A DNA stretch of 64,000 bases. Origin: a bacterium. Its GTDB lineage: Bacteria; Patescibacteriota; Minisyncoccia; 2-01-FULL-47-10; JBBIMT01. The DNA is taken from NCBI GenBank assembly GCA_037443185.1, contig JBBIOV010000001.1:10866-74865 (forward strand), read 5' to 3'. The notes below the pieces were generated by a model. The model was not told the origin of the DNA. It ran no database searches and worked only from the letters and a program-made list of their open reading frames with translations. Numbering within the stretch: the stretch's first letter is position 1; each line of letters opens with the position of its first letter. This document shows, one piece after another, positions 1 through 64,000 of this stretch. The position numbers were made by a program, and so were the translations under genes.

Positions 1-2
1 TT

Positions 3-458
3 CCTAAAATAAAAGAGTTTGCTGATAAGATTGGTTTTAAAGTTGTATCAATTAAATCCGGCAAATTAAAAGATATAACTTCGCCTTTTAAAGATATTAC
101 TGCGGAAGAAGAAAATATTTTACAAAAATTAGTTGATGAAAGTTATGAATATTTTGTTGGTTCAGTTGCTGAAGGCAGAAAACTTTCTCTTGCTCAAGTT
201 AGGGAATTAGCTGATGGCAGCGTTTTTTCTGGCAATTATGCCAAAGAATTAAAATTAGTTGATGAAGTAGGTTTTTTTGAAGATGCTAAAAAGCAAATCG
301 AAGAGCTTTTGGGCGCTCAAACGCCTTTAACTTATAAGCGTTATTATTTTTTACAAAGTCCCATTGAGAAATTGTTAGGGCTTTTAATGAATAAGTTCAA
401 TGCTTTAGAAAATCTTTTTTCAAGTCGTTTCTGGCGTACTCTTTATCTGTGGGAGTAA
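3..458 (+). CDS. sppA: Signal peptide peptidase SppA (protease IV family), C-terminal fragment; 5' end lies outside the window
   Basis: Frame 3 from nt 3 gives PKIKEFADKIGFKVVSIKSGKLKDITSPFKDITAEEENILQKLVDESYEYFVGSVAEGRKLSLAQVRELADGSVFSGNYAKELKLVDEVGFF..., ending at TAA 456-458. This matches the conserved C-terminal region of 36K-type SppA. Not in the ORF track because the start lies outside the window. Confidence 0.55.
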   Translation, partial: PKIKEFADKIGFKVVSIKSGKLKDITSPFKDITAEEENILQKLVDESYEYFVGSVAEGRKLSLAQVRELADGSVFSGNYAKELKLVDEVGFFEDAKKQIEELLGAQTPLTYKRYYFLQSPIEKLLGLLMNKFNALENLFSSRFWRTLYLWE

Positions 459-1391
459 TTTGTTGTTTTTATTTAAAAAGCCTCGTAAAAATTCTTCAGA
501 GGTCATTTCTTTTTTTCCTGCAGGTTTAAGTTTTTCAATTAACAAAACGCCATCTTTTACTTTTAAGCATAGCTTTTGATTATAAACAAAGAAAATAGAA
601 GGTGGCTGCGGAATTGATTTTTTCAAAACCGATGCTTTTAAAATTTGGATTCTGATCTTTTCAAAATAAGTGTAAGCAATGGGCCAAGGTTGATACGCGC
701 GAATTTTTCTTTCTATTAAATCAACTGGTTCGTTGAAATTAATTTGAGCCTCATTTTTTTTAATCAGTGAGGTATATGTTGCTTTTAAGTTATCTTGGGG
801 TTGAACTTTTAGTTTACCAGTTAGATAATTAGGAAGAATTTTTTTTAGAAGTTTAACGCCTTCTATTGCCATTTTCTTTTCTAAAGATCCAGTTGTGTCT
901 TCTTGGGTGATAGCAATTTTTTCTTGGGCAATGATTGGACCGGCATCTAACTCTTTTGATATTTTAATTAAAGTTATACCTGTTTCTTTTTCATTATTTA
1001 TTATAGTCGCTTGAGTTGGTGAAGGTCCACGATATTTTGGCAAAAGTGACGGATGAATATTTATAATACCAAAAGGCTCAAAAATATTTAAAATATCTTG
1101 TGGGATTATTTTCCCATAAGCCGCTAATATTCCAAATTGTACATTTAATTGTCTCAATAGATTAGCAAATTTGTTATCTAATTTCAATGGTTGCCAAATT
1201 TCAATTTTATCGTTAAATTTCAAATTATGAATTTTTACTTCTTTTTTAACTGGCGTTTCTTTAATTTGATATCCTCTTCCTGAGGGTTTATCTGGCTGGG
1301 TAATAACCAAAATTGGCTTATATCCTATGTTAAGTAGCCCTTTTAAGATATCAGCGGCAAATTCGGAAGTGCCCCAAAAAATAAACCTCAT
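420..1391 (-). CDS. fmt: Methionyl-tRNA formyltransferase
   Basis: N-term MRFIFWGTSEFAADIL and the formyltransferase core (HPSLLPKYRGPSP) match Fmt. Lies downstream of def in a classic def-fmt arrangement. Confidence 0.85.
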   Translation of the reverse strand: MRFIFWGTSEFAADILKGLLNIGYKPILVITQPDKPSGRGYQIKETPVKKEVKIHNLKFNDKIEIWQPLKLDNKFANLLRQLNVQFGILAAYGKIIPQDILNIFEPFGIINIHPSLLPKYRGPSPTQATIINNEKETGITLIKISKELDAGPIIAQEKIAITQEDTTGSLEKKMAIEGVKLLKKILPNYLTGKLKVQPQDNLKATYTSLIKKNEAQINFNEPVDLIERKIRAYQPWPIAYTYFEKIRIQILKASVLKKSIPQPPSIFFVYNQKLCLKVKDGVLLIEKLKPAGKKEMTSEEFLRGFLNKNNKLLPQIKSTPETT

Positions 1392-1400
1392 AAATTTTTA

Positions 1401-1895
1401 TTATTTTTGCCATTTATCACAAATTAATATACCATTTAAATGATCTGTTTCATGTTGAATAACTCTTGCTAGTAATCCTTTAGCATGTAATTTAAACTTT
1501 TTTCCGTCTTGATCTTGGGCGACTAAAACGAGTTTTTTTGATCTTAAAACCACTCCTTTTTTGCCTGGTAAACTTAAACAACCTTCTTCATCCAATTGCT
1601 TTTGTGTTGAAAGCTTTTTTATTTGGGCGTTAATGAAAACATAACCCCCTTCTATCGGCTTGGGAGTTATTTTTTCGAATCTCCATCCTGACAACTCTTT
1701 ATCAAAAGCCATCTCATCAATGACAAATAGCTTAATATTTTTACCAATTTGAGGAGCGGCTAAACCAATACCATTTACCTCTTTCATTTTTTTTATCATT
1801 AAAGGAAAAAGCGCTTGAAGTTCCGGGGTAATTTTTAATATATCAACCGATATTTTTCGCAATATTTTATTTTTTGGTCCAACTTCAAGTTCCAT
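1401..1895 (-). CDS. def: Peptide deformylase
   Basis: All three PDF motifs are present: GIGLAAPQIG, EGCLS, HETDHLNG. Confidence 0.85.
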   Translation of the reverse strand: MELEVGPKNKILRKISVDILKITPELQALFPLMIKKMKEVNGIGLAAPQIGKNIKLFVIDEMAFDKELSGWRFEKITPKPIEGGYVFINAQIKKLSTQKQLDEEGCLSLPGKKGVVLRSKKLVLVAQDQDGKKFKLHAKGLLARVIQHETDHLNGILICDKWQK

Positions 1896-1945
1896 AGCGT
1901 TAAATTTATTTTAAATTATCTTATTTAATTTTAAAAAAATAAACA

Positions 1946-3793
1946 CTATAAAATCGTTTTAGGTTCAACATCAATATCAGCTTTAACAGGAATTAATTGC
2001 AATAATTTATTTTTATACTTAAATGAATTTAAAGAAAATTTCATTATAATATTATAACTTAAGTTTTTTTTAGATATTTTTTTTAAAGGACCTTGTAATA
2101 TTATGTCATTTTCTGTCAAGTTAAATTTTTTTATACATAACTTAACTGCTTCTGATAAAACATCAAAAAGCATTTTGGCGCGAGGTAAAAGATTCATTTT
2201 TTTAGCAACAAGAGTAAGCTTGACAATCTTATAAAAAGGAGGATATTTCATCATTTTTCGTAATGTTAATTCCTCATTGAAATCAAATTGTTCTAAAAAA
2301 TCTTGGAATGATTGAATTATTAATTTTTGGGAAAGGCTATTTAGTTTCAATAGATTAAGATAAGTTTTTTCTTTTGCATTATAATCAGGAAAAAATAAGT
2401 CATAATCTATATTTAAAACGACTGCCAAATCAACTGGAGGGTAAAAATCTGGTGTGATTTTAAATAACAAGGAGGTACCAATTAAAACAGCGGGAGATGA
2501 AGCGTAAAATTCTTTGATTATCTCTAATTGTTTTTTATTTGTTAGCGCGTTATTTAAATCAAATTTAAAAATTTTCAACTGAGGAAAATTTTCTTTTATT
2601 TTTTTATAAATAAATTCACCACCTAATTGAAAATAGCCAAAGTTATGACCTTTGCACTTTGGACAAAAATTAAAAGCATTGTCTATTTTCTGGCAGATAT
2701 GACATATTAAATGATTATCTTGTAAATGTAAACTTAAAAAACATCTATTACATTTTGGCACAAAGCCGCAATTTTTACATAAAACAACTTTAGCATACCC
2801 TTTTTTATTGAGATATAAAAGCGCTCTTTTTTTAGTATTGATAATCTTATTTAAATTTTCTTGAAGTGCCTCTGAAAAAATTTTTTCTTCATTTATCAAT
2901 GAATCATTGTCTTTAAGTTTGATAAATTGGTATGGAGCAATAAATTCTTTTTTTTGGTGATTTTTTAAGGATATAAAGTGAGAACCTAATACTTGATCCA
3001 CTAATAAAACTTTTATGCCCAGTTTTTGATTAAAAATTTTAAGCGCTGTTCTGGCGTCATATTTTGGGTGTTGGTCCCAAGATTTAAAATAATCGCTGTT
3101 GGCGTTGTATAAAATAATAAGATTAACTTTAGAATTTAGATACCATAGCGCGGTTTTTGTGCCAACAATAACTCCTTTTGTAAGTTTTTGAGAAGTTTGC
3201 CAACTTTGAAGTTTTTTTTGAGGAGATAGTTTTGAGTAAATTAAAACAGTGTTTGAAAAATTTTTTAGATAGTTGCTCCAATTTTTAGCTGCGATTATAT
3301 CAGGAGTTAAAAATAAAGTTACCCCTGGATTTTGTTGAATTTGGTGTAAAAGTACTTCTTTGTTAAAATCATATGCTTGGAATATTATCTTTTGTTTTTG
3401 ATGAGTAAATTCATTTTGTTTAAAAAGATAATTTTTAAAGAACATTTTTTTTGTAATTATTTTTGGAAAAAAAAGCTGCAAAAATAAACCCAAGGGTTCA
3501 TAATAATATTTTGCCATCTCAATTGCAATTTCTATCTGCCATTTTTGCAAAAACGGTTTTGCGCACAATATTTTTTTTATTTTCCTTAAAGTAAAGTTAG
3601 CCGTTTTTTTTAAATGTATTTTTCTTGAAGGGATAAGTTTTTCATTAGAAATAACCACCCCGGCGATATCGCGATTTTTCAAAGAAATCAAAACAATTGA
3701 ACCTATTTTTAATTGACGGCTGCTAAAATAGATTAAAGTTTGTGGATTGGGTAAAGAAATTTTGGTTAATGGCGCTACGGACAAAATAAACAT
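1946..3793 (-). CDS. priA: Primosomal protein N' (PriA) homologue with degenerate helicase ATPase motifs
   Basis: The N-terminal 3'-DNA-binding-like region and the Cys-rich Zn-binding insert (CKNCGFVPKCNRCFLSLHLQDNHLICHICQ...CPKCKG) align with PriA. The gene order priA-def-fmt is typical. Walker A (GxGKT) is absent and the DEEH box is replaced by YNANSD. Confidence 0.6.
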   Translation of the reverse strand: MFILSVAPLTKISLPNPQTLIYFSSRQLKIGSIVLISLKNRDIAGVVISNEKLIPSRKIHLKKTANFTLRKIKKILCAKPFLQKWQIEIAIEMAKYYYEPLGLFLQLFFPKIITKKMFFKNYLFKQNEFTHQKQKIIFQAYDFNKEVLLHQIQQNPGVTLFLTPDIIAAKNWSNYLKNFSNTVLIYSKLSPQKKLQSWQTSQKLTKGVIVGTKTALWYLNSKVNLIILYNANSDYFKSWDQHPKYDARTALKIFNQKLGIKVLLVDQVLGSHFISLKNHQKKEFIAPYQFIKLKDNDSLINEEKIFSEALQENLNKIINTKKRALLYLNKKGYAKVVLCKNCGFVPKCNRCFLSLHLQDNHLICHICQKIDNAFNFCPKCKGHNFGYFQLGGEFIYKKIKENFPQLKIFKFDLNNALTNKKQLEIIKEFYASSPAVLIGTSLLFKITPDFYPPVDLAVVLNIDYDLFFPDYNAKEKTYLNLLKLNSLSQKLIIQSFQDFLEQFDFNEELTLRKMMKYPPFYKIVKLTLVAKKMNLLPRAKMLFDVLSEAVKLCIKKFNLTENDIILQGPLKKISKKNLSYNIIMKFSLNSFKYKNKLLQLIPVKADIDVEPKTIL

Positions 3794-3814
3794 ATCTTGA
3801 TTATAGTAAAGGCG

Positions 3815-3843
3815 TTGAATAAATGCAAATGTTATCTTACAAT
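3815..3843 (+). promoter_or_regulatory. Candidate sigma70-like promoter for the TagA-like gene (-35 TTGAAT, 17-nt spacer, -10 TACAAT)
   Basis: TTGAAT at 3815-3820 and TACAAT at 3838-3843, about 57 nt upstream of the ATG at 3901. AT-rich background lowers specificity. Confidence 0.3.
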
Positions 3844-3900
3844 AAGACTTAATTAATGCTAATGCTTTAGTGGGGTTTTATAAAATTTGAGAAATTTTTT

Positions 3901-4731
3901 ATGACGTTTTTTAATTTAGATATTCAAAATTATAAAGATTGGGAAGAATTGCTTCAACACTTAAAAAATAGAATCAAAGAAAAAAACAAGAGCCAAATAG
4001 TAACTTTTAATCCTGAAATGTTAGTTTGCGCTCAAAAAGATATTATTTTTTTTAACATTTTGAAAAAATCACTCCTTATCCCTGACGGGTTTGGTATTAT
4101 TTTGGCATCTAAAATTTTAGGCAGATCTCAGCTTAAAAGATATCCTGGAGTTGATATCATAGAACAAATGCTTCAAAGCAATCTTTTTAAAGATTGTTTA
4201 TTTTATTTTTTTGGAGCAAGCCAAAAAACTTTAAAAAAATTGGCATTTAAAATTCAATCTAAAAACTTTAAAGATCCTCGCTTTGTCGGTTTTTATCCTG
4301 GTGAAATCGATTTAATCTATCGCCTTCGAACCCTCGAAAAAGTTTATTTTAACAAAATTAGAAGCAAAAAAACTCCTGAGGTTCAAGCTTTAGATTTGAT
4401 AGATTATACGACACCAACAATCGTCAATAAAATTAATGAGGCAAAACCTGATGTTTTATTTGTGGCGCTTGGTTCACCGTTGCAGGAAAAATGGATTTAT
4501 TATAATTTACCAAAATTAAATAGTGTAAAATTGGCTATCGGAGTCGGTGGCGCTTTTGATATTTTATCTGGCTTGAAGCCTCGTGCTCCTTTATTTTTAC
4601 GGCGTTCTGGTTTAGAATGGTTGTGGCGGCTAAGCCTGGAACCTAAAAGAATGAAAAGAATTTATAATGCAACTTTTAAATTTTTTTGGATTGTATTAAA
4701 GGAAGTTTTTAAAAAACACCAAAAAAATTAG
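3901..4731 (+). CDS. WecB/TagA/CpsF-family glycosyltransferase (GT26, N-acetylmannosaminyltransferase-like)
   Basis: Family motifs: IPDGFGIILASKILG, VALGSPLQEKWI, IGVGGAFDILSGLKPRAP, GLEWLWRL. Confidence 0.75.
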   Translation: MTFFNLDIQNYKDWEELLQHLKNRIKEKNKSQIVTFNPEMLVCAQKDIIFFNILKKSLLIPDGFGIILASKILGRSQLKRYPGVDIIEQMLQSNLFKDCLFYFFGASQKTLKKLAFKIQSKNFKDPRFVGFYPGEIDLIYRLRTLEKVYFNKIRSKKTPEVQALDLIDYTTPTIVNKINEAKPDVLFVALGSPLQEKWIYYNLPKLNSVKLAIGVGGAFDILSGLKPRAPLFLRRSGLEWLWRLSLEPKRMKRIYNATFKFFWIVLKEVFKKHQKN

Positions 4732-4732
4732 G

Positions 4733-6118
4733 ATGAAGATTGCCAAATCAATTTACTTTATTGGAATCAAGGGTGCTGGAATGAGCGCCCTGGCTTTAAT
4801 CTATAAAAAATTAGGAGCTACGGTATTGGGCTCAGATGTTCAAGAAATATTTTTTAGTGATGATATTTTAAAAAAAGAAAAAATAAAAATATTGCCTGGT
4901 TTTAAAGCCGAAAATATTACTTCTGATTATGATTTAATTATTGTTTCAAATGCTTATTTAAATAATAAAAATCCCGAATATGTTGAGGCTTTAGAAAAAG
5001 GATATGAAGTTTTAAGTTACCCGGAAGCTGTGGCAACGCTCTTTAACCAATGTTTTGGAATCGCTGTTGCCGGAAGTCACGGTAAAACCACAACTAGTGG
5101 TATGATAGCTGAAATTTTAAATTATGCGAAATTACCTTTTATTGCACTGGTAGGTTCAGAAATTTTAAATGTAAAAAGTAATGCAATAGTAAAAACTCCA
5201 AACACCAAACTTTTTACAAGGATTAGACACATTTTGAACAAACGAATTCCAAGTTCTCCGTTCTTTGTTCTTGAGGCAGATGAATATAAAGAGGCATTTT
5301 TAAACTATACTCCGAAAATTTTGTTGATAACAAACATTGATTGGGACCATCCTGATTATTTTAAAAAAGAAATAGACTATATTAATGCTTTTAAGAAGTT
5401 TATTCAAAAAACCATTACAAATGGCGGTAAAGTAATTTTATTTAAAGACGCTTTAAAAACCCTTGGACTTTACAACTTTCAAGGTTGGACCTCTATAGAA
5501 GTATATGACAGGGAACTGAAGTTTAATCTAAAAGTTGCTGGTGAGTTTAATCAATATAACGCAAATGGCGCTTACAAAGTTGCCAAAAAATTAGGTATTA
5601 AAGATTTTTTAATTAAAGAAGCGCTTGAAAAATTTAAAGGAACTCGTAGAAGAATGGAAAAACATTATCTGGATATTAATTATTTAAAAACTCGACTGCG
5701 AATTTTTTTTATTGATGATTACGCTCATCATCCAACTGAAATTGCTGAAACTTTAACGGCAATAAAGCAAAAATTCAAAAATAAAAAAATCTGGGTTTTC
5801 TTTCAGCCTCATACTTACTCGCGCACTAAAGCTTATTTTTCACAATTTATTAAGGCGCTGCAATTGGCAGATAAAGTGAGTATTGTAGAAACATTTGCAT
5901 CGGCTAGAGAAACGAAAGGATTTTCTGCTCGAAATATTTCTAGAAAAATTAAGGGAGCGACTTTTCATAAAACTATAAAAGATGCAGCAGTATTTTTGTT
6001 TAGATTCATCATAGATAGTCGAAATTTTATGAAAAATTATATTATTATAACAATGGGTGCTGGGGATATTAATAAATTAATAAATGAAGTTTGGAAACAA
6101 TCGAAACAAAATGCTTAA
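4733..6118 (+). CDS. murC: UDP-N-acetylmuramate--L-alanine ligase
   Basis: N-term YFIGIKGAGMSALALI (the MurC GIGGxGMS motif) and Mur ligase P-loop GSHGKTTTSGMIAEIL; 461 aa. Confidence 0.85.
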   Translation: MKIAKSIYFIGIKGAGMSALALIYKKLGATVLGSDVQEIFFSDDILKKEKIKILPGFKAENITSDYDLIIVSNAYLNNKNPEYVEALEKGYEVLSYPEAVATLFNQCFGIAVAGSHGKTTTSGMIAEILNYAKLPFIALVGSEILNVKSNAIVKTPNTKLFTRIRHILNKRIPSSPFFVLEADEYKEAFLNYTPKILLITNIDWDHPDYFKKEIDYINAFKKFIQKTITNGGKVILFKDALKTLGLYNFQGWTSIEVYDRELKFNLKVAGEFNQYNANGAYKVAKKLGIKDFLIKEALEKFKGTRRRMEKHYLDINYLKTRLRIFFIDDYAHHPTEIAETLTAIKQKFKNKKIWVFFQPHTYSRTKAYFSQFIKALQLADKVSIVETFASARETKGFSARNISRKIKGATFHKTIKDAAVFLFRFIIDSRNFMKNYIIITMGAGDINKLINEVWKQSKQNA

Positions 6119-7124
6119 AGTCGCTATAATTATTTTAAATTATAATTGCTGGAAGCATACGATAGAAACAGTCCAATCGGTAATTAAAAATGATTATTCA
6201 AATTTTGAAGTTTTTGTCGTTGATAATTGTTCTACCGATGATTCTTGGCAAAAGTTAAATCAATGGTACGCAACTTTCGGAAGCTTTAGTTTAAAATTAA
6301 AGTCTTCATTTTTTTTAGTACAAAATCCAGTCAATAATGGTTTTGCTGGCGGAAATAATTTTGGTATGAAAATAGCTGCCAAAAAAGGAGCCGACTATTT
6401 TTTAATTTTAAATCCGGATGTTGAGGTGGAAAAAAATTTTTTAAGCGAGATGGTAAAATTTTATGAAAATTCGTTAAAAAGTAAAACTCGAAACTTGTCA
6501 AAACAAAAAATTGGTTTTGTTGGTCCTCGCATTTTTTATTATCATAACCGAAATTTAATTTATTCAAACGGTGGAAAAATCAACTGGAGTTTTACAGAAG
6601 GCAAGCTAATAGATAATGGGGAAAATTTTAAAAATATTGCTTTTGTAACGCCTTTTGCTGTTAAAAATCAAAAAGAGTCAAGGAATAAAGGTGTTAAAGA
6701 AATGCCATTTGAAACTGATTATGTTTCTGGAACAGCACTGTTGATCCATAAAAATGTATTAAATGATATCGGTTTGATGGATGAATCTTTTTTTCTTTAT
6801 TATGAAGACACCGAGTGGGCTTTAAGAGCTTCAAAAAAGGGATATAAACATTTTATCGTGCCTTCTTCTATTATTTATCATAAAGAATCAGTAAGTACTG
6901 GTAAATTTTCTTATAATTACTTTTATTACCACACCCGCAACGCTTTAATGATGGCAAAAAAACACGGCAATATTTTTATCAAAATTTATTTATTTTTTTT
7001 TATTATCCAAAAAATAATAAAACAATTTTTCAAATTGATTTTTGTTCCCTCAAAAAGACTCTGGGCAAAAGCTATTTTAAAAGGAATATGGGATTATCTA
7101 ATTAATCATAAAGGTAAAATCTAA
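6084..7124 (+). CDS. Family 2 glycosyltransferase
   Basis: GT2 N-terminal signature VAIIILNYNCWKHTIETVQSV...VVDNCSTDDS, and a DxD-like YYEDTEW. Confidence 0.6.
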   Translation: MKFGNNRNKMLKVAIIILNYNCWKHTIETVQSVIKNDYSNFEVFVVDNCSTDDSWQKLNQWYATFGSFSLKLKSSFFLVQNPVNNGFAGGNNFGMKIAAKKGADYFLILNPDVEVEKNFLSEMVKFYENSLKSKTRNLSKQKIGFVGPRIFYYHNRNLIYSNGGKINWSFTEGKLIDNGENFKNIAFVTPFAVKNQKESRNKGVKEMPFETDYVSGTALLIHKNVLNDIGLMDESFFLYYEDTEWALRASKKGYKHFIVPSSIIYHKESVSTGKFSYNYFYYHTRNALMMAKKHGNIFIKIYLFFFIIQKIIKQFFKLIFVPSKRLWAKAILKGIWDYLINHKGKI

Positions 7125-7267
7125 AAAATATGATATTTAAAATATGAATGTAAAAAATAGAGGAATAATTAATGCGGTATCTAAAATAAAATGGTGGTAT
7201 ACCATTGATTTGGGCAATGATATTGTGACACCAAAAATGATTTTTAAAAGGGTAAATTAACATACTC

Positions 7268-8398
7268 ATGAAAATTGGTATTGATGCGCGAAGTTTAGAG
7301 GGCAAAAGAACTGGGGTAGGGCGATATTTGGAAAATCTGCTTAAATTTTGGCGTTATGAAAAAGATTGCCGCTTTTTTTTATTCTTCAAACAAGAAATTC
7401 CGCAGGAGAAATTTCTAAAAACAGATAATTTTCAATTAGTTTTACAAAAAACAAAAAGTAATTTTTTATTTACTCATAAAACCTTGCCGCATTTGATAAA
7501 AAAATATCAGTGCGATATTTTCTTTTCACCTGGCTATATTCTCCCTTTATTTATTTACACCCCAGCCGCTTTAACTTTACATGATATCATTTACGAAGCG
7601 CGTCCTGATTTATATAATTGGCCTTCGAAAGCTGATTTATTTAATTTAAAATTAATTTCCAAATTATCAGCTCAAAAAGCTAAAATCATTTTTACTCCAT
7701 CTGAATTTACTAAAGAAGAAATTTGTAAATTTTATAAAATCAATTCACAAAAAATTATTGTTACGCCGCTGGCGGCCGATGAATGTTTTTTTATTGATAC
7801 AATTCCCCGTCAATTAAGCGAAAAAATTTTTTTTTCAAAATTTAATTTACCGAAAAATTATTTATTTTTTGCTGGTGCTTGTCTTGAAAGACGACATATT
7901 AAAGAAATTATTTTTGCTGTTGTAAAATTAATCAAAAGGGGATATAATATTGGCTTTTTGATAGCCGGACCTGATTTAACAGAAAAAAAAGATATTGCCT
8001 CTATCGCTTCCAATATTAATAAAGCATTTAATAAAAAAGTGATTTTTTATGAACCATATATTGATTCAAAAATTTTGACTTTTTTATATTATAAGGCGCA
8101 AGCATTAATATATCTTTCTGATTATGAAGGTTTTGGTTTGCCCATTATTGAAGCGATGGCTTCCTCTTGTCCTGTCATTACCGGGCCAGCTCAAGCCTTG
8201 AAAGAAACAGCAGGAGATTCTGCTTTGATTGTTAAGAATATCTCTGAGGGGGAAATTTATGATAAAATTAAGTTGATTTTGGACAATAAAGACTTAAGAG
8301 AAGATTTGAAAAAGCGTGGCTTAAAAAGAGTTAAAGAATTTTCCTGGCAAAAAACCGCTGAAATTACTATTGCAAAAATCAAAGAAATAAAAACTTAA
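7268..8398 (+). CDS. Family 4 (GT-B, group 1) glycosyltransferase
   Basis: C-terminal GT4 motif EGFGLPIIEAMASSCPVITG. Confidence 0.65.
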   Translation: MKIGIDARSLEGKRTGVGRYLENLLKFWRYEKDCRFFLFFKQEIPQEKFLKTDNFQLVLQKTKSNFLFTHKTLPHLIKKYQCDIFFSPGYILPLFIYTPAALTLHDIIYEARPDLYNWPSKADLFNLKLISKLSAQKAKIIFTPSEFTKEEICKFYKINSQKIIVTPLAADECFFIDTIPRQLSEKIFFSKFNLPKNYLFFAGACLERRHIKEIIFAVVKLIKRGYNIGFLIAGPDLTEKKDIASIASNINKAFNKKVIFYEPYIDSKILTFLYYKAQALIYLSDYEGFGLPIIEAMASSCPVITGPAQALKETAGDSALIVKNISEGEIYDKIKLILDNKDLREDLKKRGLKRVKEFSWQKTAEITIAKIKEIKT

Positions 8399-8403
8399 AT
8401 AAT

Positions 8404-9990
8404 ATGATTGGCTTACTTGGGACAAATTTATCTAAATTATATTTTTTTCAAATTGTAATTATCTTTCTTTTAATTTTGAATATTTTGCCACTTTATTATT
8501 CATGGGTTATTGTTGCTATTGCTATTTATTTTTTTTATAAAGAAAGTCTTGAAAAATGTTTTTATTATTTTATTTGTTCATTGCCTTTTTTCATTGCGAC
8601 GCCCTTTTTTTCTTTTGAATCTTTAAGTTTATGGAGATCTTTTTCGCTTTTATTGATAATAAAATATTTATTAAGTACTCAAACGATTAGAAAATCTTTT
8701 AATCTTTTAAAAAATATTAGTAATAAAAAATTTACTTTTAAAAAGTTAAGCCCGGAAGTTTTTAGTTTAGTTGTTTTTTTTACTTTATTATTTTTTGGAA
8801 TATTTATCGCGCAAGATAAAATCGCTGCTATAAGAGGAATTTTATATTATCTTAATATTGTCATCATTGGTTTTTTGTCCTGGAGTATTATCAAAAATAA
8901 AATAGTCTTTGATAAAACTATAAAATCTATTTTTTTAAGCAGTGTCATTATTTTATTTATTGCCATTTTACAAGAAATTGCTGTTTTTATTGTTTCTTTA
9001 AATCAATTTTGGAATTTTTGGGCTAAGGGTCCAATACTTGTGTATTATGGAGAAAATCTTTCAAACTTATTACTGCAATCTAATACTTGGTTTTCTTATT
9101 GGCCTGGGGATTTCGCAACTTTACGCGCTTTTTCAATTTTTCAAGATTCTCATTCTTTTGGGTTAATGATGGTTTTTTTATTGGTCATATCTATTTATTT
9201 GCTTTTTAATTTTTCGAAAAAAAGCGAAAATTCTAAAAAAGTAGCATTGTTTTTAAAATTGAAATTTTATTTTATTATTATTTTATCTCTTTTATTTATA
9301 ATTTTATCAGGCACACGAGGGTTGTGGGTGTCGTTTTATTTAGTATTAGCCCCGATACTTCTTGCTTTAAGCTATTTTTTAAAAAATGAAATATTTTCGT
9401 CTTACAAAAAAGATATTTTTAAATTAATCATTATTTTTACTGCTTGTTTTTTTGTTGCTTCTGGGTTATGGGTTGCTCAAATTTATATACAAAATACCAT
9501 TAAACCCCCGGCAGAAATTTTGCTTGCCTTTAAGCGTATTAAAAGTTCTTTTGATACAAATGAAATTTCCAATAAGGGTAGAATAGAAATTTGGAAAAAA
9601 AGCATAGAGACTGCAATAAAAAATCCTTTCTTTGGCGTGGGACCAGGAAACTTTCCAGTGGCTTTAAACGAGGAAGTTTTTAATGCTAAAAAGGGCGCTT
9701 CCGCTCATAATTTGTATCTTCAATTTTTGGTTGAAAATGGTTTGTTAGGGCTTTTTAACGTTTTTTTTCTTTTTTATCGGATTTTTTACCAAACATATCA
9801 TAAATTATCTTTGAAAAAAAATAATTTCTATGCTTTTAGTTTTTTCATTGCCTTCTTATGGCTTTTGGCATATAATCTATTTGACATCGCGCTTTTGAAT
9901 GATAGAATCTTCATCATTTTTACGATATTAGTAATTTTATTGTATAAGTCTGACATATTGACAAATATAAAATTTCGTAGCAATTTATAA
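8404..9990 (+). CDS. O-antigen ligase / Wzy-like polytopic membrane protein
   Basis: Many TM helices plus the O-antigen-ligase motif HNLYLQFLVENGLLG. Confidence 0.55.
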   Translation: MIGLLGTNLSKLYFFQIVIIFLLILNILPLYYSWVIVAIAIYFFYKESLEKCFYYFICSLPFFIATPFFSFESLSLWRSFSLLLIIKYLLSTQTIRKSFNLLKNISNKKFTFKKLSPEVFSLVVFFTLLFFGIFIAQDKIAAIRGILYYLNIVIIGFLSWSIIKNKIVFDKTIKSIFLSSVIILFIAILQEIAVFIVSLNQFWNFWAKGPILVYYGENLSNLLLQSNTWFSYWPGDFATLRAFSIFQDSHSFGLMMVFLLVISIYLLFNFSKKSENSKKVALFLKLKFYFIIILSLLFIILSGTRGLWVSFYLVLAPILLALSYFLKNEIFSSYKKDIFKLIIIFTACFFVASGLWVAQIYIQNTIKPPAEILLAFKRIKSSFDTNEISNKGRIEIWKKSIETAIKNPFFGVGPGNFPVALNEEVFNAKKGASAHNLYLQFLVENGLLGLFNVFFLFYRIFYQTYHKLSLKKNNFYAFSFFIAFLWLLAYNLFDIALLNDRIFIIFTILVILLYKSDILTNIKFRSNL

Positions 9991-10023
9991 TTTTTTATTT
10001 ATCTTTAAACATTTATTAATTCT

Positions 10024-11076
10024 TTGCTTGTTTCTATGCTTGTTTCTATTAATATTTTAACTTGGAATGCCCAAAAATACATCCGCCAATGTTTAAATGG
10101 CGTTTTTAGTCAATCGTATGATAAATTTGAAATTAATATTGTTGATAACGGTTCAAAAGATAAGACGGTCGCTATTTTAAAAGAAGAATTTTTACCAAAA
10201 TATAAAGGAATAAAGTTGATAGAAAATAAAAATAATATCGGATTTGCGCAAGGACACAATCAGTTAATAAAAATTTCGTCAGGCGATTTAATTTTATCGT
10301 TAAATCAGGATTTAATTTTAGAAAAAGATTATATTAAAAATTCTGTTCCTTTGTTTAAAGATAAATCTATCGGGGCAATGCAGGGTAAACTTTATCGTTT
10401 TGATTGGGATAAAAATGAAATTCAGCAAAACGAAGGTAGGAAAATTATTGATACTACTGGATTGATAATTTTGAAATCACGACGGGTCATTAATAGAGGA
10501 CAAGGACAACCTGATTTGGGACTTTATGAAAATATAGAAGAAATTTTCGGAGTTGACGGTGCGGCGCCGCTTTATCGTCGTCAAGCGTTAGAAGATATTA
10601 AATTGCCATTTATTTTTCAGTCTCTTAATGATGAATATTTTGATTCTGATTTTTTTTCCTACTTAGAAGATGTTGATATCTCCTGGCGTTTACGACTAGC
10701 AGGCTGGAAAATCGTTTATAATCCAAAAGCGATTGGCTATCATGGGAGAGGCGCTAAAGATGTCAAAAATATATTTAATCTCTTTGAATTATTTTTAACA
10801 AGAAAAAATATTAATTCTTTTGTAAAAAAAATCTCCTGGCGTAATAGACGATTAATGCAGCTTAAAAATGAATTTGTTTTAAATATTTTAAAAGATGTTC
10901 CTTTTTGGTTAATAAAAGAAGTTTTGGGATTAATTTATATTCTTTTTTTTGAACCACAAACCCTTAAGGCAATTCCTGAATTTTTTTCAATGGCTCCTAA
11001 AGCGCTTAAGAAAAGAAAATATATTATGAATAATTTAAAAGTTAAACCGCAAGATATTAGGCAATGGTTTCAATGA
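10024..11076 (+). CDS. Family 2 glycosyltransferase
   Basis: INILTWNAQKYIRQCLNGVFSQSY...VDNGSKDKT, and DxD-like YLEDVD. The 5' end carries a 12-nt tandem duplication (MLVSMLVS). Confidence 0.6.
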   Translation: MLVSMLVSINILTWNAQKYIRQCLNGVFSQSYDKFEINIVDNGSKDKTVAILKEEFLPKYKGIKLIENKNNIGFAQGHNQLIKISSGDLILSLNQDLILEKDYIKNSVPLFKDKSIGAMQGKLYRFDWDKNEIQQNEGRKIIDTTGLIILKSRRVINRGQGQPDLGLYENIEEIFGVDGAAPLYRRQALEDIKLPFIFQSLNDEYFDSDFFSYLEDVDISWRLRLAGWKIVYNPKAIGYHGRGAKDVKNIFNLFELFLTRKNINSFVKKISWRNRRLMQLKNEFVLNILKDVPFWLIKEVLGLIYILFFEPQTLKAIPEFFSMAPKALKKRKYIMNNLKVKPQDIRQWFQ

Positions 11077-11077
11077 T

Positions 11078-12100
11078 ATGTTCAAGTCAATTTTGATTAA
11101 AACCTTTTTTGTCGTTCTTATTATCGTGTTTATAATTTTAATTCTTACTGGCTATTTAACATTTAAAACAAATATCGTTTTAGATCAAATTTCTGTTTCT
11201 GAAGATAAAATAAGTACAGATTTTTATCTTCCGAAGGTTGAGACTTTAGATAATTATTTACCAAAATTATCAGAATATAAAGAACCAACCAAAGATCCAA
11301 ATAGAATTAATATTTTATTGCTTGGAATAAGAGGTATTAATGATCTCTATGGTGGAACATTAACCGATACTATTTTGCTTATCTCTTATAAAATAAATTC
11401 GTCGCAAGTAGCGCTCATTTCAATACCGCGAGATATTTACATTAAACTACCGTTTCAAAATCATTGGGTGAAAATTAATGAGGCTTATGCGCAGGGGTTA
11501 AAATTTGGAAGCGAAAGAAGTGGCCTTGAACTTGCCCGTCATGCAGTTCAAAGAATAACAGGAGTAGCAATTGATCATGTAGTGCGAATAGACTTTGAAG
11601 CTTTCAAAAAAACAATTGATTTAGTTGGCGGAATTGAAATTTATTTAGATAAACCTTTTGAAGAAAAAGAACAATTCAAAGGAGCCGGAACTTTTTATCT
11701 GCCAGCAGGAAAAAATATTTTAAATAGCGAACAAGCTCTTTATTATGTGCGGTCACGTTATTCCACAAACGATTTCGATAGAGCAAAAAGAACCCAACAA
11801 GTTTTAATAGCCATTAAAGATAAAATTTTAAAAGATAAGACTTTATTTAACATCGGGAAAATCAACGAAGTATTGAATATTTTGGGAGAGCATGTAAGAA
11901 CTGATATGAGTATTGCTCAAATGAAAAAATATTTTTTAGCATACAGTCATTTCGATTTTTCAAGTATCAAAACGAAAGTTTTCACTGATGCTCCTGACGG
12001 AGAACTTATTTCTCAATTAATTAACGGTATATATGTGCTTTTGCCAAAAGATGGAACTTTTCAAAAAATGCAAGAAGAAGTTCAAAAAATTTTCGATTGA
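11078..12100 (+). CDS. LytR-CpsA-Psr (LCP) family cell-wall glycopolymer transferase
   Basis: N-terminal TM helix, then the LCP core ILLLGIRGINDLYGGTLTDTILLISY...ALISIPRDIYI...IDHVVRIDFEAFKKTIDLVGGIEIYL. Confidence 0.7.
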   Translation: MFKSILIKTFFVVLIIVFIILILTGYLTFKTNIVLDQISVSEDKISTDFYLPKVETLDNYLPKLSEYKEPTKDPNRINILLLGIRGINDLYGGTLTDTILLISYKINSSQVALISIPRDIYIKLPFQNHWVKINEAYAQGLKFGSERSGLELARHAVQRITGVAIDHVVRIDFEAFKKTIDLVGGIEIYLDKPFEEKEQFKGAGTFYLPAGKNILNSEQALYYVRSRYSTNDFDRAKRTQQVLIAIKDKILKDKTLFNIGKINEVLNILGEHVRTDMSIAQMKKYFLAYSHFDFSSIKTKVFTDAPDGELISQLINGIYVLLPKDGTFQKMQEEVQKIFD

Positions 12101-12121
12101 TATTAAATTGGGTTTAACTGT

Positions 12122-12952
12122 ATGTTGTCGATTATTATTACTCATTATAAAACTTTAAATTTATTAATAAAATGCCTCGATTCAATTAAAAAATGCGAAG
12201 GTAAAAGAGATTTTGAAGTTATCGTTTGTGATTCTCAGGCTCAAAAAAAAACAAAACAAATTATAAAAAACAATTATCCACAGGTACGCTATATAAAATT
12301 TACTGAAAATGTCGGATATGGTAGACTAGTTAATGCTGGCATAAAAGCCGCTCAAGGAAATTATTACTTGATTTTAAACGCTGATGTCATCGTCAATGTC
12401 AATGGAATTGAAAAAATGCTTAATTATTTCAATAATAATCCTGATATTGGCGTTTTAGGTCCTAAACTTTTAAACATTGATGGTACTTTGCAAAATAGTT
12501 GTTTTCGGTGGTATGATTTTTGGGTAGTGCTTGCTCGGCGAACAAGTTTTGGCAAAACAAATTTTGGAAAAAAAGTTTTAGCAAAATTTTTAATGGAAGA
12601 TTATGACAAAAAACATCCTCGCGAAGTCAATTGGGTAATGGGGTCGGCTTTTTTAACCTCAAAAAAAGTTATTCAGAAAGTTGGCTTGATAGATTCTCGG
12701 TTTTTTATGTATTTTGATGATGTAGATTTTTGTAAAAGAGTCTGGCTTGCTGGTTTTAAGGTAGTTTATTTTCCTGAAGCAATATTTATACATCATCATC
12801 TAAAATCTTCAGATAGCAAAAGGGGAGTGATAGATATCTTCAAAAATCCATTAACAAGAATTCATATTGTAAGTTATATAAAATATACCTTAAAGTGGAT
12901 GTTCAAGAAAAATTTAATACAATTTTTGCAGTCACAAAGTTTTTTCTATTGA
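12122..12952 (+). CDS. Family 2 glycosyltransferase
   Basis: LSIIITHYKTLNLLIKCLDSI...VIVCDSQAQ, and DxD-like MYFDDVDF. Confidence 0.6.
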   Translation: MLSIIITHYKTLNLLIKCLDSIKKCEGKRDFEVIVCDSQAQKKTKQIIKNNYPQVRYIKFTENVGYGRLVNAGIKAAQGNYYLILNADVIVNVNGIEKMLNYFNNNPDIGVLGPKLLNIDGTLQNSCFRWYDFWVVLARRTSFGKTNFGKKVLAKFLMEDYDKKHPREVNWVMGSAFLTSKKVIQKVGLIDSRFFMYFDDVDFCKRVWLAGFKVVYFPEAIFIHHHLKSSDSKRGVIDIFKNPLTRIHIVSYIKYTLKWMFKKNLIQFLQSQSFFY

Positions 12953-13553
12953 AATAAAAAAAATTCAAGGATAATTTTATTGGCTTTAGATTTATTATTA
13001 AAAATATTCAAGGAGGAGGCTATTTAGTTTTTATAAATGTGTTATTTTAAATGATAAAAAGTTAATTTGGATTTTTAAACAGTGTGTGCTTAATTATTTT
13101 ATAAAAAGTATTTGAAGTTTCGATTTTTATGGTAAAAAATTAGTAAATATGACTAAAGTAATAAAAAGAGTTTAGCGATACATTAAATGTGTTTAAAAAT
13201 AAAATAGACGATTTAACTATACTAATTCAAATTGTTTTAAAAGCTATCATTATATCTTTTTGCTTTTACCCCTTTCTTTTTTTAAAAAATTGGTTATAAT
13301 GAAAAATTAAAATGCTGGTAAAAATTGTTAAAAACGGGAGTTGCCGAATTAATCTGATGAATGAAATTTAAAATCGCAAATTTTAAAAAATTGCCACTTC
13401 ACTAATTTATATTTATTTATAAACAATTTATGATTTGGCCATTTTGATTTTTATCATTTGTTGAATTTGTTTTTAATTTAAAAATTAAGAATGATAAGAT
13501 TAGAGTAAACATAGTTTAGGGTAAAGAAAAATTAAATACTATATTTTAAAACA

Positions 13554-14759
13554 ATGCGCAAAATATTATTTTTTATTTCAGGAGTAATACTTTTTATCGT
13601 TGGATTTCAGACAGCGCGAGTTTATCCTGATTTAAACTTACCTTTACAATTACAGCCCACTTTTAAATATACTGGAAATTTAGAAGATAAACCGCCTCTT
13701 GATATGTTTTGGTATGTTTGGGATAAAGTGCATCAGTTATTTATTGATAAAGATAAATTAAATAATCAGGAACTTTTATTTGGGGCAATAAAGGGAATGG
13801 TAGATGCAACGGGTGATCCTTATTCGGCTTATCTTGACCCAAAAGAGACAAAAAATTTTAATGATTCGCTTCAGGGTTCTTTCGAAGGAATAGGCGCCGA
13901 AATCGGAAAAAGGGATTCAAATATTGTCATAATTGCTCCATTAAAAAATACTCCGGCAGAAAGAGCAGGATTGAAGCCAGGCGATATAGTTTTAAAAATC
14001 GACAATGTTTCTACTTATAAAATGAGTTTAGATGAAGCGGTAAGTAGAATAAAAGGAAAAAGGGGGACTGAAGTCACTTTAAATGTTTTAAGAGAAAGTG
14101 AATCTGAGCCAATCGATATTAAAATTATAAGAGATTTAATAAATATCCCAGTAATGGATTTAACGCTTATTAATGGCGCCAATGGCAATGAAAAGATTGC
14201 TCATCTGTCAATTTATAATTTCAACGAAAAATTATCTTTTGAATTCCAAAAAGCTGTGTCCGAAATCAAAAAAAATAATATTACAAAAATCATCTTAGAT
14301 TTTCGTAATAACCCAGGGGGAATTTTAGAAACTGCTGTAAATATTGCAGGTTATTTTGTTGAAAAAGATTCTCTCATTGTAAAGGAATTAACTCAAAATG
14401 GCAGTATCAGAGAACATCGATCTAACAGAATTGATGCGCCCTTAAAAGATAAAAAAATAGTTGTTTTAATTAATAAAGGAACAGCTTCAGCAGCGGAAAT
14501 TTTAGCAGGAGCTCTAAAAGAAATTAAAAATATTACGATTATCGGAGAGAAATCTTTTGGCAAAGGTTCTGTGCAAGCTTATGAAATATTACCGGATAAA
14601 TCGTCATTGAAACTTACAGTTGCTAAATGGTTGACGCCAAGCAGTAAATCTATACAGGACAATGGTATAACGCCTGATATTGAAATTAAAATCAGTAAAG
14701 AAGATTTAGAATCAAAAAAAGATCCTCAACTGGAAAAAGCTTTACAAATTTTAAAATAG
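13554..14759 (+). CDS. ctpA: Carboxyl-terminal processing protease (S41 family)
   Basis: PDZ segment PAERAGLKPGDIVLKIDN, S41 motifs RNNPGG, SASAAEILAGAL, GEKSFGKGSVQ. N-terminal signal/TM. Confidence 0.8.
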   Translation: MRKILFFISGVILFIVGFQTARVYPDLNLPLQLQPTFKYTGNLEDKPPLDMFWYVWDKVHQLFIDKDKLNNQELLFGAIKGMVDATGDPYSAYLDPKETKNFNDSLQGSFEGIGAEIGKRDSNIVIIAPLKNTPAERAGLKPGDIVLKIDNVSTYKMSLDEAVSRIKGKRGTEVTLNVLRESESEPIDIKIIRDLINIPVMDLTLINGANGNEKIAHLSIYNFNEKLSFEFQKAVSEIKKNNITKIILDFRNNPGGILETAVNIAGYFVEKDSLIVKELTQNGSIREHRSNRIDAPLKDKKIVVLINKGTASAAEILAGALKEIKNITIIGEKSFGKGSVQAYEILPDKSSLKLTVAKWLTPSSKSIQDNGITPDIEIKISKEDLESKKDPQLEKALQILK

Positions 14760-14834
14760 TAAAAACTTTTTTGTCATTATTTTTTTATTTATAAAAATTA
14801 AAAATTGGATTGAAATTAAAATCCATTTCGTAAA

Positions 14835-15314
14835 ATGAAAAAAATCAAAATCATCCTCTTAAAAGATGTGTCTATTTTAGGAGTTAAAGGAGATATAACA
14901 GAAGTAACCTTTGGATACTTTAAAAACTATCTTTTACCACAAAAATTAGCAGAAGTTTTGACCGAAGCTAAATTGCAACAAATAGAAGCACAAAAAATAG
15001 CTTTAGCTCAAAAAGAAAAGAAAGATTTTGAGCGAGCAAAAAAACTAAAAAAACTTCTTAAAAGCATCACTTTGAAATTTAAGATGCCAGCGGAAAAAGA
15101 GCATCTTTATGGATCCATAGGACCAAAAGACATAGTTAAGGCATTAGCCGAAAAAAATATAAAAATCTCCGAAAAAAATATTTTAATGGATTCACATATT
15201 AAAACAACTGGAGAACATAGTGTTTCAATAGATTTAGGTTATAATTTTAAAACAAAACTTCAAATTAAAATTCAAGCTTCTTTCAGTAAAAAAAGTTCTA
15301 AGAATAAAAAATAA
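14835..15314 (+). CDS. rplI: 50S ribosomal protein L9
   Basis: MKKIKIILLKDVSILGVKGDITEVTFGYFKNYLLPQKLA matches the L9 N-domain consensus; size 159 aa. Confidence 0.8.
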   Translation: MKKIKIILLKDVSILGVKGDITEVTFGYFKNYLLPQKLAEVLTEAKLQQIEAQKIALAQKEKKDFERAKKLKKLLKSITLKFKMPAEKEHLYGSIGPKDIVKALAEKNIKISEKNILMDSHIKTTGEHSVSIDLGYNFKTKLQIKIQASFSKKSSKNKK

Positions 15315-15319
15315 TTTTT

Positions 15320-17011
15320 TTGATGGATTATCAAAATCGCAAAAAAGGGAAAGGTCCTTATTATATTTTCATTTTTGGAGGGGTAATGTCTGGAATAGGG
15401 AAGGGAATAGTTTCTGGATCTATTGGTGCACTTTTAAAAAGTGCTGGTTTTAGAACATCTTGTATGAAAATTGATCCTTATTTAAATGTTGATGCCGGCA
15501 CAATGAATCCGACTGAACATGGAGAAGTTTTTGTAACTTATGATGGTATGGAGACTGATCAAGATATAGGCAGTTATGAGCGTTTTTTACATGAAGAGAT
15601 AAGCGCTGCAAATTATATGACTTCAGGTTCTGTTTTCAAAACAGTAATCGATAACGAAAGAACCTTAAAATATGATGGCCGATGCGTCGAAGTTGTGCCG
15701 CATATTCCTAATGAAATTATACGACGTATCAAATTAGCTGTAAAAAAATCTCAATTAGATTTTTTAATCGTCGAAGTTGGGGGCACAGTAGGGGAATATC
15801 AAAATATGTTATTTGTTGAAGCCGCGAGAATGATGAAAATTCAAAATCCAACAAATGTCGCTTTCATTTTGGTAGGTTATTTGCCAACTCCTCCACATAT
15901 CGGCGAAATGAAAACTAAACCAACTCAATATGCCGTTAGAACTCTTAATATGGCTGGCATTCAGCCAGACCTTTTAATCGCAAGAGCACAAAACAAAATA
16001 GATGAAAAAAGAAAAGAAAAACTTTCAATTTTTTGCAATGTAAGTATTAATCATATCATTTCTGCGCCTGATATGGAATCAATTTATCAGGTGCCTTTAG
16101 AATTATTAAAAGAAAATATTGTTAAAATTATTCTGCGACATTTTAATTTACCCATTAAAAAAGATTTAAAAAAATCAATTTTTTTAAAAAAATGGCAGGA
16201 GTTAGTCAAAAAGATTAATTCGCGTTCGGCATTAAAAGTTCGTATCGGTATTTCCGGAAAATATTTTCGTAGCGGAAGATATACTTTGTCTGATTCTTAT
16301 ATCTCTGTTATAGAAGCAATAAAGCACGCTTCCTGGGCTAATAATATTCAACCGGAAATAATTTGGTTAGATTCAGAAAAATATGAAAAAAATCCTTCCT
16401 TAGTAAAAGAACTGGCAGATTTCGATGGCATTATCGTGCCTGGTGGATTTGGCAGTAGGGGAGTAGAAGGTAAAATTTTAACAATAGAATTCGCGAGGAA
16501 AAAATTGGTCCCTTATTTAGGATTATGTTACGGGATGCAACTTGCTTGTATTGAAATAGCGCGTAATGTTTTAAATTTAAAAGATGCCAATACAACAGAG
16601 GTTGACCCAAATACAAAAAACCCAGTAATTGACACAATGCCAGAACAAAAAGTATTTTTAAAAGAAAAATATTTCGGAGGTTCAATGAGACTTGGACAAT
16701 ATTTATGCGACATTAAAAACGGGACTATTGCTTTTAGAGCTTATAAAAAAAATAAAATATTAGAGAGGCACCGCCATCGCTATGAATTTAATAATCAATA
16801 CAAAAGCATTTTTGAAAGTGCGGGTGTAATATTTTCTGGCATCAACAAAGAAAGATCTTTAGTGGAAATAATGGAACTTAAAAACCACCCCTTTTTTTTA
16901 GGGACACAATTTCATCCTGAATTTAAATCCCGACCATTAAAACCGCACCCTCTTTTTCAGGCTTTTATAAAAGCAGCCCTTCAAAGAAGTAAAAAACGCA
17001 CCAAAAATTGA
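15320..17011 (+). CDS. pyrG: CTP synthase
   Basis: YIFIFGGVMSGIGKGIVSGSIGALLKSAGF...DPYLNVDAGTMNPTEHGEVFVTYDG, and glutaminase-domain GLCYGMQLA. Confidence 0.9.
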   Translation: MMDYQNRKKGKGPYYIFIFGGVMSGIGKGIVSGSIGALLKSAGFRTSCMKIDPYLNVDAGTMNPTEHGEVFVTYDGMETDQDIGSYERFLHEEISAANYMTSGSVFKTVIDNERTLKYDGRCVEVVPHIPNEIIRRIKLAVKKSQLDFLIVEVGGTVGEYQNMLFVEAARMMKIQNPTNVAFILVGYLPTPPHIGEMKTKPTQYAVRTLNMAGIQPDLLIARAQNKIDEKRKEKLSIFCNVSINHIISAPDMESIYQVPLELLKENIVKIILRHFNLPIKKDLKKSIFLKKWQELVKKINSRSALKVRIGISGKYFRSGRYTLSDSYISVIEAIKHASWANNIQPEIIWLDSEKYEKNPSLVKELADFDGIIVPGGFGSRGVEGKILTIEFARKKLVPYLGLCYGMQLACIEIARNVLNLKDANTTEVDPNTKNPVIDTMPEQKVFLKEKYFGGSMRLGQYLCDIKNGTIAFRAYKKNKILERHRHRYEFNNQYKSIFESAGVIFSGINKERSLVEIMELKNHPFFLGTQFHPEFKSRPLKPHPLFQAFIKAALQRSKKRTKN

Positions 17012-17046
17012 AGAAACTCTACTTTTGAGCTCTAAAGCTTTTAAAG

Positions 17047-17319
17047 TTAATTGACGCTAACAAATTTTGCTTTTTTGGTGCGTCCGTCAAAGAGGCGAAT
17101 TTTTTTTTCATAAAACTTAACAATACCTGATTTTGCGGCATAAATAGTATAATCCTTGCCAATACGCACATTTTTTCCTGGCTTAAATGTTTCGCCTCTT
17201 TGTCGCACGATTATATTGCCAACCTGCGCTTTTTGGCCGCCAAAAATCTTGACTCCTAATCGTTTTGATATAGAATCTCTTCCTAAAGTTGTAGTTGTTT
17301 TACCTCCTTTTCCGGCCAT
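17047..17319 (-). CDS. rpmA: 50S ribosomal protein L27. The true start is MAGKGG; the ORF track's 25-aa N-terminal extension is rejected.
   Basis: [61 protein letters not shown] matches the L27 consensus. Confidence 0.85.
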
Positions 17320-17373
17320 ATTGATAATATTTTTAAGTTTATTAAAAATGATAATTAAATTTAATTTTATAAA

Positions 17374-17697
17374 ATGATAAACGAAATTAATCAAAAAATC
17401 AATAGAAAATTCGGTAAATTAATAAGGATTAGCTCATGGGAATCATGTTTCAATTCATTAGAGAGTCTATTTAAAAAAATCAAAAATAATATTCTTATAT
17501 ACAAAGAATTAATCGAAAAAGCCATAATACTAACTTTAATCATTGTTTTTGCCTTTATTTTAGGGCTTTCCCTTGGTATAAGCCAAAAACAACTTACTGG
17601 AGCTATTTTTACAAGTCCTGAAGGATTTGATATGGAATTAGAGGAAAATTTCTTTATTCAAATGGATAAACTATTTAAATTAAAGAGTAATTATTAA
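17374..17697 (+). CDS. Hypothetical small membrane protein (one TM helix)
   Basis: 107-aa ORF with hydrophobic segment [20 protein letters not shown]. No recognisable family; divergent from rpmA. Confidence 0.3.
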
Positions 17698-17933
17698 AGA
17701 TACTAATTATAAAGATACACGAAAAGTTCAAAATGATTAACTTGATAGCTTAAAATATTATTTAGTAAATTGTGCTTTTAAAATCATTTACCTTTAAAAA
17801 AACGCAAAAAAATTTGTTTTAAATTATCCAAAATTTGCTAATTATGATTTATAATATAGTTTTTTTATGCTTTGTTTTACATAATTTTATATGACGCATA
17901 AGATACATTGTGCGACATATTAAATTAAACAAA

Positions 17934-17958
17934 TAAGGGGCCATAAAAGCCCCTTCTC
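17934..17958 (-). terminator. Rho-independent terminator candidate for the minus-strand small-protein/M23 transcript
   Basis: Perfect 7-bp GC-rich stem AAGGGGC/GCCCCTT with a 7-nt loop, 22 nt after the stop of the 17980..18201 gene. A T-rich tract follows on the minus strand. Confidence 0.45.
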
Positions 17959-17979
17959 TACTTTAAGATAAAAAGTTAA

Positions 17980-18201
17980 TTAAAAATCAAAGAACTTCTG
18001 CGTTGATACTCGCCAACCTCTTCTATCAAGTTCGCGTAAATCAAAAAGTGGTTTCATTGTTTTATGAATCGCGCTCAAATTTCTATATTCTTTAGAACAT
18101 CTTGGACAATGTTGCTCGTGTTTCTTAAAATTTTCTTCTAATATCTCACTTGCCCTTCCCTCAGCTAAAAGCACCAATTCATAGTGTTTTAAACAGTCCA
18201 T
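17980..18201 (-). CDS. zf-HC2 (ZAS-type anti-sigma-factor-like) zinc-finger protein, 73 aa
   Basis: MDCLKHYELVLLAEGRASEILEENFKKHEQHCPRCSKEY fits the anti-sigma zinc-finger pattern C..(E)L..l..g.......H-x3-C-x2-C. No ECF sigma gene is adjacent. Confidence 0.4.
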   Translation of the reverse strand: MDCLKHYELVLLAEGRASEILEENFKKHEQHCPRCSKEYRNLSAIHKTMKPLFDLRELDRRGWRVSTQKFFDF

Positions 18202-18443
18202 ACTTCCTCCTTTGTCATATTATGCGCAATTATATGTTGAGGATTAATGCATTTTAACGATAAGGTCTTACGACATTTTGAGCAATAATATTCAATAACT
18301 CCTCTTTTAAATTTATTTATATCATCATTTAACTTATCAAATCGCCTATTCAGTAAAGCTGACTGAAAAATGAAACCGCAGTCACAAATAAAAACACAAT
18401 TTTGCTGCGCCGCCTGAATTATCTTTTCCGATATTACGGCCAT
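18189..18443 (-). CDS. Cys-rich hypothetical protein (putative Zn-binding). The start is likely MAVISEK.
   Basis: CVFICDCG...CSKCRKTLSLKC Cys clusters. Overlaps the downstream zf-HC2 gene by 13 nt. Confidence 0.3.
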   Translation of the reverse strand: MAVISEKIIQAAQQNCVFICDCGFIFQSALLNRRFDKLNDDINKFKRGVIEYYCSKCRKTLSLKCINPQHIIAHNMTKEEVWTV

Positions 18444-18533
18444 AATTGTTTTGCCTCTTGGACTTAATATCATAAAGAACAACCTCCTTATTAATCAATT
18501 GATATTGAAGTTAAATTAATAATACCTCACTTA

Positions 18534-19874
18534 TTATAAATAATCAAGTGGATTTAAAGTACCAGTTGGTTCAGAGCCATCGCCATATTTGAATAAAAGT
18601 TCTCCCGTTGGAGATTTATAAGTGAAAAATTCTGAATATAAACTAAAATGCAAGTGCGAACCAGTTGAATAACCGCTTGAACCTTCTTGTCCTATCACTT
18701 CTCCAGCTTTAACCTCTTCTCCTACTTTTTTATGGGATAATGAATATAGATGGGTATATACAGTTACAAAGCCACCCTCATGCTCAATAGCTAACCAATT
18801 GCCCCAGCCTCCGGCGCACTGCCTACCTTCTCTAGTTTTAGCATAGTTGGGACAAGGACTTTGATTTTTAGCGACTACTTTTCCATCAGCTGCTGCCTTT
18901 ACTTCTGAGCCTAAACCAGATGACATATCAATACCGTTATGACCTTTTCCTCCGTATACTCCAGTTTTGGCATATGGTGTCATCCCGTATCTTTGAGTGA
19001 TGATAGGATTATCTAAGGGCCAGGACAACCACTTTATGCCCTTTGGGGGAATTTTGCCGGCTTTTAAATAAATAATAAATGCGCGCGATTTCTCGACTAA
19101 TGCTTCTAATTTTGCTATTTCGATTCGTAAACTTGCTTCTTCTTTTTGAATTTCAGATAACATTTGAGAATATAATTTTTGCTGCCCTTTGCTTTTTATT
19201 AATATTTTATCTTTCTGTTCTTTTTGTTGGGAAAGATCTTCTTGTTGAAAAGAAAGTTTTTTGTTTAAATTTTCCATTTCTAATTTTTTTTCTTTAATCC
19301 CATCTTGGATTTCTTTTATTTTTTCCTGATTTAATTTTAGTTCCAGAATTAAAGTTCTTATTTCCGCTTGCAGAGAATTTAAATTTTGGCGTTGATTGAA
19401 AAACTCAGAAAATGTTTTATTGGTCAAAAAAATTTCTAAAAGTGAAGCACGGGAATGAACATAAATTTTTCTTATTAAAGCCCCGAGGTGCTTTTTTTTA
19501 TAAGAAATATCTTCTTCCAAGGCTAAAATTTTCAAATCCATTTTTTTAATTTCAAATTCAGCTTGTCGGATATTTAAAGTGGTTTTATTGATTTCATTTT
19601 CCAACCTTTCAATCTGAATCGTTAAATAATGAATTGTATTTTCTAATGAAGTAATTTCTTTGTTTTTATTTTCAAGAAGAAAACGGTAATGCTGGGCTTT
19701 TTGCTCTAATTCTTTTTTTCTTTTTACTAAATCAGAAATTTGCTTTTCAAGTTGGTCTATGGATTGCGCTTTAATAAAGCTTAACGAAAATATAAAAAAA
19801 ATAAATGAAAAAAATAAAATTAATTTTTCTGAAAAATTTTTTTGTAATTTATAGCATAAAAAATTCATTGCCAA
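18534..19874 (-). CDS. M23-family metallopeptidase with a long N-terminal coiled coil (EnvC/LytM-like murein hydrolase or activator)
   Basis: Signal/TM at the N-terminus, about 250 aa of heptad-rich coiled coil, then the M23 catalytic core GHNGIDMSSGLGSEVKAAADGKVV...TGYSTGSHLHFSLY. Confidence 0.75.
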   Translation of the reverse strand: MAMNFLCYKLQKNFSEKLILFFSFIFFIFSLSFIKAQSIDQLEKQISDLVKRKKELEQKAQHYRFLLENKNKEITSLENTIHYLTIQIERLENEINKTTLNIRQAEFEIKKMDLKILALEEDISYKKKHLGALIRKIYVHSRASLLEIFLTNKTFSEFFNQRQNLNSLQAEIRTLILELKLNQEKIKEIQDGIKEKKLEMENLNKKLSFQQEDLSQQKEQKDKILIKSKGQQKLYSQMLSEIQKEEASLRIEIAKLEALVEKSRAFIIYLKAGKIPPKGIKWLSWPLDNPIITQRYGMTPYAKTGVYGGKGHNGIDMSSGLGSEVKAAADGKVVAKNQSPCPNYAKTREGRQCAGGWGNWLAIEHEGGFVTVYTHLYSLSHKKVGEEVKAGEVIGQEGSSGYSTGSHLHFSLYSEFFTYKSPTGELLFKYGDGSEPTGTLNPLDYL

Positions 19875-19888
19875 TAAAAAATTATCGT

Positions 19889-21307
19889 TTAACCTTCCTT
19901 ATCATTTAATATATTCAAAGCTATATCAATTCTTCTTAATGTTTCTTTTTTTCCTAAAGCATCGGCTATTTCTGTTGGACTAGCACTTTTTTCTTTTCCA
20001 GAAATAGCAACTCGAAAAGGCCAAAAGACTTTTCCTCTATCCTGATATTTTACTGAAATATCTTCTAAAGTTTTTTGAATGGAAATTTTATCGAAAAAAT
20101 CTAATTTACCAACAACTTCTTTGATTTCATTTAATATTATTTTTATTTCTTTAAAATTTTGATTTTTCCAAGCTAATAGCTCCGGTTTATAGTCAAGATT
20201 TTTTTTAAAATAAATGTCAACAACACTTTTAATGTCGCATAATTTTTTCATTCTTTCTTTTTCTAATAACAGAGCCTTGTTTAAATCAATACCAGCATCT
20301 TGAATCCATTTAAAATCAATTAAATTATCCTCCTTTAAATACTGAATTGCCAATTTAAAGAAATCATCGAAGTTCAATTTTTTCAGATAATAACTGTTCA
20401 AACTTTCTAATTTTTTTAAATCAAAAATAGCTGAACTTTTTTGAATTCGATTCAAAGAAAATTCTTTAATCAGTTCTGAAAGACTAAAATGCTCCCTATT
20501 ATCTGAAGGATGCCAACCAAGCAAAGCTAAAAAATTAATCAATGCTTCAGGAAGATACCCCTTTTTCTTAAATTCATTTAAAGAAGCGGCGCCGTGTCGT
20601 TTAGATAGCTTAGCTTTATCTTGACCCAAGATTAAAGGTAAATGAGCGAAATTTGGTGCTTTTTTATTTAAGGCTTCTAAAATTAAAATTTGTTTTGGGG
20701 TATTAGAAATATGCTCTTCCCCTCTTATTACATCAGTGACTGACATTTCCGAATCATCGACAACAGCAGCAAAGTTATATAAAGGCTCATTTAAACTTTT
20801 AGCAATCACAAAATCGCCTAAAGTGTTAGTGTTTATAGCAATTTCGCCTCTTATTAAATCTTTAAATTTGATTACTCTTCCCTGCTCTACTGCTAATCTA
20901 ATTACCGCATTAGCGGGTCTTAAAGAACGATTTGTTTTTTGATTACACCAATGGACCTGTGGTTTTCCTTTTAATTTTGCCTCTTGTCGTTCAGTTTCTA
21001 GTTCGTTTTTTGTATGACTACAATAAAAAGCTTTTTTGTTTTTTAATAACAAAGATAAATAATCAGAATATATTTTTCGTCTATCTGATTGTCTATAAAA
21101 TTCATCCCATTTTAAACTTAACCAATCTAAACTTTTTATAATATCATCTTCATATTCTTTTTTAGAGCGTACCTTATCAGTATCTTCAATTCTTAAAATG
21201 AATTTTCCATTATTTTGACGGGCTAAAAGAAAATTGTATAGAGCTGTTCTAACTCCTCCAATATGTAAATAACCAGTTGGTGAAGGGGCAAACCGTGTAA
21301 TGGTCAT
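19889..21307 (-). CDS. gltX: Glutamyl-tRNA synthetase
   Basis: Class I HIGH motif (PSPTGYLHIGGVRTALYNFLLAR) and KMSKS-like KLSKRHG. Confidence 0.9.
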   Translation of the reverse strand: MTITRFAPSPTGYLHIGGVRTALYNFLLARQNNGKFILRIEDTDKVRSKKEYEDDIIKSLDWLSLKWDEFYRQSDRRKIYSDYLSLLLKNKKAFYCSHTKNELETERQEAKLKGKPQVHWCNQKTNRSLRPANAVIRLAVEQGRVIKFKDLIRGEIAINTNTLGDFVIAKSLNEPLYNFAAVVDDSEMSVTDVIRGEEHISNTPKQILILEALNKKAPNFAHLPLILGQDKAKLSKRHGAASLNEFKKKGYLPEALINFLALLGWHPSDNREHFSLSELIKEFSLNRIQKSSAIFDLKKLESLNSYYLKKLNFDDFFKLAIQYLKEDNLIDFKWIQDAGIDLNKALLLEKERMKKLCDIKSVVDIYFKKNLDYKPELLAWKNQNFKEIKIILNEIKEVVGKLDFFDKISIQKTLEDISVKYQDRGKVFWPFRVAISGKEKSASPTEIADALGKKETLRRIDIALNILNDKEG

Positions 21308-21354
21308 ATTAATTTAAATTTTTTATGTAATTAAATGAATATAAATACTCAAAT

Positions 21355-22587
21355 TTATTTAAAAAATATTTTATCTTGAGCTTGAATCTCTGAAGTAAAA
21401 CTTGGATCATTATGAATTTGCGTGGTATTTTGAGTAGATTGTTCATTTGAGTAAGGTGAGGAATCGTTTTGATATTTGCTAATATTTAATATATTAAAAA
21501 TCTCGCTGGCTAAAATTTGCGTTGCATTTTGATTAACAAAAGAAAAGGCGGCTTTGGACATTTTTTCTTTTAAAGGAATATCATTTAAAATATTTTTGAT
21601 TTCTGATATTAAGAGTTCTGGGGTTAAATTATTTTGATTTAATATAAGCGCTGCTCCGGTTCTTGCATATAAAAAAGCATTTTTTTGTTGATGTAAAGAG
21701 GCTGATTCAGGTAAAGGAATTAAAATACTTGGTTTTCCCCATTGAGCGATTTCAAAAATGGATCCGGCCCCTGCTCGACTAATTACTAAATCCGCAGCGT
21801 TTAAATAACTTGCAAGCTCATCTTCTTCTAAAAAAGCCACTAATTTAAAATTTTTCGTTTCTGAAGGATCAATTTGGTAAATAAGATTCAGTTCTTGAGA
21901 AAATTCATCGAAGTTATTTTTACCACACTGTAAAACGATAAAATAATCATTTAATAAATGACTTAAACTTTTAGCGATAAGCGCATTTAACGCCTGAGCG
22001 CCAAGTGAGCCTCCTAAAACTAAAATTAAAGGAACATTGATATTTAATTCTTTCTTAATATCTTTGATATTTTCCTTTTTTTTGCGAATTAAATTGCCAA
22101 TTAAAGCAGTTTTTTGAGCAGGAAAAAATTGCATTGTATAAGAAAAAGATACCGCTATTCTTAATGAAAATCTTGATAAAATTCTATTGGCTAAACCAGG
22201 AATACTATCTGATTCATGAATAACTATAGGAATTCTATAAATCCAGGCAGCCAATCCAACAGGAACGCTATCATAGCCACCTTTTACGAAAACGATATCA
22301 GGCATAATTAGCCAAACAACAAAAAGACTTTTTATCAAAGAATAAATAAATTTAAAAGGATCGATAAAGTTAACTAATGAAAAATAACGACGCAATTTTG
22401 CTTTAGCGATAAAATAAGCTGTTATCCCCTCTTTGTTATAAAAATCAGACCCCAAAAAATCAGCCCCACAATAAAAAGGTTCAAAAAGCACTTTCCTTTT
22501 TTGGGCTTCTTCTTTTAATTCTCTATGCAAGGCAATTATGGAAAAAGTATGTCCTCCACTTGAACCACCTGTGTATAAGATACGCAT
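21355..22587 (-). CDS. murG: Undecaprenyldiphospho-muramoylpentapeptide beta-N-acetylglucosaminyltransferase
   Basis: MRILYTGGSSGGHTFSIIALHRELK N-terminus and GT28 C-domain. Lies in dcw order after ftsW. Has a low-complexity ~45-aa C-terminal tail. Confidence 0.8.
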   Translation of the reverse strand: MRILYTGGSSGGHTFSIIALHRELKEEAQKRKVLFEPFYCGADFLGSDFYNKEGITAYFIAKAKLRRYFSLVNFIDPFKFIYSLIKSLFVVWLIMPDIVFVKGGYDSVPVGLAAWIYRIPIVIHESDSIPGLANRILSRFSLRIAVSFSYTMQFFPAQKTALIGNLIRKKKENIKDIKKELNINVPLILVLGGSLGAQALNALIAKSLSHLLNDYFIVLQCGKNNFDEFSQELNLIYQIDPSETKNFKLVAFLEEDELASYLNAADLVISRAGAGSIFEIAQWGKPSILIPLPESASLHQQKNAFLYARTGAALILNQNNLTPELLISEIKNILNDIPLKEKMSKAAFSFVNQNATQILASEIFNILNISKYQNDSSPYSNEQSTQNTTQIHNDPSFTSEIQAQDKIFFK

Positions 22588-22791
22588 ATTGTTAAAAAAT
22601 TAATTTAGTATTTATTATATCTGCTTCTATGGTGTATCGTAAAATAATGATTTGATGATTAAATTAAAATAAAAGTTATTATAATCCTATTTTTTATTTT
22701 TAATTTAACATTTTTCATTTTTTCTTTAACACCTTTGTTTTTACGGTATTTTTACCATTTTACATTATTTTTAGCAAATATTCTACTTCGT

Positions 22792-23898
22792 TTATATCTT
22801 CTGGCTTTTTGCTATGTTTACTACCACACCCAAAGAAAACATAGTAACGATTAATGAAGTACTGCCATGGCTAATCAATGGCAAAGTAACACCGGTAAAT
22901 GGAAATACATTTAAAACCCCGCCCATATTAATTATTGATTGGACCAATATCATAATCCCAACTCCGGCAGCACATAATTTAGCAAAAAAATCATCGGATT
23001 TTTTGCCGACACTTAAACAAAGTAGTCCCAAAAACATTATTGTACCTAATATCACTAAAGCGCCTATAAATCCTAATTCTTCACCAATAATCGCAAAAAT
23101 AGTATCACCAGCCGGCTCAGGTAAAAAATTCCATTTTTGACTTGAGTAACCGAAACCTTTCCCAAATAACCCACCAGATCCTAAAGAAATTAAAGATTCT
23201 TTTATTTGATAACCACTACCTAAAGGATCCTTTTCATAATTTAAAAAAGTATTTAATCTTTGGGCTTTTTCGGGAAAAACAGAAATTATTCCTAAAAAAA
23301 GAAAAAAACCAACGAGCAGCATTGCCACAAAATGAGAAAACTTACCGCCTCCTAAAAAAAATAATCCAAGGGCTATTGAGCCTATAATAAACAATGTGCC
23401 AAAATCAGGTTGAAATAAAATTAATATTCCAACCAAAGCCACGATAAAAATAAAACCAACTGTCCCTTCTTCAAATGTTTCTATTTTTTTATTCCTACTA
23501 CTTAACCAAGCGCTTAAATAAAAAATTAACCCTATTTTAGCAAGTTCTGCTGGTTGAAAAGATATAAATCCTAAATTAATCCAACTTGAAGAGTTGCCGA
23601 TTTTTAAACCCGCTGGTGAAAACACCAACACTAGTAAAATTAAACAAAAAATGAAAATCAAAAGAGCCAACTGTCTCCAAATATTATAAGGTAAAACGGC
23701 AGCAATTAAAAATCCAATTATTCCGATTAATCCCCCTATAAATTGTTTTTTTAAAAAATATAAACTATCATCAAAGGAAGAAATCCCCTTTACCGAAGAA
23801 GCTGAACTCAGCATTAAAAGCCCAAAAACAAAAAGTCCAAAAGTTACAAAGAAAATTGTTCGTCCTAAACTCATTTTTGAATTTAAAATCTTTAACAA
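22792..23898 (-). CDS. ftsW: Lipid II flippase / peptidoglycan glycosyltransferase FtsW (SEDS family)
   Basis: Polytopic; SEDS motif GLKIGNSSSWINLGFISFQPAELAKIGLIFYLSAWL. Confidence 0.8.
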   Translation of the reverse strand: MLKILNSKMSLGRTIFFVTFGLFVFGLLMLSSASSVKGISSFDDSLYFLKKQFIGGLIGIIGFLIAAVLPYNIWRQLALLIFIFCLILLVLVFSPAGLKIGNSSSWINLGFISFQPAELAKIGLIFYLSAWLSSRNKKIETFEEGTVGFIFIVALVGILILFQPDFGTLFIIGSIALGLFFLGGGKFSHFVAMLLVGFFLFLGIISVFPEKAQRLNTFLNYEKDPLGSGYQIKESLISLGSGGLFGKGFGYSSQKWNFLPEPAGDTIFAIIGEELGFIGALVILGTIMFLGLLCLSVGKKSDDFFAKLCAAGVGIMILVQSIINMGGVLNVFPFTGVTLPLISHGSTSLIVTMFSLGVVVNIAKSQKI

Positions 23899-25328
23899 TG
23901 ACTGATTATTTTAGAAAAATGTTCTCCCCTTTCATATTCGTTTTTATAAGCATTAAAACTTGCACAAGCCGGTGAAAACAATAAAACCCCTCCTTTGATG
24001 CTATTTAAATAGGCAACCGCTTTTTTAACAGCATCTTCTAAATCATTCGCTTTATTAAATAGAAAATTTCTATTATTTCTCATTTCAATGAGATTAGTCA
24101 TTTTGTCAGAACCACTGCCTGGTATCATTATTAAAGCGCCTGAAAAATTTTCTATTAAATAATCAATTAATTCTGTAAAATCCAATTTTTTATCCTCCCC
24201 TCCTAAAATTAAAGCAACTTTTGTTTTGCCAAATTTTTCAATAATAGTTTTTGATGAACGCATTGTGGCTGTAGGATTTGTTGCGCAAGAATCATTAAAA
24301 AATGAAATTCCATTGGATTCTTTTTCAAGAGTTAATCGGTATTGAAGCCATTTAAAATTTTTTAAATAAATCGGTAAATTTTTAAAATTAGCTCCTAAAA
24401 TGAAAGCAGTTGTTGCAGCACAAAGAAGATTCTCAACATTGTGCTGACCAAAAATTTTTAATTCTTCTAATTTGGAAATGAAATTTTTATTGTGGCCCAA
24501 GAAAATAGAACCATCAGATAAATAAGCACCAGGTTGATAAATACTTTCTTTACTAATAACTTCACTTAAGTCAAATTTACTCGAAAATAAAAATACCTTC
24601 GATTTAGCTTCACTGGCTAATGAAAAAACATTTTTATAATCGAATGGTAAAACCAAAAAATCGTCTTTTTTTTGGTATTTGAAAATATTTTTTTTAGCAG
24701 CGATATAATTTTCCAAGGTGCCGTATTTATTTAAATGGTCATTAAAAATGTTAGTAATAACAGCAAGATTGGGGCTTTTTTTAATAATAGCCAGATCTTC
24801 AAGTTGAAAACTGGAAAGTTCCAAAACCACTAAAGTATCACTTTTAAGTTGAGGTAAAATGTTCAAAACCGATTTTCCAATATTGCCTGCTAAAGCAACC
24901 GGCCCTTTGCTTTTTAAAAGCTCTGCTGTTAAAGCGGCGGTGGTGGATTTGCCTTTGGTGCCAGTAATTCCGATTATGAAAGATGGACAAAATCGAAAGA
25001 AAATGGTAATATCGCTTTCCACTAAAACCCCATGATCTTTAGCAAGTTTTAAATAAGGTGATGTTTTAGAAATAGCTGGATTTTTTATAACAATGTCTGT
25101 GTCAATAAAATTTTCTGGTAGATGTTTTCCTAAAACATATTCAATGTTGTATGCTTTTAATTTTTCGAGGCTTGGTTTTAAATCCTCTTCTTTTTTAATA
25201 TCAGTAACCAAAACTTTTGCTCCATAGCGGGCAAAAAATTCAGCAGCCCCCACTCCTCCACCATGAAGTCCAAGCCCAAAAATCGTTACCTTTTTGCCTT
25301 TAATATCTTTTAAAGTTTTAAGTTCCAT
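23892..25328 (-). CDS. murD: UDP-N-acetylmuramoylalanine--D-glutamate ligase
   Basis: KKVTIFGLGLHGGGVGAAEFFARYGAKVLVTD and P-loop GITGTKGKSTTAAL. Position between mraY and ftsW. Confidence 0.85.
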   Translation of the reverse strand: MELKTLKDIKGKKVTIFGLGLHGGGVGAAEFFARYGAKVLVTDIKKEEDLKPSLEKLKAYNIEYVLGKHLPENFIDTDIVIKNPAISKTSPYLKLAKDHGVLVESDITIFFRFCPSFIIGITGTKGKSTTAALTAELLKSKGPVALAGNIGKSVLNILPQLKSDTLVVLELSSFQLEDLAIIKKSPNLAVITNIFNDHLNKYGTLENYIAAKKNIFKYQKKDDFLVLPFDYKNVFSLASEAKSKVFLFSSKFDLSEVISKESIYQPGAYLSDGSIFLGHNKNFISKLEELKIFGQHNVENLLCAATTAFILGANFKNLPIYLKNFKWLQYRLTLEKESNGISFFNDSCATNPTATMRSSKTIIEKFGKTKVALILGGEDKKLDFTELIDYLIENFSGALIMIPGSGSDKMTNLIEMRNNRNFLFNKANDLEDAVKKAVAYLNSIKGGVLLFSPACASFNAYKNEYERGEHFSKIISHC

Positions 25329-25355
25329 AATAAATGATTTTTTTTGTTTAAATTT

Positions 25356-26372
25356 TTATTGACGTGATAAAAACCAAATAATAAAACCAATAACACAAGA
25401 CATTACAGAGATAATCCAAAATCGTTCTGTAATTTTAGTTTCTGGCCAACCTTTAGCTTCGAAATGATGATGAATTGGAGTAGATAAAAAAACTTTTCTC
25501 TTTAAGAATTTTTTACTTAATAATTGAATGATTACAGACGATGATTCTAAAAATAATACCGGAGCAAAAAAAGGAAGTAAAATCACTGTATTGGTTAAAA
25601 TTGCGACAACTCCTAAAATAGCGCCCAATGATAGTGAACCAGTATCTCCCATAAAAAATCTTGCCGGGTGGATATTAAACCACAAAAAAGCAAGCAATGA
25701 ACCAATAGTTACACTAAGTAATGCTGCTAAATTTAATCTTCCCAAAATAAAAGCGATAATGCCTTGAGCAGTTAAAGCAAAAAGCAAAACTCCGCCAGCT
25801 AAACCATCAATCCCATCAGTTTCATTAGCTGAAAGAGAAGATGCAAGTAAAACTAAAATAAAAAACAAAAACGCCGCAATACTTCCTATTTCTAAATTTC
25901 CCCAAAACGGAATAAATATTGAAGTGAACTCAAGTTTATAAACAAACCACCACGCACAAATTCCACTGATAATCCCGGAGGCTATAATTTTTGATAGTGG
26001 CGAAATTCCTTGACCATTTTTGCTTTTTTTAAAAATTCCATACAAATCGTCGATCAAACCAATTATACCAGCTAAAACCATAACTCCCAGAGGCAAAAAA
26101 GTTTCAGAGCGCGAAAGGAAATTAAAGGGGGTATATGATAAAAAAACAGCAAAAATAAGCACTGTTCCCCAAATTAAAATTCCAGCCATTGTCGGTGTGC
26201 CTGTTTTTTTGATGTGTATTTGGGTAAAAACTGGGGTTTCTGGAGAAATTCTAATTTGCTTACCAAGTTTATGTTTAAAAACAAAATCAGTAAAAACCGG
26301 CGTTAAAAAGATGGTAAAGAGAAACGAAAAAACTGTTAAGACTCCTAATTTTATCAAAATTAACTCGTTCAT
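25356..26372 (-). CDS. mraY: Phospho-N-acetylmuramoyl-pentapeptide transferase
   Basis: Polytopic membrane protein with MraY motifs (PTMAGILIW, GLIDDLYG, HHHFE). Confidence 0.85.
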   Translation of the reverse strand: MNELILIKLGVLTVFSFLFTIFLTPVFTDFVFKHKLGKQIRISPETPVFTQIHIKKTGTPTMAGILIWGTVLIFAVFLSYTPFNFLSRSETFLPLGVMVLAGIIGLIDDLYGIFKKSKNGQGISPLSKIIASGIISGICAWWFVYKLEFTSIFIPFWGNLEIGSIAAFLFFILVLLASSLSANETDGIDGLAGGVLLFALTAQGIIAFILGRLNLAALLSVTIGSLLAFLWFNIHPARFFMGDTGSLSLGAILGVVAILTNTVILLPFFAPVLFLESSSVIIQLLSKKFLKRKVFLSTPIHHHFEAKGWPETKITERFWIISVMSCVIGFIIWFLSRQ

Positions 26373-26399
26373 AAAAAATTAAATAATAAGTTAAAAAAT

Positions 26400-27401
26400 T
26401 CATTGCCAAATAAAACCATCTTTAAGATACGAAATCAAATTTTCGGTATCTGCGTAGCGATTTTGTGAATTCAATACAACTAATATTAATTCCCTGTTGT
26501 CAGGTACTTTAATAATAGCGGCATAATTTTGAAGTGCTTTTTGAGTCGTACCAGTTTTCCCAAAAACTATATCTGGATTATCAATTAATTGATTAGTATT
26601 TTTAATCAATATTTTCCTTTGTGCTAAAGATGAAAGTTCAATTTCTTTAATAGAGAGAATTTTTTTTATAACAGGCTGATTGCTAATAAAATGCAATAAA
26701 GTTGCCAAATCTTCAGCGGTGGAATAATTTTTTTCATCATCCAACCCTATCGGATTTTGGAAATGAGTATTATCCATTTTAAGGCGTTTAGCCGTTTCGT
26801 TCATTTTTTCGACGAAGTTTTCAATGCCAAAATGATGAGCAATGGCGTAAATTGCATTATTGTTTGATTCAATTAAAGCGAATTTTAAAAGAGTTTCTAC
26901 AGAATATCGTTCGCCGGCATAAAATCTTAAAAAACTGCCTTTATAAGCAACATCATCTTGTGTTAATTGGATAATAGTTTGAAGATCAATATTATCTAAA
27001 ATCACTAATGCTGCCATCAGTTTAGTTAAACTACCAATTTGAAGTTTTAATTGTGGATTTTTTTTAAAAAATATCCTACTTGTATTAAAATCTATGACGA
27101 TCGCCGATTTTGCGCTCAATGTTGGAACAAGTGTGTCGGTTTTTAAAATTGGGAAGGAAATAGGTTTTAAAAATGATTCCAGTTCGAAAGATAAATTTTC
27201 ATTTAATGCATTATTGTTTTGAACATTTTTTGCTAGGACGTTTTCGATTGCAACCGCTGATGAATCAGAAGCATTATCTGTTAATAAGAAAAAAATAGCC
27301 AAAATAAAAAGAATCGGAACACAAAATCCCAAAAGCAAAGCAACAAAATAAATAGAAATGTTATTTATTTTTTTCTTTGTTGTGTTTAACATATATTCCA
27401 A
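26400..27401 (-). CDS. D-alanyl-D-alanine carboxypeptidase (S11, PBP5-like)
   Basis: SxxK (GSLTKLM), SxN (ESNNNA) and KTG (GKTGTT) motifs. N-terminal TM. Confidence 0.7.
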   Translation of the reverse strand: MEYMLNTTKKKINNISIYFVALLLGFCVPILFILAIFFLLTDNASDSSAVAIENVLAKNVQNNNALNENLSFELESFLKPISFPILKTDTLVPTLSAKSAIVIDFNTSRIFFKKNPQLKLQIGSLTKLMAALVILDNIDLQTIIQLTQDDVAYKGSFLRFYAGERYSVETLLKFALIESNNNAIYAIAHHFGIENFVEKMNETAKRLKMDNTHFQNPIGLDDEKNYSTAEDLATLLHFISNQPVIKKILSIKEIELSSLAQRKILIKNTNQLIDNPDIVFGKTGTTQKALQNYAAIIKVPDNRELILVVLNSQNRYADTENLISYLKDGFIWQ

Positions 27402-28767
27402 GTTCTTCTAACTGTTCTTTTTCTATTACTGATGGACTATCCATAATAGAAGTTTTACCATTGCCGTCTGTTGGAAAAGGGATTACTTCACGAATATTAA
27501 GTTCATGATTTAAAACACATAAAAGTCTATCAAAGCCCCAAGCGATACCACCATGAGGTGGAGCTCCGAAACTAAAAGCTTCTAACATATGACCGAAATT
27601 TTCCTTGATTTTTTCATCTGATAAACCAATAATTTCAAATACAGCCTTTAAAGCTTCAGGCTGGTGGTTGCGAATACTCCCCCCGCCGATCTCCAATCCA
27701 TTTAAAACAATATCATACTGGGTAGTTAAAATTTTATCTATATTTTGTTTTTTTAAAAGATTTTCCATATGTTCTTCAGTGGGTTTTGAAAATGGATTGT
27801 GGGTAAAAGTCCATTTTCCGTCTTCGTTTTTTTCAAAAAAAGGAAAATCAATAATCCAGCAAAAGGCAAGCAAGTGAGGATCAGTTTTATCTTTTCTAAT
27901 ATCTGGTTTATCAATATTATATTTCTGAATAGCTTCTTTATAAGTGATTTTAGGAAATGGTATCTCTTGGATTTTTTTATGAGGATATAATTTAGTAACA
28001 ATTTCTATCAATAATTTTTCATTTAAATCCATAACATCTTCTCTTGTAACAAAACTCATTTCCATATCAAGTTGTAAAAACTCAAATTGCCTATCTCCCC
28101 GTAAATCTTCATCACGAAAACATTTAGCAAATTGAAAATATTTCTCAAAACCAGAAACCATTAAAAGCTGCTTATATTGTTGGGGCGCTTGGGGCAAGGC
28201 GTAAAATTTTCCTTTATGGAGTCTAGAAGGCACTAAAAAATCTCGCGCTCCTTCAGGAGTACTTTTTGATAAAATTGGAGTTTCAATTTCAATAAATCCT
28301 CTTTTGGATAAATAATTTCTAATAAAAAGTTGAATTTCTGCTCGCTTTTTTATATTTTGTTGTAGGCGATTACGTCTTAAATCTAAATAGCGATATTTCA
28401 AGCGTAAATTTTCATTAATCTCAATTCCCTCGCCCAATAAATCAAATGGTGGAGTTTGAGACTGATTCAAGATTTCTAATTTATCAGCTGATATTTCGAT
28501 TTCTCCGGTTGGCATTTTGTCATTTATCATATTTTCTGGTCTTTTATTTACAATCCCTTCAATTTTCACCACAAACCAATCACGAAGTTTTTGGGCATCT
28601 TTTAGGCTTTCGTTTTTTAAATAAAAAATAACTTGACAAACACCAGAAACATCCTTAATATCGCAAAAGATTATTTTTCCGTGGTCGCGACGTGAAATAA
28701 CCCAACCTGAAATTTCAACCCTTTCCCCGATTTTTTGGGGAGTATCTTTTATGTAAGTTCTTTGCAT
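27361..28767 (-). CDS. aspS: Aspartyl-tRNA synthetase, bacterial-type core but lacking the GAD insertion domain
   Basis: OB-fold N-domain and class II motifs (FRDEDLRGDRQFEFLQLDMEMSF; GGGSIR...GAPPHGGIAWGFDRL). Sequence runs ...YNIDKPDIRKDKTDPHLLAFCWIIDFPFF... with no GAD insert; 468 aa. Confidence 0.8.
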   Translation of the reverse strand: MQRTYIKDTPQKIGERVEISGWVISRRDHGKIIFCDIKDVSGVCQVIFYLKNESLKDAQKLRDWFVVKIEGIVNKRPENMINDKMPTGEIEISADKLEILNQSQTPPFDLLGEGIEINENLRLKYRYLDLRRNRLQQNIKKRAEIQLFIRNYLSKRGFIEIETPILSKSTPEGARDFLVPSRLHKGKFYALPQAPQQYKQLLMVSGFEKYFQFAKCFRDEDLRGDRQFEFLQLDMEMSFVTREDVMDLNEKLLIEIVTKLYPHKKIQEIPFPKITYKEAIQKYNIDKPDIRKDKTDPHLLAFCWIIDFPFFEKNEDGKWTFTHNPFSKPTEEHMENLLKKQNIDKILTTQYDIVLNGLEIGGGSIRNHQPEALKAVFEIIGLSDEKIKENFGHMLEAFSFGAPPHGGIAWGFDRLLCVLNHELNIREVIPFPTDGNGKTSIMDSPSVIEKEQLEELGIYVKHNKEKNK

Positions 28768-28865
28768 AATATTTTTATTCTATCATAAAATAAGCTAGCT
28801 GTAAATTGTTGCTTGAGATTATAATAAACAAAAAATCGCAAAAGCTTTTTAATATTCATTTTAAT

Positions 28866-30476
28866 TTAAATGGCAGTTGGCAATTCAATATGAAAAGTAC
28901 TTCCTTTGCCAATACCTGGAGAAGTCGCATAAATTTTGCCTTGATGGTCTTCGACAACTTTTTTAGCATAATAAAGCCCAAGCCCTGTTCCTTCAGTATA
29001 AAGTTGCGACACTCTAGAGCCGCGGAAAAATTTTTCAAATAATTTTGATAATTCTTCAGTGCTAATTCCGATTCCTGTATCGGTAACATTAATTGTGATC
29101 AATGAATTAATCTGTTTAACTTCAACAATTACACTTCCCTGCTCTGTATATTTTATGGCATTGTCAATAATGTTATAAATAACTTCATACATTTTTTTAT
29201 AATCAAACTTAATTTTTGATAGTGGCTTATCTGGCATATTTAAAACGAAATTCAGTTTTTTGCTTTCGGCTTTTGGTTTTAATTCTTCAAATATTTCTTT
29301 TACAAGGAGTTCTATATTGTTTATTGCAAAATGATATTCAACTTTACCTTTTTCAAGTCGAGAAATATCAAGCAATTCTTCTACCAAACCAATTAACCTT
29401 TCGGTAGTCACTGATAATTTCTCGATAAGTTTTTCTTGGGTTTCTGTAAAAGGACCGAAATCACCTTCCCGCGCTTCCGATAAATAACCTTTAAGATAGG
29501 ATAAAGGAGTTCTTAATTGATGCGAAGCAATAGACAAAAATTCACTTTTAAACTTATCGACCTGTTTTAATTGTTTATTGGTAATTTCCAACTTTTTTAC
29601 TAATTGTTCTATATTTTTACGAGTTGATATCTCTTTTAAAACACTTCTAATTAAAAGAAAACCAAATATTAAAATAAATATTGTTTGGCCTAAAAATAAT
29701 ATAAACCCAAAAATTGTTTTAGTTGTTAATAAATGAACAAGATTTATAATTAAAATAACAAAAATTAACAATTCAGTTGCAGCAACTTTTATATTAAATA
29801 ATTGATAACGGATAATAGCGCCTCCAATAAAAATAAATAATGGTAAGATAAATAATGGAGAATAAGGAACAAAAGCTGGATTATGAAAAAAAACTGTTTG
29901 TATGAAAAGAAAAAATAATAAAAAAGAATAAGTAGTTATTAAACCCAGTCCAATTAGGAACCATTGTTTTTTTAGTAGCCCGACAGCTGAAAGATAATTT
30001 TTTATTATATGAATAAAGGAAAAAACAGAAACCCCAATTAATATAACACTAAAAACTGGCATAAAAAATCCTGGACGAGGCAAAATTTTACCATCGACTG
30101 TATCAATACCCTTAAATCCATAGGGGCTTAATATAATGCTACTAGCAATTAACATTAGTAATAATATAAATATAATTTTTGACTTTGGTATAATAATTTT
30201 TTTTGATGGGAAATTAGTTACGAAAAAAAATAACAGAAAAACCAATTGTGTTGCCAATAAAAGCACTATTCGAATCCAAAAAAGAACTTTTTCACCAACA
30301 ACGTTAATTGAAATATAATTTGCTATAGCCCATGCAATAGTGAAAATTGTGTGCCCCCAAAAAAATCGATTAGTTGCGCTTTTATAATCGTGAAGGAAAA
30401 CGAAAAATCCTAAAAAGGTTAAAACAAGTGAAACAATAAAAGTACTTAATAATTTTAAGTCAACATTTATTATCAT
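28866..30476 (-). CDS. Sensor histidine kinase with a large polytopic N-terminal membrane domain
   Basis: About 7 predicted TM helices, then H-box FLSIASHQLRTPLSYL and G-boxes (GTGLGLYYAKKVVEDHQGKIY...GKGSTFHIELP). No response regulator is adjacent. Confidence 0.75.
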   Translation of the reverse strand: MIINVDLKLLSTFIVSLVLTFLGFFVFLHDYKSATNRFFWGHTIFTIAWAIANYISINVVGEKVLFWIRIVLLLATQLVFLLFFFVTNFPSKKIIIPKSKIIFILLLMLIASSIILSPYGFKGIDTVDGKILPRPGFFMPVFSVILIGVSVFSFIHIIKNYLSAVGLLKKQWFLIGLGLITTYSFLLFFLFIQTVFFHNPAFVPYSPLFILPLFIFIGGAIIRYQLFNIKVAATELLIFVILIINLVHLLTTKTIFGFILFLGQTIFILIFGFLLIRSVLKEISTRKNIEQLVKKLEITNKQLKQVDKFKSEFLSIASHQLRTPLSYLKGYLSEAREGDFGPFTETQEKLIEKLSVTTERLIGLVEELLDISRLEKGKVEYHFAINNIELLVKEIFEELKPKAESKKLNFVLNMPDKPLSKIKFDYKKMYEVIYNIIDNAIKYTEQGSVIVEVKQINSLITINVTDTGIGISTEELSKLFEKFFRGSRVSQLYTEGTGLGLYYAKKVVEDHQGKIYATSPGIGKGSTFHIELPTAI

Positions 30477-30506
30477 TTTTTTAAGAAAGAAATTATTATA
30501 AAAATT

Positions 30507-31538
30507 TTATTTTATAATTTTTTGTTCTAATGGATGTCGAGGAGTAGTTTTGTGGGTTGAGCCAGTTTTTCCCACTGCAAATAAAAATTGCGGAATCTGT
30601 TTTGTATTAATAATTTTTTGCAATCTTTGATATAGTTTCCCCATTTCAATTGATGCTACAAAAATTGATGTCTGCCAACCCCTTGCATTAAATTCCAACA
30701 TAATTCTCTGAGCAATTCTTCCAACATTAAGCCAGATTAATGGATTGTTTGCATTGGCAGTTATAATTACTACCAAAGGCGCCGAATTTAAACTCATTTG
30801 ATTAAGTTTTGACAAAAAAAAGCCTAAATTGAACCATCTTACTAAAGTAGGGAAAATAAATGAAAAAGGAAAAGGCATTTTTAATGCATAGCCAGGAATT
30901 CCATCTTTGCGTCTTGTCAAACTACTACGTAACCATCTAGCCATTTCTTTTCTAAAGGATTTTTTTGCATATGCTATTTTCAAGCCTTCAGCAGTAAGTC
31001 TTGCTATTTCGGAAATTTGAGTTTCGTTTGATATCCAATGAACAGTTATATTGTTTAACTGATACTCATTGTTAATAATTGTAGAAATTTCATTTAAAAT
31101 TTCTACCGGAACTTTGATTGGTTGAAATATCCCCCGAGCGTTTACTCTTTTTGGAATTGTATTCAAAATTTTTCGATAATTATCATTTACTTTGCTACTT
31201 AAATTTTTAAAATATATTGTAGCCAAATGATTACTATCTGTTGTAGATTTCATTGAAATATAATCGAACACACCAAAATATTTTGCCGCCACAATTATAT
31301 TTTCTATAGCACAACCAATACTAATATGTAAATCTCTTTTTTGTGGATCTCCTTCTGGTAAAAGTAATTTAGGATCATAATAGACCTCACATCCTGATTT
31401 TATAATACGAAACAACCAAGGTTGAGTATTATGAGTAGAAGGAGCTAAAATTGCATAACGTAATAAAAATTTAGTTTTTTCTTTTGGGGAAGATAAGGTA
31501 AAAAAATCGTCAGGATTGATATTTCTTATATTATTCAT
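30507..31538 (-). CDS. Nitroreductase-superfamily (FMN-dependent oxidoreductase fold) protein, two-domain length
   Basis: LLRYAILAPSTHNTQPWLFRII and ISIGCAIENIIVAAKYFG match nitroreductase fold motifs. At 343 aa it is longer than classical NfsB-type enzymes and resembles SagB/McbC-like or Acg-like two-domain members. Confidence 0.55.
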   Translation of the reverse strand: MNNIRNINPDDFFTLSSPKEKTKFLLRYAILAPSTHNTQPWLFRIIKSGCEVYYDPKLLLPEGDPQKRDLHISIGCAIENIIVAAKYFGVFDYISMKSTTDSNHLATIYFKNLSSKVNDNYRKILNTIPKRVNARGIFQPIKVPVEILNEISTIINNEYQLNNITVHWISNETQISEIARLTAEGLKIAYAKKSFRKEMARWLRSSLTRRKDGIPGYALKMPFPFSFIFPTLVRWFNLGFFLSKLNQMSLNSAPLVVIITANANNPLIWLNVGRIAQRIMLEFNARGWQTSIFVASIEMGKLYQRLQKIINTKQIPQFLFAVGKTGSTHKTTPRHPLEQKIIK

Positions 31539-31624
31539 TTTTTATAAAATTAATTATAAATTTAATTTTTATTTTAAAAAAAGTAAATATCGTAAATATT
31601 GTTTCGATTATTTCCTTTTGTTAT

Positions 31625-32707
31625 TTATTTTATCATTATCTCATCAAATTTTATTAAACTTCGTCCGCTTGGCAGATTTTCTTCTAAAGCAATCTTGCGT
31701 GCAATTAAAGCGGCGATCCCGGAACTAATAGCAACGGTACTCATTACCTGAGGCCTACCAACTAAGGTTTTTCCAATATTCAATACCGAATTTATAACCC
31801 TTTCAGTTAAGTTTTCTTTTCCAACCAAATCAATAGCGTATTTTTTCTTTTCTTTTTCGGTTATCTGATTACGCATTATGGCATTTAAAATATTTTCATT
31901 CACTTTGCCGTTGAAAAATTTTACATCTGGCTCAATATCGTATCTTTCAATGTCTATCAAGACATTATCTCCTAAATTCGTAAGCATAACAACTGGTATT
32001 TTATTTTTTTTAGCTAATTTCCTAATTAAAATTTTTAATTTAAAGTCATCTATTACTTCAAAAATAAGTTTTGGTCTTGGATAATTTTCTATAAAATCTT
32101 GGAGATTTTTTTTATTTAGACCCTCATGATAAGAATAAATTTTAATATATGGATCTATCTCCATAATTTGTTCCTTTATAATATCAATTTTATGTCTGCC
32201 GATATCTTTTAATGAAGCTTTTACCCTGTTTAAATTAGTGGTGCTTAAAGTATCAAAATCAGCTAACTTAATATTTTTAGAAAATCCGTTATAGATTAAA
32301 GTTGTAGCAATATTACCACCAACTGATAAACCAGCAATAGCAACCGTAAAATTTCTTAACTTTTTTTGCTCTTTGGCTGTTATGATATTTTGATTTCTAT
32401 TGGTTCTTAAAAGATAATTTTCTTGTTCTGAAAGAGTATGAATCAAAGTATTACTCCAAGGATAATAAATCCAATCGCCGCTAATTTTAACATCTTTTTT
32501 ATTTTTGTATTTGATAAATTTCTTAAAGTTTTTTTTAAAAATCGATTGAGGATTTTTTATTTCAAATAATTCTTTAAGTTGTTTTTGATAAATATCAATC
32601 ACTTTGGGTTTAAAATAATCCTTTAATCTTTGAACGTCTTTAAAGTTATAATTGCCCTCTTTGAAAATTTTAATGTTGTTAATTTTTCTGATCATTTTTT
32701 TACCCAT
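31625..32707 (-). CDS. E1-like ThiF/MoeB/HesA-family adenylyltransferase with a ~115-aa N-terminal extension
   Basis: Rossmann VAIAGLSVGGNIATTLIYNGF and the ThiF signature KLADFDTLSTTNLNRV. The extra N-terminal domain is of unknown family. Confidence 0.6.
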   Translation of the reverse strand: MGKKMIRKINNIKIFKEGNYNFKDVQRLKDYFKPKVIDIYQKQLKELFEIKNPQSIFKKNFKKFIKYKNKKDVKISGDWIYYPWSNTLIHTLSEQENYLLRTNRNQNIITAKEQKKLRNFTVAIAGLSVGGNIATTLIYNGFSKNIKLADFDTLSTTNLNRVKASLKDIGRHKIDIIKEQIMEIDPYIKIYSYHEGLNKKNLQDFIENYPRPKLIFEVIDDFKLKILIRKLAKKNKIPVVMLTNLGDNVLIDIERYDIEPDVKFFNGKVNENILNAIMRNQITEKEKKKYAIDLVGKENLTERVINSVLNIGKTLVGRPQVMSTVAISSGIAALIARKIALEENLPSGRSLIKFDEIMIK

Positions 32708-34209
32708 TTTTGTTTAATGCCTGGTTTAAAAAATTCGGGATGCTCGTAAGGCCAAAATACTATTTTAGGAAAAGCTCGTTCTTTTAAAAAATTAGAAAGT
32801 TCACGATATTCAGCGTTTTTTTCTTGCAGATTTTGAACTAATCTCTTTAATAAACGATTTTTTAGATGATATGGTATTGACTCAATACTTCTCTTTAATT
32901 CTATATTAATTTCCAAATATTGATTTTGCTTTTTATCAAATTTCGTTAACATTGTAAATTTACCAGTTAAATAATTGTTGAACGGATTTTCTAAAAGGAC
33001 TTCTCTAATTGTTTCTGGATAAACTTGCAAACCATAAAGAGTTGTAGAAAAATCGTCGCGCTCAAATACAAAAACAAAAGGAAGTTCATTTAAAGTATAA
33101 GCAATGCCGGCTTTTTTGGCTTCATAAAAAATATCTATGTCATAGCGACGCAGTATTTCAATAAGTTCACTAAAAGAGTAAGCACCGCCATGATCCCCGA
33201 CTTTATATCTTATTAAGGGAATAACATTATTGCCAGTTAATATTATATCACCATTTTCCGATTCAAATCCTATAAATAAAGGATTATACTGCGCTAAAGT
33301 TGGTGTTTTATTAATAGCGCCGAAAATGTCATTAAATAACGCTTTATTTTTTACCGCTAAACTTCTTATTAAAATACTTAAAGGCGTTTCAAAAGCCATA
33401 GCCCCAATATCAGCTGTTCCATAAATATTCATTGTGTCTAAAAATCTATTTTTAAGGCCTGCTTTGCTAACTAAATAATCTCGAAAATCTTCAGAAAAGG
33501 TTTCTGCCGCAAAAATTAATCTTAAGTTTAATTTTTTCAAATCAATTCCTTCAGCTTGAGCATCATCAATGACATCTTTAATAAAAGGAGGATAACCTAT
33601 AAGTATTACTTGTCTATAAAATCTCGCTAAATTTTTCAAAGCCTTAAATATTTCTTGCTTATTTATGCCAGGAGTAATAATCGATAAAGGAAAATTTAAT
33701 CTGTATGCAGCAAGTTCCAATGCTTTATATGTTATGAGCCCTCCAATCCAAACACCCATTCCAAAAGCAACTATAACTAACACAGGGAAATTACTGTTTT
33801 TAATATTATTATAATTTTTCAAAAATTGTTCCAGTATTATTGAGTATTGCCAATCTAATTGATTATTGCGTGGAAAATAAAATGGTTCCCCTGTTGAACC
33901 TGAAGTCGATGTAAAGATTAAAGGCTTATTTAAATGGCCTTCCCAACAAAGTTCGTTTAACAGATTTCTTCTTAAATAATTTTTTTTGTTAATAAAGGGT
34001 ATTTTTTTAAAATCTCTCCAGCTACGAATCAAAGAAGGATTAATTTTTTTGCTTTTAAGGAACTTTTTATAAGCTGGTACATAACGACTTGCTAAATGAA
34101 AAAGGCGAAGGGACAATTTTCTCTGTTCTAAAGACCAATAGTCAGATTTTTTTTTGGTAATTGAGTTTATGATTTTTTTTGTTTTGGAAGTGTTTTTTAA
34201 AAAAATCAT
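32692..34209 (-). CDS. PaaK / coenzyme-F390-synthetase / CapK-like adenylate-forming enzyme
   Basis: ANL-subfamily motifs FTSTSGSTGEPFYFP, IVAFGMGVWIGGLITYKALE, IFAAETFS, NIYGTADIGA, comparable with PaaK blocks. Confidence 0.6.
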   Translation of the reverse strand: MIFLKNTSKTKKIINSITKKKSDYWSLEQRKLSLRLFHLASRYVPAYKKFLKSKKINPSLIRSWRDFKKIPFINKKNYLRRNLLNELCWEGHLNKPLIFTSTSGSTGEPFYFPRNNQLDWQYSIILEQFLKNYNNIKNSNFPVLVIVAFGMGVWIGGLITYKALELAAYRLNFPLSIITPGINKQEIFKALKNLARFYRQVILIGYPPFIKDVIDDAQAEGIDLKKLNLRLIFAAETFSEDFRDYLVSKAGLKNRFLDTMNIYGTADIGAMAFETPLSILIRSLAVKNKALFNDIFGAINKTPTLAQYNPLFIGFESENGDIILTGNNVIPLIRYKVGDHGGAYSFSELIEILRRYDIDIFYEAKKAGIAYTLNELPFVFVFERDDFSTTLYGLQVYPETIREVLLENPFNNYLTGKFTMLTKFDKKQNQYLEINIELKRSIESIPYHLKNRLLKRLVQNLQEKNAEYRELSNFLKERAFPKIVFWPYEHPEFFKPGIKQKWVKK

Positions 34210-35294
34210 TTCATTTTTGTGCCTTTAAAATAGCTTTCAGCTATTTCATCGGCAATTTTATTGGTAGACTTATTATTTTGTTTGGAAAGATTGAGGATAT
34301 TAATGACGGTTTTTTTTATCTGAAATATTTTATTTAATACCCTTTTTTTATTATATCCATCTTTTTCTAATTCAGCTACTACATTAATTAAACCACCTGC
34401 ATTAGCTACGTAATCAGGAACATAAACAATTTTTTGTCTAAAAAACCAGTCGCCCACCTTTTGTTCAGCTAATTGATTGTTTGCCCCGCCACAAATAATT
34501 TTTGCTTTAATTTCACGAGCTTTTTTTAATGAAAATTCGTTTCCTAAAGCACAAGGCGAATAAATATCAACTTCTAAAGAGTGGATTTTTCTTGGGTTAA
34601 CAATTTCTACTTTTTTAATTATTTTCTTTGTTTGAATGAGAGCAGTTTCATCAATGTCAGCAATATATATTTGCGCTCCAGCGTCAAACAAAAGTTTAGC
34701 CAAAGTTCTTCCAACTTTTCCAACTCCCTTAATAGCGACTTTTAAACCAGAAAAGGAGTCTTTATTAAAAACAAACGAAACAGCACCTTGCATAGCGTAA
34801 AAAACACTTAAGGCAGCGTAGGGCGAAGGATCTCCAGCTAAAGACGGATTACCAATAAAAAATTTCGAATATTTCAACATAAATGAGACATCATTTTCAG
34901 TCAATCCAACATCTTCGCCAGTATAAAACTTTCCTTCAAGTTCATTTATCTTTTTCGCATAGGCTTTTAAGAGGTTGGGAGTTTTATCTGTCTTAGGATT
35001 TCCAATAATAACACCCTTACCTCCTCCGAAATGAACTTTAGCGATAGCACATTTATAGGTCATAGCCTGAGAAAGCCTTAAAACATCCTTCAAGGCTTGG
35101 GTTTCTGACTGATAAGCAAACATTCTTGTACCTCCAACAGCAGGCAAACCTAAATCATCGTTATGTATTGCAATAAATCCTTTGAGATTTACTGAGGCAT
35201 CTTCAATTTTAATGACTAATTTATGATTATCGAATTCTTTAAATTTTTTCAAATAATTAGAATCTATTAAATTCATAAATAAAACAGACATCAA
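34206..35294 (-). CDS. Glu/Leu/Phe/Val-family amino-acid dehydrogenase (leucine-dehydrogenase-like size)
   Basis: Catalytic K-box VHFGGGKGVI and dinucleotide fold IKGVGKVGRTLAKLLFDAGAQIYIADID; 362 aa. Confidence 0.7.
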   Translation of the reverse strand: MMSVLFMNLIDSNYLKKFKEFDNHKLVIKIEDASVNLKGFIAIHNDDLGLPAVGGTRMFAYQSETQALKDVLRLSQAMTYKCAIAKVHFGGGKGVIIGNPKTDKTPNLLKAYAKKINELEGKFYTGEDVGLTENDVSFMLKYSKFFIGNPSLAGDPSPYAALSVFYAMQGAVSFVFNKDSFSGLKVAIKGVGKVGRTLAKLLFDAGAQIYIADIDETALIQTKKIIKKVEIVNPRKIHSLEVDIYSPCALGNEFSLKKAREIKAKIICGGANNQLAEQKVGDWFFRQKIVYVPDYVANAGGLINVVAELEKDGYNKKRVLNKIFQIKKTVINILNLSKQNNKSTNKIADEIAESYFKGTKMK

Positions 35295-35629
35295 ATTACT
35301 GATGTCTGTAATTAATAGTGTTATATGAAAATAAAGCCCAAGTTATTTGTGTGTTTTGTTTAATAGCTTGGTGGAAATTTTTAAAAAATTCCAAAAAATG
35401 TTTCCTTTTTAAAATTTCCATTTTAATTAGATATTGAAAAATTTCCTTTATTTATCTTTATTTTTCCTTCTTTAATTATAATACCACAAAAATAATTTTA
35501 AGCAAGCTTTGTTAATAAAATTCGTGGTTTGGCAAGCTCTAAAATTTGCAAACTTCAACATTTTTAAGTTTAACTTTATAAAAATGGTTTACATTTTGAT
35601 AAAAATTCATTTTTATAAAAATATTTTTG

Positions 35630-35657
35630 TTGATTTTTAAAGGAAATTAATTATAAT
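35630..35657 (+). promoter_or_regulatory. Candidate sigma70-like promoter for rpmH (-35 TTGATT, 16-nt spacer, -10 TATAAT); would give a near-leaderless mRNA
   Basis: TTGATT 35630-35635 and TATAAT 35652-35657. The ATG is 9 nt after the -10 element. Confidence 0.3.
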
Positions 35658-35666
35658 AGAAACAAT

Positions 35667-35801
35667 ATGGTAAAAGGCTCGAAATTAAAAAAAATTAAAC
35701 GAAAAAGAGACCATGGCTTTTTAAGCCGCTCTAAAACGAAATCCGGAAAAAAAGTTCTAAAACGACGACGAAAAAAGGGTAGACACAAATTGACAGTATA
35801 A
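35667..35801 (+). CDS. rpmH: 50S ribosomal protein L34 (44 aa; below the ORF-track size cutoff)
   Basis: MVKGSKLKKIKRKRDHGFLSRSKTKSGKKVLKRRRKKGRHKLTV matches the L34 consensus (..KR..HGF..R..TK.GR.VL.RRR.KGR..LTV). Confidence 0.75.
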   Translation: MVKGSKLKKIKRKRDHGFLSRSKTKSGKKVLKRRRKKGRHKLTV

Positions 35802-35821
35802 TACTTCAAAAACTATTTTTT

Positions 35822-37123
35822 TCAAGCAATAACAGTTTTGCCCATAAATTCTTGAAGTGGCTTTGGAATTTCTATTGAGCCATCTTTTTTTTGATAATTT
35901 TCCATTATAGCCAATAGCGGTCTAGTGTTGGTAATAGCTGTGGCAGAAATTGTATGACAATATTTTATTTTGTCTTTATCCTTATATTTTATATTTAATC
36001 TTCTTGCCTGAAATTCCCAAAGATCAGAATTAGACATAACTTCCATATAACTTTGAGAAGAAGGCACCCAAACTTCCAAATCAAATTTGCGATAAGTTGG
36101 CATTCCTACATCCCCTGAACACATATCAAGAATACGATATGGTAGACCTAAATCTTGTAAAATTTCTTCTTCAATATCTAAAACTTCAAATATTAATTTC
36201 TCGGAAGTTTCCTCACTAGTAAATAAAATCATTTCTATTTTATCAAACTGATGGACTCTCTTGATACCGCGAACATCTTTGCCCCAGGAACCAACCTCTG
36301 TGCGAAAACATGGCGAATAACCGACATATTTTCGGGGTAGTTCTTTAATATCAAAAATTGTATTATGGTGATAAGCTACAATTGAAACTTCAGAGGTGCC
36401 TACTAAATATTTCGGCTCTTTTTCAATCTCTTTATCTTTATAACTTTCATCCCCGATTTCAAGTCGATAAATATTTGAAGATTCAAAAGGTAAATAACCG
36501 GTTCCTTCAAGCGCAAAACTTTTTACGATTACCGGGGGAATAATAGGAATAAATCCTTTATTAATTAATTTTTTTAATACAAAAGAAAAAAGTGCAAACT
36601 GCATTAAAACAAGATCGTTTTTTAAATAATAAAACCGCGAACCAGAAACCTCAGCAGAAGTTTTTGTATCAATTAAATTATGTAAAGTCCCAAGCGCTAA
36701 ATGATCTTTTGGAGTAAAATCGAATTTAGTTTTTTTACCCCATTCTTTTATAACAACATTTTTTTTGGAATTTTTGCCACGAGGCATATTAGGACTTACA
36801 ATGTTTGGTAGTCTTAAAGTAAGATTTTTTAAATTTTGCTCAACGTTCTTTAAAATCTCTTCCTTTTTTAAAATATCGCTTTTAATCTCTTTTAAAATTG
36901 CAATAATTTTTACATCTTTAATTTTTGAAAGGTCTTTTTTAATCTCTTCATTTAATTGATTGCGTTTTTTTCTTAAAGTGCTGATTTCAGTGGCAATCTT
37001 TTTTCTTTCTTTTTCTAAAATAATAATTTGATCCAATTTAAAATCGGCAGGGTTTAAGTTTCTGTCTAAAATGCTTTTTTCATATTCTTTTCGATTGTTA
37101 ATGATATAATCAATATTAATCAT
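35822..37123 (-). CDS. serS: Seryl-tRNA synthetase
   Basis: N-terminal coiled-coil arm, class II motifs (YSPCFRTEVGSWGKDVRGIKRVHQFDKIEM), 433 aa. Confidence 0.9.
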   Translation of the reverse strand: MINIDYIINNRKEYEKSILDRNLNPADFKLDQIIILEKERKKIATEISTLRKKRNQLNEEIKKDLSKIKDVKIIAILKEIKSDILKKEEILKNVEQNLKNLTLRLPNIVSPNMPRGKNSKKNVVIKEWGKKTKFDFTPKDHLALGTLHNLIDTKTSAEVSGSRFYYLKNDLVLMQFALFSFVLKKLINKGFIPIIPPVIVKSFALEGTGYLPFESSNIYRLEIGDESYKDKEIEKEPKYLVGTSEVSIVAYHHNTIFDIKELPRKYVGYSPCFRTEVGSWGKDVRGIKRVHQFDKIEMILFTSEETSEKLIFEVLDIEEEILQDLGLPYRILDMCSGDVGMPTYRKFDLEVWVPSSQSYMEVMSNSDLWEFQARRLNIKYKDKDKIKYCHTISATAITNTRPLLAIMENYQKKDGSIEIPKPLQEFMGKTVIA

Positions 37124-37209
37124 AAATAAAAATTAATACTGATATAATTTTTATTGACATCAGCATTACTTATAGCTTTATTATTTAAGTAGATTGTAAC
37201 AAGACAAGA

Positions 37210-37599
37210 TTAAAAAGCAAGTGTTCGGGCTAAATCATCTATTTTATCTTCCAATTTTTTTATTCGGCGACTAACAGTAATTAAAGTTTTATTTTTATCA
37301 TCTTTTAATTTTTCTACCATTCTTGCTAAAATTTTATCGCCGATAACATCGTAAATCCATTGAGCAAAATCAGACTTTTTTTTATTTGAATGGTATTTAA
37401 AAGTCTCTTCAGACATTTGTTCAAGTCCTGCCCTAAATTCGTATAACGAACAAAAAATCTTTCCATCAACACAAAAGAAGCATTTAGATTTTTCAGGAAT
37501 GATTCGTAAATATTGTTGTGCGATTTTAGCATGTTTTCTCATATTTTTTAAAGAAAACTCACAAGAAGCATCAAATTTTCTTGCGATTTTCCAAAGCAA
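37210..37599 (-). CDS. Hypothetical protein (129 aa), first gene of the alpha-glucan locus
   Basis: No recognisable motifs. Position between serS and the GH57 gene. Confidence 0.3.
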   Translation of the reverse strand: MLWKIARKFDASCEFSLKNMRKHAKIAQQYLRIIPEKSKCFFCVDGKIFCSLYEFRAGLEQMSEETFKYHSNKKKSDFAQWIYDVIGDKILARMVEKLKDDKNKTLITVSRRIKKLEDKIDDLARTLAF

Positions 37600-37606
37600 T
37601 TAATTT

Positions 37607-38827
37607 TTAATTTAAATCTTCTTTTCTTGATTTTAATTTATTAAGTCTTAATTTTAAATCTTGATAAATATTCATAAAATTAATGAACGCTTCATAAGGC
37701 GATTCGTAAGGATTAAAATACTTATGAACATCTCCATCAGCGAACCATTTAGTGCACATATAATAAAAATGATCTGAAGTTTGAAGGCGTCGCCAATTAT
37801 TTAAAAGTTTTTCATCTTTGACTTCATCTAATTCTTTTTTAAGTTCAAAAAGAAGTTTTAAGGCTTCTTTTTGCATATCATTTTCCTGCCAAGCTGATAA
37901 ATCTCGTTCAGTATCTGCCCAGGTAATATAATTTGGCACATTAATTGGCGCAACTGGTTTAATTCTTTCTATAACTTCACTAAAAGTATAAAAAGTAATA
38001 TTTTTATTTTTTAAAATTTCAGGAATTAAATGTTCAAAAAATTCAAATATCCCAGTGTCTTCCCACTGATGTTCTCCTAAAGTTTCATAATCCATACAAA
38101 GATTGACAACATCGGAATTTCCATCAAGCGCGGAAATCCAAGAAGCGAATTTATCGGCTGTTAATGGGTATTCTACCCAACTTCTTTCACTAAATCTAAA
38201 CGCAATATCATCTGAAAGACGATAATTTTTAAGCAATATTTTAAAGTTTTTTGTTTGTGGATGATGATAAACGAAATTAGCACTACGCCAGCCTAAAATT
38301 TTATCCGCTCCTTCAGTAATGATACCTTTATACCCCATTTTGCCTAAAAACAAACCAATATCATCACAATAAGCCGCTTCGGTATTTGAAAAAACTTTAG
38401 GCTTAATATGAAAATATTTATGTAGCGTTTCCTCTTGTAGTTTTATCTGACTTGAAAATTCGTCTAAAGAATATAAAAAAGCCAAAGAATGATAATAAGT
38501 TTCTCCTAAAATTTCCACCCGCCCTGTTTTAACTAAAAGTTTAAATAAATCAATAAGACCTGGATCATAAAGTTGAGCTTGTTCTAAAAAAATTCCTGAT
38601 AAAGAATAATTAACTTTAAATTGGGGGTATTTTTGGATAAGCTTTAAAATTAATTTGGTGGCTGGCCAATAACATTTATCTGCCACTTTTTTAAATATTG
38701 ATTCATTGGTTTGATTGTAACGATCTACAACTCCTTCAAAATATAAATCATCCTTTCCAATCGCAAAAAAAGGGTATTTTTTTAGTCTATAAGGCTGGTG
38801 AACTTTAAAATAAAGAGTAAGAACCAT
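37607..38827 (-). CDS. Glycoside hydrolase family 57-like protein (alpha-glucan branching / 4-alpha-glucanotransferase-type)
   Basis: N-terminal YFKVHQPYR and the following block resemble the GH57 HQP motif region. Lies in a locus with glucan synthases. Confidence 0.55.
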   Translation of the reverse strand: MVLTLYFKVHQPYRLKKYPFFAIGKDDLYFEGVVDRYNQTNESIFKKVADKCYWPATKLILKLIQKYPQFKVNYSLSGIFLEQAQLYDPGLIDLFKLLVKTGRVEILGETYYHSLAFLYSLDEFSSQIKLQEETLHKYFHIKPKVFSNTEAAYCDDIGLFLGKMGYKGIITEGADKILGWRSANFVYHHPQTKNFKILLKNYRLSDDIAFRFSERSWVEYPLTADKFASWISALDGNSDVVNLCMDYETLGEHQWEDTGIFEFFEHLIPEILKNKNITFYTFSEVIERIKPVAPINVPNYITWADTERDLSAWQENDMQKEALKLLFELKKELDEVKDEKLLNNWRRLQTSDHFYYMCTKWFADGDVHKYFNPYESPYEAFINFMNIYQDLKLRLNKLKSRKEDLN

Positions 38828-38874
38828 ATTAATGTCAAAAGGTTTACAATTTTTATTGGATGATTATTTAGTTT

Positions 38875-40050
38875 TTAAGCATATATCATTGCTGGTGCAA
38901 ACTTTAGATATATATTATGTATTTTTTCAGCCGCATCAGCCCAATTTATTTTTGAACATTCGCGATAGCAGTTTTGACTTAAGATATTTTTCAAGGACTC
39001 ATATTTTAAAACGGCTAAAATTTTATTAGTCATTTCATCAATATCCCAAAAATCAACCTTCAAAACATGTTTGACAACTTCGTTAACTCCAGATTGTTTT
39101 GATATTAACACCGGAGTGCCATTAGCCATTGCTTCTAAAGTAGTAATTCCAAAAGGCTCTGAGACAGACGGCATTACAAAAAGATCAGCACTTTGATATA
39201 ATTTATTTAAATCATCATCCCTTAAAAAACCAACGAAAAAAACTTTGTCAGCAAGTCCACTGCGCGCCACTTCTTCTATTAAATATCTTTCCATATCACC
39301 GGCTCCAGACATAACAAAAACAACATCTTTGTAATATTCTAAAGTTTTTTTCGCTGCTTTTAAAAAGTAGTCAGGACCCTTTTGAATAGTAAAACGACCA
39401 ACGAAAATAACTATTTTTTTGCCCAGTATTTTATTCATTAAACTATTTTGAACTTTTTTTTGAAAACAATTCTCAATTCCATTATGAACCACAGCGATTT
39501 TTTCAGGATTTATTTGATAATGTCGTATAATTTTATCTTTAGTAAAATGACTTACTGCTATAGCCTGATCCGCTTTGTCTAATCCTTCTTTTTCTATATG
39601 AAAAATTGCTGAATTTACAAATTGACCACCACCGCGATCGAATTCAGTAGCATGAACATGAATAATGAGAGGTTTTTTAGTGATATTTTTTGCCTCAATA
39701 CCAGCAGGGTAAGTCAACCAATCGTGAGCATGAATAATATCAAAATCAAACTGTTGACAAATGACTTTCATAGCCTCTCGATAAAGCGTTACTTGTTCGA
39801 TTAACTGTGAACTATGATTTAAATGCCAAAAAGTTTTGTAGCCGTCTAAAATTTTACCTGAAAACCTCTGAGCTAAAAAGTCTTCGGCAAATATTAATTT
39901 GCCATAAGGAAAATTAATTCTCATTTTCTGTGGTAAAACTAAAATAATTTTATGTTTTTTTGACAAATATTTTGTCAAATAATGGCATGCAACGCCAAGT
40001 CCGCCTGAGTTAAATGGTGGGTATTCCCAACCTAGAACTAATATATTCAT
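38875..40050 (-). CDS. GT4/GT5 glycosyltransferase, archaeal-type glycogen (alpha-glucan) synthase-like
   Basis: MNILVLGWEYPPFNSGGLGVACHYL N-terminus and EPFGITTLEAMANGTPVLISKQSG C-domain. Confidence 0.6.
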   Translation of the reverse strand: MNILVLGWEYPPFNSGGLGVACHYLTKYLSKKHKIILVLPQKMRINFPYGKLIFAEDFLAQRFSGKILDGYKTFWHLNHSSQLIEQVTLYREAMKVICQQFDFDIIHAHDWLTYPAGIEAKNITKKPLIIHVHATEFDRGGGQFVNSAIFHIEKEGLDKADQAIAVSHFTKDKIIRHYQINPEKIAVVHNGIENCFQKKVQNSLMNKILGKKIVIFVGRFTIQKGPDYFLKAAKKTLEYYKDVVFVMSGAGDMERYLIEEVARSGLADKVFFVGFLRDDDLNKLYQSADLFVMPSVSEPFGITTLEAMANGTPVLISKQSGVNEVVKHVLKVDFWDIDEMTNKILAVLKYESLKNILSQNCYRECSKINWADAAEKIHNIYLKFAPAMIYA

Positions 40051-40070
40051 AAAAACTATTAATGCTAATT

Positions 40071-41858
40071 TTATATTTGTGGATAAATCTTTTTAATTAA
40101 TTCAATAAAAGTTGCGCTTGACCAAAGTTGACAAAATGATCCAGCTGGCGCGAATGCTCCTGCTGAACTTAATTCTGAAGAATAACCTGGTATCAATTTT
40201 TTCAATATATCTTCACTAGAGGATTGAATAATTGATTTGATTTTATTGGAATATTTTTGAAAATTAACATCAAGAAGGCACCAAGCGGCGATGTTATTTA
40301 GATAAAACCAAGAGTCGCCTTGATGATAACTGCGAGGATTTTCTCCCGTATAAAAAGATGTAAAATGAGGACTATTTTTATCAATTGTACTTATACCTCC
40401 CCACTCAAGATAAATTTTCTCTAAAGTAATATCAAAAATTTTCTCCCATTCACTTTTACGAAATACCCGAGAATAATAATAATAAGCTAAAAAAACATTG
40501 GGTCTAATTGTCAAATCATCGACTCCATCTTTCAAAATTCCATTTTCGTAATATTTATTTCGAATAACACGAATTAATTTATTTAGTGAATTTAAAATAG
40601 TGGTATTTTTAGTTAATTTGAATAAATTTGATAAAAATGCGGCATATAAAAATTGTATCTCAAGTGCAAAATCAGATCTTTTTATAGAATCCATCCAAGT
40701 TTTTTTGCCATCACAAAAAAGTAGCCCATTTATTTCAGATTCTTTAAGAAGTTTACTAATGTGTATGAAAACACTTAAGAAAAGTTTTGACTCCCTTACA
40801 TTAAAAAACGAAGGATTTTCAACATATATATCGAATATTTTTTTAAGATAAAGCAATAATCCATCTAAACTTTGAGTTCCTTCAAAGTTTAGGCTATTCA
40901 TCCTTAAAAAACTTTGCAACCTTATTAACGAAAGTTCTTTAGCTAATTTTTTGTCCAAAAAAGTAAGTGCCTTTAAAGCCATTGCTTCATCACGAAGCCA
41001 AAATTGATAAAACCAAGGGAGTCCAGCGTATAAACCAATGAGAGTTTTTCTGTCTTTAGATAAAACACTGAGATTTTTCAATGCGCTTTTGCATAAAGTA
41101 AGCGCCCAGGATATATTTTCAGGAATATTCTTATGAAAAATGACTTGGCGTTGATTAATTTTTCGAGTTCTTTCAAAAATTACTTTTTTATTTTTATAAA
41201 TTTTATTGAAATTTTTCTGAGCCTCCTCGAAATTTCGACCAGCTGATAAAACCAACTCTTTAGCGCCTAAAATAGAAATTCCTGAAAATACCCATTTTTC
41301 AAAGGGATTAGATACTCTGAATTTATCATAATTATATTCAATCCGAGTCCAATTTTCTTTTTTTTCTATTTTTCCAGCATTGATTTTGCCGATAACATTG
41401 ATTTCAAAAATTTTTTCTTTTTGGCTATTAGTTTGTTGAAAAACAAGATGAAAAGTTTTTTTATCTAATAAATTAATTTTATACAACCTCCCCTCTGTAG
41501 GATTTTCATATCCTTTTTTTATATCGAAATTAATCTCAAAATTTAGTGGCTTGCTTAATTTATAAAACATACCAATAAAACCATAAGGAAGAATAACCTC
41601 TTCAAAAAAACCTTCATAGGACTTTCGAATTTTCCAGATACGATTTTCAAAGCCAATAAGACTGCCTTGAGACAAGACTTTGAAAGAATCAATAATTTTA
41701 AACATTGTCCCGTCAATATTAATATGCCAACCTTGATATCTTGTCTGATTATTATAAGTTAATAAAAAATACCCACCGATGTTATCGCAATTCAAAAGAC
41801 CAATAAAATCTGAGTCAAAAGTGACAGAACGATTTAAAAAATGATGAGTTATCTTCAT
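40071..41858 (-). CDS. Amylo-alpha-1,6-glucosidase (glycogen debranching enzyme C-domain-like, (alpha/alpha)6 barrel)
   Basis: GLPWFYQFWLRDEAMALKAL resembles the GDE_C signature (PWF..WGRD). Local context supports the call. Confidence 0.5.
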   Translation of the reverse strand: MKITHHFLNRSVTFDSDFIGLLNCDNIGGYFLLTYNNQTRYQGWHINIDGTMFKIIDSFKVLSQGSLIGFENRIWKIRKSYEGFFEEVILPYGFIGMFYKLSKPLNFEINFDIKKGYENPTEGRLYKINLLDKKTFHLVFQQTNSQKEKIFEINVIGKINAGKIEKKENWTRIEYNYDKFRVSNPFEKWVFSGISILGAKELVLSAGRNFEEAQKNFNKIYKNKKVIFERTRKINQRQVIFHKNIPENISWALTLCKSALKNLSVLSKDRKTLIGLYAGLPWFYQFWLRDEAMALKALTFLDKKLAKELSLIRLQSFLRMNSLNFEGTQSLDGLLLYLKKIFDIYVENPSFFNVRESKLFLSVFIHISKLLKESEINGLLFCDGKKTWMDSIKRSDFALEIQFLYAAFLSNLFKLTKNTTILNSLNKLIRVIRNKYYENGILKDGVDDLTIRPNVFLAYYYYSRVFRKSEWEKIFDITLEKIYLEWGGISTIDKNSPHFTSFYTGENPRSYHQGDSWFYLNNIAAWCLLDVNFQKYSNKIKSIIQSSSEDILKKLIPGYSSELSSAGAFAPAGSFCQLWSSATFIELIKKIYPQI

Positions 41859-41891
41859 AATTTAACTAAAATAAAAGTGTAAAATGGTAAA

Positions 41892-42800
41892 TTATAAAGA
41901 TAAATTTTCTATTTGTGTCTTATAAAAATTAGCCGATACCTCAGGAGTAACAGAAATAATGTAATTTTGATTTGCTATTTCTACTGACGCCCAAGTATTA
42001 AGTCGTGGCAAAATTTTCAAATTGAAATGAAGGGGATGCTCTATTGAACCAAATTCAAAATAAAAATTATAAGGCCATGACTGTTGATGAATAATTTTTA
42101 GAATTTTTAAAAAAATATCCGCAAAATCTAAAAAAACTTCTTCGTTAAAATCTTTCCAAGATACAATATGTTCTATCGGAAAAATCCACACCTCGTTATT
42201 AAATTTAGGTGCTATAGGACAGAAAGCCACAACATGTTGATTTTTTGAAATAAGCCTTTCGCTTTTTTGTTCGTTATTTATAATTTCACAATATTGACAA
42301 TAATTATTTTTATTATTTATGTTTGATAAATAAATAATGTAAGGAGGTATTTTTTTATAAATAGCGCCTTGGGAATGAGAATGAAATCTGGAGGCGCCAG
42401 CTTGGCTGCCGTGGTTTTTAAAAATAAAAGGATATTGATAATTTTGGTGCAAAAAATCAACAGCGATATTTTTATAAACTTTTAGTACTTCAATGAAATC
42501 ATTTTTGTTAAAATCACCTAGTTGTTTTTCATGTTGATTAGTTTCGATAATGATAATATTTTTACCAAAAGGCTCTTTGAATGCCGGAAATTTATTTAAA
42601 ACCCATCTGATTTTCCATTTGCCATTGTCTGAAATTTGACCTAACTCTTGTGGAGTTTGATTTTCATTACCAGGACAAAAGGGGCAAATTAAACCTTTAT
42701 TTTCTTTTGTTTCGTCTATCAAAAAGTCATTAGGCCTTTTACTTCTGCTGGTGCTAATTATTGTCTGATAAAGATTAAAATAATCATTTCTTATCTCCAT
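41892..42800 (-). CDS. galT: Galactose-1-phosphate uridylyltransferase-family (HIT-like) nucleotidyl-hexose transferase
   Basis: Zn motif CPFCPGNENQTPQE and catalytic HxHxQ (SRFHSHSQG). Confidence 0.65.
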   Translation of the reverse strand: MEIRNDYFNLYQTIISTSRSKRPNDFLIDETKENKGLICPFCPGNENQTPQELGQISDNGKWKIRWVLNKFPAFKEPFGKNIIIIETNQHEKQLGDFNKNDFIEVLKVYKNIAVDFLHQNYQYPFIFKNHGSQAGASRFHSHSQGAIYKKIPPYIIYLSNINNKNNYCQYCEIINNEQKSERLISKNQHVVAFCPIAPKFNNEVWIFPIEHIVSWKDFNEEVFLDFADIFLKILKIIHQQSWPYNFYFEFGSIEHPLHFNLKILPRLNTWASVEIANQNYIISVTPEVSANFYKTQIENLSL

Positions 42801-44578
42801 AAAATTCCAATGGCTTTATTATGAGCCTCAAGATAATATCTTATTAAATTTTCCCATCCGGCATATTCAGATAATTGCCGTGCTTCGATTTTATCTAATA
42901 CCCTTTCTTGTTGACTATGACAGGAGTAATCAAATAAGATATCAGCCAGTTGGGTCACTATTTCATTATACTCTTTTTTATATCTTTTGACAATAAAAAT
43001 GCCTGGATGACTTTTATTTTTTATTTTATCCTCGATAAATCTTCCAAACCCAGCTAAATCAGTAGTAACCGCTGGTACTCCTTGGGCAATTGTTTCAAGC
43101 GGGGTATATCCCCAAGGTTCATAATAAGAAGGAAAAACTCCTAAATGCGACCCCTGCACAACTTCTTCGTAGGTCATATTTAATAAACCATCAGAGCTTC
43201 CTAAATAAATTGGATAAATTATAATTTTGACTTTATCGTTTTTATGATTCAAAAGTTTAACTTTTTGAGCTTGTGCTATAATAGGATCATTACTGTTTAA
43301 AAGATCGTGAGTGGTAATTGATACAAAATCAGCAGGGTTTCTGAATTTTAATAACTTGTATTTTAATGATTCAATTTTTTTTGACTCAAACAAAATATTT
43401 TCAGATAAAGGCAAACCCGATATTAAATTATACAAAAGCATACTTTCAATAGATTGTTCTTCTTCTAACACCGATTGTTTAAAATTCAAATAATTTTCCC
43501 GAGATTCTACCAACTCGATTTTGATTCCTCTTACCGGTGCCGGAATAAAAACAAAAGCAACTATTGTTTTTTTTGAATTAACTTTTTTTAATCTTTGATT
43601 TAAATTAGCCAACGCGTCTAAAAGAACATTAATTCCTTTATTGTGTATTTCGTATCTGCCAGAAATGAAATAAAATAAAGTTTCTTTAATATCAAAAGTA
43701 TAATAAGGAAAAAAATAATATAACAAAAACTCGCGAAGTCTTTCTCTTTTTAGATGATGTTTATAAGAAATATCTTCAAAAGATAAAACACGCTGGATAT
43801 CAAGCCCATTTGGCAACAAAATATCAGCTTTACGCCCCAAGAAATGCTCAACTTCAATAGCGGTTATTGAGCTGACGGTTGTTAAAATATGAGATAGTGA
43901 TGCTGATAACTTTTCAAGTTGATGTTTGGGTAATACACCGTAATTTTTAGCTTCTTGCTCAGGATTATATTTTTCTATCTCTTCATACAAAGGTTTATTA
44001 TCTCCTGCGAGTGCGCGACCAAGCACTGTAGCATGAGTGGTAAAAACAGTGGCGATTGGAATTTTCTTTAAATATAAATAAAGCAAAGCACCACCACTTA
44101 ACCATTCATGAAAATGAGCTACTGCCTTAAATTTATTATTTAGGGCTTCCTTAAAATATTCTTCCAAAAATCTACCAACAGCTATTGACCACAAAAAAGG
44201 CTCGTCAAAATCCCGCGGAGAACCTAACGTATCCAGTCTAAATTCTTGCCAAAACCAACCTTTGTAATCATTAATCTTGTTCCATAAACCATTATAATCA
44301 ATCAAAATAACATTTATTTCTTTATGAATTAACCATTGACCAAAATGACAAACAATGCCTTCAGTTTCTAATTTTTTAAAAACACTTTTGAATTCCTCAG
44401 GTGGCGCCATTTCTTTAAATTCACCCTTAATATTGTTATGGAAATAAGGGCCAATACCAAAATACGAATTGTGATAATATTTTTGCATCTCAGCAACTTT
44501 AGTAGTTAAAACAGCGTAGATGCCACCTACTTTATTACAAACTTCCCATGATATTTCAAATAAAATATCTGGCTTCAT
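42791..44578 (-). CDS. Eukaryote-like GT3 glycogen synthase. The start is reassigned to MKPDILFE; the ORF-track extension overlaps the tRNA.
   Basis: ILFEISWEVCNKVGGIYAVLTTKV, AHFHEWLSGG, TVFTTHATVLGR and ITAIEVEHFLGRK are near-identical to animal/fungal GT3 glycogen synthase signature blocks. Confidence 0.8.
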   Translation of the reverse strand: MKPDILFEISWEVCNKVGGIYAVLTTKVAEMQKYYHNSYFGIGPYFHNNIKGEFKEMAPPEEFKSVFKKLETEGIVCHFGQWLIHKEINVILIDYNGLWNKINDYKGWFWQEFRLDTLGSPRDFDEPFLWSIAVGRFLEEYFKEALNNKFKAVAHFHEWLSGGALLYLYLKKIPIATVFTTHATVLGRALAGDNKPLYEEIEKYNPEQEAKNYGVLPKHQLEKLSASLSHILTTVSSITAIEVEHFLGRKADILLPNGLDIQRVLSFEDISYKHHLKRERLREFLLYYFFPYYTFDIKETLFYFISGRYEIHNKGINVLLDALANLNQRLKKVNSKKTIVAFVFIPAPVRGIKIELVESRENYLNFKQSVLEEEQSIESMLLYNLISGLPLSENILFESKKIESLKYKLLKFRNPADFVSITTHDLLNSNDPIIAQAQKVKLLNHKNDKVKIIIYPIYLGSSDGLLNMTYEEVVQGSHLGVFPSYYEPWGYTPLETIAQGVPAVTTDLAGFGRFIEDKIKNKSHPGIFIVKRYKKEYNEIVTQLADILFDYSCHSQQERVLDKIEARQLSEYAGWENLIRYYLEAHNKAIGILWR

Positions 44579-44581
44579 AAA

Positions 44582-44652
44582 AGCGAGCGAGGGGAATCGA
44601 ACCCCCATCTCAACCTTGGGAAGGTTGCATTTTGCCACTAAACTACACTCGC
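44582..44652 (-). tRNA. tRNA-Gly (anticodon CCC), 71 nt, CCA not encoded
   Basis: Reverse complement folds as acceptor GCGAGTG/CGCTCGC, D-arm GTTT-AGTGGCA-AAAT, anticodon arm CAACC-TTCCCAA-GGTTG, T-arm GGGGG-TTCGATT-CCCCT, discriminator U. It ends 3 nt before the GT3 start codon. Confidence 0.8.
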
Positions 44653-44876
44653 AAAATTGCTATTAATTATTAAGAATAAAAATTGACGGCAAAATATTTG
44701 GTTAATAATATATTTTACTATTAACCACTTATTTAAGCAAATATTCAAACTAAAATTATTAATGATTTAAAATGTACAAATTAAAATAATGTCATTTAAA
44801 GATAAATAATTAAAGCGCGCTTATTTTACCACACACAAAATACCTAGTATTTACCGATTTATTTAGATGATTTTTA

Positions 44877-45437
44877 TTATTTTTTAATTTGTTGATAATA
44901 ATCAGGAAAAATATCTTCAGTATTATTCACTTTATTTGAATATCGGGCTAAAACGAACAAAAAATCAGAAAGGCGATTTATAAATTTTAATATCGTTCTA
45001 TTGGGTAAAACCTCCTTTTCATTTAACCTTACTATAGATCTTTCAGCGCGTCGACAAATAGTCCTGGCAAAGTGTAACGCTGCACTATCGCGAGCGCCCT
45101 GAGGTAAAATAAATTTATTTAAAGGTGTTAAATGTTTTTCCAGCTTATCTATTGCTTTTTCCAATTTTAAAACATCTTCTTCATTGATAGGATTTATATG
45201 GTCTATTTTTTTTACATCCATCAAGGCTATTTCAGAAAGAACTCTGAAAATTTGATTCTGAATCTTTGTTAAAATATCTTTGAACCACTTTCGCCCGCTT
45301 AAAGCAACGCAGTATCCCAAAAACGAATTGAGTTCATCTAAATTGCCCAATGCTTCAACTTTTAAGTCACTTTTAGTAGTTTTTCCCCCAGGCAGTGAAG
45401 TTTTTCCTTCATCACCTTTTTTTGTATAAATAGGCAT
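44877..45437 (-). CDS. ATP:cob(I)alamin adenosyltransferase, PduO-type (MMAB family)
   Basis: MPIYTKKGDEGKTSLPGG N-terminus and a four-helix-bundle-sized 186-aa protein. Confidence 0.7.
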   Translation of the reverse strand: MPIYTKKGDEGKTSLPGGKTTKSDLKVEALGNLDELNSFLGYCVALSGRKWFKDILTKIQNQIFRVLSEIALMDVKKIDHINPINEEDVLKLEKAIDKLEKHLTPLNKFILPQGARDSAALHFARTICRRAERSIVRLNEKEVLPNRTILKFINRLSDFLFVLARYSNKVNNTEDIFPDYYQQIKK

Positions 45438-45509
45438 AAAAAAAATAATAACTTTAAAATTGAATTATTAAAAATATCCAGATTAAATTAAAAAATATAT
45501 TTATGGTTT

Positions 45510-46028
45510 TTAAGTGTATTTGTCAGCAATGACGGAAGCGCCATAAGCTTCAGGTTTAGTTCTTACATCAAAACCAGATCCGCGTATCATTCCAACAATT
45601 TCATTTATCATTTCACGAGTTGGTCCACCATTGCCAATATCAACATGAATTTCAATATTGTATTTAAAAACAAAATGATTATTGCCTAAATGATTTTTCA
45701 GCGCTTCTATCAGTTTGGAAGCTATATCCATAGAATCAATTGCTTCTTTATAAATTCTAGAGCGCAAATTTATCTGTTTGTGATGATGAGTTCTCCTCCA
45801 AAAATATCTCCCACCACTGCCTACTTTGTGAATTGCTATAATTGAAACAAAATCGGCATAATTATACTTTGTTTGAGAGTCGCTGCCAACAACTATTTTA
45901 TACTTATTTTTAGGGCTTTCATCCATAAACTTCACTATTGACTCTATAACCTCCTCAAAAGATAAAACTCCAAAAGTAGGACTGACAAACTTTCCTAATA
46001 AATTGTTAATATTTTTAGATTGATTCAT
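45510..46028 (-). CDS. RNase H-like YkuK/DUF458-family protein (tentative)
   Basis: KIVVGSDSQ...FVSIIAIHKVGSGGRYFWRR resembles the DUF458 core. The assignment is from memory of the family pattern only. Confidence 0.35.
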   Translation of the reverse strand: MNQSKNINNLLGKFVSPTFGVLSFEEVIESIVKFMDESPKNKYKIVVGSDSQTKYNYADFVSIIAIHKVGSGGRYFWRRTHHHKQINLRSRIYKEAIDSMDIASKLIEALKNHLGNNHFVFKYNIEIHVDIGNGGPTREMINEIVGMIRGSGFDVRTKPEAYGASVIADKYT

Positions 46029-46054
46029 TTTTAAATTTTTTAAGAAAATATTAA

Positions 46055-46393
46055 TTATATCAAAAAAACGATGATTGCAATTAATATAGCCATAATTGAT
46101 AATATCAAAACAGCACCGGCTAAAATATCTTTGACATACTTAATTGAAGGATGGTGTTCTTTAATTAAAATATCCAGTATTTTTTCACAGGCAGTATTAA
46201 CCAATTCAAAAGACAAAACAAATGCTACAGTAATCAATAAAACCGCCCATTTCCACGCACTAATATTTGCTAAAACACCAAGTAACAATACAGCCAATGC
46301 AATAATCAATTGAATTTTAAAATTAGGTTCTTTTTTAAAAGCCTCAACCACTCCCTCAATCGCCCAGTAAAAACTTTTTTTTAATCTCATCAT
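46055..46393 (-). CDS. dgkA: Diacylglycerol / undecaprenol kinase (DgkA family)
   Basis: Three TM helices plus the FELVNTACEKILD motif (the E.lNtAiE signature); 112 aa. Confidence 0.6.
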   Translation of the reverse strand: MMRLKKSFYWAIEGVVEAFKKEPNFKIQLIIALAVLLLGVLANISAWKWAVLLITVAFVLSFELVNTACEKILDILIKEHHPSIKYVKDILAGAVLILSIMAILIAIIVFLI

Positions 46394-46453
46394 ATTTAAA
46401 TTTGTTTTTCGTTTTACCGAAAAAATTGTTTTTTAAAAAATTTTTAAAAAAAT

Positions 46454-46966
46454 TTATTTGAAGTTACTAAAAAGTGATAATTTGTGTAAAAAAATGTATG
46501 ATGCTACTGCAAAAGATACAGATACATTTAACGATTCTTTTTTGCCAAACATAGGAATAAAAATGATATCATCACAGTTTTTTAAAATATTTCGCGGAAG
46601 ACCTTCAATCTCATTACCAACTACCAAAGCAGTTTTTAGCTCAAAATGAAAATTAAAGATATTTTTTGCCTTTTTATTAATCTCAAGGGCTAAAACCTTA
46701 TACCCTTCTTGCTTTAAATGTTTTATCACTTTTGAAGTGCTGTAAACTTTCTGGAACTGAACTGTTTTTTCAGAACCCAGTGAAACTTTTTCTATTTTAG
46801 GGTGCGGTGGCGCTGGCGAGATGCCACATAAATAAATTTTTTTTAATCCGACGCAATCACCAATTCTAAAGAGAGCACCAATATTATAGCGGCTTCGAAT
46901 ATTACTTGCGACCAGCACAAGTTCATATTTTAGGTTTATATTCTTTAGGAATTTCGTATCTTTCAT
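46454..46966 (-). CDS. SpoU/TrmH-family RNA 2'-O-methyltransferase
   Basis: SPOUT motifs LVVGNEIEGL and IPMFGKKESLNVSVSFAVASY. Confidence 0.6.
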   Translation of the reverse strand: MKDTKFLKNINLKYELVLVASNIRSRYNIGALFRIGDCVGLKKIYLCGISPAPPHPKIEKVSLGSEKTVQFQKVYSTSKVIKHLKQEGYKVLALEINKKAKNIFNFHFELKTALVVGNEIEGLPRNILKNCDDIIFIPMFGKKESLNVSVSFAVASYIFLHKLSLFSNFK

Positions 46967-47741
46967 TTAAAATCTGCGATTGATTAATGCTATCGATTCT
47001 TAAAAGCCGCATCTTTTGGGCTTTAGTATCAAAAGCCTCAATAAAACTGCCTTTCATTTGATAAATTTCAATGGTAAATTCTTGAACCCTTTGGTTTTCA
47101 TTGCCTACATAACAAATTTTTAATCTTTTTTGAGATTGAAATGCTTCTTTAATATTTTTGTTTTTTTCTGAAATTTCATTTTGTAAAGCATAACTAACCG
47201 GGATTTTAATAATTTCTGTATTATTTTTTAAAAAAGCTTTTATATATCCGTTTTTAAGCCCGAATTCATAAATCTCCTTTGTTAGTTGGACATCCTGAAG
47301 ACAATATTGTTTTATCTTATCGATCATTCCATTTTTGAACCATTTTATTGCTTGAATACCGCTTGTAGTTTTATTTTTATTTAAAGTGCCAAAAGCAACC
47401 GCATCAAGTGATAAACGAAAACCCAAATGATTGATTATTTCATCCATAAGATCGAGGCATTTAATTTGTTGTAAATTAAAGTCAGCATAAGGTTTTAAGA
47501 CCTCTAAATCAAAATTTCTAATATTAAAACCAATCACTAAAGGATTTTGCTTTAAAAGCTTCAAAAATTTGGCAATTTCTTTTTCTTCATAAATATAATA
47601 TTTATTTTCACGAAAAGAAAAAAAACTCAAAACAGATATTTTGAGCAGATGCAAATTGTTTCGCCCACCAACTTCCTTAAAATCTCTTTGTGTTTCTAAA
47701 TCAAAAACAATCCTATCTTGATCATCAATTAAACTGCTCAT
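46923..47741 (-). CDS. DEDDy-type 3'-5' exonuclease (RNase D / DnaQ-like fold)
   Basis: Exo I FDLET, Exo II IGFNIRNFDLEVL, Exo III YCLQDVQLTKEIY. Confidence 0.5.
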   Translation of the reverse strand: MSSLIDDQDRIVFDLETQRDFKEVGGRNNLHLLKISVLSFFSFRENKYYIYEEKEIAKFLKLLKQNPLVIGFNIRNFDLEVLKPYADFNLQQIKCLDLMDEIINHLGFRLSLDAVAFGTLNKNKTTSGIQAIKWFKNGMIDKIKQYCLQDVQLTKEIYEFGLKNGYIKAFLKNNTEIIKIPVSYALQNEISEKNKNIKEAFQSQKRLKICYVGNENQRVQEFTIEIYQMKGSFIEAFDTKAQKMRLLRIDSINQSQILNERYEIPKEYKPKI

Positions 47742-47767
47742 AACCGAAAAGTTGTTAAAAAATAGGT

Positions 47768-48157
47768 TTATTTTCTTTTAAGCCATGGTTTATCAGGATA
47801 CTTTCGGATAAGATATTCAAATCTATCTATTACCTGCCCTGTTTTTTCATCAAAAAGAGGAGTTCCTCCGGCATATATTGTATCTTTTGAATCACCGAAT
47901 TCATTTAAATTATTTTCTTTTAACCATTGTTCAATTAAAGGTTTTTCTTCTTCTAAATTGTTTTTTAATGCATTGGGCACTTTCTCAAAATCATTTTTAT
48001 TGAAATCTTTAAGATTTTGGTTTTGAAAGTTAAGATACTGGTTAAAAAAACCACCCGCGTAATTGTTAAAAGCCACGCCATAACCTAGCATAAAACCTAT
48101 CAAAAAACTTGCCAGTAAAGAAAACCAAATATAAATTTTTTTATCATTTAAGTTCAT
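47768..48157 (-). CDS. Hypothetical secreted or membrane-anchored protein
   Basis: N-terminal TM/signal IYIWFSLLASFLIGFMLGYGVAF; no known motifs. Confidence 0.25.
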   Translation of the reverse strand: MNLNDKKIYIWFSLLASFLIGFMLGYGVAFNNYAGGFFNQYLNFQNQNLKDFNKNDFEKVPNALKNNLEEEKPLIEQWLKENNLNEFGDSKDTIYAGGTPLFDEKTGQVIDRFEYLIRKYPDKPWLKRK

Positions 48158-48295
48158 AAAATTATTTTATCAAAAATACACTAAAAAACAAGTTAAAAAT
48201 TATATCAATTTTCTAGCTTTCTTCGAAGATTGAAGTGTGAACAAAAAATTTTTAAAGTGTTTTAAAATATTCCGCATTTTGATATTTAATTAATT

Positions 48296-49435
48296 TTAGC
48301 GAATAATTTTTTTGTACACCTTCTCAATTTTTGAAGTGACAAAAGCCGCTGAATATTTTTTAGCATCAGCTCTTATTCTTAATGAAAATAAAAAAAAAAA
48401 TTTATTATTTGATAGGGCTATATTTAACGCTTCAGCGTATTTTTTTACTCCGCCATCTACTAAATATCCATTTTTTTGATTTATGATCACTCCTTTTAAA
48501 TAATCAGCTTTTTTAGCAACTATAATGCATCCTGACGCCATTGCTTCATTTAAGGCTAAACATTGAGTCTCAAAATCTGACACTTGGGCAAAAATATCAC
48601 ATCCTTGATAAAAAAGAGGTAATTTATCAGAGTGAATTTGTCCTAATAAAATCACCCTATGTTTTAAATCCAATGTTCTAATTAAGCTTTTAATTTTTAA
48701 AATCGCCACACCATCTCCAATAATAACCAAAAAAATATTCTTTTTTTTCAAAAGAGCAAAACTTTCAATTAAAAAATCAATATTTTTTTCGAAAGAAATT
48801 CGCGATACAGCTAAAATAATTTTACTTTTGAAGGGCAGTTTAAGTTTTTTTCTCAATTTCGCTTGAGCGTTTTTAATTTTTTTATCAAAAAATTTATCAC
48901 TAATTGGAAAAGGAATAACAAAAACCTTTTTTTTATCTATTTTTGAAAAAACCGTTTTAAAAATTCGATGAGGTATGATAACTGCATCGGCCACTAAAGC
49001 ATATTCATCGCAAAGTTGACCAACGATTTTGGTTACTAAATGAAATGGAAAAAAATTGAAAAACCGCAACAAATAAGAATGCCATTGAGAATGGTAAGAA
49101 TATACTAAGGGAATATCATATTTTTTTGAAAAATGCATTGCTAATTGACCCAAAAAAATAGGATGGTGTGAATGAATAATATCAAAACGATATTGGCAAA
49201 AATGTTTTTCTATTGAAAAATTAGGTAAAGGAATGGGGTAAAAGATATGATGAGGAACATTCAGTGAAGGGATTCTAATAATATTATCGGAATCATTAAT
49301 TTGCTGAAAATATTTAGGAGCATAAATGATAACATTATGATTTAATTTTTTTAATTGATTTTGCAAAACAGAAATAGAATGAGCTGGACCACTAACACGT
49401 GGTAAATAATTATTTGTAAACATCGCAATTTTCAT
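48296..49435 (-). CDS. Family 4 glycosyltransferase
   Basis: MKIAMFTNNYLPRVSGPAHSI N-terminus and ETQCLALNEAMASGCIIVAKK C-domain. Confidence 0.65.
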   Translation of the reverse strand: MKIAMFTNNYLPRVSGPAHSISVLQNQLKKLNHNVIIYAPKYFQQINDSDNIIRIPSLNVPHHIFYPIPLPNFSIEKHFCQYRFDIIHSHHPIFLGQLAMHFSKKYDIPLVYSYHSQWHSYLLRFFNFFPFHLVTKIVGQLCDEYALVADAVIIPHRIFKTVFSKIDKKKVFVIPFPISDKFFDKKIKNAQAKLRKKLKLPFKSKIILAVSRISFEKNIDFLIESFALLKKKNIFLVIIGDGVAILKIKSLIRTLDLKHRVILLGQIHSDKLPLFYQGCDIFAQVSDFETQCLALNEAMASGCIIVAKKADYLKGVIINQKNGYLVDGGVKKYAEALNIALSNNKFFFLFSLRIRADAKKYSAAFVTSKIEKVYKKIIR

Positions 49436-49493
49436 AATTTTTTAAATTATTTCAAATTTTATTTTAATGATTGATTTGAAATTAAATAAAAAA

Positions 49494-50915
49494 TTAAGTT
49501 GAGGAGGTAGTCATTGGTAAAAATACAGTAAATTTTGACCCTTGCCCCTTAATACTTTCTAAATATATTTTACCACCTAAAAGTTCGATAACTTTTTTTG
49601 TAATCCAAAGACCAAGGCCAGTTCCTGATATTTTTGATGTTTCTTCCGATTGGACACGGAAGAATTTAGAAAATAATTTTTCCTGATCCTGAGCCGAAAT
49701 GCCAATACCAGTATCTTTAACATAAATGGAAATAAAATTTTTTTCTTCTAACGTTAAACCAACTTCAATACCACCTTTTAAAGTATATTTAATCGCATTG
49801 CCAATGAGATTGATAAGAACTTGCTTTAAACGATCTCTATCCGATTCTATTTCTATTTTTTTATTTTCTTCTAAATGATTTACAAAATTTAATACGAGAC
49901 CTTTTTCTTTGACTTTTGGCGAAATTTCGTTGCATATTTCTGATACAAAATCAGGCAATAAAATTTTTTCCTTTTCGATCTTTATACGGCCCTGTTCTAT
50001 TCTGGAGACCTCAAGTAAATCTTCAACTAAATCATATAATCTTTGCACCTCAAGCATTACAATATCAATGCCATGCTTTAATTTTTCTGACAATTCACCA
50101 AAACTGCCTTCTTGAATCATTGAAAGATAACCTCTTATTGTCGTCAAAGGAGTTCTCAGTTCATGGGAAGTAATGGAAAGAAATTCATCTTTTAATCTAT
50201 CTATTTCTTTTAGTTTCATCAATAAAACAGCGTATTGAAAAAGACGAGCATGATTAGCGACTAGTAAAATAAGTATTAAACTAAAAACAGTAGAAAAAAG
50301 ATAAAGAATCCTGCCTAAATAACCAACGACTTGATCTGCTTCTAAACGGCTTAAAGCCACGCTAACAATACCGATTATTTCATTGTTTTCATTATGAATT
50401 GGTGTTGCGCTTAACCAATATTTTTCGCCGCTTCTTTTGTCTTTAAGCAATCGAGCAAATGTTTGATTGTGCTGCCACGCAAGAGAGTTAATAACCGATT
50501 GAATCTCAGAATTAGTATCCTTTGGATTTAAAGATGCAATGATTTTGAAATAATCAGTTTTAGTTTCTGAACGAACAAAAACCGCAATATCTCTAATAAG
50601 ATCAGAAGAGTTTTGTAACGCAATAATTTTTTCTTGTAGACTTAAATCTTCTTCTTTTTGAATACTTTGAGCATAAATACTTTGCGTGATGAATTTTTCA
50701 GTAGATCGCGCCAGCATTACACCTTGTTGCTGAAGATTGCGATCTAACTGTTTATTAAAAATATTCAAAATATAAGCTGTTGCAATAAAAAAAAGCGCCG
50801 GAATAGATACGATCAAAAGAAGAGAATAAATAATTTGGGGGTTTTGTTTAATAAAAATAATTCCCTCGTAAAGAGCAAACTTATTCTTTCGGTTGTCCGG
50901 CATGGGTTTTTGCAA
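49494..50915 (-). CDS. Sensor histidine kinase (two TM helices, ~150-aa extracytoplasmic sensor domain)
   Basis: H-box FLSITSHELRTPLTTIRGYL; ATP-lid GTGLGLWITKKVIELLGGKIYLES. Overlaps the upstream surface-protein gene by 35 nt. No response regulator nearby. Confidence 0.75.
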   Translation of the reverse strand: MQKPMPDNRKNKFALYEGIIFIKQNPQIIYSLLLIVSIPALFFIATAYILNIFNKQLDRNLQQQGVMLARSTEKFITQSIYAQSIQKEEDLSLQEKIIALQNSSDLIRDIAVFVRSETKTDYFKIIASLNPKDTNSEIQSVINSLAWQHNQTFARLLKDKRSGEKYWLSATPIHNENNEIIGIVSVALSRLEADQVVGYLGRILYLFSTVFSLILILLVANHARLFQYAVLLMKLKEIDRLKDEFLSITSHELRTPLTTIRGYLSMIQEGSFGELSEKLKHGIDIVMLEVQRLYDLVEDLLEVSRIEQGRIKIEKEKILLPDFVSEICNEISPKVKEKGLVLNFVNHLEENKKIEIESDRDRLKQVLINLIGNAIKYTLKGGIEVGLTLEEKNFISIYVKDTGIGISAQDQEKLFSKFFRVQSEETSKISGTGLGLWITKKVIELLGGKIYLESIKGQGSKFTVFLPMTTSST

Positions 50916-53175
50916 TAATCGTCAAGATAATTAAAACCAATAAAATACTGGTTAAAGTTATAAAGAAAATAAAGGGCCAAAGCGCTTTTTGGGGCGAGAT
51001 AGGAATTGCTGATTCAGGCTCAATAGAAATGCTATCTGATACTTCTTGTGGTGAGAAGGCGTTTTTTTCAGATTCTACAATGGAGACTGCTTGAGCAGTT
51101 TTAATGAATAATAAAGCTGGTGATTTCTCAATTATTTTGCCAGTATTGTTTGTGATTGCGATATAAACTTCATGTTTACCATCTTCAATATTTTTATCAA
51201 GCACATAAGACCAATCCCCGTTTTCATCTGTTTTAACAGTTACAATAATAGGCTCAGAATAAATAAAAATAGTCACAAAACTATTCGGGAGACCCTTGCC
51301 TTTTAGGAGAATCTTGGGAGGCTCTTGAGGCTTTTCCTTTTGAACAGGTGTAGTCACTATTTCTACTTTTTCTACTGCCAAAACTTCTGCATTAACTTGT
51401 CCACTTTCTTTAGGACTTTCAAATTTCATTTTTTCTTCAGGAATACTGGATGTTGGATTGAAGTTATGCTGGACTTCTACTGAATCAATATAGCCATCGT
51501 TATCTGAATCCACATTAAATGGATCAGTGCCAAATCTTAACTCGTCTTCATTAGACATACCATCATTATCAAAATCGATTATGGCTTTTTTAATATCCTC
51601 TATCTTGTTTTGAATAGGCGGGATTTCAGGAATAATATCTTTTACCTCTTCCGAACTGGAAGGTAATGTGCTTACTTCTGAAGGACTGATTATCGCTTGG
51701 GATTTTTCATTTTCTTGTGATTTTTCTTTTTCGGAAGTAGGAGGCACAGGTGTTTCTTTGATTTTTTGTGGTTTTTCTATTTCCTTCAGTTCTTTTTCTT
51801 TTAATTCTCTTTCATTTAATTCTTTTGCTTTCGATTCTATTTCTTTTAATTCTTTATCCCTCAATTTTTTCAATTCAGTTGCTTTTAGTGGTTCTTTGAA
51901 TACTTTAGATTCTCGTAAATTTTTAATATTTAGATTTTCTTGAAGAATTTTACTGCTTTCTTGTTCTTCTTTTTTATTAGTTTCTTTCAATTTTTGAGTT
52001 TTAATTTCCTCTAACACTTTATTGGGTTGCAAGCCGACTCGTTCTAATTCTTGTTTAATTACATTTGTAAGTTCATTTTTCTTTTGATCATCTATCAACG
52101 GCGGACTTTTTATTTTTTCCTGAATTTTTTCAATAATTTTCTCAGGTTCTTTTTTAATTTCATTTGCAATATTTAATTCATCACTTATTTTTTCAAAAGT
52201 AACACCCTTAACTTTTGTTTTCACGAAAAGTTTATATTTGCCATTTGGGAAATTATTAGTGTCAAATTGAACTACCCATTTGCCATTACTTGGTTGTAAT
52301 CGACCAACAAATAATAAATCTTCACTCTTTTCTCTCTGCAAAAAAAGTTCAGCTTCATCAACAGGTAATTCATATTCAAATTCAGCTCCTAAAAAACCTG
52401 ATATTTTTGATAAATTTTGAGTAAATTTAGTATTAAAAATGGGTTCTTTGATATTTATATTATTACTTGTTGAAGTACCTCCTGATACATCTAATATATT
52501 ATTCTTGATATCGTTCTTAATATTTAATTGATTTTCTATAGGATTCGATAACTGACTAGCAGAAGACATTTGATTTATTTCACCACTGTCTAATACTGAC
52601 TGCACATCTCTAATTGCACTTATTTTTTTATCGACAATCTTATCATCGCTACTTGAAAGATTTTGAAGGTTATTTTCTGTTTCAACCTCTTTGACTTGAG
52701 AAATTTTTTTGTTATTCTCTAATACAATCTCGTTGAATAACGCATTTTTACCTTCGTCAGTTAAAGGCTCCCCGCATTTTGAATTTTTTTTCAAAGCATT
52801 GCCCTTACAAGTTGCATTATCGCAATCACAGGAATATAAATTTACGCAAAGAACTTCATTTAAAGAAGAGGATTTTTCATTTTTACAATAATATTCTAAC
52901 AAATATTTTGAAAAAACGCACCGATCTTTAGCTTTAAATAAAGAGCGATTGAATGATATTTTTGCATCAATTTCTCCTTGAACATCAATGTTGTCTCCCC
53001 CATCACTATCACTACAGGTAAAAATAGGACTACTTTCTAATATATTTATATTGCTTTTTATATTTTCCTCAGTACTTAAAACGCTTGAAAGAGCATTGAT
53101 AAAATAAAAAGGGATTACTAAAAAAAAGATAGTAAAAAAAATGACGCCGAAAATCTTTTGAGAAACTTTTTTCAT
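50881..53175 (-). CDS. Large (764 aa) secreted, C-terminally membrane-anchored surface protein with a Cys-rich N-domain, KE-rich low-complexity repeats and TSP3-like Ca-binding repeats
   Basis: N-terminal signal; Cys-rich block CSDSDGG...CDCDNATCKGN; (KELKEIE)n region; DFDNDGMSNEDELRFGTDPFNVDSDNDGYIDSVEV; C-terminal hydrophobic anchor ALWPFIFFITLTSILLVLIILTIIA. Confidence 0.5.
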   Translation of the reverse strand: MKKVSQKIFGVIFFTIFFLVIPFYFINALSSVLSTEENIKSNINILESSPIFTCSDSDGGDNIDVQGEIDAKISFNRSLFKAKDRCVFSKYLLEYYCKNEKSSSLNEVLCVNLYSCDCDNATCKGNALKKNSKCGEPLTDEGKNALFNEIVLENNKKISQVKEVETENNLQNLSSSDDKIVDKKISAIRDVQSVLDSGEINQMSSASQLSNPIENQLNIKNDIKNNILDVSGGTSTSNNINIKEPIFNTKFTQNLSKISGFLGAEFEYELPVDEAELFLQREKSEDLLFVGRLQPSNGKWVVQFDTNNFPNGKYKLFVKTKVKGVTFEKISDELNIANEIKKEPEKIIEKIQEKIKSPPLIDDQKKNELTNVIKQELERVGLQPNKVLEEIKTQKLKETNKKEEQESSKILQENLNIKNLRESKVFKEPLKATELKKLRDKELKEIESKAKELNERELKEKELKEIEKPQKIKETPVPPTSEKEKSQENEKSQAIISPSEVSTLPSSSEEVKDIIPEIPPIQNKIEDIKKAIIDFDNDGMSNEDELRFGTDPFNVDSDNDGYIDSVEVQHNFNPTSSIPEEKMKFESPKESGQVNAEVLAVEKVEIVTTPVQKEKPQEPPKILLKGKGLPNSFVTIFIYSEPIIVTVKTDENGDWSYVLDKNIEDGKHEVYIAITNNTGKIIEKSPALLFIKTAQAVSIVESEKNAFSPQEVSDSISIEPESAIPISPQKALWPFIFFITLTSILLVLIILTIIAKTHAGQPKE

Positions 53176-53271
53176 AGTATTATATTTTTAATTTTACTTT
53201 AATATTATATTATTTTTTATAAAACAATCAAGTTTTTATTGGTAATTGATTTATTTAATTTTATTACAAAT

Positions 53272-53299
53272 TTGCAAATTCTCATATTTGAATTATAAT
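53272..53299 (+). promoter_or_regulatory. Candidate sigma70-like promoter for the HD-domain gene (-35 TTGCAA, 16-nt spacer, -10 TATAAT)
   Basis: TTGCAA 53272-53277 and TATAAT 53294-53299, about 52 nt upstream of the ATG at 53352. Confidence 0.3.
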
Positions 53300-53351
53300 T
53301 TTAAATTAATTTGCTTTAATAAAAATATCCATAAATCCTAATTATATTTTT

Positions 53352-53903
53352 ATGACCCGCAACGAAGCTTTAAATTTACTACATAAATACATCCAAAATC
53401 AAAATTTAATCAGACACTCATTGGCTGTTGAAGCGGTGATGAAAAAATTTGCAAAAAAATTTAACGGTGATGAATCTTTATGGGCGATAACTGGTCTTTT
53501 ACATGATTTAGATTGGGAAATTACTCAAAGCAATCCTGAACAACATACTTTAGTGGCTGAAAAAATATTAAATGAACTAAAGGTTAACCAAGAAATTGTT
53601 AAAGCCATTAAGATTCATAATTATGTGCATAAAATACCACCCCAAACTTTGCTTGAAAAAACGCTTTATTATGTTGAAGAACTTACTGGACTTATCACTG
53701 CTTGCGCCTTAGTTAATCCCCAAAAGTTAAATGGCGTCTCAAGGGAATCTGTTTTAAAAAAAATGAAGGAAAAATCTTTTGCCAAGGGAGTTAACCGCGA
53801 ACTAATTTTAAAAGCACCAGAAGAGTTAGGAGTTGATTTAAATGAAATAATAGATTTAACCTTATTAGCAATGAAAGAGATCAAAGACGAACTTGGACTT
53901 TAA
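53352..53903 (+). CDS. HD-domain metal-dependent phosphohydrolase
   Basis: HSLAVEAVMKKFA...ITGLLHDLD contains the H...HD signature. Confidence 0.55.
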   Translation: MTRNEALNLLHKYIQNQNLIRHSLAVEAVMKKFAKKFNGDESLWAITGLLHDLDWEITQSNPEQHTLVAEKILNELKVNQEIVKAIKIHNYVHKIPPQTLLEKTLYYVEELTGLITACALVNPQKLNGVSRESVLKKMKEKSFAKGVNRELILKAPEELGVDLNEIIDLTLLAMKEIKDELGL

Positions 53904-54379
53904 GGAGATTGTTCTAATCGTAAATATTCTAACATTTTTTTAAAATTTTCGCGCTCTTTGGGTTTGAAATTATCAATAACTTGCTGTTTAATGTAAATCG
54001 GTAATTTAAGAGCCAAGGCAATAGACAAAGCATCCGAAGGACGACAATCGCGAATAAACTCCTTACCAAATTTATCCTGAAAGAAAAGGGACGCATAAAA
54101 AACCCCATCCTTAATTTTTGTAATCTCAACGGCATTTACAATAACCTGTAAATCTTCAGTTAAAATTTTTAAAAAAAGATCAATAGTAAGCGGCCTTGGA
54201 GTTTTTACTTTATTTAAATAAACAAGAATTGATTGAGTTTCTAAAAAACCTATCCAGATTGGAATCACAATATTTGCATCATTATTAACCAAAAAAACAA
54301 TAGGGACTCCTGAATTAGGATCAATAAAAACCTCAGTAATTTTTACTTCTATTTTTTGTTGATTCTGACCATTGTTCAT
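53900..54379 (-). CDS. Bifunctional nuclease-family (DUF151, DNase/RNase) protein
   Basis: RPLTIDLFLKIL...VFYASLFF...IRDCRPSDALSIALALKLPIY matches the DUF151/BFN conserved blocks. Confidence 0.55.
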   Translation of the reverse strand: MNNGQNQQKIEVKITEVFIDPNSGVPIVFLVNNDANIVIPIWIGFLETQSILVYLNKVKTPRPLTIDLFLKILTEDLQVIVNAVEITKIKDGVFYASLFFQDKFGKEFIRDCRPSDALSIALALKLPIYIKQQVIDNFKPKERENFKKMLEYLRLEQSP

Positions 54380-54392
54380 ATTTTTTAGATAA

Positions 54393-55115
54393 TTAATTCA
54401 AAAAAGCTTTCAATATACCACAGGCTACAATAGCTGCTGTTTCTGCCCTTAAAATCCCATCATTGATATTTATTATATCCCATTTGTTGGTTTTGGCGAA
54501 GTCTTTTTCAAAATGACTCCATCCCTGTTCTGGGCCTATACAAATTAAAAGATTATCTTGATGAAGGCTTTTTAAAAAATCAACAAACGAAAAACTATTT
54601 GTTATATTAGGTTCCAAGAAAATTTTTCTAAATTGTGGATAATTTTGATTAATTTGAGTTAAGGTTATGATATTGAAATCAATTTTCGGGAGAAAACATC
54701 TTTGACTTTGTTCAATGGCTTCAATAATAATTTTTTGCCAACGCGGAAAATTTGGTTGATACTTTGCAGTTGATTTTTCGGCATTCAAAATTTGAAAACC
54801 GGCCACGCCAAGTTCTGAACATTTCTGAAAAATCAATTCCATTTTTTCTTTTTTCGTTAAAAGAGATTGAGCGATAATGATGCGTTTTTTAGACGTAGTA
54901 CATTCAATTTTTTGCAAAATATCTAAATAAATATAATTTTTATTAATATGTTTGATTGAGCATTCAAATTTTAATCCTTGTCCATCGATAAGAAAAATTC
55001 TTTCTCCACTTTTTAATCTTAAAACCCTGAAAACTTGATGAACTATTGCATAATCTTTTATAATTAAAGATTCTTCATATCTCAGTGACAAATCATTTAA
55101 ATAAAAATAGTGCAT
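54393..55115 (-). CDS. rsmE: 16S rRNA (uracil1498-N3)-methyltransferase RsmE family
   Basis: PUA-like N-domain, SPOUT C-domain with ICIGPEQGWSHFE (the RsmE GPEGG(F/W)S..E motif). Confidence 0.65.
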   Translation of the reverse strand: MHYFYLNDLSLRYEESLIIKDYAIVHQVFRVLRLKSGERIFLIDGQGLKFECSIKHINKNYIYLDILQKIECTTSKKRIIIAQSLLTKKEKMELIFQKCSELGVAGFQILNAEKSTAKYQPNFPRWQKIIIEAIEQSQRCFLPKIDFNIITLTQINQNYPQFRKIFLEPNITNSFSFVDFLKSLHQDNLLICIGPEQGWSHFEKDFAKTNKWDIININDGILRAETAAIVACGILKAFLN

Positions 55116-55118
55116 ACT

Positions 55119-55301
55119 TTACTCTTGAAGAGCTTTTACTTTTTGTTCATATATTTTTAAAAGGCCGCGCTGAATTTTATTTTCCTGCTCTAATTTTTTT
55201 ATTCTTGAAGAAAAATCAAACAAAATAAATAAGCCCATAATTACAATCAACGAAACAATCAGCAAAGTCTCCAAGGTCCTTTTATCTATTTTTTCAAACA
55301 T
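55119..55301 (-). CDS. Small bitopic membrane protein with a coiled coil (FtsB/DivIC-like?, tentative)
   Basis: 60 aa: TM helix LLIVSLIVIMGLFILF followed by KKLEQENKIQRGLLKIYEQKVKALQE. Confidence 0.25.
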   Translation of the reverse strand: MFEKIDKRTLETLLIVSLIVIMGLFILFDFSSRIKKLEQENKIQRGLLKIYEQKVKALQE

Positions 55302-55339
55302 AATCGAAAATTTTTTTACTTAAATTCTTTTAAAATAAG

Positions 55340-56350
55340 TCAATTTAAAAGATTAAGAGGCTTATTATTAAGGAAATATTTAATATTTTCAATAGTAGTA
55401 TTTAAAATCCTTTGGAGCGCTTCAGAAGTATTAAAAGCATTATGAGGAGTTATTAAAACATTTGGCATTTTCATTAAGATATGATTATATAAAATAGTTT
55501 TTAATTCGTCCCTTTTTAAAAATTCATTTGCCACATAATTAATTTCATTTTTTATTTCTGTTTCAGCTTCTAAAACATCAGTGGCATAACCAGCTAAAAT
55601 TTTTTCATTTAGACCAAGAACAACGGCAGCTGTTTCTACGATGCCCCCTCTGGCAGTATTGATTAAATAAGAACCTTTTTGAAAAAGTCGGATGTTATTT
55701 TTATTAATTAAATGGTGAGTTGAAAGAGTATAAGGACAATGTATAGAGACAATCTGGGAATTCTTCAAAAGATCTTCTAAGGTCGTATAATTTATATTAT
55801 AGGCAGACGCAAAAGCATTATCCGGAAAAGGGTCAAAAGCTAAAATATTCATTGAAAAACCTTTAGCAATTTTGATAACTTCCTTTCCAATTCTCCCTGT
55901 TCCAATCACCCCTAAGGTTTTATCTTTTAAATCTATGCCTCGTAAATCTTTTAAGGAAAATAATTCAAACTCTTTGATTTGGTCTATTGCTTGATATATT
56001 TTTCTGGTGAGATTTAAAATAAGACCAAAAGTAAATTCAGCCACTGTATTATCACCATATCCAGGAACATAAGCAACTTTTATTCCTCTTTCTTTGCAAG
56101 CGTTAAGTTCAATATGATCAAAACCGGTAGAACGAGTACAAATAAGTTTTAAATTTGGAAAATTAACTAAAGCTGGTTTATTAAGGCGCGAATTAACGAA
56201 AATGGAGATGATATCAAAATCTGTTTCTTTTGGGATATTTATTTCACTAATACTATCTTCTTGAAAAATAATTTCGTTATCTTCAGCAAGATCGGAATTT
56301 AATATTATTTCTTTTTCCCAGCCTTCTATTTCAAAAAAACCAATTTTCAT
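55340..56350 (-). CDS. D-isomer-specific 2-hydroxyacid dehydrogenase (NAD-binding)
   Basis: GVIGTGRIGKEVIKIAKGFSMNILAFD Rossmann fold and catalytic-region ARGGIVETAA. Confidence 0.75.
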   Translation of the reverse strand: MKIGFFEIEGWEKEIILNSDLAEDNEIIFQEDSISEINIPKETDFDIISIFVNSRLNKPALVNFPNLKLICTRSTGFDHIELNACKERGIKVAYVPGYGDNTVAEFTFGLILNLTRKIYQAIDQIKEFELFSLKDLRGIDLKDKTLGVIGTGRIGKEVIKIAKGFSMNILAFDPFPDNAFASAYNINYTTLEDLLKNSQIVSIHCPYTLSTHHLINKNNIRLFQKGSYLINTARGGIVETAAVVLGLNEKILAGYATDVLEAETEIKNEINYVANEFLKRDELKTILYNHILMKMPNVLITPHNAFNTSEALQRILNTTIENIKYFLNNKPLNLLN

Positions 56351-56495
56351 AATATTTTCTAAAACTTTAGATAGTTTTATTTTATGTTATAATTATAAAT
56401 AAAAGAAAATAAAAATCAAATGTCTTGTATTTTTAAAATCTTTTATGTAAAACATTAACTATTATTTTTTAAAAAAGCTTAAAAATAATTTTTTT

Positions 56496-57335
56496 ATGTA
56501 TTTAGCTATTGATGTAGGCGGAACTAACACTAGATTAGAATTATTTTCTAATCTGACACCTGATGCCAAAATTTCGCACAAACATTTTAACACCCCTAAA
56601 AATCCAAAGCAGTTATCTTTAATAATTAATAACTTCTTGAAAAAATTAAAGGTTAAAAATATAAAAGCAGCAATTTTAGGCTTACCAGGAGTTTTAGATA
56701 AAAATAAAGAAACTCTCATAAAATCTCCAAATTTGAATAAGGCGTGGATCAATGTATCTTTTAAAAAAATTTTCAGAAATATTGTCAAAGAGATTTATTG
56801 TCAAAATGATGCGGCGCTTGCTGCTTTAGGAGAAGCAATTTTAGGGGCAGGCAGAAATTATAGTATCGTAGCTTATATCACAATCAGTACTGGTATCGGA
56901 GGCGCCAGGGTAATTAATGGTAATTTAGATGAAAATTTTTCAGGATTTGAACCTGGTCATCACATTATCATTTTACAAGGTCGACTTTGTAGTTGTGGCC
57001 AAAAAGGCTGCTTTCAAGCGTATGCCTCCGGAAAAGGTTTTAGAAACATATTTCACAAAGAACCAAAAAAATGCTCGAACCAAGATTATTGGAATCAATA
57101 CGCAAAATTTTTAGGACAAGGTTTAATTAATGTCATTTTATTTTGGTCACCAGAAGTTTTAATTTTGGGGGGTAGTATGTTAAATAAACCTATTTATTTC
57201 TGGCAGCCTTTAAAGTATTTTTTAAAAAAAAATTTAAAGATAATTGCTTTACCAACTATTAAAATTTCTGAGCTAAAAGACGAAGCAGGAACTTTAGGCG
57301 GGATAATGTATTTAAAAAATTTGCTTCAAAAATAA
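56496..57335 (+). CDS. ROK-family sugar kinase (glucokinase-like)
   Basis: MYLAIDVGGTNTRLELF and the ROK Zn motif CSCGQKGCFQAYASG. Confidence 0.65.
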   Translation: MYLAIDVGGTNTRLELFSNLTPDAKISHKHFNTPKNPKQLSLIINNFLKKLKVKNIKAAILGLPGVLDKNKETLIKSPNLNKAWINVSFKKIFRNIVKEIYCQNDAALAALGEAILGAGRNYSIVAYITISTGIGGARVINGNLDENFSGFEPGHHIIILQGRLCSCGQKGCFQAYASGKGFRNIFHKEPKKCSNQDYWNQYAKFLGQGLINVILFWSPEVLILGGSMLNKPIYFWQPLKYFLKKNLKIIALPTIKISELKDEAGTLGGIMYLKNLLQK

Positions 57336-57376
57336 TTTTTTCGAATTTATAAAAAATTTATCAATTTTTTATAAAC

Positions 57377-57410
57377 AAAAAGCCCTTGATATAATCGTGG
57401 GCTTTTTGTT
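57377..57410. terminator. Bidirectional rho-independent terminator between the convergent ROK-kinase and zinc-ribbon genes
   Basis: AAAAAGCCC-(13 nt loop)-GGGCTTTTT; U-tracts on both strands. Confidence 0.5.
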
Positions 57411-57422
57411 AAATATACCCAA

Positions 57423-57629
57423 TTACATTTTCCCCCCTTTGCGAAAACCTCTACTAAAATTCTGGCGCCTTTGTTGATTACATTCTCGACAATAAACAGG
57501 ACGATTTGCATCTGGCTGAAAAGGAAGTTCCGTAATTGGAATCTGACACTGAGCGCACTTTAAATTCATCGATGTTACATCGAACATCTGTCTTTGAAAG
57601 CCGCTCTGTGATCTATCTTGGAAGGCCAT
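57423..57629 (-). CDS. Small (68 aa) CxxC...CxxC zinc-ribbon protein with a basic tail
   Basis: KCAQCQIPITELPFQPDANRPVYCRECNQQRRQNFSRGFRKGGKM. The same C-x2-C...PFQPD..RPV(Y/F)C-x2-C motif recurs in the C-terminus of the 60474..62372 protein. Confidence 0.45.
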   Translation of the reverse strand: MAFQDRSQSGFQRQMFDVTSMNLKCAQCQIPITELPFQPDANRPVYCRECNQQRRQNFSRGFRKGGKM

Positions 57630-57844
57630 ATATTTTCACCTCACTTTCTTTTTTCGGTTATTTAATATATGGCCTCCTGAAATTATAATTGAAATATTTC
57701 TATTAATTACTTTTTTAACTACTATATAACCGGCCTAATATTAAATTTACCCGAATTAACTAAACTTTATCATAAATTATAAAAAATACAAGAAGGCTTA
57801 TTTAATTACTAATTAAAATAAAAAAAACAATGTCATTTTTATTT

Positions 57845-57919
57845 TACCGCCAACCGGATTTGAACCGGTGTTTCATGGCTGAGAACCATGTGTCCTAAAC
57901 CAGACTAGACGATGGCGGC
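57845..57919 (-). tRNA. tRNA-Glu (anticodon CUC), 75 nt, CCA not encoded
   Basis: Reverse complement: acceptor GCCGCCA/TGGCGGT (G1:U72), D-arm UCGUCUAG..GGAC typical of tRNA-Glu, anticodon arm CATGG-TTCTCAG-CCATG, T-arm ACCGG-TTCAAAT-CCGGT. Confidence 0.75.
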
Positions 57920-57991
57920 TTTGATGAAAATATTTTAGTTGTTGATCGATTAAATTTTGAAAATTTTAGGGCAAGTATATTTTAAATCTAA

Positions 57992-58495
57992 TCACTGACC
58001 CAAAAATCCTTTAACTAGTTGCGCTACCTTAGCGCCTTCAGCTTTTCCCTTTACTTTTTCCATAACTATCTTCATAACCTTTCCAAAATCTTTTTGACCG
58101 GATATTCCTAATTCTTGAATAACATTTTTTATCGTTTCTTTTAACTGGTCATCTGTTAATTGCGGAGGTAAATATTGTTTTAAAATTTCTATTTCTTTTA
58201 ATTCTTTTTGTGCCAAATCGTCTCTGTTGCCTTTTTTAAATAATTGCAAAGCTTCGTTTCTTTTTTTTATTTCAGAAGCAATCACTGCTAAAATTTCCTC
58301 GTCATTTAAGCAACTCTTTTCTTGTAATTCTTTTTGAGTGGTATCGCTTTTTGTTTTCGCCAATTGATAAAACTTTTCTTTCTGTTTTTTTTCAATAGCA
58401 GCCTTCAGCATTTTCAAAACGCTTAAACTAATTTCATCTTTGTTTACGAAAGCTTTTTTAAAACCTAATAAAACTTTTTTATTTAAATTCATCAT
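57992..58495 (-). CDS. yqeY: GatB/YqeY-domain protein
   Basis: 167 aa; helical YqeY-like sequence (LKAAIEKK...QYLP) with C-terminal GatB-like helices. Confidence 0.6.
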   Translation of the reverse strand: MMNLNKKVLLGFKKAFVNKDEISLSVLKMLKAAIEKKQKEKFYQLAKTKSDTTQKELQEKSCLNDEEILAVIASEIKKRNEALQLFKKGNRDDLAQKELKEIEILKQYLPPQLTDDQLKETIKNVIQELGISGQKDFGKVMKIVMEKVKGKAEGAKVAQLVKGFLGQ

Positions 58496-58520
58496 ACTAG
58501 TAAATTAAATCTTAATAATA

Positions 58521-60347
58521 CTACTCCACTGTTACACTCTTAGCAAGATTGCGAGGCTTATCAATTTCCAGTTTTTTAAAATTAGCACAATAATATGCAA
58601 AAAGCTGTAAAACCATAATACTTAAAACGGGATAAAATAATTCAAGAGTTTGCGGAATATAAATAATATCATCTGTTATTTTTTTTATCTCTTGATTTCC
58701 CTTGGTGGTAATGGCAATAACAGGCCCTTTACGAGTTTTTATTTCCTGAACATTAGAAAACATTTTTTTGTACAATGAATCCTGAGGGATGATAGCAATA
58801 GAAGGAAAATTTTTATCTATTAAAGCAATCGCGCCATGCTTAAATTCACCTCCGCTATAACCTGAAGCATTGATGTAAGCAGTTTCTTTTAATTTTAAGG
58901 CGCCCTCAAGCGCGGCTGGATAATTAAACTTTCGACCAAAAACAGCAAAACCATTATATTTAAAATATTTTTTCGCCAATTTTTTTATTGCGCTACTTTC
59001 TTTTAAAATTTCGTTTGTTAGACTTGAAAGATTTAAAATGGATTTTATGATTTCCTTTTTATTTTTTATTTCTATGTTCTTTAATTGAGTTAAATACAAA
59101 GCAAAAAGATTTAAAAGGATCATCTGGGATATCATAGCTTTTGTAGTAACAACCGCAATCTCAGGCCCGATGTGATTGTAAATACCAGCCTTTGTTTCTC
59201 TAGCAATAGATGACCCAACTACATTAACAATGCCTAAACTTAAAATTTTTTCTTCATTAATCTTTTTTAAGCTGGCTAACGAGTCCGCAGTTTCTCCTGA
59301 TTGACTAATAAATAAGGCGGCTACTTTATCTTTCTTTAAAAAAGGGGTCTGTCGATATCTAAATTCAGAAGCAATATCGGCTTCGCACAATATCCCAACT
59401 AACTCTTCAATAATATATTTACCATACAAAGCCGCATAATAAGCTGAACCACAACCTAAAATTTTTAGTTCTTGGATTTTTTTTAAATCTTTAGAGACGC
59501 TCTCTAAACCCCCAAGCTTTATTTTATTATTAATAATCCTTCCTCTAATAGAGTTTTTTATAGCTTCAGGAATTTCATAAATTTCTTTTAACATAAAATG
59601 TTTAAAGGCAGCTTTAGAAACTTTGGTAGGAATATCTTGAAATGTCGCTAAATTTACTTTCGATTTTTCTCCATTCAATTTATAAATATCAACTTTATCT
59701 TTTGTGATAATAGCCATTTCACCATCATTTAGTACAACGGCTTTTTTAGTATGGTTTGTTAAAGCCGTTGGGTCAGAACTTAAAAACCCTTGATGATATT
59801 TATTTGCCGCCAATAAAGGAGAGGATACTCTCACAGCAATTATTTTGTCAGGTTCTTTAATGGAGAAAAAAGCAAGCGCATAAGCGCCAACCAACATTTT
59901 CACTACTTCTTTGGCCGCTTTTTTAAGATCGCCTCTGTAAACATCTTCTAATAAATGAACTATAACTTCAGTATCCGTTTCTGAAGAAAATTGATGCCCT
60001 TTTTTCAGTAATTGTTTTTTTAAAGTTAAATAATTTTCGATAATACCATTATGAACGAGCCAGATCTCCTTTTTACAATCCCAAAAAGGATGGGCGTTTT
60101 TATCTGAAGGCGTACCGTGGGTCGCCCAACGGGAGTGTCCAATACCAAGGAAACCTTGAATAGGATTTTTCTTTAAAATTTTTTTTAAAACAGCAACTTT
60201 ACCTTTTTTTTTGATATACTGAGGCTTCGTGCCATCAAAAACAACGATTCCTGCCGAATCGTATCCGCGATATTGAAGGTTTTCTAATCCTTTTAAAATA
60301 ACAGAAGCTGCATTTTTATTGCCAATATAACCAAATATACCGCACAT
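58521..60347 (-). CDS. glmS: Glutamine--fructose-6-phosphate aminotransferase (isomerizing)
   Basis: MCGIFGYIG N-terminal nucleophile, two SIS domains, C-terminal ...KSVTVE; 608 aa. Confidence 0.9.
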   Translation of the reverse strand: MCGIFGYIGNKNAASVILKGLENLQYRGYDSAGIVVFDGTKPQYIKKKGKVAVLKKILKKNPIQGFLGIGHSRWATHGTPSDKNAHPFWDCKKEIWLVHNGIIENYLTLKKQLLKKGHQFSSETDTEVIVHLLEDVYRGDLKKAAKEVVKMLVGAYALAFFSIKEPDKIIAVRVSSPLLAANKYHQGFLSSDPTALTNHTKKAVVLNDGEMAIITKDKVDIYKLNGEKSKVNLATFQDIPTKVSKAAFKHFMLKEIYEIPEAIKNSIRGRIINNKIKLGGLESVSKDLKKIQELKILGCGSAYYAALYGKYIIEELVGILCEADIASEFRYRQTPFLKKDKVAALFISQSGETADSLASLKKINEEKILSLGIVNVVGSSIARETKAGIYNHIGPEIAVVTTKAMISQMILLNLFALYLTQLKNIEIKNKKEIIKSILNLSSLTNEILKESSAIKKLAKKYFKYNGFAVFGRKFNYPAALEGALKLKETAYINASGYSGGEFKHGAIALIDKNFPSIAIIPQDSLYKKMFSNVQEIKTRKGPVIAITTKGNQEIKKITDDIIYIPQTLELFYPVLSIMVLQLFAYYCANFKKLEIDKPRNLAKSVTVE

Positions 60348-60473
60348 AATTTTTTTAAAAAAATAATAATTAATTTTAAATTTTTAAAAAAAATTTCATC
60401 ACTTTTGGTCTGTTATAAAAAATTTTAATTTTTTAAAATTTTATATTAAAAAAATTATTTGAGGAATTTAAAT

Positions 60474-62372
60474 TTATTTAAGTTTGATGGTTTGGCCTGG
60501 TTTTAATATCTTCTTTTTGTTATCATTTAGTGATTTTGACGCAGCAATTACTTCTTCAGGCTCTTGGTTCTGGTCAATCGTAGTATCTTTTGTTAAATTA
60601 TTTGTGCTTTTTATATTTTTTTTATTACTTAAAATTTCGCTTAACACTTTTTTAAGTTCTTCTTTGGGTGTTACCTCTTTTTTTTGTTTAATATCTGATT
60701 GTTCTATCTCTTCTTTAATTTTTTGTAAAATATCAAGATTTGCGCTTTTTGGTGTTAATTTGATATCGGTTAACAATCTTTGATTTTTATCATCATAAAA
60801 TAAATAACTTGACAGGGTCGGAATAATTCCTTTGGCTTTCAAATTTTGAGATTTTTTGAAACATTTTTTGCAAAAAACAGGTCTTTTTCCGTCAGGCTGA
60901 AAAGGAACTTTTACAGCTCCATTACATTTCCAACAAGCAGCAAAGAATTTTTGGGTTAATTTAACAAGGGGATGGCCTTTTTTTTCAGAACTTGAAACAT
61001 CAATCTCTTCCTTTTGTTTTATCTCTGGTTTTTTCTTTCTATCTTCTTTTGAAGGAAGATTTTCTTTTAAAATTTGATTTTCTTCAGTCTCAAAACCAGC
61101 CCATTTATTAATTTTTGCCTCTATCTCTTTTTTAGACAAAGCAAAATTATAACGAGATTGTTTTATGATTTTGTTTCTGTTGCTTTTTTTCAATTTTTGA
61201 GGACTTGGCAATGTATGAGCCGAAAAAGGATCGGTAACAATTCCATCAATCATCAATTTGATATAGATATTATATTTCGGTAAATTGATAATATCATTCA
61301 TCGTAAAAATTGGTGAAAATTCTTTCTCTAAAAATTCAGCATCTTCAGCGCCAACTCTAAAAGCAATAATTGTGCCAACATTACCAAAAATTGCATCTCT
61401 TAAAGTAGTTCCCATTTTTTCGCTATAAAGTTGAGCAATGTACTGATGCGCTAAAATTAAAGAAAGCCTATATTTTCTTGCTTCAGATAAAATATTAGCA
61501 AAAGATTCATTGGCGAAATTTTGAAATTCGTCAACATAAAGATAAAAATCATTTCGTTGCTCTTCGGGTATATCAACCCTTGACATAGCTGCTAAATATA
61601 GTTTTGTTATTATAAGTCCACCAAGAAGCTTTGAAACATCTTCGCCTAATTTACCTTTGGAGAGATTAACGATTAAAATCTTTTTCTTATCCATAATTTC
61701 TCTTAAATCAAAAGCAGTTCTTGTTTGTCCGATAATATTTCGAATGATGGAAGCGGTGATAAATTGTCCTACTTTATTTTGAATAGCAGCGACGGCTTCA
61801 GTGGCAAATTGTTTAGAATATTCAGCAAACTCATCAACCCAAAAACTTTTGACTACCGGATCGGTTAAGCGATTGACGATTTTATTTCTAAATTCCTTAT
61901 CGGATAAAATCCTCATTATACCAAGCAAAGTTGAACCCGGATATTCAAGTAAAGCTAAAATAGCGTTGTTCAAAATATATTCCATTCGCGGCGACCAAAC
62001 ATCAGGCCAAATTTTTTTAAAAACACTCATTACTCCTGCTGCCACTAAATGTCTAGTTTCAGGGTCTACATTTTCCAAAACATTAAAACCTATGGGGTAC
62101 TCAATGTCGGCTGGATTAAAATAAATCACATCATTAATTCTGTTTGAAGGAATATAATCTAATAATTTATCAGCAAACTCTCCGTGAGGATCAATAACGC
62201 CCACTCCGTTGCCATTTTGAATATCCCAAACTGCCATATTTTCTAAAAGAGTAGTTTTGCCAACGCCAGTTTTTCCGATAATATAAATATGCCGTCTTCG
62301 GTCGTCTTTTTTAATACCAAAAACTTTCTTTTGATTTCTGAAAGTTGTAATACCAATCGGGGTAATATCCAT
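60474..62372 (-). CDS. VirD4/TraD/TraG-like type IV coupling-protein-family ATPase with a C-terminal CxxC zinc ribbon and a Lys-rich tail
   Basis: Walker A IIGKTGVGKTTLL, Walker B LYVDEFQNFAN, TraG-D_C-like region, then AACWKCNGAVKVPFQPDGKRPVFCKKCFKK and about 110 aa of K/E-rich low complexity. Confidence 0.6.
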   Translation of the reverse strand: MDITPIGITTFRNQKKVFGIKKDDRRRHIYIIGKTGVGKTTLLENMAVWDIQNGNGVGVIDPHGEFADKLLDYIPSNRINDVIYFNPADIEYPIGFNVLENVDPETRHLVAAGVMSVFKKIWPDVWSPRMEYILNNAILALLEYPGSTLLGIMRILSDKEFRNKIVNRLTDPVVKSFWVDEFAEYSKQFATEAVAAIQNKVGQFITASIIRNIIGQTRTAFDLREIMDKKKILIVNLSKGKLGEDVSKLLGGLIITKLYLAAMSRVDIPEEQRNDFYLYVDEFQNFANESFANILSEARKYRLSLILAHQYIAQLYSEKMGTTLRDAIFGNVGTIIAFRVGAEDAEFLEKEFSPIFTMNDIINLPKYNIYIKLMIDGIVTDPFSAHTLPSPQKLKKSNRNKIIKQSRYNFALSKKEIEAKINKWAGFETEENQILKENLPSKEDRKKKPEIKQKEEIDVSSSEKKGHPLVKLTQKFFAACWKCNGAVKVPFQPDGKRPVFCKKCFKKSQNLKAKGIIPTLSSYLFYDDKNQRLLTDIKLTPKSANLDILQKIKEEIEQSDIKQKKEVTPKEELKKVLSEILSNKKNIKSTNNLTKDTTIDQNQEPEEVIAASKSLNDNKKKILKPGQTIKLK

Positions 62373-62585
62373 ATAATAACAGATTAAAACTTATGAAAAA
62401 GATTTATCAAATATCAAACTTTAAATAAAAAATAGGATAGATAATCGCCAACAATTATAAATATCAATTTAAAAAATTATAAATTGAAACTTATTAAATT
62501 GTAAAATGTTTAGTTATTAGCTCTTAATAAATAATTCATTTTACAAATTTTATCACTCATTTAATTGATTATCGATATCTTTTTA

Positions 62586-63845
62586 TTATATTGTTGGCAG
62601 GGTTGCTGGAGGAGAGCCTTTTTGAAATTGAACTCTTTCAACAGTAGGGGTTGGAACTTCACGACCAGGGAAATGATAAATTGTTGCTAATTCTTCAATA
62701 TTTAAGATAAAATTTTTATTTTTAGAAAAATCGGGACTACGCCAGCGATATTTTTTAAGCAGCATTCTTTTACGCTCAAATACTCTATAATCTTTGAAAA
62801 AATAATCTAATTTAGTAACAGTATCAGGATCAAGTCTTATGCTGCTTTCAGTTTGTGAAGCCAAAGTTCTTAAAATACCCAAAAAAGCATAGCCATGTCT
62901 TCTAACAAAACGGTCCTTTTGTGCAAGATAAATAATCCTTAAAGTAGTTGCCCAACCAACCTTTGAGCATTTTCGATAAATTGCTCTCATTAATTGAACC
63001 TCAGTTTCAGTGGGCCAACGAAATTCAAGCTTTTGTTCTTTTTCAGATTTATTTTTTGATAAAGGATTAAGAGCGTTTAATGATTCTTTAAGACCAGCAC
63101 TAAGAGCTTCCATAAACGCAGGAATTTCTTCTTTGGAGCGATCTGACAATTCTTCAATCTTCTCAAGTCCTTTTTTTTCCCAACCAAAATATGGCTCGAT
63201 GATAATTTGCATCCAAAAATGTTCATTAATGTTTGTTAAAGAGAAAAGTTCAACTATATTAGCAATTGGATCCACTTTACTTTCAGTTTCGGTAATTTTA
63301 TCAAGTTCCCAGTCAACATAAGTTCTAATAGGTAAATAATATTCTTCTGGTTTATTAAATTGGAATTCAGTCCCTATCATTGCCCAACCGGATTCTTCAG
63401 TAATTCCAGCATCGAGAGGCACTTTATATGTATAATCTTCTGCTGGATCAATAATTTCAGCGCTGGGATATTGAGCATAAATTTGAGAAATCAACCATCT
63501 TTTTCTAACTTCCGGAACTTTGATATAAAAATGAACTTGCCCATCAAAACCTGCTATTTCCAATGATAAAGTTAATGGAAATTCGCCATCTATATATTTT
63601 TCCACTCTTAATAAATTCCGATGCATTCCATGCATTTGAGCAAACAATGCTTCCATTGCTTTAGGGCTTTTAGGTACTTCTCTTGGTATTCTAATTTCTA
63701 TTAAATGACGCGGCGTGGTTTCGACAAATCTGTTCGAGGCATATTCAACCCATAATTCAAAAAAAATGCCGTATAAAATTATCGGTAACACTAACCACCA
63801 CCAATCAGACAATAACTTAAAAAAATTTTCTAAAAAAATGTCCAT
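62586..63845 (-). CDS. Hypothetical 419-aa protein with an N-terminal TM helix, immediately upstream of the VirD4-like ATPase
   Basis: WWWLVLPIILYGIFFELW TM segment; the rest is soluble, Trp/charged-rich, with no motif recognised. Confidence 0.35.
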   Translation of the reverse strand: MDIFLENFFKLLSDWWWLVLPIILYGIFFELWVEYASNRFVETTPRHLIEIRIPREVPKSPKAMEALFAQMHGMHRNLLRVEKYIDGEFPLTLSLEIAGFDGQVHFYIKVPEVRKRWLISQIYAQYPSAEIIDPAEDYTYKVPLDAGITEESGWAMIGTEFQFNKPEEYYLPIRTYVDWELDKITETESKVDPIANIVELFSLTNINEHFWMQIIIEPYFGWEKKGLEKIEELSDRSKEEIPAFMEALSAGLKESLNALNPLSKNKSEKEQKLEFRWPTETEVQLMRAIYRKCSKVGWATTLRIIYLAQKDRFVRRHGYAFLGILRTLASQTESSIRLDPDTVTKLDYFFKDYRVFERKRMLLKKYRWRSPDFSKNKNFILNIEELATIYHFPGREVPTPTVERVQFQKGSPPATLPTI

Positions 63846-64000
63846 TTTCTTCCTACCCTTTTTAAAAAAATATTTTGAGAAAAAACGCAGAAAATTAAAT
63901 CTCTATCATTTTAACTTTTGTCTTGAAGCATAAATTTTCCATCAGTGGTCTTTTTAAACAATTTGTTATTTTGCAAACTAAGCAAAATAGTGTTTGGCTT

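Follow-up and report, generated by a model that had tools for sequence, protein, structure and literature searches.

Oxazolone synthetases that pair a ThiF-like cyclase with a nitroreductase-fold flavoenzyme have been described in several bacteria, and for TrzS, TyzB/TyzC and OxzB both the cyclisation and the desaturation of N-acyl amino acids have been shown biochemically (PMC12856293, PMC10404671, bioRxiv 10.1101/2020.06.11.147165). The authors of the TrzAS study propose that oxazolones may act as signals (PMC12856293). Here we analyse a five-gene operon within a window, the whole stretch of DNA examined, of 64 kb from a genome whose CPR origin the earlier note had recognised. That note could match the operon to no pathway that it could name; the ThiF-like and nitroreductase-fold proteins nevertheless correspond to the known oxazolone-synthetase module and, as far as sequence comparison can tell, form a split version of OxzB, TyzB/TyzC and TrzS (Rv1355c). 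The operon is shared by a large number of ultra-small Patescibacteria, and its most likely function is the synthesis of an oxazolone-type small molecule along a route not described before. The fuller proposal, a small-molecule pathway around a split oxazolone synthetase that is wired to a membrane sensor kinase, we regard as evenly poised between right and wrong. A kinase co-encoded with a probable oxazolone-type pathway makes the signal idea for such molecules testable.

All five genes lie on the minus strand, and the open reading frame list reproduced the coordinates, overlaps and gaps reported earlier. In transcriptional order they encode a dehydrogenase (34206-35294; 362 aa from the listed TTG start), a PaaK-like ligase (32692-34209; 505 aa), a ThiF-like protein (31625-32707; 360 aa), a nitroreductase-fold protein (30507-31538; 343 aa) and a histidine kinase (28866-30476; 536 aa). 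The first two of these genes meet in an ATGA overlap, read directly from the sequence, and the PaaK-like and ThiF-like genes overlap by 16 nt; taking ATG 32695 (Met5) as the alternative ThiF-like start would give this junction a second ATGA overlap. Gaps of 86 and 30 nt separate the remaining genes. Open reading frames, junctions and profile searches together bear out the genes, protein families and operon organisation given in the earlier note. The operon diverges from rpmH (35667-35801, plus strand) across an intergenic region that is indeed present but measures 372 nt (35295-35666), not 370 nt, and presumably holds a promoter and leader. A promoter consensus scan of this DNA was uninformative (45 sites versus 39 expected, at 29% G+C), and the sole small open reading frame there (41 aa, 35296-35421) has no conserved counterpart in L095, a relative with 74% identity. 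The leader contains a hairpin with an 11-bp stem, then UUUUAUUUA (35284-35309, minus strand), directly 5′ of ATG 35276. Because the listed TTG sits within this hairpin, ATG 35276 is the probable true start of the dehydrogenase. RNAfold gave the hairpin a stability of -16.3 kcal/mol (z -4.4), and its equivalent in L095 carries two compensatory pair changes (z -5.6). It matched nothing in Rfam and is not general to the cluster, being present in 5 of 40 loci where the background rate is 5%.

A cluster of these genes on one strand was found again in 81 non-redundant loci of Patescibacteria, spanning Paceibacteria, Microgenomates and Magasanikbacteria-labelled genomes, and conservation was counted in the 45 loci with sufficient flanking DNA. 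In these full loci the PaaK-like gene, the anchor of the cluster, is accompanied on its strand by the ThiF-like gene, always as its direct neighbour, in 45/45, the nitroreductase-fold gene in 40/45, the kinase in 38/45 and the dehydrogenase in 25/45, with gene order shuffled among lineages. Reciprocal sampling from the ThiF-like protein found a PaaK-like gene adjoining in 4/4 loci. A dehydrogenase::PaaK-like fusion (P0371) occurs on nine contigs, within the same cluster, PaaK::ThiF and ThiF::PaaK fusions each occur as singletons, and an aminotransferase substitutes for the dehydrogenase in eight loci. The operon is not a chance juxtaposition. The suggestion that it activates and modifies an amino or 2-oxo acid and couples this to a sensor fits the neighbourhood, the dehydrogenase::PaaK-like fusion and the aminotransferase substitution.

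On NF005901, the model of the Rv1355c family, the ThiF-like protein reaches 273.5 bits (model positions 13-339 of 722); no other ThiF, MoeB or TcdA model gives it more than 80 bits. Over 289 aa it shares 36% identity with a Rhodococcus Rv1355c-family (TrzS) protein (E 1e-61). Its ThiF domain begins at residue 104, behind an N-terminal extension typical of the Rv1355c family, a profile of which found no match in the PDB. Residues R101, R104, N105, G126, G130, D150, D152, N160, R161, K173 and D220 are conserved, those for adenylation included; the protein has zero cysteines and no CxxC, and its AF2 model (pLDDT 88.9) adopts an E1 fold. Neither ThiS nor MoaD is encoded near the cluster. We classify the protein as an ATP-dependent adenylating enzyme, homologous to the TrzS (Rv1355c) cyclase half.

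The Acg-like character suggested earlier for the nitroreductase was confirmed by its score on NF047509, the Acg family model (201.1 bits, cut-off 199); its closest PDB match is Acg (2YMV), and conservation extends to the motif APSTHNTQPW and to R131/R135. It aligns colinearly with the C-terminal half of the Rhodococcus Rv1355c-family protein and scores only 63 bits on the C-terminal (oxidase) half of the Rv1355c model. When the flavin-oxidase portions of the Rv1355c and PRK14851 fusion models are used, the nitroreductases of two thirds of related loci reach 170-218 bits. Across the 81 loci the two subtypes are almost mutually exclusive: 21 are Acg and 39 TrzS/OxzB-type, with both in a single locus. 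We propose that the window protein is a single-chain FMN oxidoreductase of the Acg/Rv3131 subtype that acts as the flavin-dependent desaturase partner. Its Acg subtype and its 63 bits on the TrzS oxidase half count against the oxazolone reading. So does oxygen, as the known desaturases use O2 and Patescibacteria mostly inhabit anoxic or micro-oxic environments.

The ligase belongs to an uncharacterised subfamily of PaaK-fold adenylate-forming enzymes. It matched no Pfam family, its PaaK/F390-synthetase match is weak and it scores 47.7 bits on the TIGR02155 PaaK equivalog model against a cut-off of 646, lying far under every curated family cut-off. Foldseek with its AF2 model (pLDDT 81) retrieved PaaK1 (2Y27, E 5e-20), BT_0428, 2-hydroxyisobutyryl-CoA ligase (HCL) and ClxA (9S45), a PaaK-fold enzyme solved with an aryl acid and adenylate; lower matches were the amide bond synthetase McbA, coronafacic acid ligase (CfaL) and GH3.6. 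With the first four it shares the two-domain fold and the ANL motifs at just 15-17% identity in structural alignments, and it is about 70 residues longer than PaaK. Conservation is 90% or higher for the motifs TSGSTG (102-107), YGxAD (263-267) and GD (338-339) and for K499. The family numbers 518 representative clusters at E<=1e-30. Mean pairwise identity is 54% for the ligase versus 42% for the ThiF-like protein and 29% for the nitroreductase, a disparity that is unusual for secondary metabolism and counts against an oxazolone pathway. Distant homologues without a ThiF-like gene exist, adjoining an FAD monooxygenase and a TetR/PadR regulator in Actinomycetota and, in Gemmatirosa, an Acg-type nitroreductase as the only such neighbour; the ligase may therefore have a role independent of oxazolone chemistry. 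BLASTP found no TrzA-like or GNAT-like acyltransferase in the window or the 81 loci, and it is possible that the enzyme is a CoA ligase that would supply some unrecognised acyltransferase.

The dehydrogenase matches Pfam ELFV_dehydrog_N and ELFV_dehydrog, with leucine dehydrogenase 3VPX (264 bits) and tryptophan dehydrogenase 5B37 (247 bits) as top PDB matches. Catalytic K81, K93 and D128 are kept across 41 cluster homologues, and Gly126 occupies the position of Ala113 in leucine dehydrogenase, as in tryptophan dehydrogenase. We assign it as a predicted Leu/Phe/Trp-type amino-acid dehydrogenase of the ELFV family.

In the kinase, Pfam recognises HisKA, HATPase_c and, with a score (28.7 bits) at the cut-off, HisKA_7TM. 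The protein joins a HisKA_7TM-type membrane domain and extra transmembrane segments to a DHp domain, which carries His319, and a CA domain; hydropathy predicts eight to nine transmembrane segments across residues 9-276. Conservation covers H319, the N, G1 and G2 boxes and, in the membrane domain, S33, W49, Y54, P90, P118, F121, F142, G178 and P212; that domain is almost as well conserved (30%) as the catalytic core (37%). The earlier statement that a response regulator is absent holds for the window, where no receiver domain was found anywhere, but not for relatives: in 20/45 loci one to three CheY-like receiver-only regulators lie on the same strand just upstream. No DNA-binding regulator was found in or near the cluster, and relatives show receiver-only regulators alone.

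Starting from the demonstrated homology to TrzS/OxzB-type enzymes, the catalytic motifs, the cluster and its fusions, we propose a pathway in which the substrates, the formation of an amide by the ligase, the product's identity and the kinase ligand are inferred. The Leu/Trp-dehydrogenase-like enzyme, or an aminotransferase in some lineages, would convert an amino acid with a hydrophobic or aromatic side chain into its 2-oxo acid, or the reverse. The PaaK-fold ligase would adenylate a carboxylic acid, possibly that 2-oxo acid, and pass the acyl group, directly or via a thioester, to an amino acid to form an N-acyl amino acid, thereby standing in for the N-acyl-amino-acid synthase that every oxazolone cluster described to date contains. 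The cysteine-free ThiF-like enzyme would then adenylate the α-carboxylate so that the amide oxygen closes a 5(4H)-oxazolone ring, and the nitroreductase-fold flavoenzyme would desaturate the Cα/Cβ bond. Finally, the co-transcribed polytopic kinase would sense the hydrophobic product, or a product-linked membrane state, and signal to receiver-only response regulators encoded elsewhere in this genome.

Alternatively, the biosynthetic core could be the same yet its product no signal: it might serve as a reactive acyl donor, an antimicrobial or a lipid-like protectant. The kinase would then share only the transcript and respond to cues from the envelope, from nutrients or from a host. An α/β-hydrolase or methyltransferase in some clusters, resembling natural-product tailoring, would suit such a product, as would the antimicrobial activity reported for stieleriacine-type N-acyl dehydrotyrosines (PMC12856293, citing earlier work); the receiver-only outputs and the HisKA_7TM domain, a type for which no ligand is known (PMC5847659), also leave room for an unrelated cue. 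The kinase nevertheless stays with the enzymes across several order rearrangements and its sensor domain is conserved; streamlined genomes would seldom retain an unrelated operon gene at such distances, and we consider this reading unlikely, though plausible. A salvage or catabolic module for amino or aryl acids is improbable. Here the dehydrogenase would make a 2-oxo acid, the PaaK-like protein would be an ordinary acyl-CoA ligase, as its annotation ('phenylacetate--CoA ligase family protein') and nearest solved folds imply, and the kinase would report amino-acid supply. The ligase's conservation, typical of housekeeping genes, and the setting of the cluster among aspS, serS and rpmH at the G+C content of its surroundings agree with this; the ligase's PaaK equivalog score does not, and among the 81 loci neither a 2-oxoacid:ferredoxin oxidoreductase, a thiolase nor any other gene of a CoA pathway recurs. 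The ThiF-like protein and nitroreductase, reduced to an unrelated activation or redox step, would also be left without a role, though their closest characterised relatives make oxazolones.

A RiPP-like or protein C-terminal modification system of the TOMM, microcin C or pantocin kind, in which the E1-like enzyme would activate a peptide or protein C terminus and the nitroreductase-fold enzyme would oxidise it, is very improbable. No YcaO or exporter recurs in the cluster, the small upstream frame is not conserved, and the ThiF-like protein, whose extension belongs to the Rv1355c family, matches MccB at only 25 bits in sequence searches, compared with 273 bits on the Rv1355c model. A chance meeting of leucine dehydrogenase, MoeB/ThiF, NfsB-like reductase and PaaK housekeeping genes, which the earlier note had named as the alternative, might be entertained for proteins that each come from a large, common superfamily. 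It is refuted by the neighbourhoods conserved in shuffled order across lineages and by the fusions, and a cysteine-free ThiF-like protein with no ThiS or MoaD nearby fits it poorly; its probability is negligible.

The preferred reading, a split oxazolone synthetase linked to a sensor, is best seen against its closest relatives. TrzS of the TrzAS system in Mycobacterium tuberculosis, M. smegmatis and Rhodococcus is Rv1355c, a ThiF-cyclase::flavin-oxidase fusion (PMC12856293), and is the closest family to the ThiF-like protein, N-terminal extension included; its adenylation residue D217 matches the conserved D220 of the window. The two halves fused in TrzS are separate genes here, the oxidase is instead of the Acg subtype and a TrzA acyltransferase is absent, whereas a PaaK-fold ligase, an amino-acid dehydrogenase and a sensor kinase are added; the host phylum, Patescibacteria, also differs. 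Separate, adjacent ThiF and nitroreductase-fold genes, as here, are found in the TyzACB operon of M. tuberculosis (PMC10404671) and in the NasY/ThiF/nitroreductase clusters for stieleriacines, thalassotalic acids and kyonggic acids (PMC12479983). Both have as their hallmark an N-acyl-amino-acid synthase, not found here, and lack a kinase. The ThiF and nitroreductase module of OxzAB from Pseudoalteromonas rubra makes oxazolones from N-acyl aromatic amino acids (bioRxiv 10.1101/2020.06.11.147165). PRK14851, a ThiF-nitroreductase fusion, is the best model for the nitroreductases of many related CPR loci (177-218 bits); OxzB is a fusion paired with the acyltransferase OxzA, and the window ThiF-like protein reaches only 66 bits on PRK14851. 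In CqsA/CqsS, LuxM/LuxN and LqsA/LqsS, an autoinducer synthase is likewise encoded beside a kinase that senses through a bundle of transmembrane helices and lacks a large extracytoplasmic domain. These systems have no sequence relationship to the operon and differ in chemistry, and its output regulators, unlike theirs, are receiver-only proteins; a signal role here is putative. What is new in this locus is an uncharacterised PaaK-fold ligase in place of the N-acyl-amino-acid synthase, together with a Leu/Trp-dehydrogenase-like feeder enzyme and a co-encoded polytopic kinase that, in relatives, is accompanied by CheY-like receivers.

The operon consists of five minus-strand open reading frames, all present as the earlier note had described them and all confirmed in family by Pfam and NCBIfam profile searches. 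An ELFV dehydrogenase (34206-35294) is followed by a PaaK-like protein with a very weak PaaK/F390-synthetase match and no Pfam domain (32692-34209), a ThiF-like protein whose ThiF domain begins at residue 104 (31625-32707), a nitroreductase-fold protein of the Acg family (30507-31538) and a HisKA_7TM/HisKA/HATPase_c histidine kinase (28866-30476). The tight packing also holds: the ATGA overlap between the dehydrogenase and PaaK-like genes is read in the sequence, the PaaK-like gene shares 16 nt with the ThiF-like gene, and the other two junctions are gaps of 86 and 30 nt. A ThiF-like start at Met5 (ATG 32695) would turn the 16-nt overlap into a second ATGA. The divergent rpmH gene (35667-35801, plus strand) lies 372 nt upstream of the operon. 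The block is flanked by serS and aspS and shares an even G+C of ~29% with its surroundings.

The ThiF-like protein matches NF005901, the NCBIfam model of the Rv1355c family, with 273.5 bits (positions 13-339 of a model 722 long). Rv1355c is TrzS, a ThiF-cyclase::flavin-oxidase fusion of Mycobacterium tuberculosis. The match spans the whole N-terminal half of the model, including the 'extra' 100-residue extension, a domain formerly assigned to no known family. Since the curated cut-off (476) applies to the fusion at its full 722 aa, it lies out of reach for a half-length protein; other models (ThiF, MoeB, TcdA and SAMP-E1) score 80 bits or less. A Rhodococcus protein of the Rv1355c family aligns at 36% identity over 289 aa (E 1e-61). 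Across 66 ThiF-like homologues, conservation is 90% or higher at R101, R104, N105, G126, G130, D150, D152, N160, R161, K173 and D220; D220 pairs with the Asp in the CDS motif of the Rhodococcus protein, and the E1-fold ATP-binding and adenylation residues are retained, including the Asp equivalent to TrzS D217. The best structural match is AclA (9EGB), on which we found no publication. A MoeB/ThiF/E1 enzyme activating a sulfur carrier or ubiquitin-like protein was rejected: the 360-aa protein contains no cysteine, hence neither a Zn-binding CxxC nor a catalytic Cys, the recurrent neighbours of the loci include no small beta-grasp (ThiS/MoaD/Ubl-type) gene, and the protein reaches 42-80 bits on the MoeB and ThiF models, under their cut-offs.

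The nitroreductase-fold gene comes next, 86 nt downstream, and its product aligns colinearly with the C-terminal half of the Rhodococcus protein. The set had appeared to match no pathway that could be named; the ThiF-like/nitroreductase pair is instead an oxazolone-synthetase module of the TrzS/TyzB-TyzC/OxzB type and, judged from sequence, probably acts as a cyclase and desaturase on an acylated amino-acid-like substrate. The Acg-like nature suggested earlier for the nitroreductase is borne out by NF047509 (201.1 bits, cut-off 199, model positions 2-317 of 319) and by a single-chain pseudo-dimeric fold, with Acg 2YMV as the best PDB match (residues 27-337). Two subtypes occur among the 81 loci, nearly mutually exclusive and found together in one locus: a TrzS/OxzB-oxidase-like subtype in 39 of the 61 nitroreductase-carrying loci (170-218 bits on fusion-protein models) and an Acg/Rv3131-like subtype in 21, the window among them. 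The Acg-like copy (for example 30507-31538 in the window; compare 10161-11228 in the related locus L001) usually stands directly after the PaaK-like gene. We read the two subtypes as displacement within a single functional slot.

The survey, with one genome per GTDB species, yielded 259 stretches encoding the PaaK-like protein, of which 80 loci were taken; all ORFs of 81 non-redundant loci were clustered, and counts were made on the 45 flanked sufficiently on both sides. Sharing a strand with the PaaK-like gene are a ThiF-like gene in all 45 loci, a nitroreductase-fold gene in 40, a HisKA_7TM kinase in 38, a dehydrogenase in 25 and one to three upstream receiver-only response regulators in 20. 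The commonest gene order is that of the window, D-P-T-N-H (dehydrogenase, PaaK-like, ThiF-like, nitroreductase-fold, histidine kinase); P-N-T-H, N-T-D-P-H, T-D-P-N-H and T-N-P-H also occur, and the association therefore outlasts rearrangement. With the ThiF-like protein as the starting point, sampling recovered the same cluster (4/4 loci). An 847-aa dehydrogenase::PaaK-like fusion, P0371, is encoded on nine contigs from several Parcubacteria assemblies (MAGs) and sits in a cluster of the form N-[D::P]-T-hydrolase-H (L096 6001-8544; L097 2048-4591). PaaK::ThiF (P0381) and ThiF::PaaK (P0478) fusions occur on one contig each and, because each is a singleton, could be assembly or gene-calling artefacts. 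Where the dehydrogenase is missing, a class I/II aminotransferase adjoins the PaaK-like gene in eight loci (L093 at 2365-3420, L072, L083, L084, L063, L066, L076 and L050); it is an analogous replacement, and the step kept is therefore the interconversion of amino acid and 2-oxo acid. Coincidental juxtaposition, which the earlier note had named as the outcome that would undo its reading, is refuted because the neighbourhood is conserved through reordering and in ThiF-started sampling, fusions exist and an aminotransferase substitutes for the dehydrogenase. Mirror-tree correlations between cluster components were moderate (r 0.2-0.6) and did not discriminate.

In some clusters the ThiF-like gene and the kinase are separated by an alpha/beta-hydrolase, and in one cluster there is a methyltransferase (L091 7100-7993; L092 3613-4428 and 7040-7921; L096 9839-10711; L049 14005-14898); these may provide tailoring or ring-opening steps. 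The genes between the PaaK-like and ThiF-like genes in two further loci (L006, L013) are housekeeping or mobile genes with no relation to the pathway. Among L030, L091, L094 and numerous TPA_asm records of 'Candidatus Saccharibacteria', some contigs with a typical Patescibacteria cluster have titles naming Gammaproteobacteria, Kapabacteria or Nanoarchaeota; such names probably reflect errors in binning or labelling and not a real presence in those groups.

The dehydrogenase, whose nearest matches are leucine and tryptophan dehydrogenases, has the ELFV domains and the catalytic residues (Lys/Asp). Its pocket position equivalent to Ala113 of leucine dehydrogenase is Gly126, as in tryptophan dehydrogenase 5B37, a weak hint that its substrates may be bulkier. 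The PaaK-like protein has thousands of near relatives (51-82% identity), almost all in Patescibacteria and labelled in databases as 'phenylacetate--CoA ligase family' or 'hypothetical'; the family is compact, with 518 representative clusters (50% identity) at E<=1e-30. Phenylacetate-CoA ligase PaaK itself was rejected, with 47.7 bits on the equivalog model TIGR02155 against a cut-off of 646.3 and no paa genes near the gene; only the fold agrees. An AF2 model (pLDDT 81) matches PaaK1 (Foldseek E 5e-20), BT_0428, 2-hydroxyisobutyryl-CoA ligase and ClxA and, more distantly, the amide synthetase McbA, coronafacic acid ligase and GH3.6. The ANL motifs TSGSTG (102-107) and YGTAD (263-267) and K499, putatively the A10 lysine, are conserved in the family. 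A two-domain fold with P-loop, YGxxE/D and C-terminal Lys places the protein in the ANL/PaaK-fold adenylate-forming superfamily.

Every described oxazolone or N-acyl-dehydrotyrosine cluster contains an N-acyl-amino-acid synthase (OxzA, TyzA, TrzA or NasY; PMC12479983, PMC12596934). At BLASTP sensitivity, none was detected in the window or the 81 loci, the queries being a TrzA-like protein from Rhodococcus and a GNAT neighbour from Streptomyces; nor is any such synthase family among the recurrent neighbours. The PaaK-like protein occupies the synthase's place beside the ThiF-like gene, and we tentatively suggest that it forms the amide. Its distant homologues in Actinomycetota have an FAD monooxygenase and a TetR/PadR neighbour and no ThiF/nitroreductase context; the apparent kinase beside the Nonomuraea homologue is a soluble, unrelated protein. 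On plasmid 1 of Gemmatirosa kalamazoonensis (L088 6694-9347), an Acg-family nitroreductase immediately precedes a PaaK-like homologue (27% identity) at a locus with no ThiF-like gene, and a ligase/nitroreductase pairing thus exists outside Patescibacteria. Against the closest relative, L005, DNA identity over window positions 25000-34500 is 94-98% and falls to 77-86% exactly over the PaaK-like gene (32692-34209; L005 278-1804), with sharp edges at its borders. This looks like a single-gene allele replacement through recombination; the kinase sensor has not co-diverged between the two (97% amino acid identity).

In the kinase, eight to nine hydrophobic segments follow one another without any large loop outside the membrane. 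It belongs with the two-component sensor histidine kinases: its HisKA and HATPase_c domains are present, H319 is conserved, the H-box and the N, G1 and G2 ATP-binding boxes are intact, and the membrane domain is conserved nearly to the level of the catalytic core. A receiver-domain profile matched no ORF of the 64-kb window, in agreement with the earlier claim that the locus lacks a response regulator; the claim fails for the relatives, where receiver-only regulators accompany 20 of the 45 well-flanked loci. Among all 81 loci, 34 carry one to three such CheY-like regulators, in tandem, just upstream of the PaaK-like gene (for example L041 6728-7953, L018 7484-7912 and L033 7498-7899).

Directly upstream of the dehydrogenase start codon lies a stable hairpin (35284-35309, minus strand) followed by UUUUAUUUA. 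It is kept in L095, a relative with 74% identity (about 6893-6925), with two compensatory base-pair changes (z -4.4 in the window, -5.6 in L095), and is terminator- or attenuator-like; it was rejected as a general regulatory element of the cluster, being seen in only 5/40 loci. A 41-aa ORF (35296-35421, minus strand) ends within the hairpin just before the dehydrogenase gene; it has no conserved counterpart in L095 and is therefore probably spurious in AT-rich DNA. A promoter and terminator consensus scan of 28600-35900 was uninformative because counts equalled the shuffled expectation, and an Rfam search of 28500-36000 (E<=1) gave no match. Similarity to PADLOC defence-system models is limited to generic E1 and HATPase domains, and that reading was rejected.

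Homology, motif conservation, neighbourhood and fusions suggest a pathway for which we infer substrates, product and ligand. The dehydrogenase or aminotransferase would supply a 2-oxo acid or amino acid, which the PaaK-fold ligase would convert to an N-acyl, possibly N-2-oxoacyl, amino acid; the ThiF-like enzyme would then adenylate the alpha-carboxylate, with ring closure to an oxazolone that the flavoenzyme would desaturate, and the kinase would sense either this product or some membrane state linked with it. We read the cluster as a predicted oxazolone-synthetase core with a putative new feeder ligase and dedicated sensor kinase, widespread in Patescibacteria; the original observation is confirmed and its interpretation upheld in part. 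Several points count against this proposed pathway: the oxidase in the window is an Acg-type enzyme, O2 is required by the known oxidases, the ligase is conserved to an unusual degree, at a mean pairwise identity of 54% (ThiF-like protein 42%, nitroreductase 29%), and its distant homologues in Actinomycetota and Gemmatirosa lack a ThiF-like gene.

A RiPP system of the E1-like/TOMM kind is unlikely: YcaO and a conserved precursor are absent (the 41-aa upstream ORF is not kept in L095), the N-terminal extension of the ThiF-like protein is that of the TrzS family, and any likeness to MccB and PaaA is confined to the core of the protein. A profile of the extension had no match in the PDB, although this profile comparison is a weak test for an RRE. 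A salvage or CoA-ligase module, which we consider improbable, would assign no function to the invariant ThiF-like/nitroreductase pair. The chief remaining alternative is that the kinase may not sense the pathway product; that it is the product's receptor is a speculative proposal. A more far-reaching and rather unlikely reading is a self-contained signalling circuit, widespread in Patescibacteria. In it the dehydrogenase and the PaaK-fold ligase would need only an imported amino acid, and neither CoA nor fatty-acid metabolism, to produce an N-(2-oxoacyl) or N-acyl amino acid; the ThiF-like enzyme and the flavoenzyme would turn this into a labile unsaturated oxazolone, which the 7TM kinase would detect in the membrane and report to CheY-like receivers. 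If true, it would be a quorum-sensing or host-proximity signal for episymbionts and the first physiological role given to bacterial oxazolones.

ThiF/nitroreductase enzymes have been recognised as makers of oxazolones only since 2021, and this activity is known from Pseudomonadota, Actinomycetota and Planctomycetota. The same enzyme pair now appears in genome-reduced Patescibacteria, whose biosynthetic capacity is very small; we found no literature linking the cluster, or oxazolones, to this group. Here the pair would be fed by a different, uncharacterised ligase and is physically linked with a sensor kinase, joined in relatives by CheY-like regulators. The cluster thereby offers for testing a new route to N-acyl amino acids that would need no CoA, or at least no acyltransferase, along with a candidate oxazolone receptor in the kinase, and it suggests a plausible function for the 518 representative clusters that make up the PaaK-like family. 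The authors of the latest study regard the physiological role of oxazolones as a major unresolved question (PMC12856293), and the cluster provides a direct experimental handle on it and on small-molecule signalling in ultra-small bacteria.

Among the known systems, OxzB is the founding member (bioRxiv 10.1101/2020.06.11.147165) and TyzB/TyzC a split version in M. tuberculosis (PMC10404671). TrzS carries out ATP-dependent cyclisation and O2-dependent desaturation of N-acyl tryptophan to tryptazolones in vitro (PMC12856293). The window ThiF-like protein is homologous to the cyclase half of TrzS, N-terminal extension included; whereas TrzS is a fusion, the ThiF-like and nitroreductase proteins of the window are encoded by separate adjacent genes. 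[quoted passage not shown]

Follow-up and report, generated by a model that had tools for sequence, protein, structure and literature searches.

A probable type IV coupling protein split into a DUF8128 membrane module and a TrwB/VirD4-type ATPase in Patescibacteria

The Patescibacteria make up a large and poorly understood share of bacterial diversity, and a T4SS is essential in the sole species of the group that is genetically tractable, in whose T4SS cluster no coupling protein has been recognised. In patescibacterial genomes 5,713 VirD4-type type IV coupling proteins (T4CPs) were counted in 2,918 of 3,035 genomes, only 148 of them near virB4; T4CPs occur in 96% of genomes vs 80% for VirB4, relaxases are almost missing, and orphan T4CPs at a distance from virB4 are already on record (PMC12102498). 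The window studied here, i.e., the whole 64,000-nt stretch of DNA that was analysed, carries close to one edge a gene for a coupling-type ATPase and, ahead of it on the same strand, a gene for a membrane-anchored protein. An earlier note had described the two as a compact, possibly novel module, made of an ATPase with a peculiar zinc-ribbon fusion and an unknown separate component. This raises the question of what kind of coupling protein the locus encodes, and of how the two genes belong together.

Both open reading frames (632 aa and 419 aa, same strand) exist as had been claimed. The ATPase gene and its core comprise the following features:

60474..62372, (-) strand: 632-aa ATPase open reading frame, existence confirmed
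61098..62372, (-) strand: core of the T4CP ATPase (residues 1-425), in which an all-alpha domain is inserted in the P-loop nucleotide-binding domain; no TM helix (Pfam, Foldseek)
62253..62276, (-) strand: Walker A, GKTGVGKT, residues 33-40
61515..61538, (-) strand: Walker B, YVDEFQNF, residues 279-286

The 632-aa protein is a coupling ATPase (T4CP) of the TrwB/VirD4 type. The Walker motifs and TraG/TraD-like core attributed to it from the sequence are borne out: both motifs were located, their columns are invariant in the alignment of ATPase orthologues, and Pfam matches were obtained to TrwB_AAD_bind (PF10412; 52.6 bits, cut-off 20.5), to TraG-D_C (PF12696; 33.8 bits, cut-off 22) and, also above its cut-off, to DUF87. 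By sequence the closest solved relatives are TrwB and DotL, and the top Foldseek matches are TrwB (5e-9), DotL and Cag-beta, with HerA and the VirB4 C-terminal domain ranking behind. The ATPase falls in no named TraD subfamily, since it scores far below the cut-offs of the NCBIfam TraD equivalog models. A kinship with TrsE or TrsK of pGO1 was rejected, the comparison of profiles giving P-loop-level similarity only. Identity among the ATPases is 50-65% across CPR. By analogy with the T4CP class, the protein is predicted to form a hexamer, hydrolyse ATP, bind substrate and contact a T4SS channel.

While the P-loop nucleotide-binding and all-alpha domains are shared with TrwB (R388), VirD4, TraD and DotL, these canonical T4CPs have a two-helix N-terminal TM domain of their own, have neither DUF8128 nor a zinc finger, and are encoded together with a relaxase and T4SS. 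A hydropathy scan found no hydrophobic segment in the 632-aa protein, whereas canonical T4CPs carry an N-terminal anchor in the same chain. Here the TM anchor sits on the separately encoded upstream protein, which other organisms have joined to the ATPase in one chain:

62586..63845, (-) strand: 419-aa DUF8128 protein, probable membrane-anchored N-terminal half of a split T4CP (open reading frame, PF26449, hhalign)
63747..63803, (-) strand: sole N-terminal TM helix, residues ~15-33, WWWLVLPIILYGIFFELWV (hydropathy, AF2, conserved hydrophobic block)
62664..62705, (-) strand: conserved LNIEELATIYHFPG motif near the DUF8128 C-terminus (DUF8128 alignment)

The single TM helix seen in this protein by the earlier note stands, but the protein does have a recognisable domain: PF26449 (DUF8128) is a precomputed Pfam match on the exact 419-aa protein, which a local Pfam scan left without a match, and 118 of the best 120 homologues listed carry it as well. 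DUF8128 is an alpha/beta N-domain with a single TM anchor and a module of a distinct T4CP class, which gives a role, that of N-terminal membrane-anchored module, to a family of thousands of sequences; our alignment profile alone matches 3,733 clusters at 50% identity (E<=1e-3). In the AF2 model (pLDDT 81) a long helix spans residues 2-43, and E385, L386, A387, Y390, H391 and P393 are invariant or nearly so in the alignment. In Foldseek, TrwK/VirB4 chains take all of the top 13 places (E 3e-5 to 1e-3, probability >=0.98), but with TM-scores of only ~0.3. Neither TrwB and HerA nor the VirB4 C-terminal domain on its own is in this list, so that the fold match would, by exclusion, be to the VirB4 N-terminal domain. 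Profile comparison found no sequence relation to VirB4 of pBM69, TrwK of R388 or TrsD of pGO1, nor any meaningful match to PDB sequences. If the VirB4-like fold holds, it bears on the divergence of the VirB4 and VirD4 ATPase families.

The link between the two genes comes from natural single-chain proteins. The DUF8128 profile matches residues 53-307 of an 833-aa protein of the Bacillus methanolicus plasmid pBM69 (BMMGA3_RS16220; hhalign 98.3%, E 1.2e-14); the profile of the window ATPase falls on residues 329-755 of that protein. A 913-aa protein of the B. subtilis DSM 5611 plasmid (P5635_00045) is matched by DUF8128 almost as well (hhalign 98.1%, E 1.3e-13); matches are weaker for a 1193-aa Haladaptatus plasmid protein (LIX00_RS23515; hhalign 85.8%) and for an 812-aa Embleya protein (OG928_RS01290; colinear, 21%). 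In the Bacillus plasmid T4CP-like ATPases the DUF8128 match covers the first ~310 residues, and in all four proteins the module order is as in the window, a DUF8128-like domain ending in ELAxxxxxP...PP being followed directly by the P-loop/all-alpha ATPase. Furthermore, a concatenated query (419 + 632 aa) retrieved 43 natural single-chain PF26449 + PF10412 proteins of 849-1072 aa, with 40-46% identity over 93-100% of its length. These emerged from the concatenated query only; in a search with DUF8128 alone, all of the best 150 matches were stand-alone DUF8128. Eight of the 43, aligned with the concatenated pair, continue unbroken through the junction, a linker that is short and variable, and the LNIEELATIYHFPG motif lines up with its equivalent in the single chains, where it lies just ahead of the ATPase domain. 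The two modules thus occur as a single chain on Bacillus, actinobacterial and haloarchaeal plasmids and on other CPR-like metagenomic contigs.

On this comparison of sequences, we consider it probable that a single T4CP, divided at a domain linker, is encoded by the two genes; the upstream protein would then be no unknown component in its own right but the N-terminal domain of that T4CP. Through the single-chain T4CPs it is in effect a T4SS component already known, an outcome that the earlier note had set against its own proposal. The DUF8128-type T4CP exists both split and single-chain. Several observations weigh against this explanation as a whole: the Bacillus single chains, as annotated, have no TM helix; none of the loci examined has a T4SS gene within 10 kb; and in the phylum T4CPs are more widespread than VirB4 and relaxases are scarce. 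Unlike the window pair, the plasmid forms are one polypeptide, are plasmid-borne, and adjoin VirB4-like ATPases and Replic_Relax, PrgI or Tcp (TcpD/E) genes.

Arrangements with a separately encoded partner are found in other systems. In pIP501, the separately encoded TraI is proposed to tether the coupling protein TraJ to the cytoplasmic membrane (PMC12857230). However, unlike the ~420-aa DUF8128 protein, TraI is small with two TM helices, and pIP501 is a conjugative plasmid. In pGO1, TrsD and TrsE likewise have the N-domain gene directly upstream of the ATPase gene, and TrsD homologues are common in Patescibacteria (PMC12102498), but TrsD is VirB4 N-terminal-like without detectable relation to DUF8128 (hhalign probability 0.1%), and TrsE is a VirB4, not a T4CP.

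The search for the same gene pair in other CPR genomes, suggested in the earlier note, was positive: the ATPase lies directly downstream of DUF8128 in 67 of the 79 species-level loci with room downstream. Among 81 loci (80 species-level loci and a contig with an identical 419-aa gene), a Sigma70_r4/HARE-HTH gene is directly upstream of DUF8128 in 78, and it also precedes two single-chain forms. SecDF is often upstream of the cluster, and the order SecD-SecF-sigma4/HARE-DUF8128-T4CP is repeated in species-level genomes of many CPR lineages. An exact look-up of the ATPase gene matched no record, and the locus was followed past the window edge through the DUF8128 gene alone. The contig with the identical gene carries SecD, SecF and Sigma70_r4/HARE-HTH upstream of it, and the window ends inside the last of these:

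63911..64000, (-) strand: 3' end (last 29 codons) of a Sigma70_r4 + HARE-HTH gene, identical to the gene of that contig

Rather than being a compact novel module, the pair belongs to a widely conserved, syntenic chromosomal cluster. That the window has no other T4SS genes, as had been pointed out, is true but weighs little, since only 155 nt separate the pair from the window edge. In the wider neighbourhood, tblastn with plasmid queries, a search of limited reach, found neither VirB4 nor relaxase in 1.37 Mb of related loci, and neither occurs in the window or in the contig with the identical gene, in agreement with the small fraction of T4CPs near virB4 (148 of 5,713; PMC12102498). The sigma4/HARE profile showed no relation to a Replic_Relax protein. 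In the CPR sampled, the DUF8128/T4CP gene or pair is chromosomal and syntenic and does not adjoin virB4 or relaxase.

These data confirm that the pair is not a classical conjugative element. An integrative conjugative element was rejected on housekeeping flanks (GlmS, SecDF and a tRNA-Glu 2.5 kb away), wide synteny over the sampled lineages, the missing VirB4 and relaxase, and the lack of an adjacent tRNA, the tRNAs in the window lying only at 44582 and 57845, neither adjoining the pair (an Rfam scan of 57-64 kb gave tRNA-Glu only). The idea that the pair is left over from, or carried as cargo by, a conjugative or mobilisable element that has integrated is close to refuted. The closest non-CPR relatives are plasmid-borne and lie in conjugation clusters, which would fit such an origin, as would the slightly raised GC content that had been noted and is real (31.3% vs a window mean of 29.5%, i.e., about 1.9 points, 96th percentile of same-size windows); the excess is, however, trivial and within the range of other conserved window genes, and the same gene order recurs across many CPR lineages at the ATPase identities given above, with the flanks and tblastn results already described.

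The same loci bear on a role of the ATPase in anti-phage defence, of the MADS mad8 or HerA type. PADLOC gave a mad8 match (E 5e-18 over residues 5-371) and weaker HerA matches, and soluble T4CP-like/HerA ATPases do serve defence systems, SIR2-HerA and DUF4297-HerA being among the Foldseek matches. Yet mad1-7 and nuclease/SIR2 partners are absent in 80 loci, no further defence gene is adjacent, the DUF8128 partner has no PADLOC match, and a distribution over most of the phylum with strict synteny and strong conservation does not resemble that of defence islands; we regard this role as very improbable.

A counterpart in Southlakia epibionticum allows genetic data to be brought in. SEML1_0293 (921 aa) directly follows a Sigma70_r4+HARE-HTH gene, and by published domain coordinates its T4CP domains begin at ~residue 400; it is thus apparently a single-chain counterpart, with a putative DUF8128 at the N-terminus, the equivalence being judged from those coordinates and the neighbouring gene. 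SEML1_0293 and SEML1_0294 resemble the window locus in having the T4CP after a sigma4/HARE gene and differ from it in that apparently single chain; both are flagged core and Patescibacteria-enriched. SEML1_0293 was scored non-essential and its sigma4/HARE neighbour essential. The close linkage of the DUF8128-type T4CP to a sigma4/HARE gene is widely conserved, and in this species that gene is essential. Since the T4SS and a different T4CP-like protein, SEML1_0142, are essential as well, SEML1_0293 is unlikely to be an obligatory T4SS receptor.

The same species speaks to a septal role, in which the ATPase would replace FtsK as chromosome-segregation translocase. T4CPs and FtsK share an ATPase superfamily, and some contigs have ftsQ and mur genes close to the single-chain orthologues, but the FtsK of S. 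epibionticum (SEML1_0096) is canonical in its 4TM, alpha, motor and gamma domains and is essential, whereas SEML1_0293 is dispensable, and Pfam finds no FtsK gamma domain in the 632-aa protein; we regard the replacement as highly improbable.

More weight attaches to the idea, still an unlikely one, that the split T4CP was exapted as a T4SS-independent DNA-handling motor, e.g., an inward ComEC uptake motor in the place of ComFA, with DNA bound by the sigma4/HARE-HTH protein or the zinc-finger tail. Among Patescibacteria, T4CPs are more widespread than VirB4 and almost never near it, and exaptation was raised by the authors of that survey themselves (PMC12102498). Consistent with this are the dispensability of SEML1_0293 beside an essential T4SS, the conserved linkage to a gene for a DNA-binding protein, and the S. 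epibionticum tables, in which ComEC, ComFC and DprA are listed and ComFA is not, DprA lying five genes from SEML1_0293. However, ComFA may just have escaped annotation, neither comEC nor a pilus gene adjoins the loci examined with any regularity, and the T4CPs characterised to date work with a T4SS.

Returning to the split T4CP, we propose that the DUF8128 and ATPase polypeptides would come together again at the membrane as a tethered hexameric translocase driven by NTP, like TrwB and VirD4, and that this motor would pass a nucleic-acid or nucleoprotein substrate to an MPF-FATA-like T4SS, which most Patescibacteria encode elsewhere. The long C-terminal extensions of TraD and DotL act in substrate or adaptor recognition. 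Like its counterparts in F TraD and DotL, the C-terminal extension of the ATPase may serve as a docking platform for a substrate or adaptor, the co-transcribed sigma4/HARE-HTH DNA-binding protein being a candidate adaptor. The extension comprises:

60948..61097, (-) strand: variable K/E-rich linker, residues 426-475 (composition; unalignable among ATPase orthologues)
60849..60947, (-) strand: CxxC-x17-CxxC zinc finger (zf_Tbcl_2 / TIGR04272), Cys 480, 483, 501 and 504 (HMMs, invariant residues)
60477..60848, (-) strand: Lys-rich tail, mostly disordered, residues 509-632 (composition, low pLDDT, two conserved short motifs)
60624..60683, (-) strand: conserved helix motif KKEVTPKEELKKVLSEILSN within the tail
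60477..60509, (-) strand: terminal motif ILKPGQTIKLK of the tail

The linker has pLDDT <50 at residues 436-472. The zinc ribbon reported earlier is real (PF23477, 39.3 bits, cut-off 27; TIGR04272, 38.8 bits, cut-off 36), except that the spacing is x17 (C480...C504), not x16. Its four Cys, F491 and P493 are invariant in the ATPase orthologue alignment and it is predicted to bind zinc, which has been shown experimentally for distant Methanosarcina members of the domain family (PMC12704099). The fusion is no peculiarity of this protein: the finger is present in 117 of the 120 best database matches of the ATPase and in 30 of 60 full-length orthologues in the species-level sample, i.e., about half, and is therefore neither unique to the 632-aa protein nor universal. 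None of the 43 single-chain proteins has a zinc-finger match, nor do the single-chain plasmid proteins in a Pfam scan. The K/E-rich disordered tail is likewise as described, with 124 aa after the finger, 19% Lys, 8% Glu and low pLDDT over most of its length, and a terminal motif of the KPGExIKF type is found again in both split and single-chain orthologues.

A bolder proposal, and a doubtful one, is that the sigma4/HARE-HTH - DUF8128 - T4CP operon could form a self-contained, VirB4-independent nucleic-acid translocation device (e.g., a ComFA-like ComEC motor or a DNA/nucleoprotein exporter), with the essential sigma4/HARE-HTH protein docking on the KPGExIKF tail like TraM on TraD. In that case DUF8128 would be the hallmark of a T4CP lineage with a retained VirB4-type N-domain, intermediate between the two T4SS ATPase families. 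The results provide a testable handle on the near-universal orphan T4CPs of Patescibacteria.

The junction between the two halves shows two further features:

62373..62585, (-) strand: AT-rich spacer between the two halves, 213 nt, 16% GC
62505..62476, (-) strand: promoter-like TTTACA-18-TATAAT in the spacer

A promoter/terminator scan gave signals not above chance in AT-rich DNA here. The DUF8128-ATPase gap has a median of 17 nt in other genomes, compared with 213 nt in the window.

The pair is a split type IV coupling protein (T4CP) with a DUF8128 N-terminal domain, encoded in a widely conserved chromosomal operon. Its ORFs of 632 and 419 aa lie exactly where the earlier note placed them, and that note was also right to see no further T4SS gene in the window, but the pair ends only 155 nt from the window edge:

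60474..62372, minus strand: ORF call, 632-aa ATPase (Walker A at residues 33-40, Walker B at residues 279-286)
62586..63845, minus strand: ORF call, 419-aa DUF8128 protein, with a precomputed PF26449 match
63911..64000, minus strand: last 29 codons of a Sigma70_r4/HARE-HTH gene, the same gene as in L001, a contig carrying an identical 419-aa gene

The Walker motifs and coupling-protein core previously read in the 632-aa protein were both borne out: the motifs were located, and the protein's scores for TrwB_AAD_bind (52.6 bits), TraG-D_C and DUF87 all exceeded the Pfam cut-offs. Among solved structures it is closest in sequence to R388 TrwB and to DotL, and its AF2 model (pLDDT 72, core >90) matched TrwB (E 5e-9), DotL and Cag-beta first, followed by DndH, HerA and the VirB4 C-terminal domain. 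Given these sequence and model matches to TrwB and DotL, we take the protein to be a T4CP-type ATPase; no hydrophobic segment was found in it, and its start coincides with that of the TrwB soluble domain. This is a very large family and a highly conserved one, with 8,000 of 8,000 scored candidates matching and 50-65% identity among the matches listed, across Moran-, Nealson-, Pace-, Portnoy- and Staskawiczbacteria. The ATPase also matches the PADLOC mad8 model of the MADS defence system (E 5e-18), which means that defence systems elsewhere have taken up soluble T4CP-like ATPases; a defence role for the window ATPase itself is poorly supported. Two related loci (L012:5677-6900; L019:20489-21262) encode a further T4CP a few kb downstream of the first, a more divergent paralogue with 43-46% identity to the window ATPase. 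This fits the ~2 copies per Patescibacteria genome (PMC12102498); the L012 copy, a complete ORF of 478 aa, has no zinc finger.

The 419-aa protein has the single TM helix claimed for it (predicted, at the N-terminus), while the claim that it lacks a recognisable domain fell to the DUF8128 match. No mention of DUF8128 was found in our literature search. A first search returned 694 homologues; the protein's profile also matches 3,733 clusters (50% identity), the best 150 of which are all stand-alone proteins of 344-551 aa. The decisive result on its identity came from plasmid proteins. The ATPase core matched 788 PLSDB records (tblastn), and 111 of the ATPase's plasmid matches were in Pseudomonas. 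On B. methanolicus pBM69 the match covered residues ~325-712 of an 833-aa 'DUF87' protein, whose gene is part of a conjugation cluster, ahead of genes for a Replic_Relax protein, conjugal transfer proteins and an 860-aa AAA_10 VirB4-type ATPase. Residues 53-307 of this protein were matched by the DUF8128 profile (98.3% probability, E 1.2e-14), and hmmsearch placed DUF8128 at 53-313 (64.9 bits) and the ATPase profile at 329-755. The DUF8128 profile likewise matched a 913-aa B. subtilis plasmid protein (98.1%, E 1.3e-13), whose gene lies upstream of TcpD/TcpE genes in one cluster, and a 1193-aa haloarchaeal T4CP neighbouring a VirB4-like gene (85.8%). The match was weak but colinear in an 812-aa actinobacterial T4CP, whose gene is flanked by VirB4-like ATPase and Replic_Relax genes, with a PrgI-family gene further upstream.

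When both window proteins were concatenated end to end and compared with a large protein database, 43 of the 120 best matches were natural single chains of 849-1072 aa, with precomputed Pfam content PF26449 + PF10412 and 40-46% identity across 93-100% of the concatenate. Eight of these, aligned with the concatenated pair, were continuous through the junction, and the cut between the window genes falls in a short variable linker, from '...KKGEPPxNLP' to '...TxFRxxxxxFGIKxDDRRRH'. At the level of sequence, this continuity identifies the pair as a single T4CP whose two modules are encoded by separate genes, and DUF8128 as the N-terminal module of this T4CP class, rather than an unknown separate partner as had been proposed; the earlier interpretation was partly right on the ATPase and wrong on its partner. 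Two-gene versions of T4SS ATPases have precedents. The window genes are separated by 213 nt (62373..62585) of 16% GC with a promoter-like TTTACA-18-TATAAT, the median gap in other genomes being 17 nt, and so long a spacer may mean that this lineage transcribes the ATPase gene on its own. Local GC content is higher, as noted (31.3% vs 29.5% for the window), but at the 96th percentile it is not remarkable.

The AF2 model of the 419-aa protein is good (pLDDT 81, pTM 0.77), and its best 13 Foldseek matches were all TrwK/VirB4 chains of R388 cryo-EM structures (E 3e-5 to 1e-3, probability at least 0.98), yet with TM-scores of only ~0.3. Since the isolated VirB4 C-terminal domain, TrwB and HerA were absent from the list, the similarity would by exclusion be to the VirB4 N-terminal domain; sequence-profile comparisons gave no support, and we regard the similarity as no more than a lead.

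The zinc finger at the ATPase C-terminus is real (above cut-off for PF23477 and TIGR04272), although its spacing is CxxC-x17-CxxC (Cys 480/483/501/504), one residue more than the x16 originally read. It is followed by 124 residues of 19% Lys and mostly low model confidence, in keeping with the Lys-rich disordered tail described. The fusion had been considered unusual, but the finger occurs in 30 of 60 full-length DUF8128-linked ATPases (species sample); it was found in none of the 43 single-chain forms listed. Two short tail motifs recur in orthologues with or without the finger, namely an amphipathic '(K/R)KEV(D/N)LxxLRKxLEE' helix (window ATPase residues 564-583) and a terminal '(I/L)KPGExIKF' (622-632). 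The C-terminal tails of T4CPs are where relaxosome accessory proteins (TraM on F TraD) or adaptor proteins (on DotL) dock, and by analogy substrate or adaptor docking is the most economical reading of this tail. Distant CxxC-x17-CxxC proteins of Methanosarcina bind zinc (PMC12704099). The same CxxC-x17-CxxC finger is encoded by a free-standing 68-aa ORF in the window (57423..57629, minus strand; PF23477 42.3 bits, TIGR04272 43.9 bits), which lies 2.8 kb downstream of the ATPase gene; tRNA-Glu (57845..57919) is ~215 nt upstream of this ORF. In two other genomes (L092:10732-11661; L093:4231-5160), a 309-aa protein directly 3' of a single-chain DUF8128-T4CP without the zinc-finger tail shows weak similarity at its N-terminus to a TFIIB-type zinc ribbon (E 2.7e-4, below cut-off), and in these genomes the finger may be supplied in trans.

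Genomic context was sampled from one genome per GTDB species, giving 80 loci whose labels are nearly all Patescibacteria or generic bacterial MAGs; the few others look mislabelled. L013, L020, L035, L041 and L075, labelled Bdellovibrionales, Gammaproteobacteria or Pacearchaeota, have typical Patescibacteria gene content and are probably mislabelled MAGs. Of the 79 loci with room, 67 have the ATPase gene directly downstream of DUF8128 and in the same orientation. In the other twelve (including L018, L022, L036, L042, L050, L053, L062, L069 and L070) DUF8128 still follows the sigma4/HARE gene, but with no ATPase within 10 kb, and a YceG (MltG-like) gene comes next in 10. ORF clustering placed a ~347-aa protein directly upstream of DUF8128 in 78 of 81 loci (the 80 and L001; median gap 35 nt), alongside SecD/SecF in 47, MnmA in 29, AlaRS in 25, and SecA and EF-P in fewer. 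This upstream protein combines an RpoD-like sigma region 4 (E 1e-19 against solved sigma factors) with HARE-HTH domains like those of the RNA polymerase delta subunit. In L001 its gene (3721-4740) lies with SecD and SecF upstream of the 419-aa gene, and a gene of this type also lies 3-20 nt ahead of two single-chain orthologues whose housekeeping neighbourhoods are otherwise different. The cluster is chromosomal and conserved across the sampled CPR lineages, a distribution consistent with vertical inheritance, and no VirB4 or relaxase was found in 1.37 Mb of related loci (tblastn, plasmid queries). The cluster is not an ICE, in agreement with the earlier view that this is no classical conjugative element, and an ICE remnant is poorly supported.

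Of 3,035 Patescibacteria genomes, 2,918 encode VirD4-type T4CPs (5,713 copies in all, only 148 of them near virB4), 2,417 encode VirB4 and 103 encode relaxases, and the authors could not exclude exaptation (Quinonero-Coronel et al. 2025, PMC12102498). The first gene product has one predicted TM helix and the second is a TrwB-like ATPase; the operon they share with the gene of a DNA-binding sigma4/HARE protein is conserved, and no T4SS adjoins it. We infer that the two polypeptides would reassemble into a membrane-tethered hexameric motor, whose ATPase tail would recruit a substrate or adaptor and which would hand the substrate to an MPF-FATA-like T4SS encoded elsewhere. In Southlakia epibionticum, the essential T4SS cluster has no recognisable coupling protein (Wang et al. 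2023). There SEML1_0294 (Sigma70_r4 + HARE-HTH, 349 aa) is essential in Tn-seq, and directly downstream SEML1_0293 (921 aa, T4CP domains from residue ~400), the apparent single-chain counterpart of the pair, scored non-essential; two passages reduced its normalised reads from 5817 to 1372 (Wang et al. 2023 and its tables). The main value of our analysis is the assignment of DUF8128 to a T4CP module and a testable link to an essential sigma4/HARE-HTH gene. The S. epibionticum evidence indicates that the T4SS there can do its essential work without this T4CP, and this dispensability leaves room for a T4SS-independent role such as DNA uptake, which we consider unlikely; ComEC, ComFC and DprA are present in S. 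epibionticum, and ComFA is not annotated. Replacement of FtsK by the split T4CP is poorly supported, and S. epibionticum carries a canonical essential FtsK together with a second, essential T4CP-like protein, SEML1_0142.
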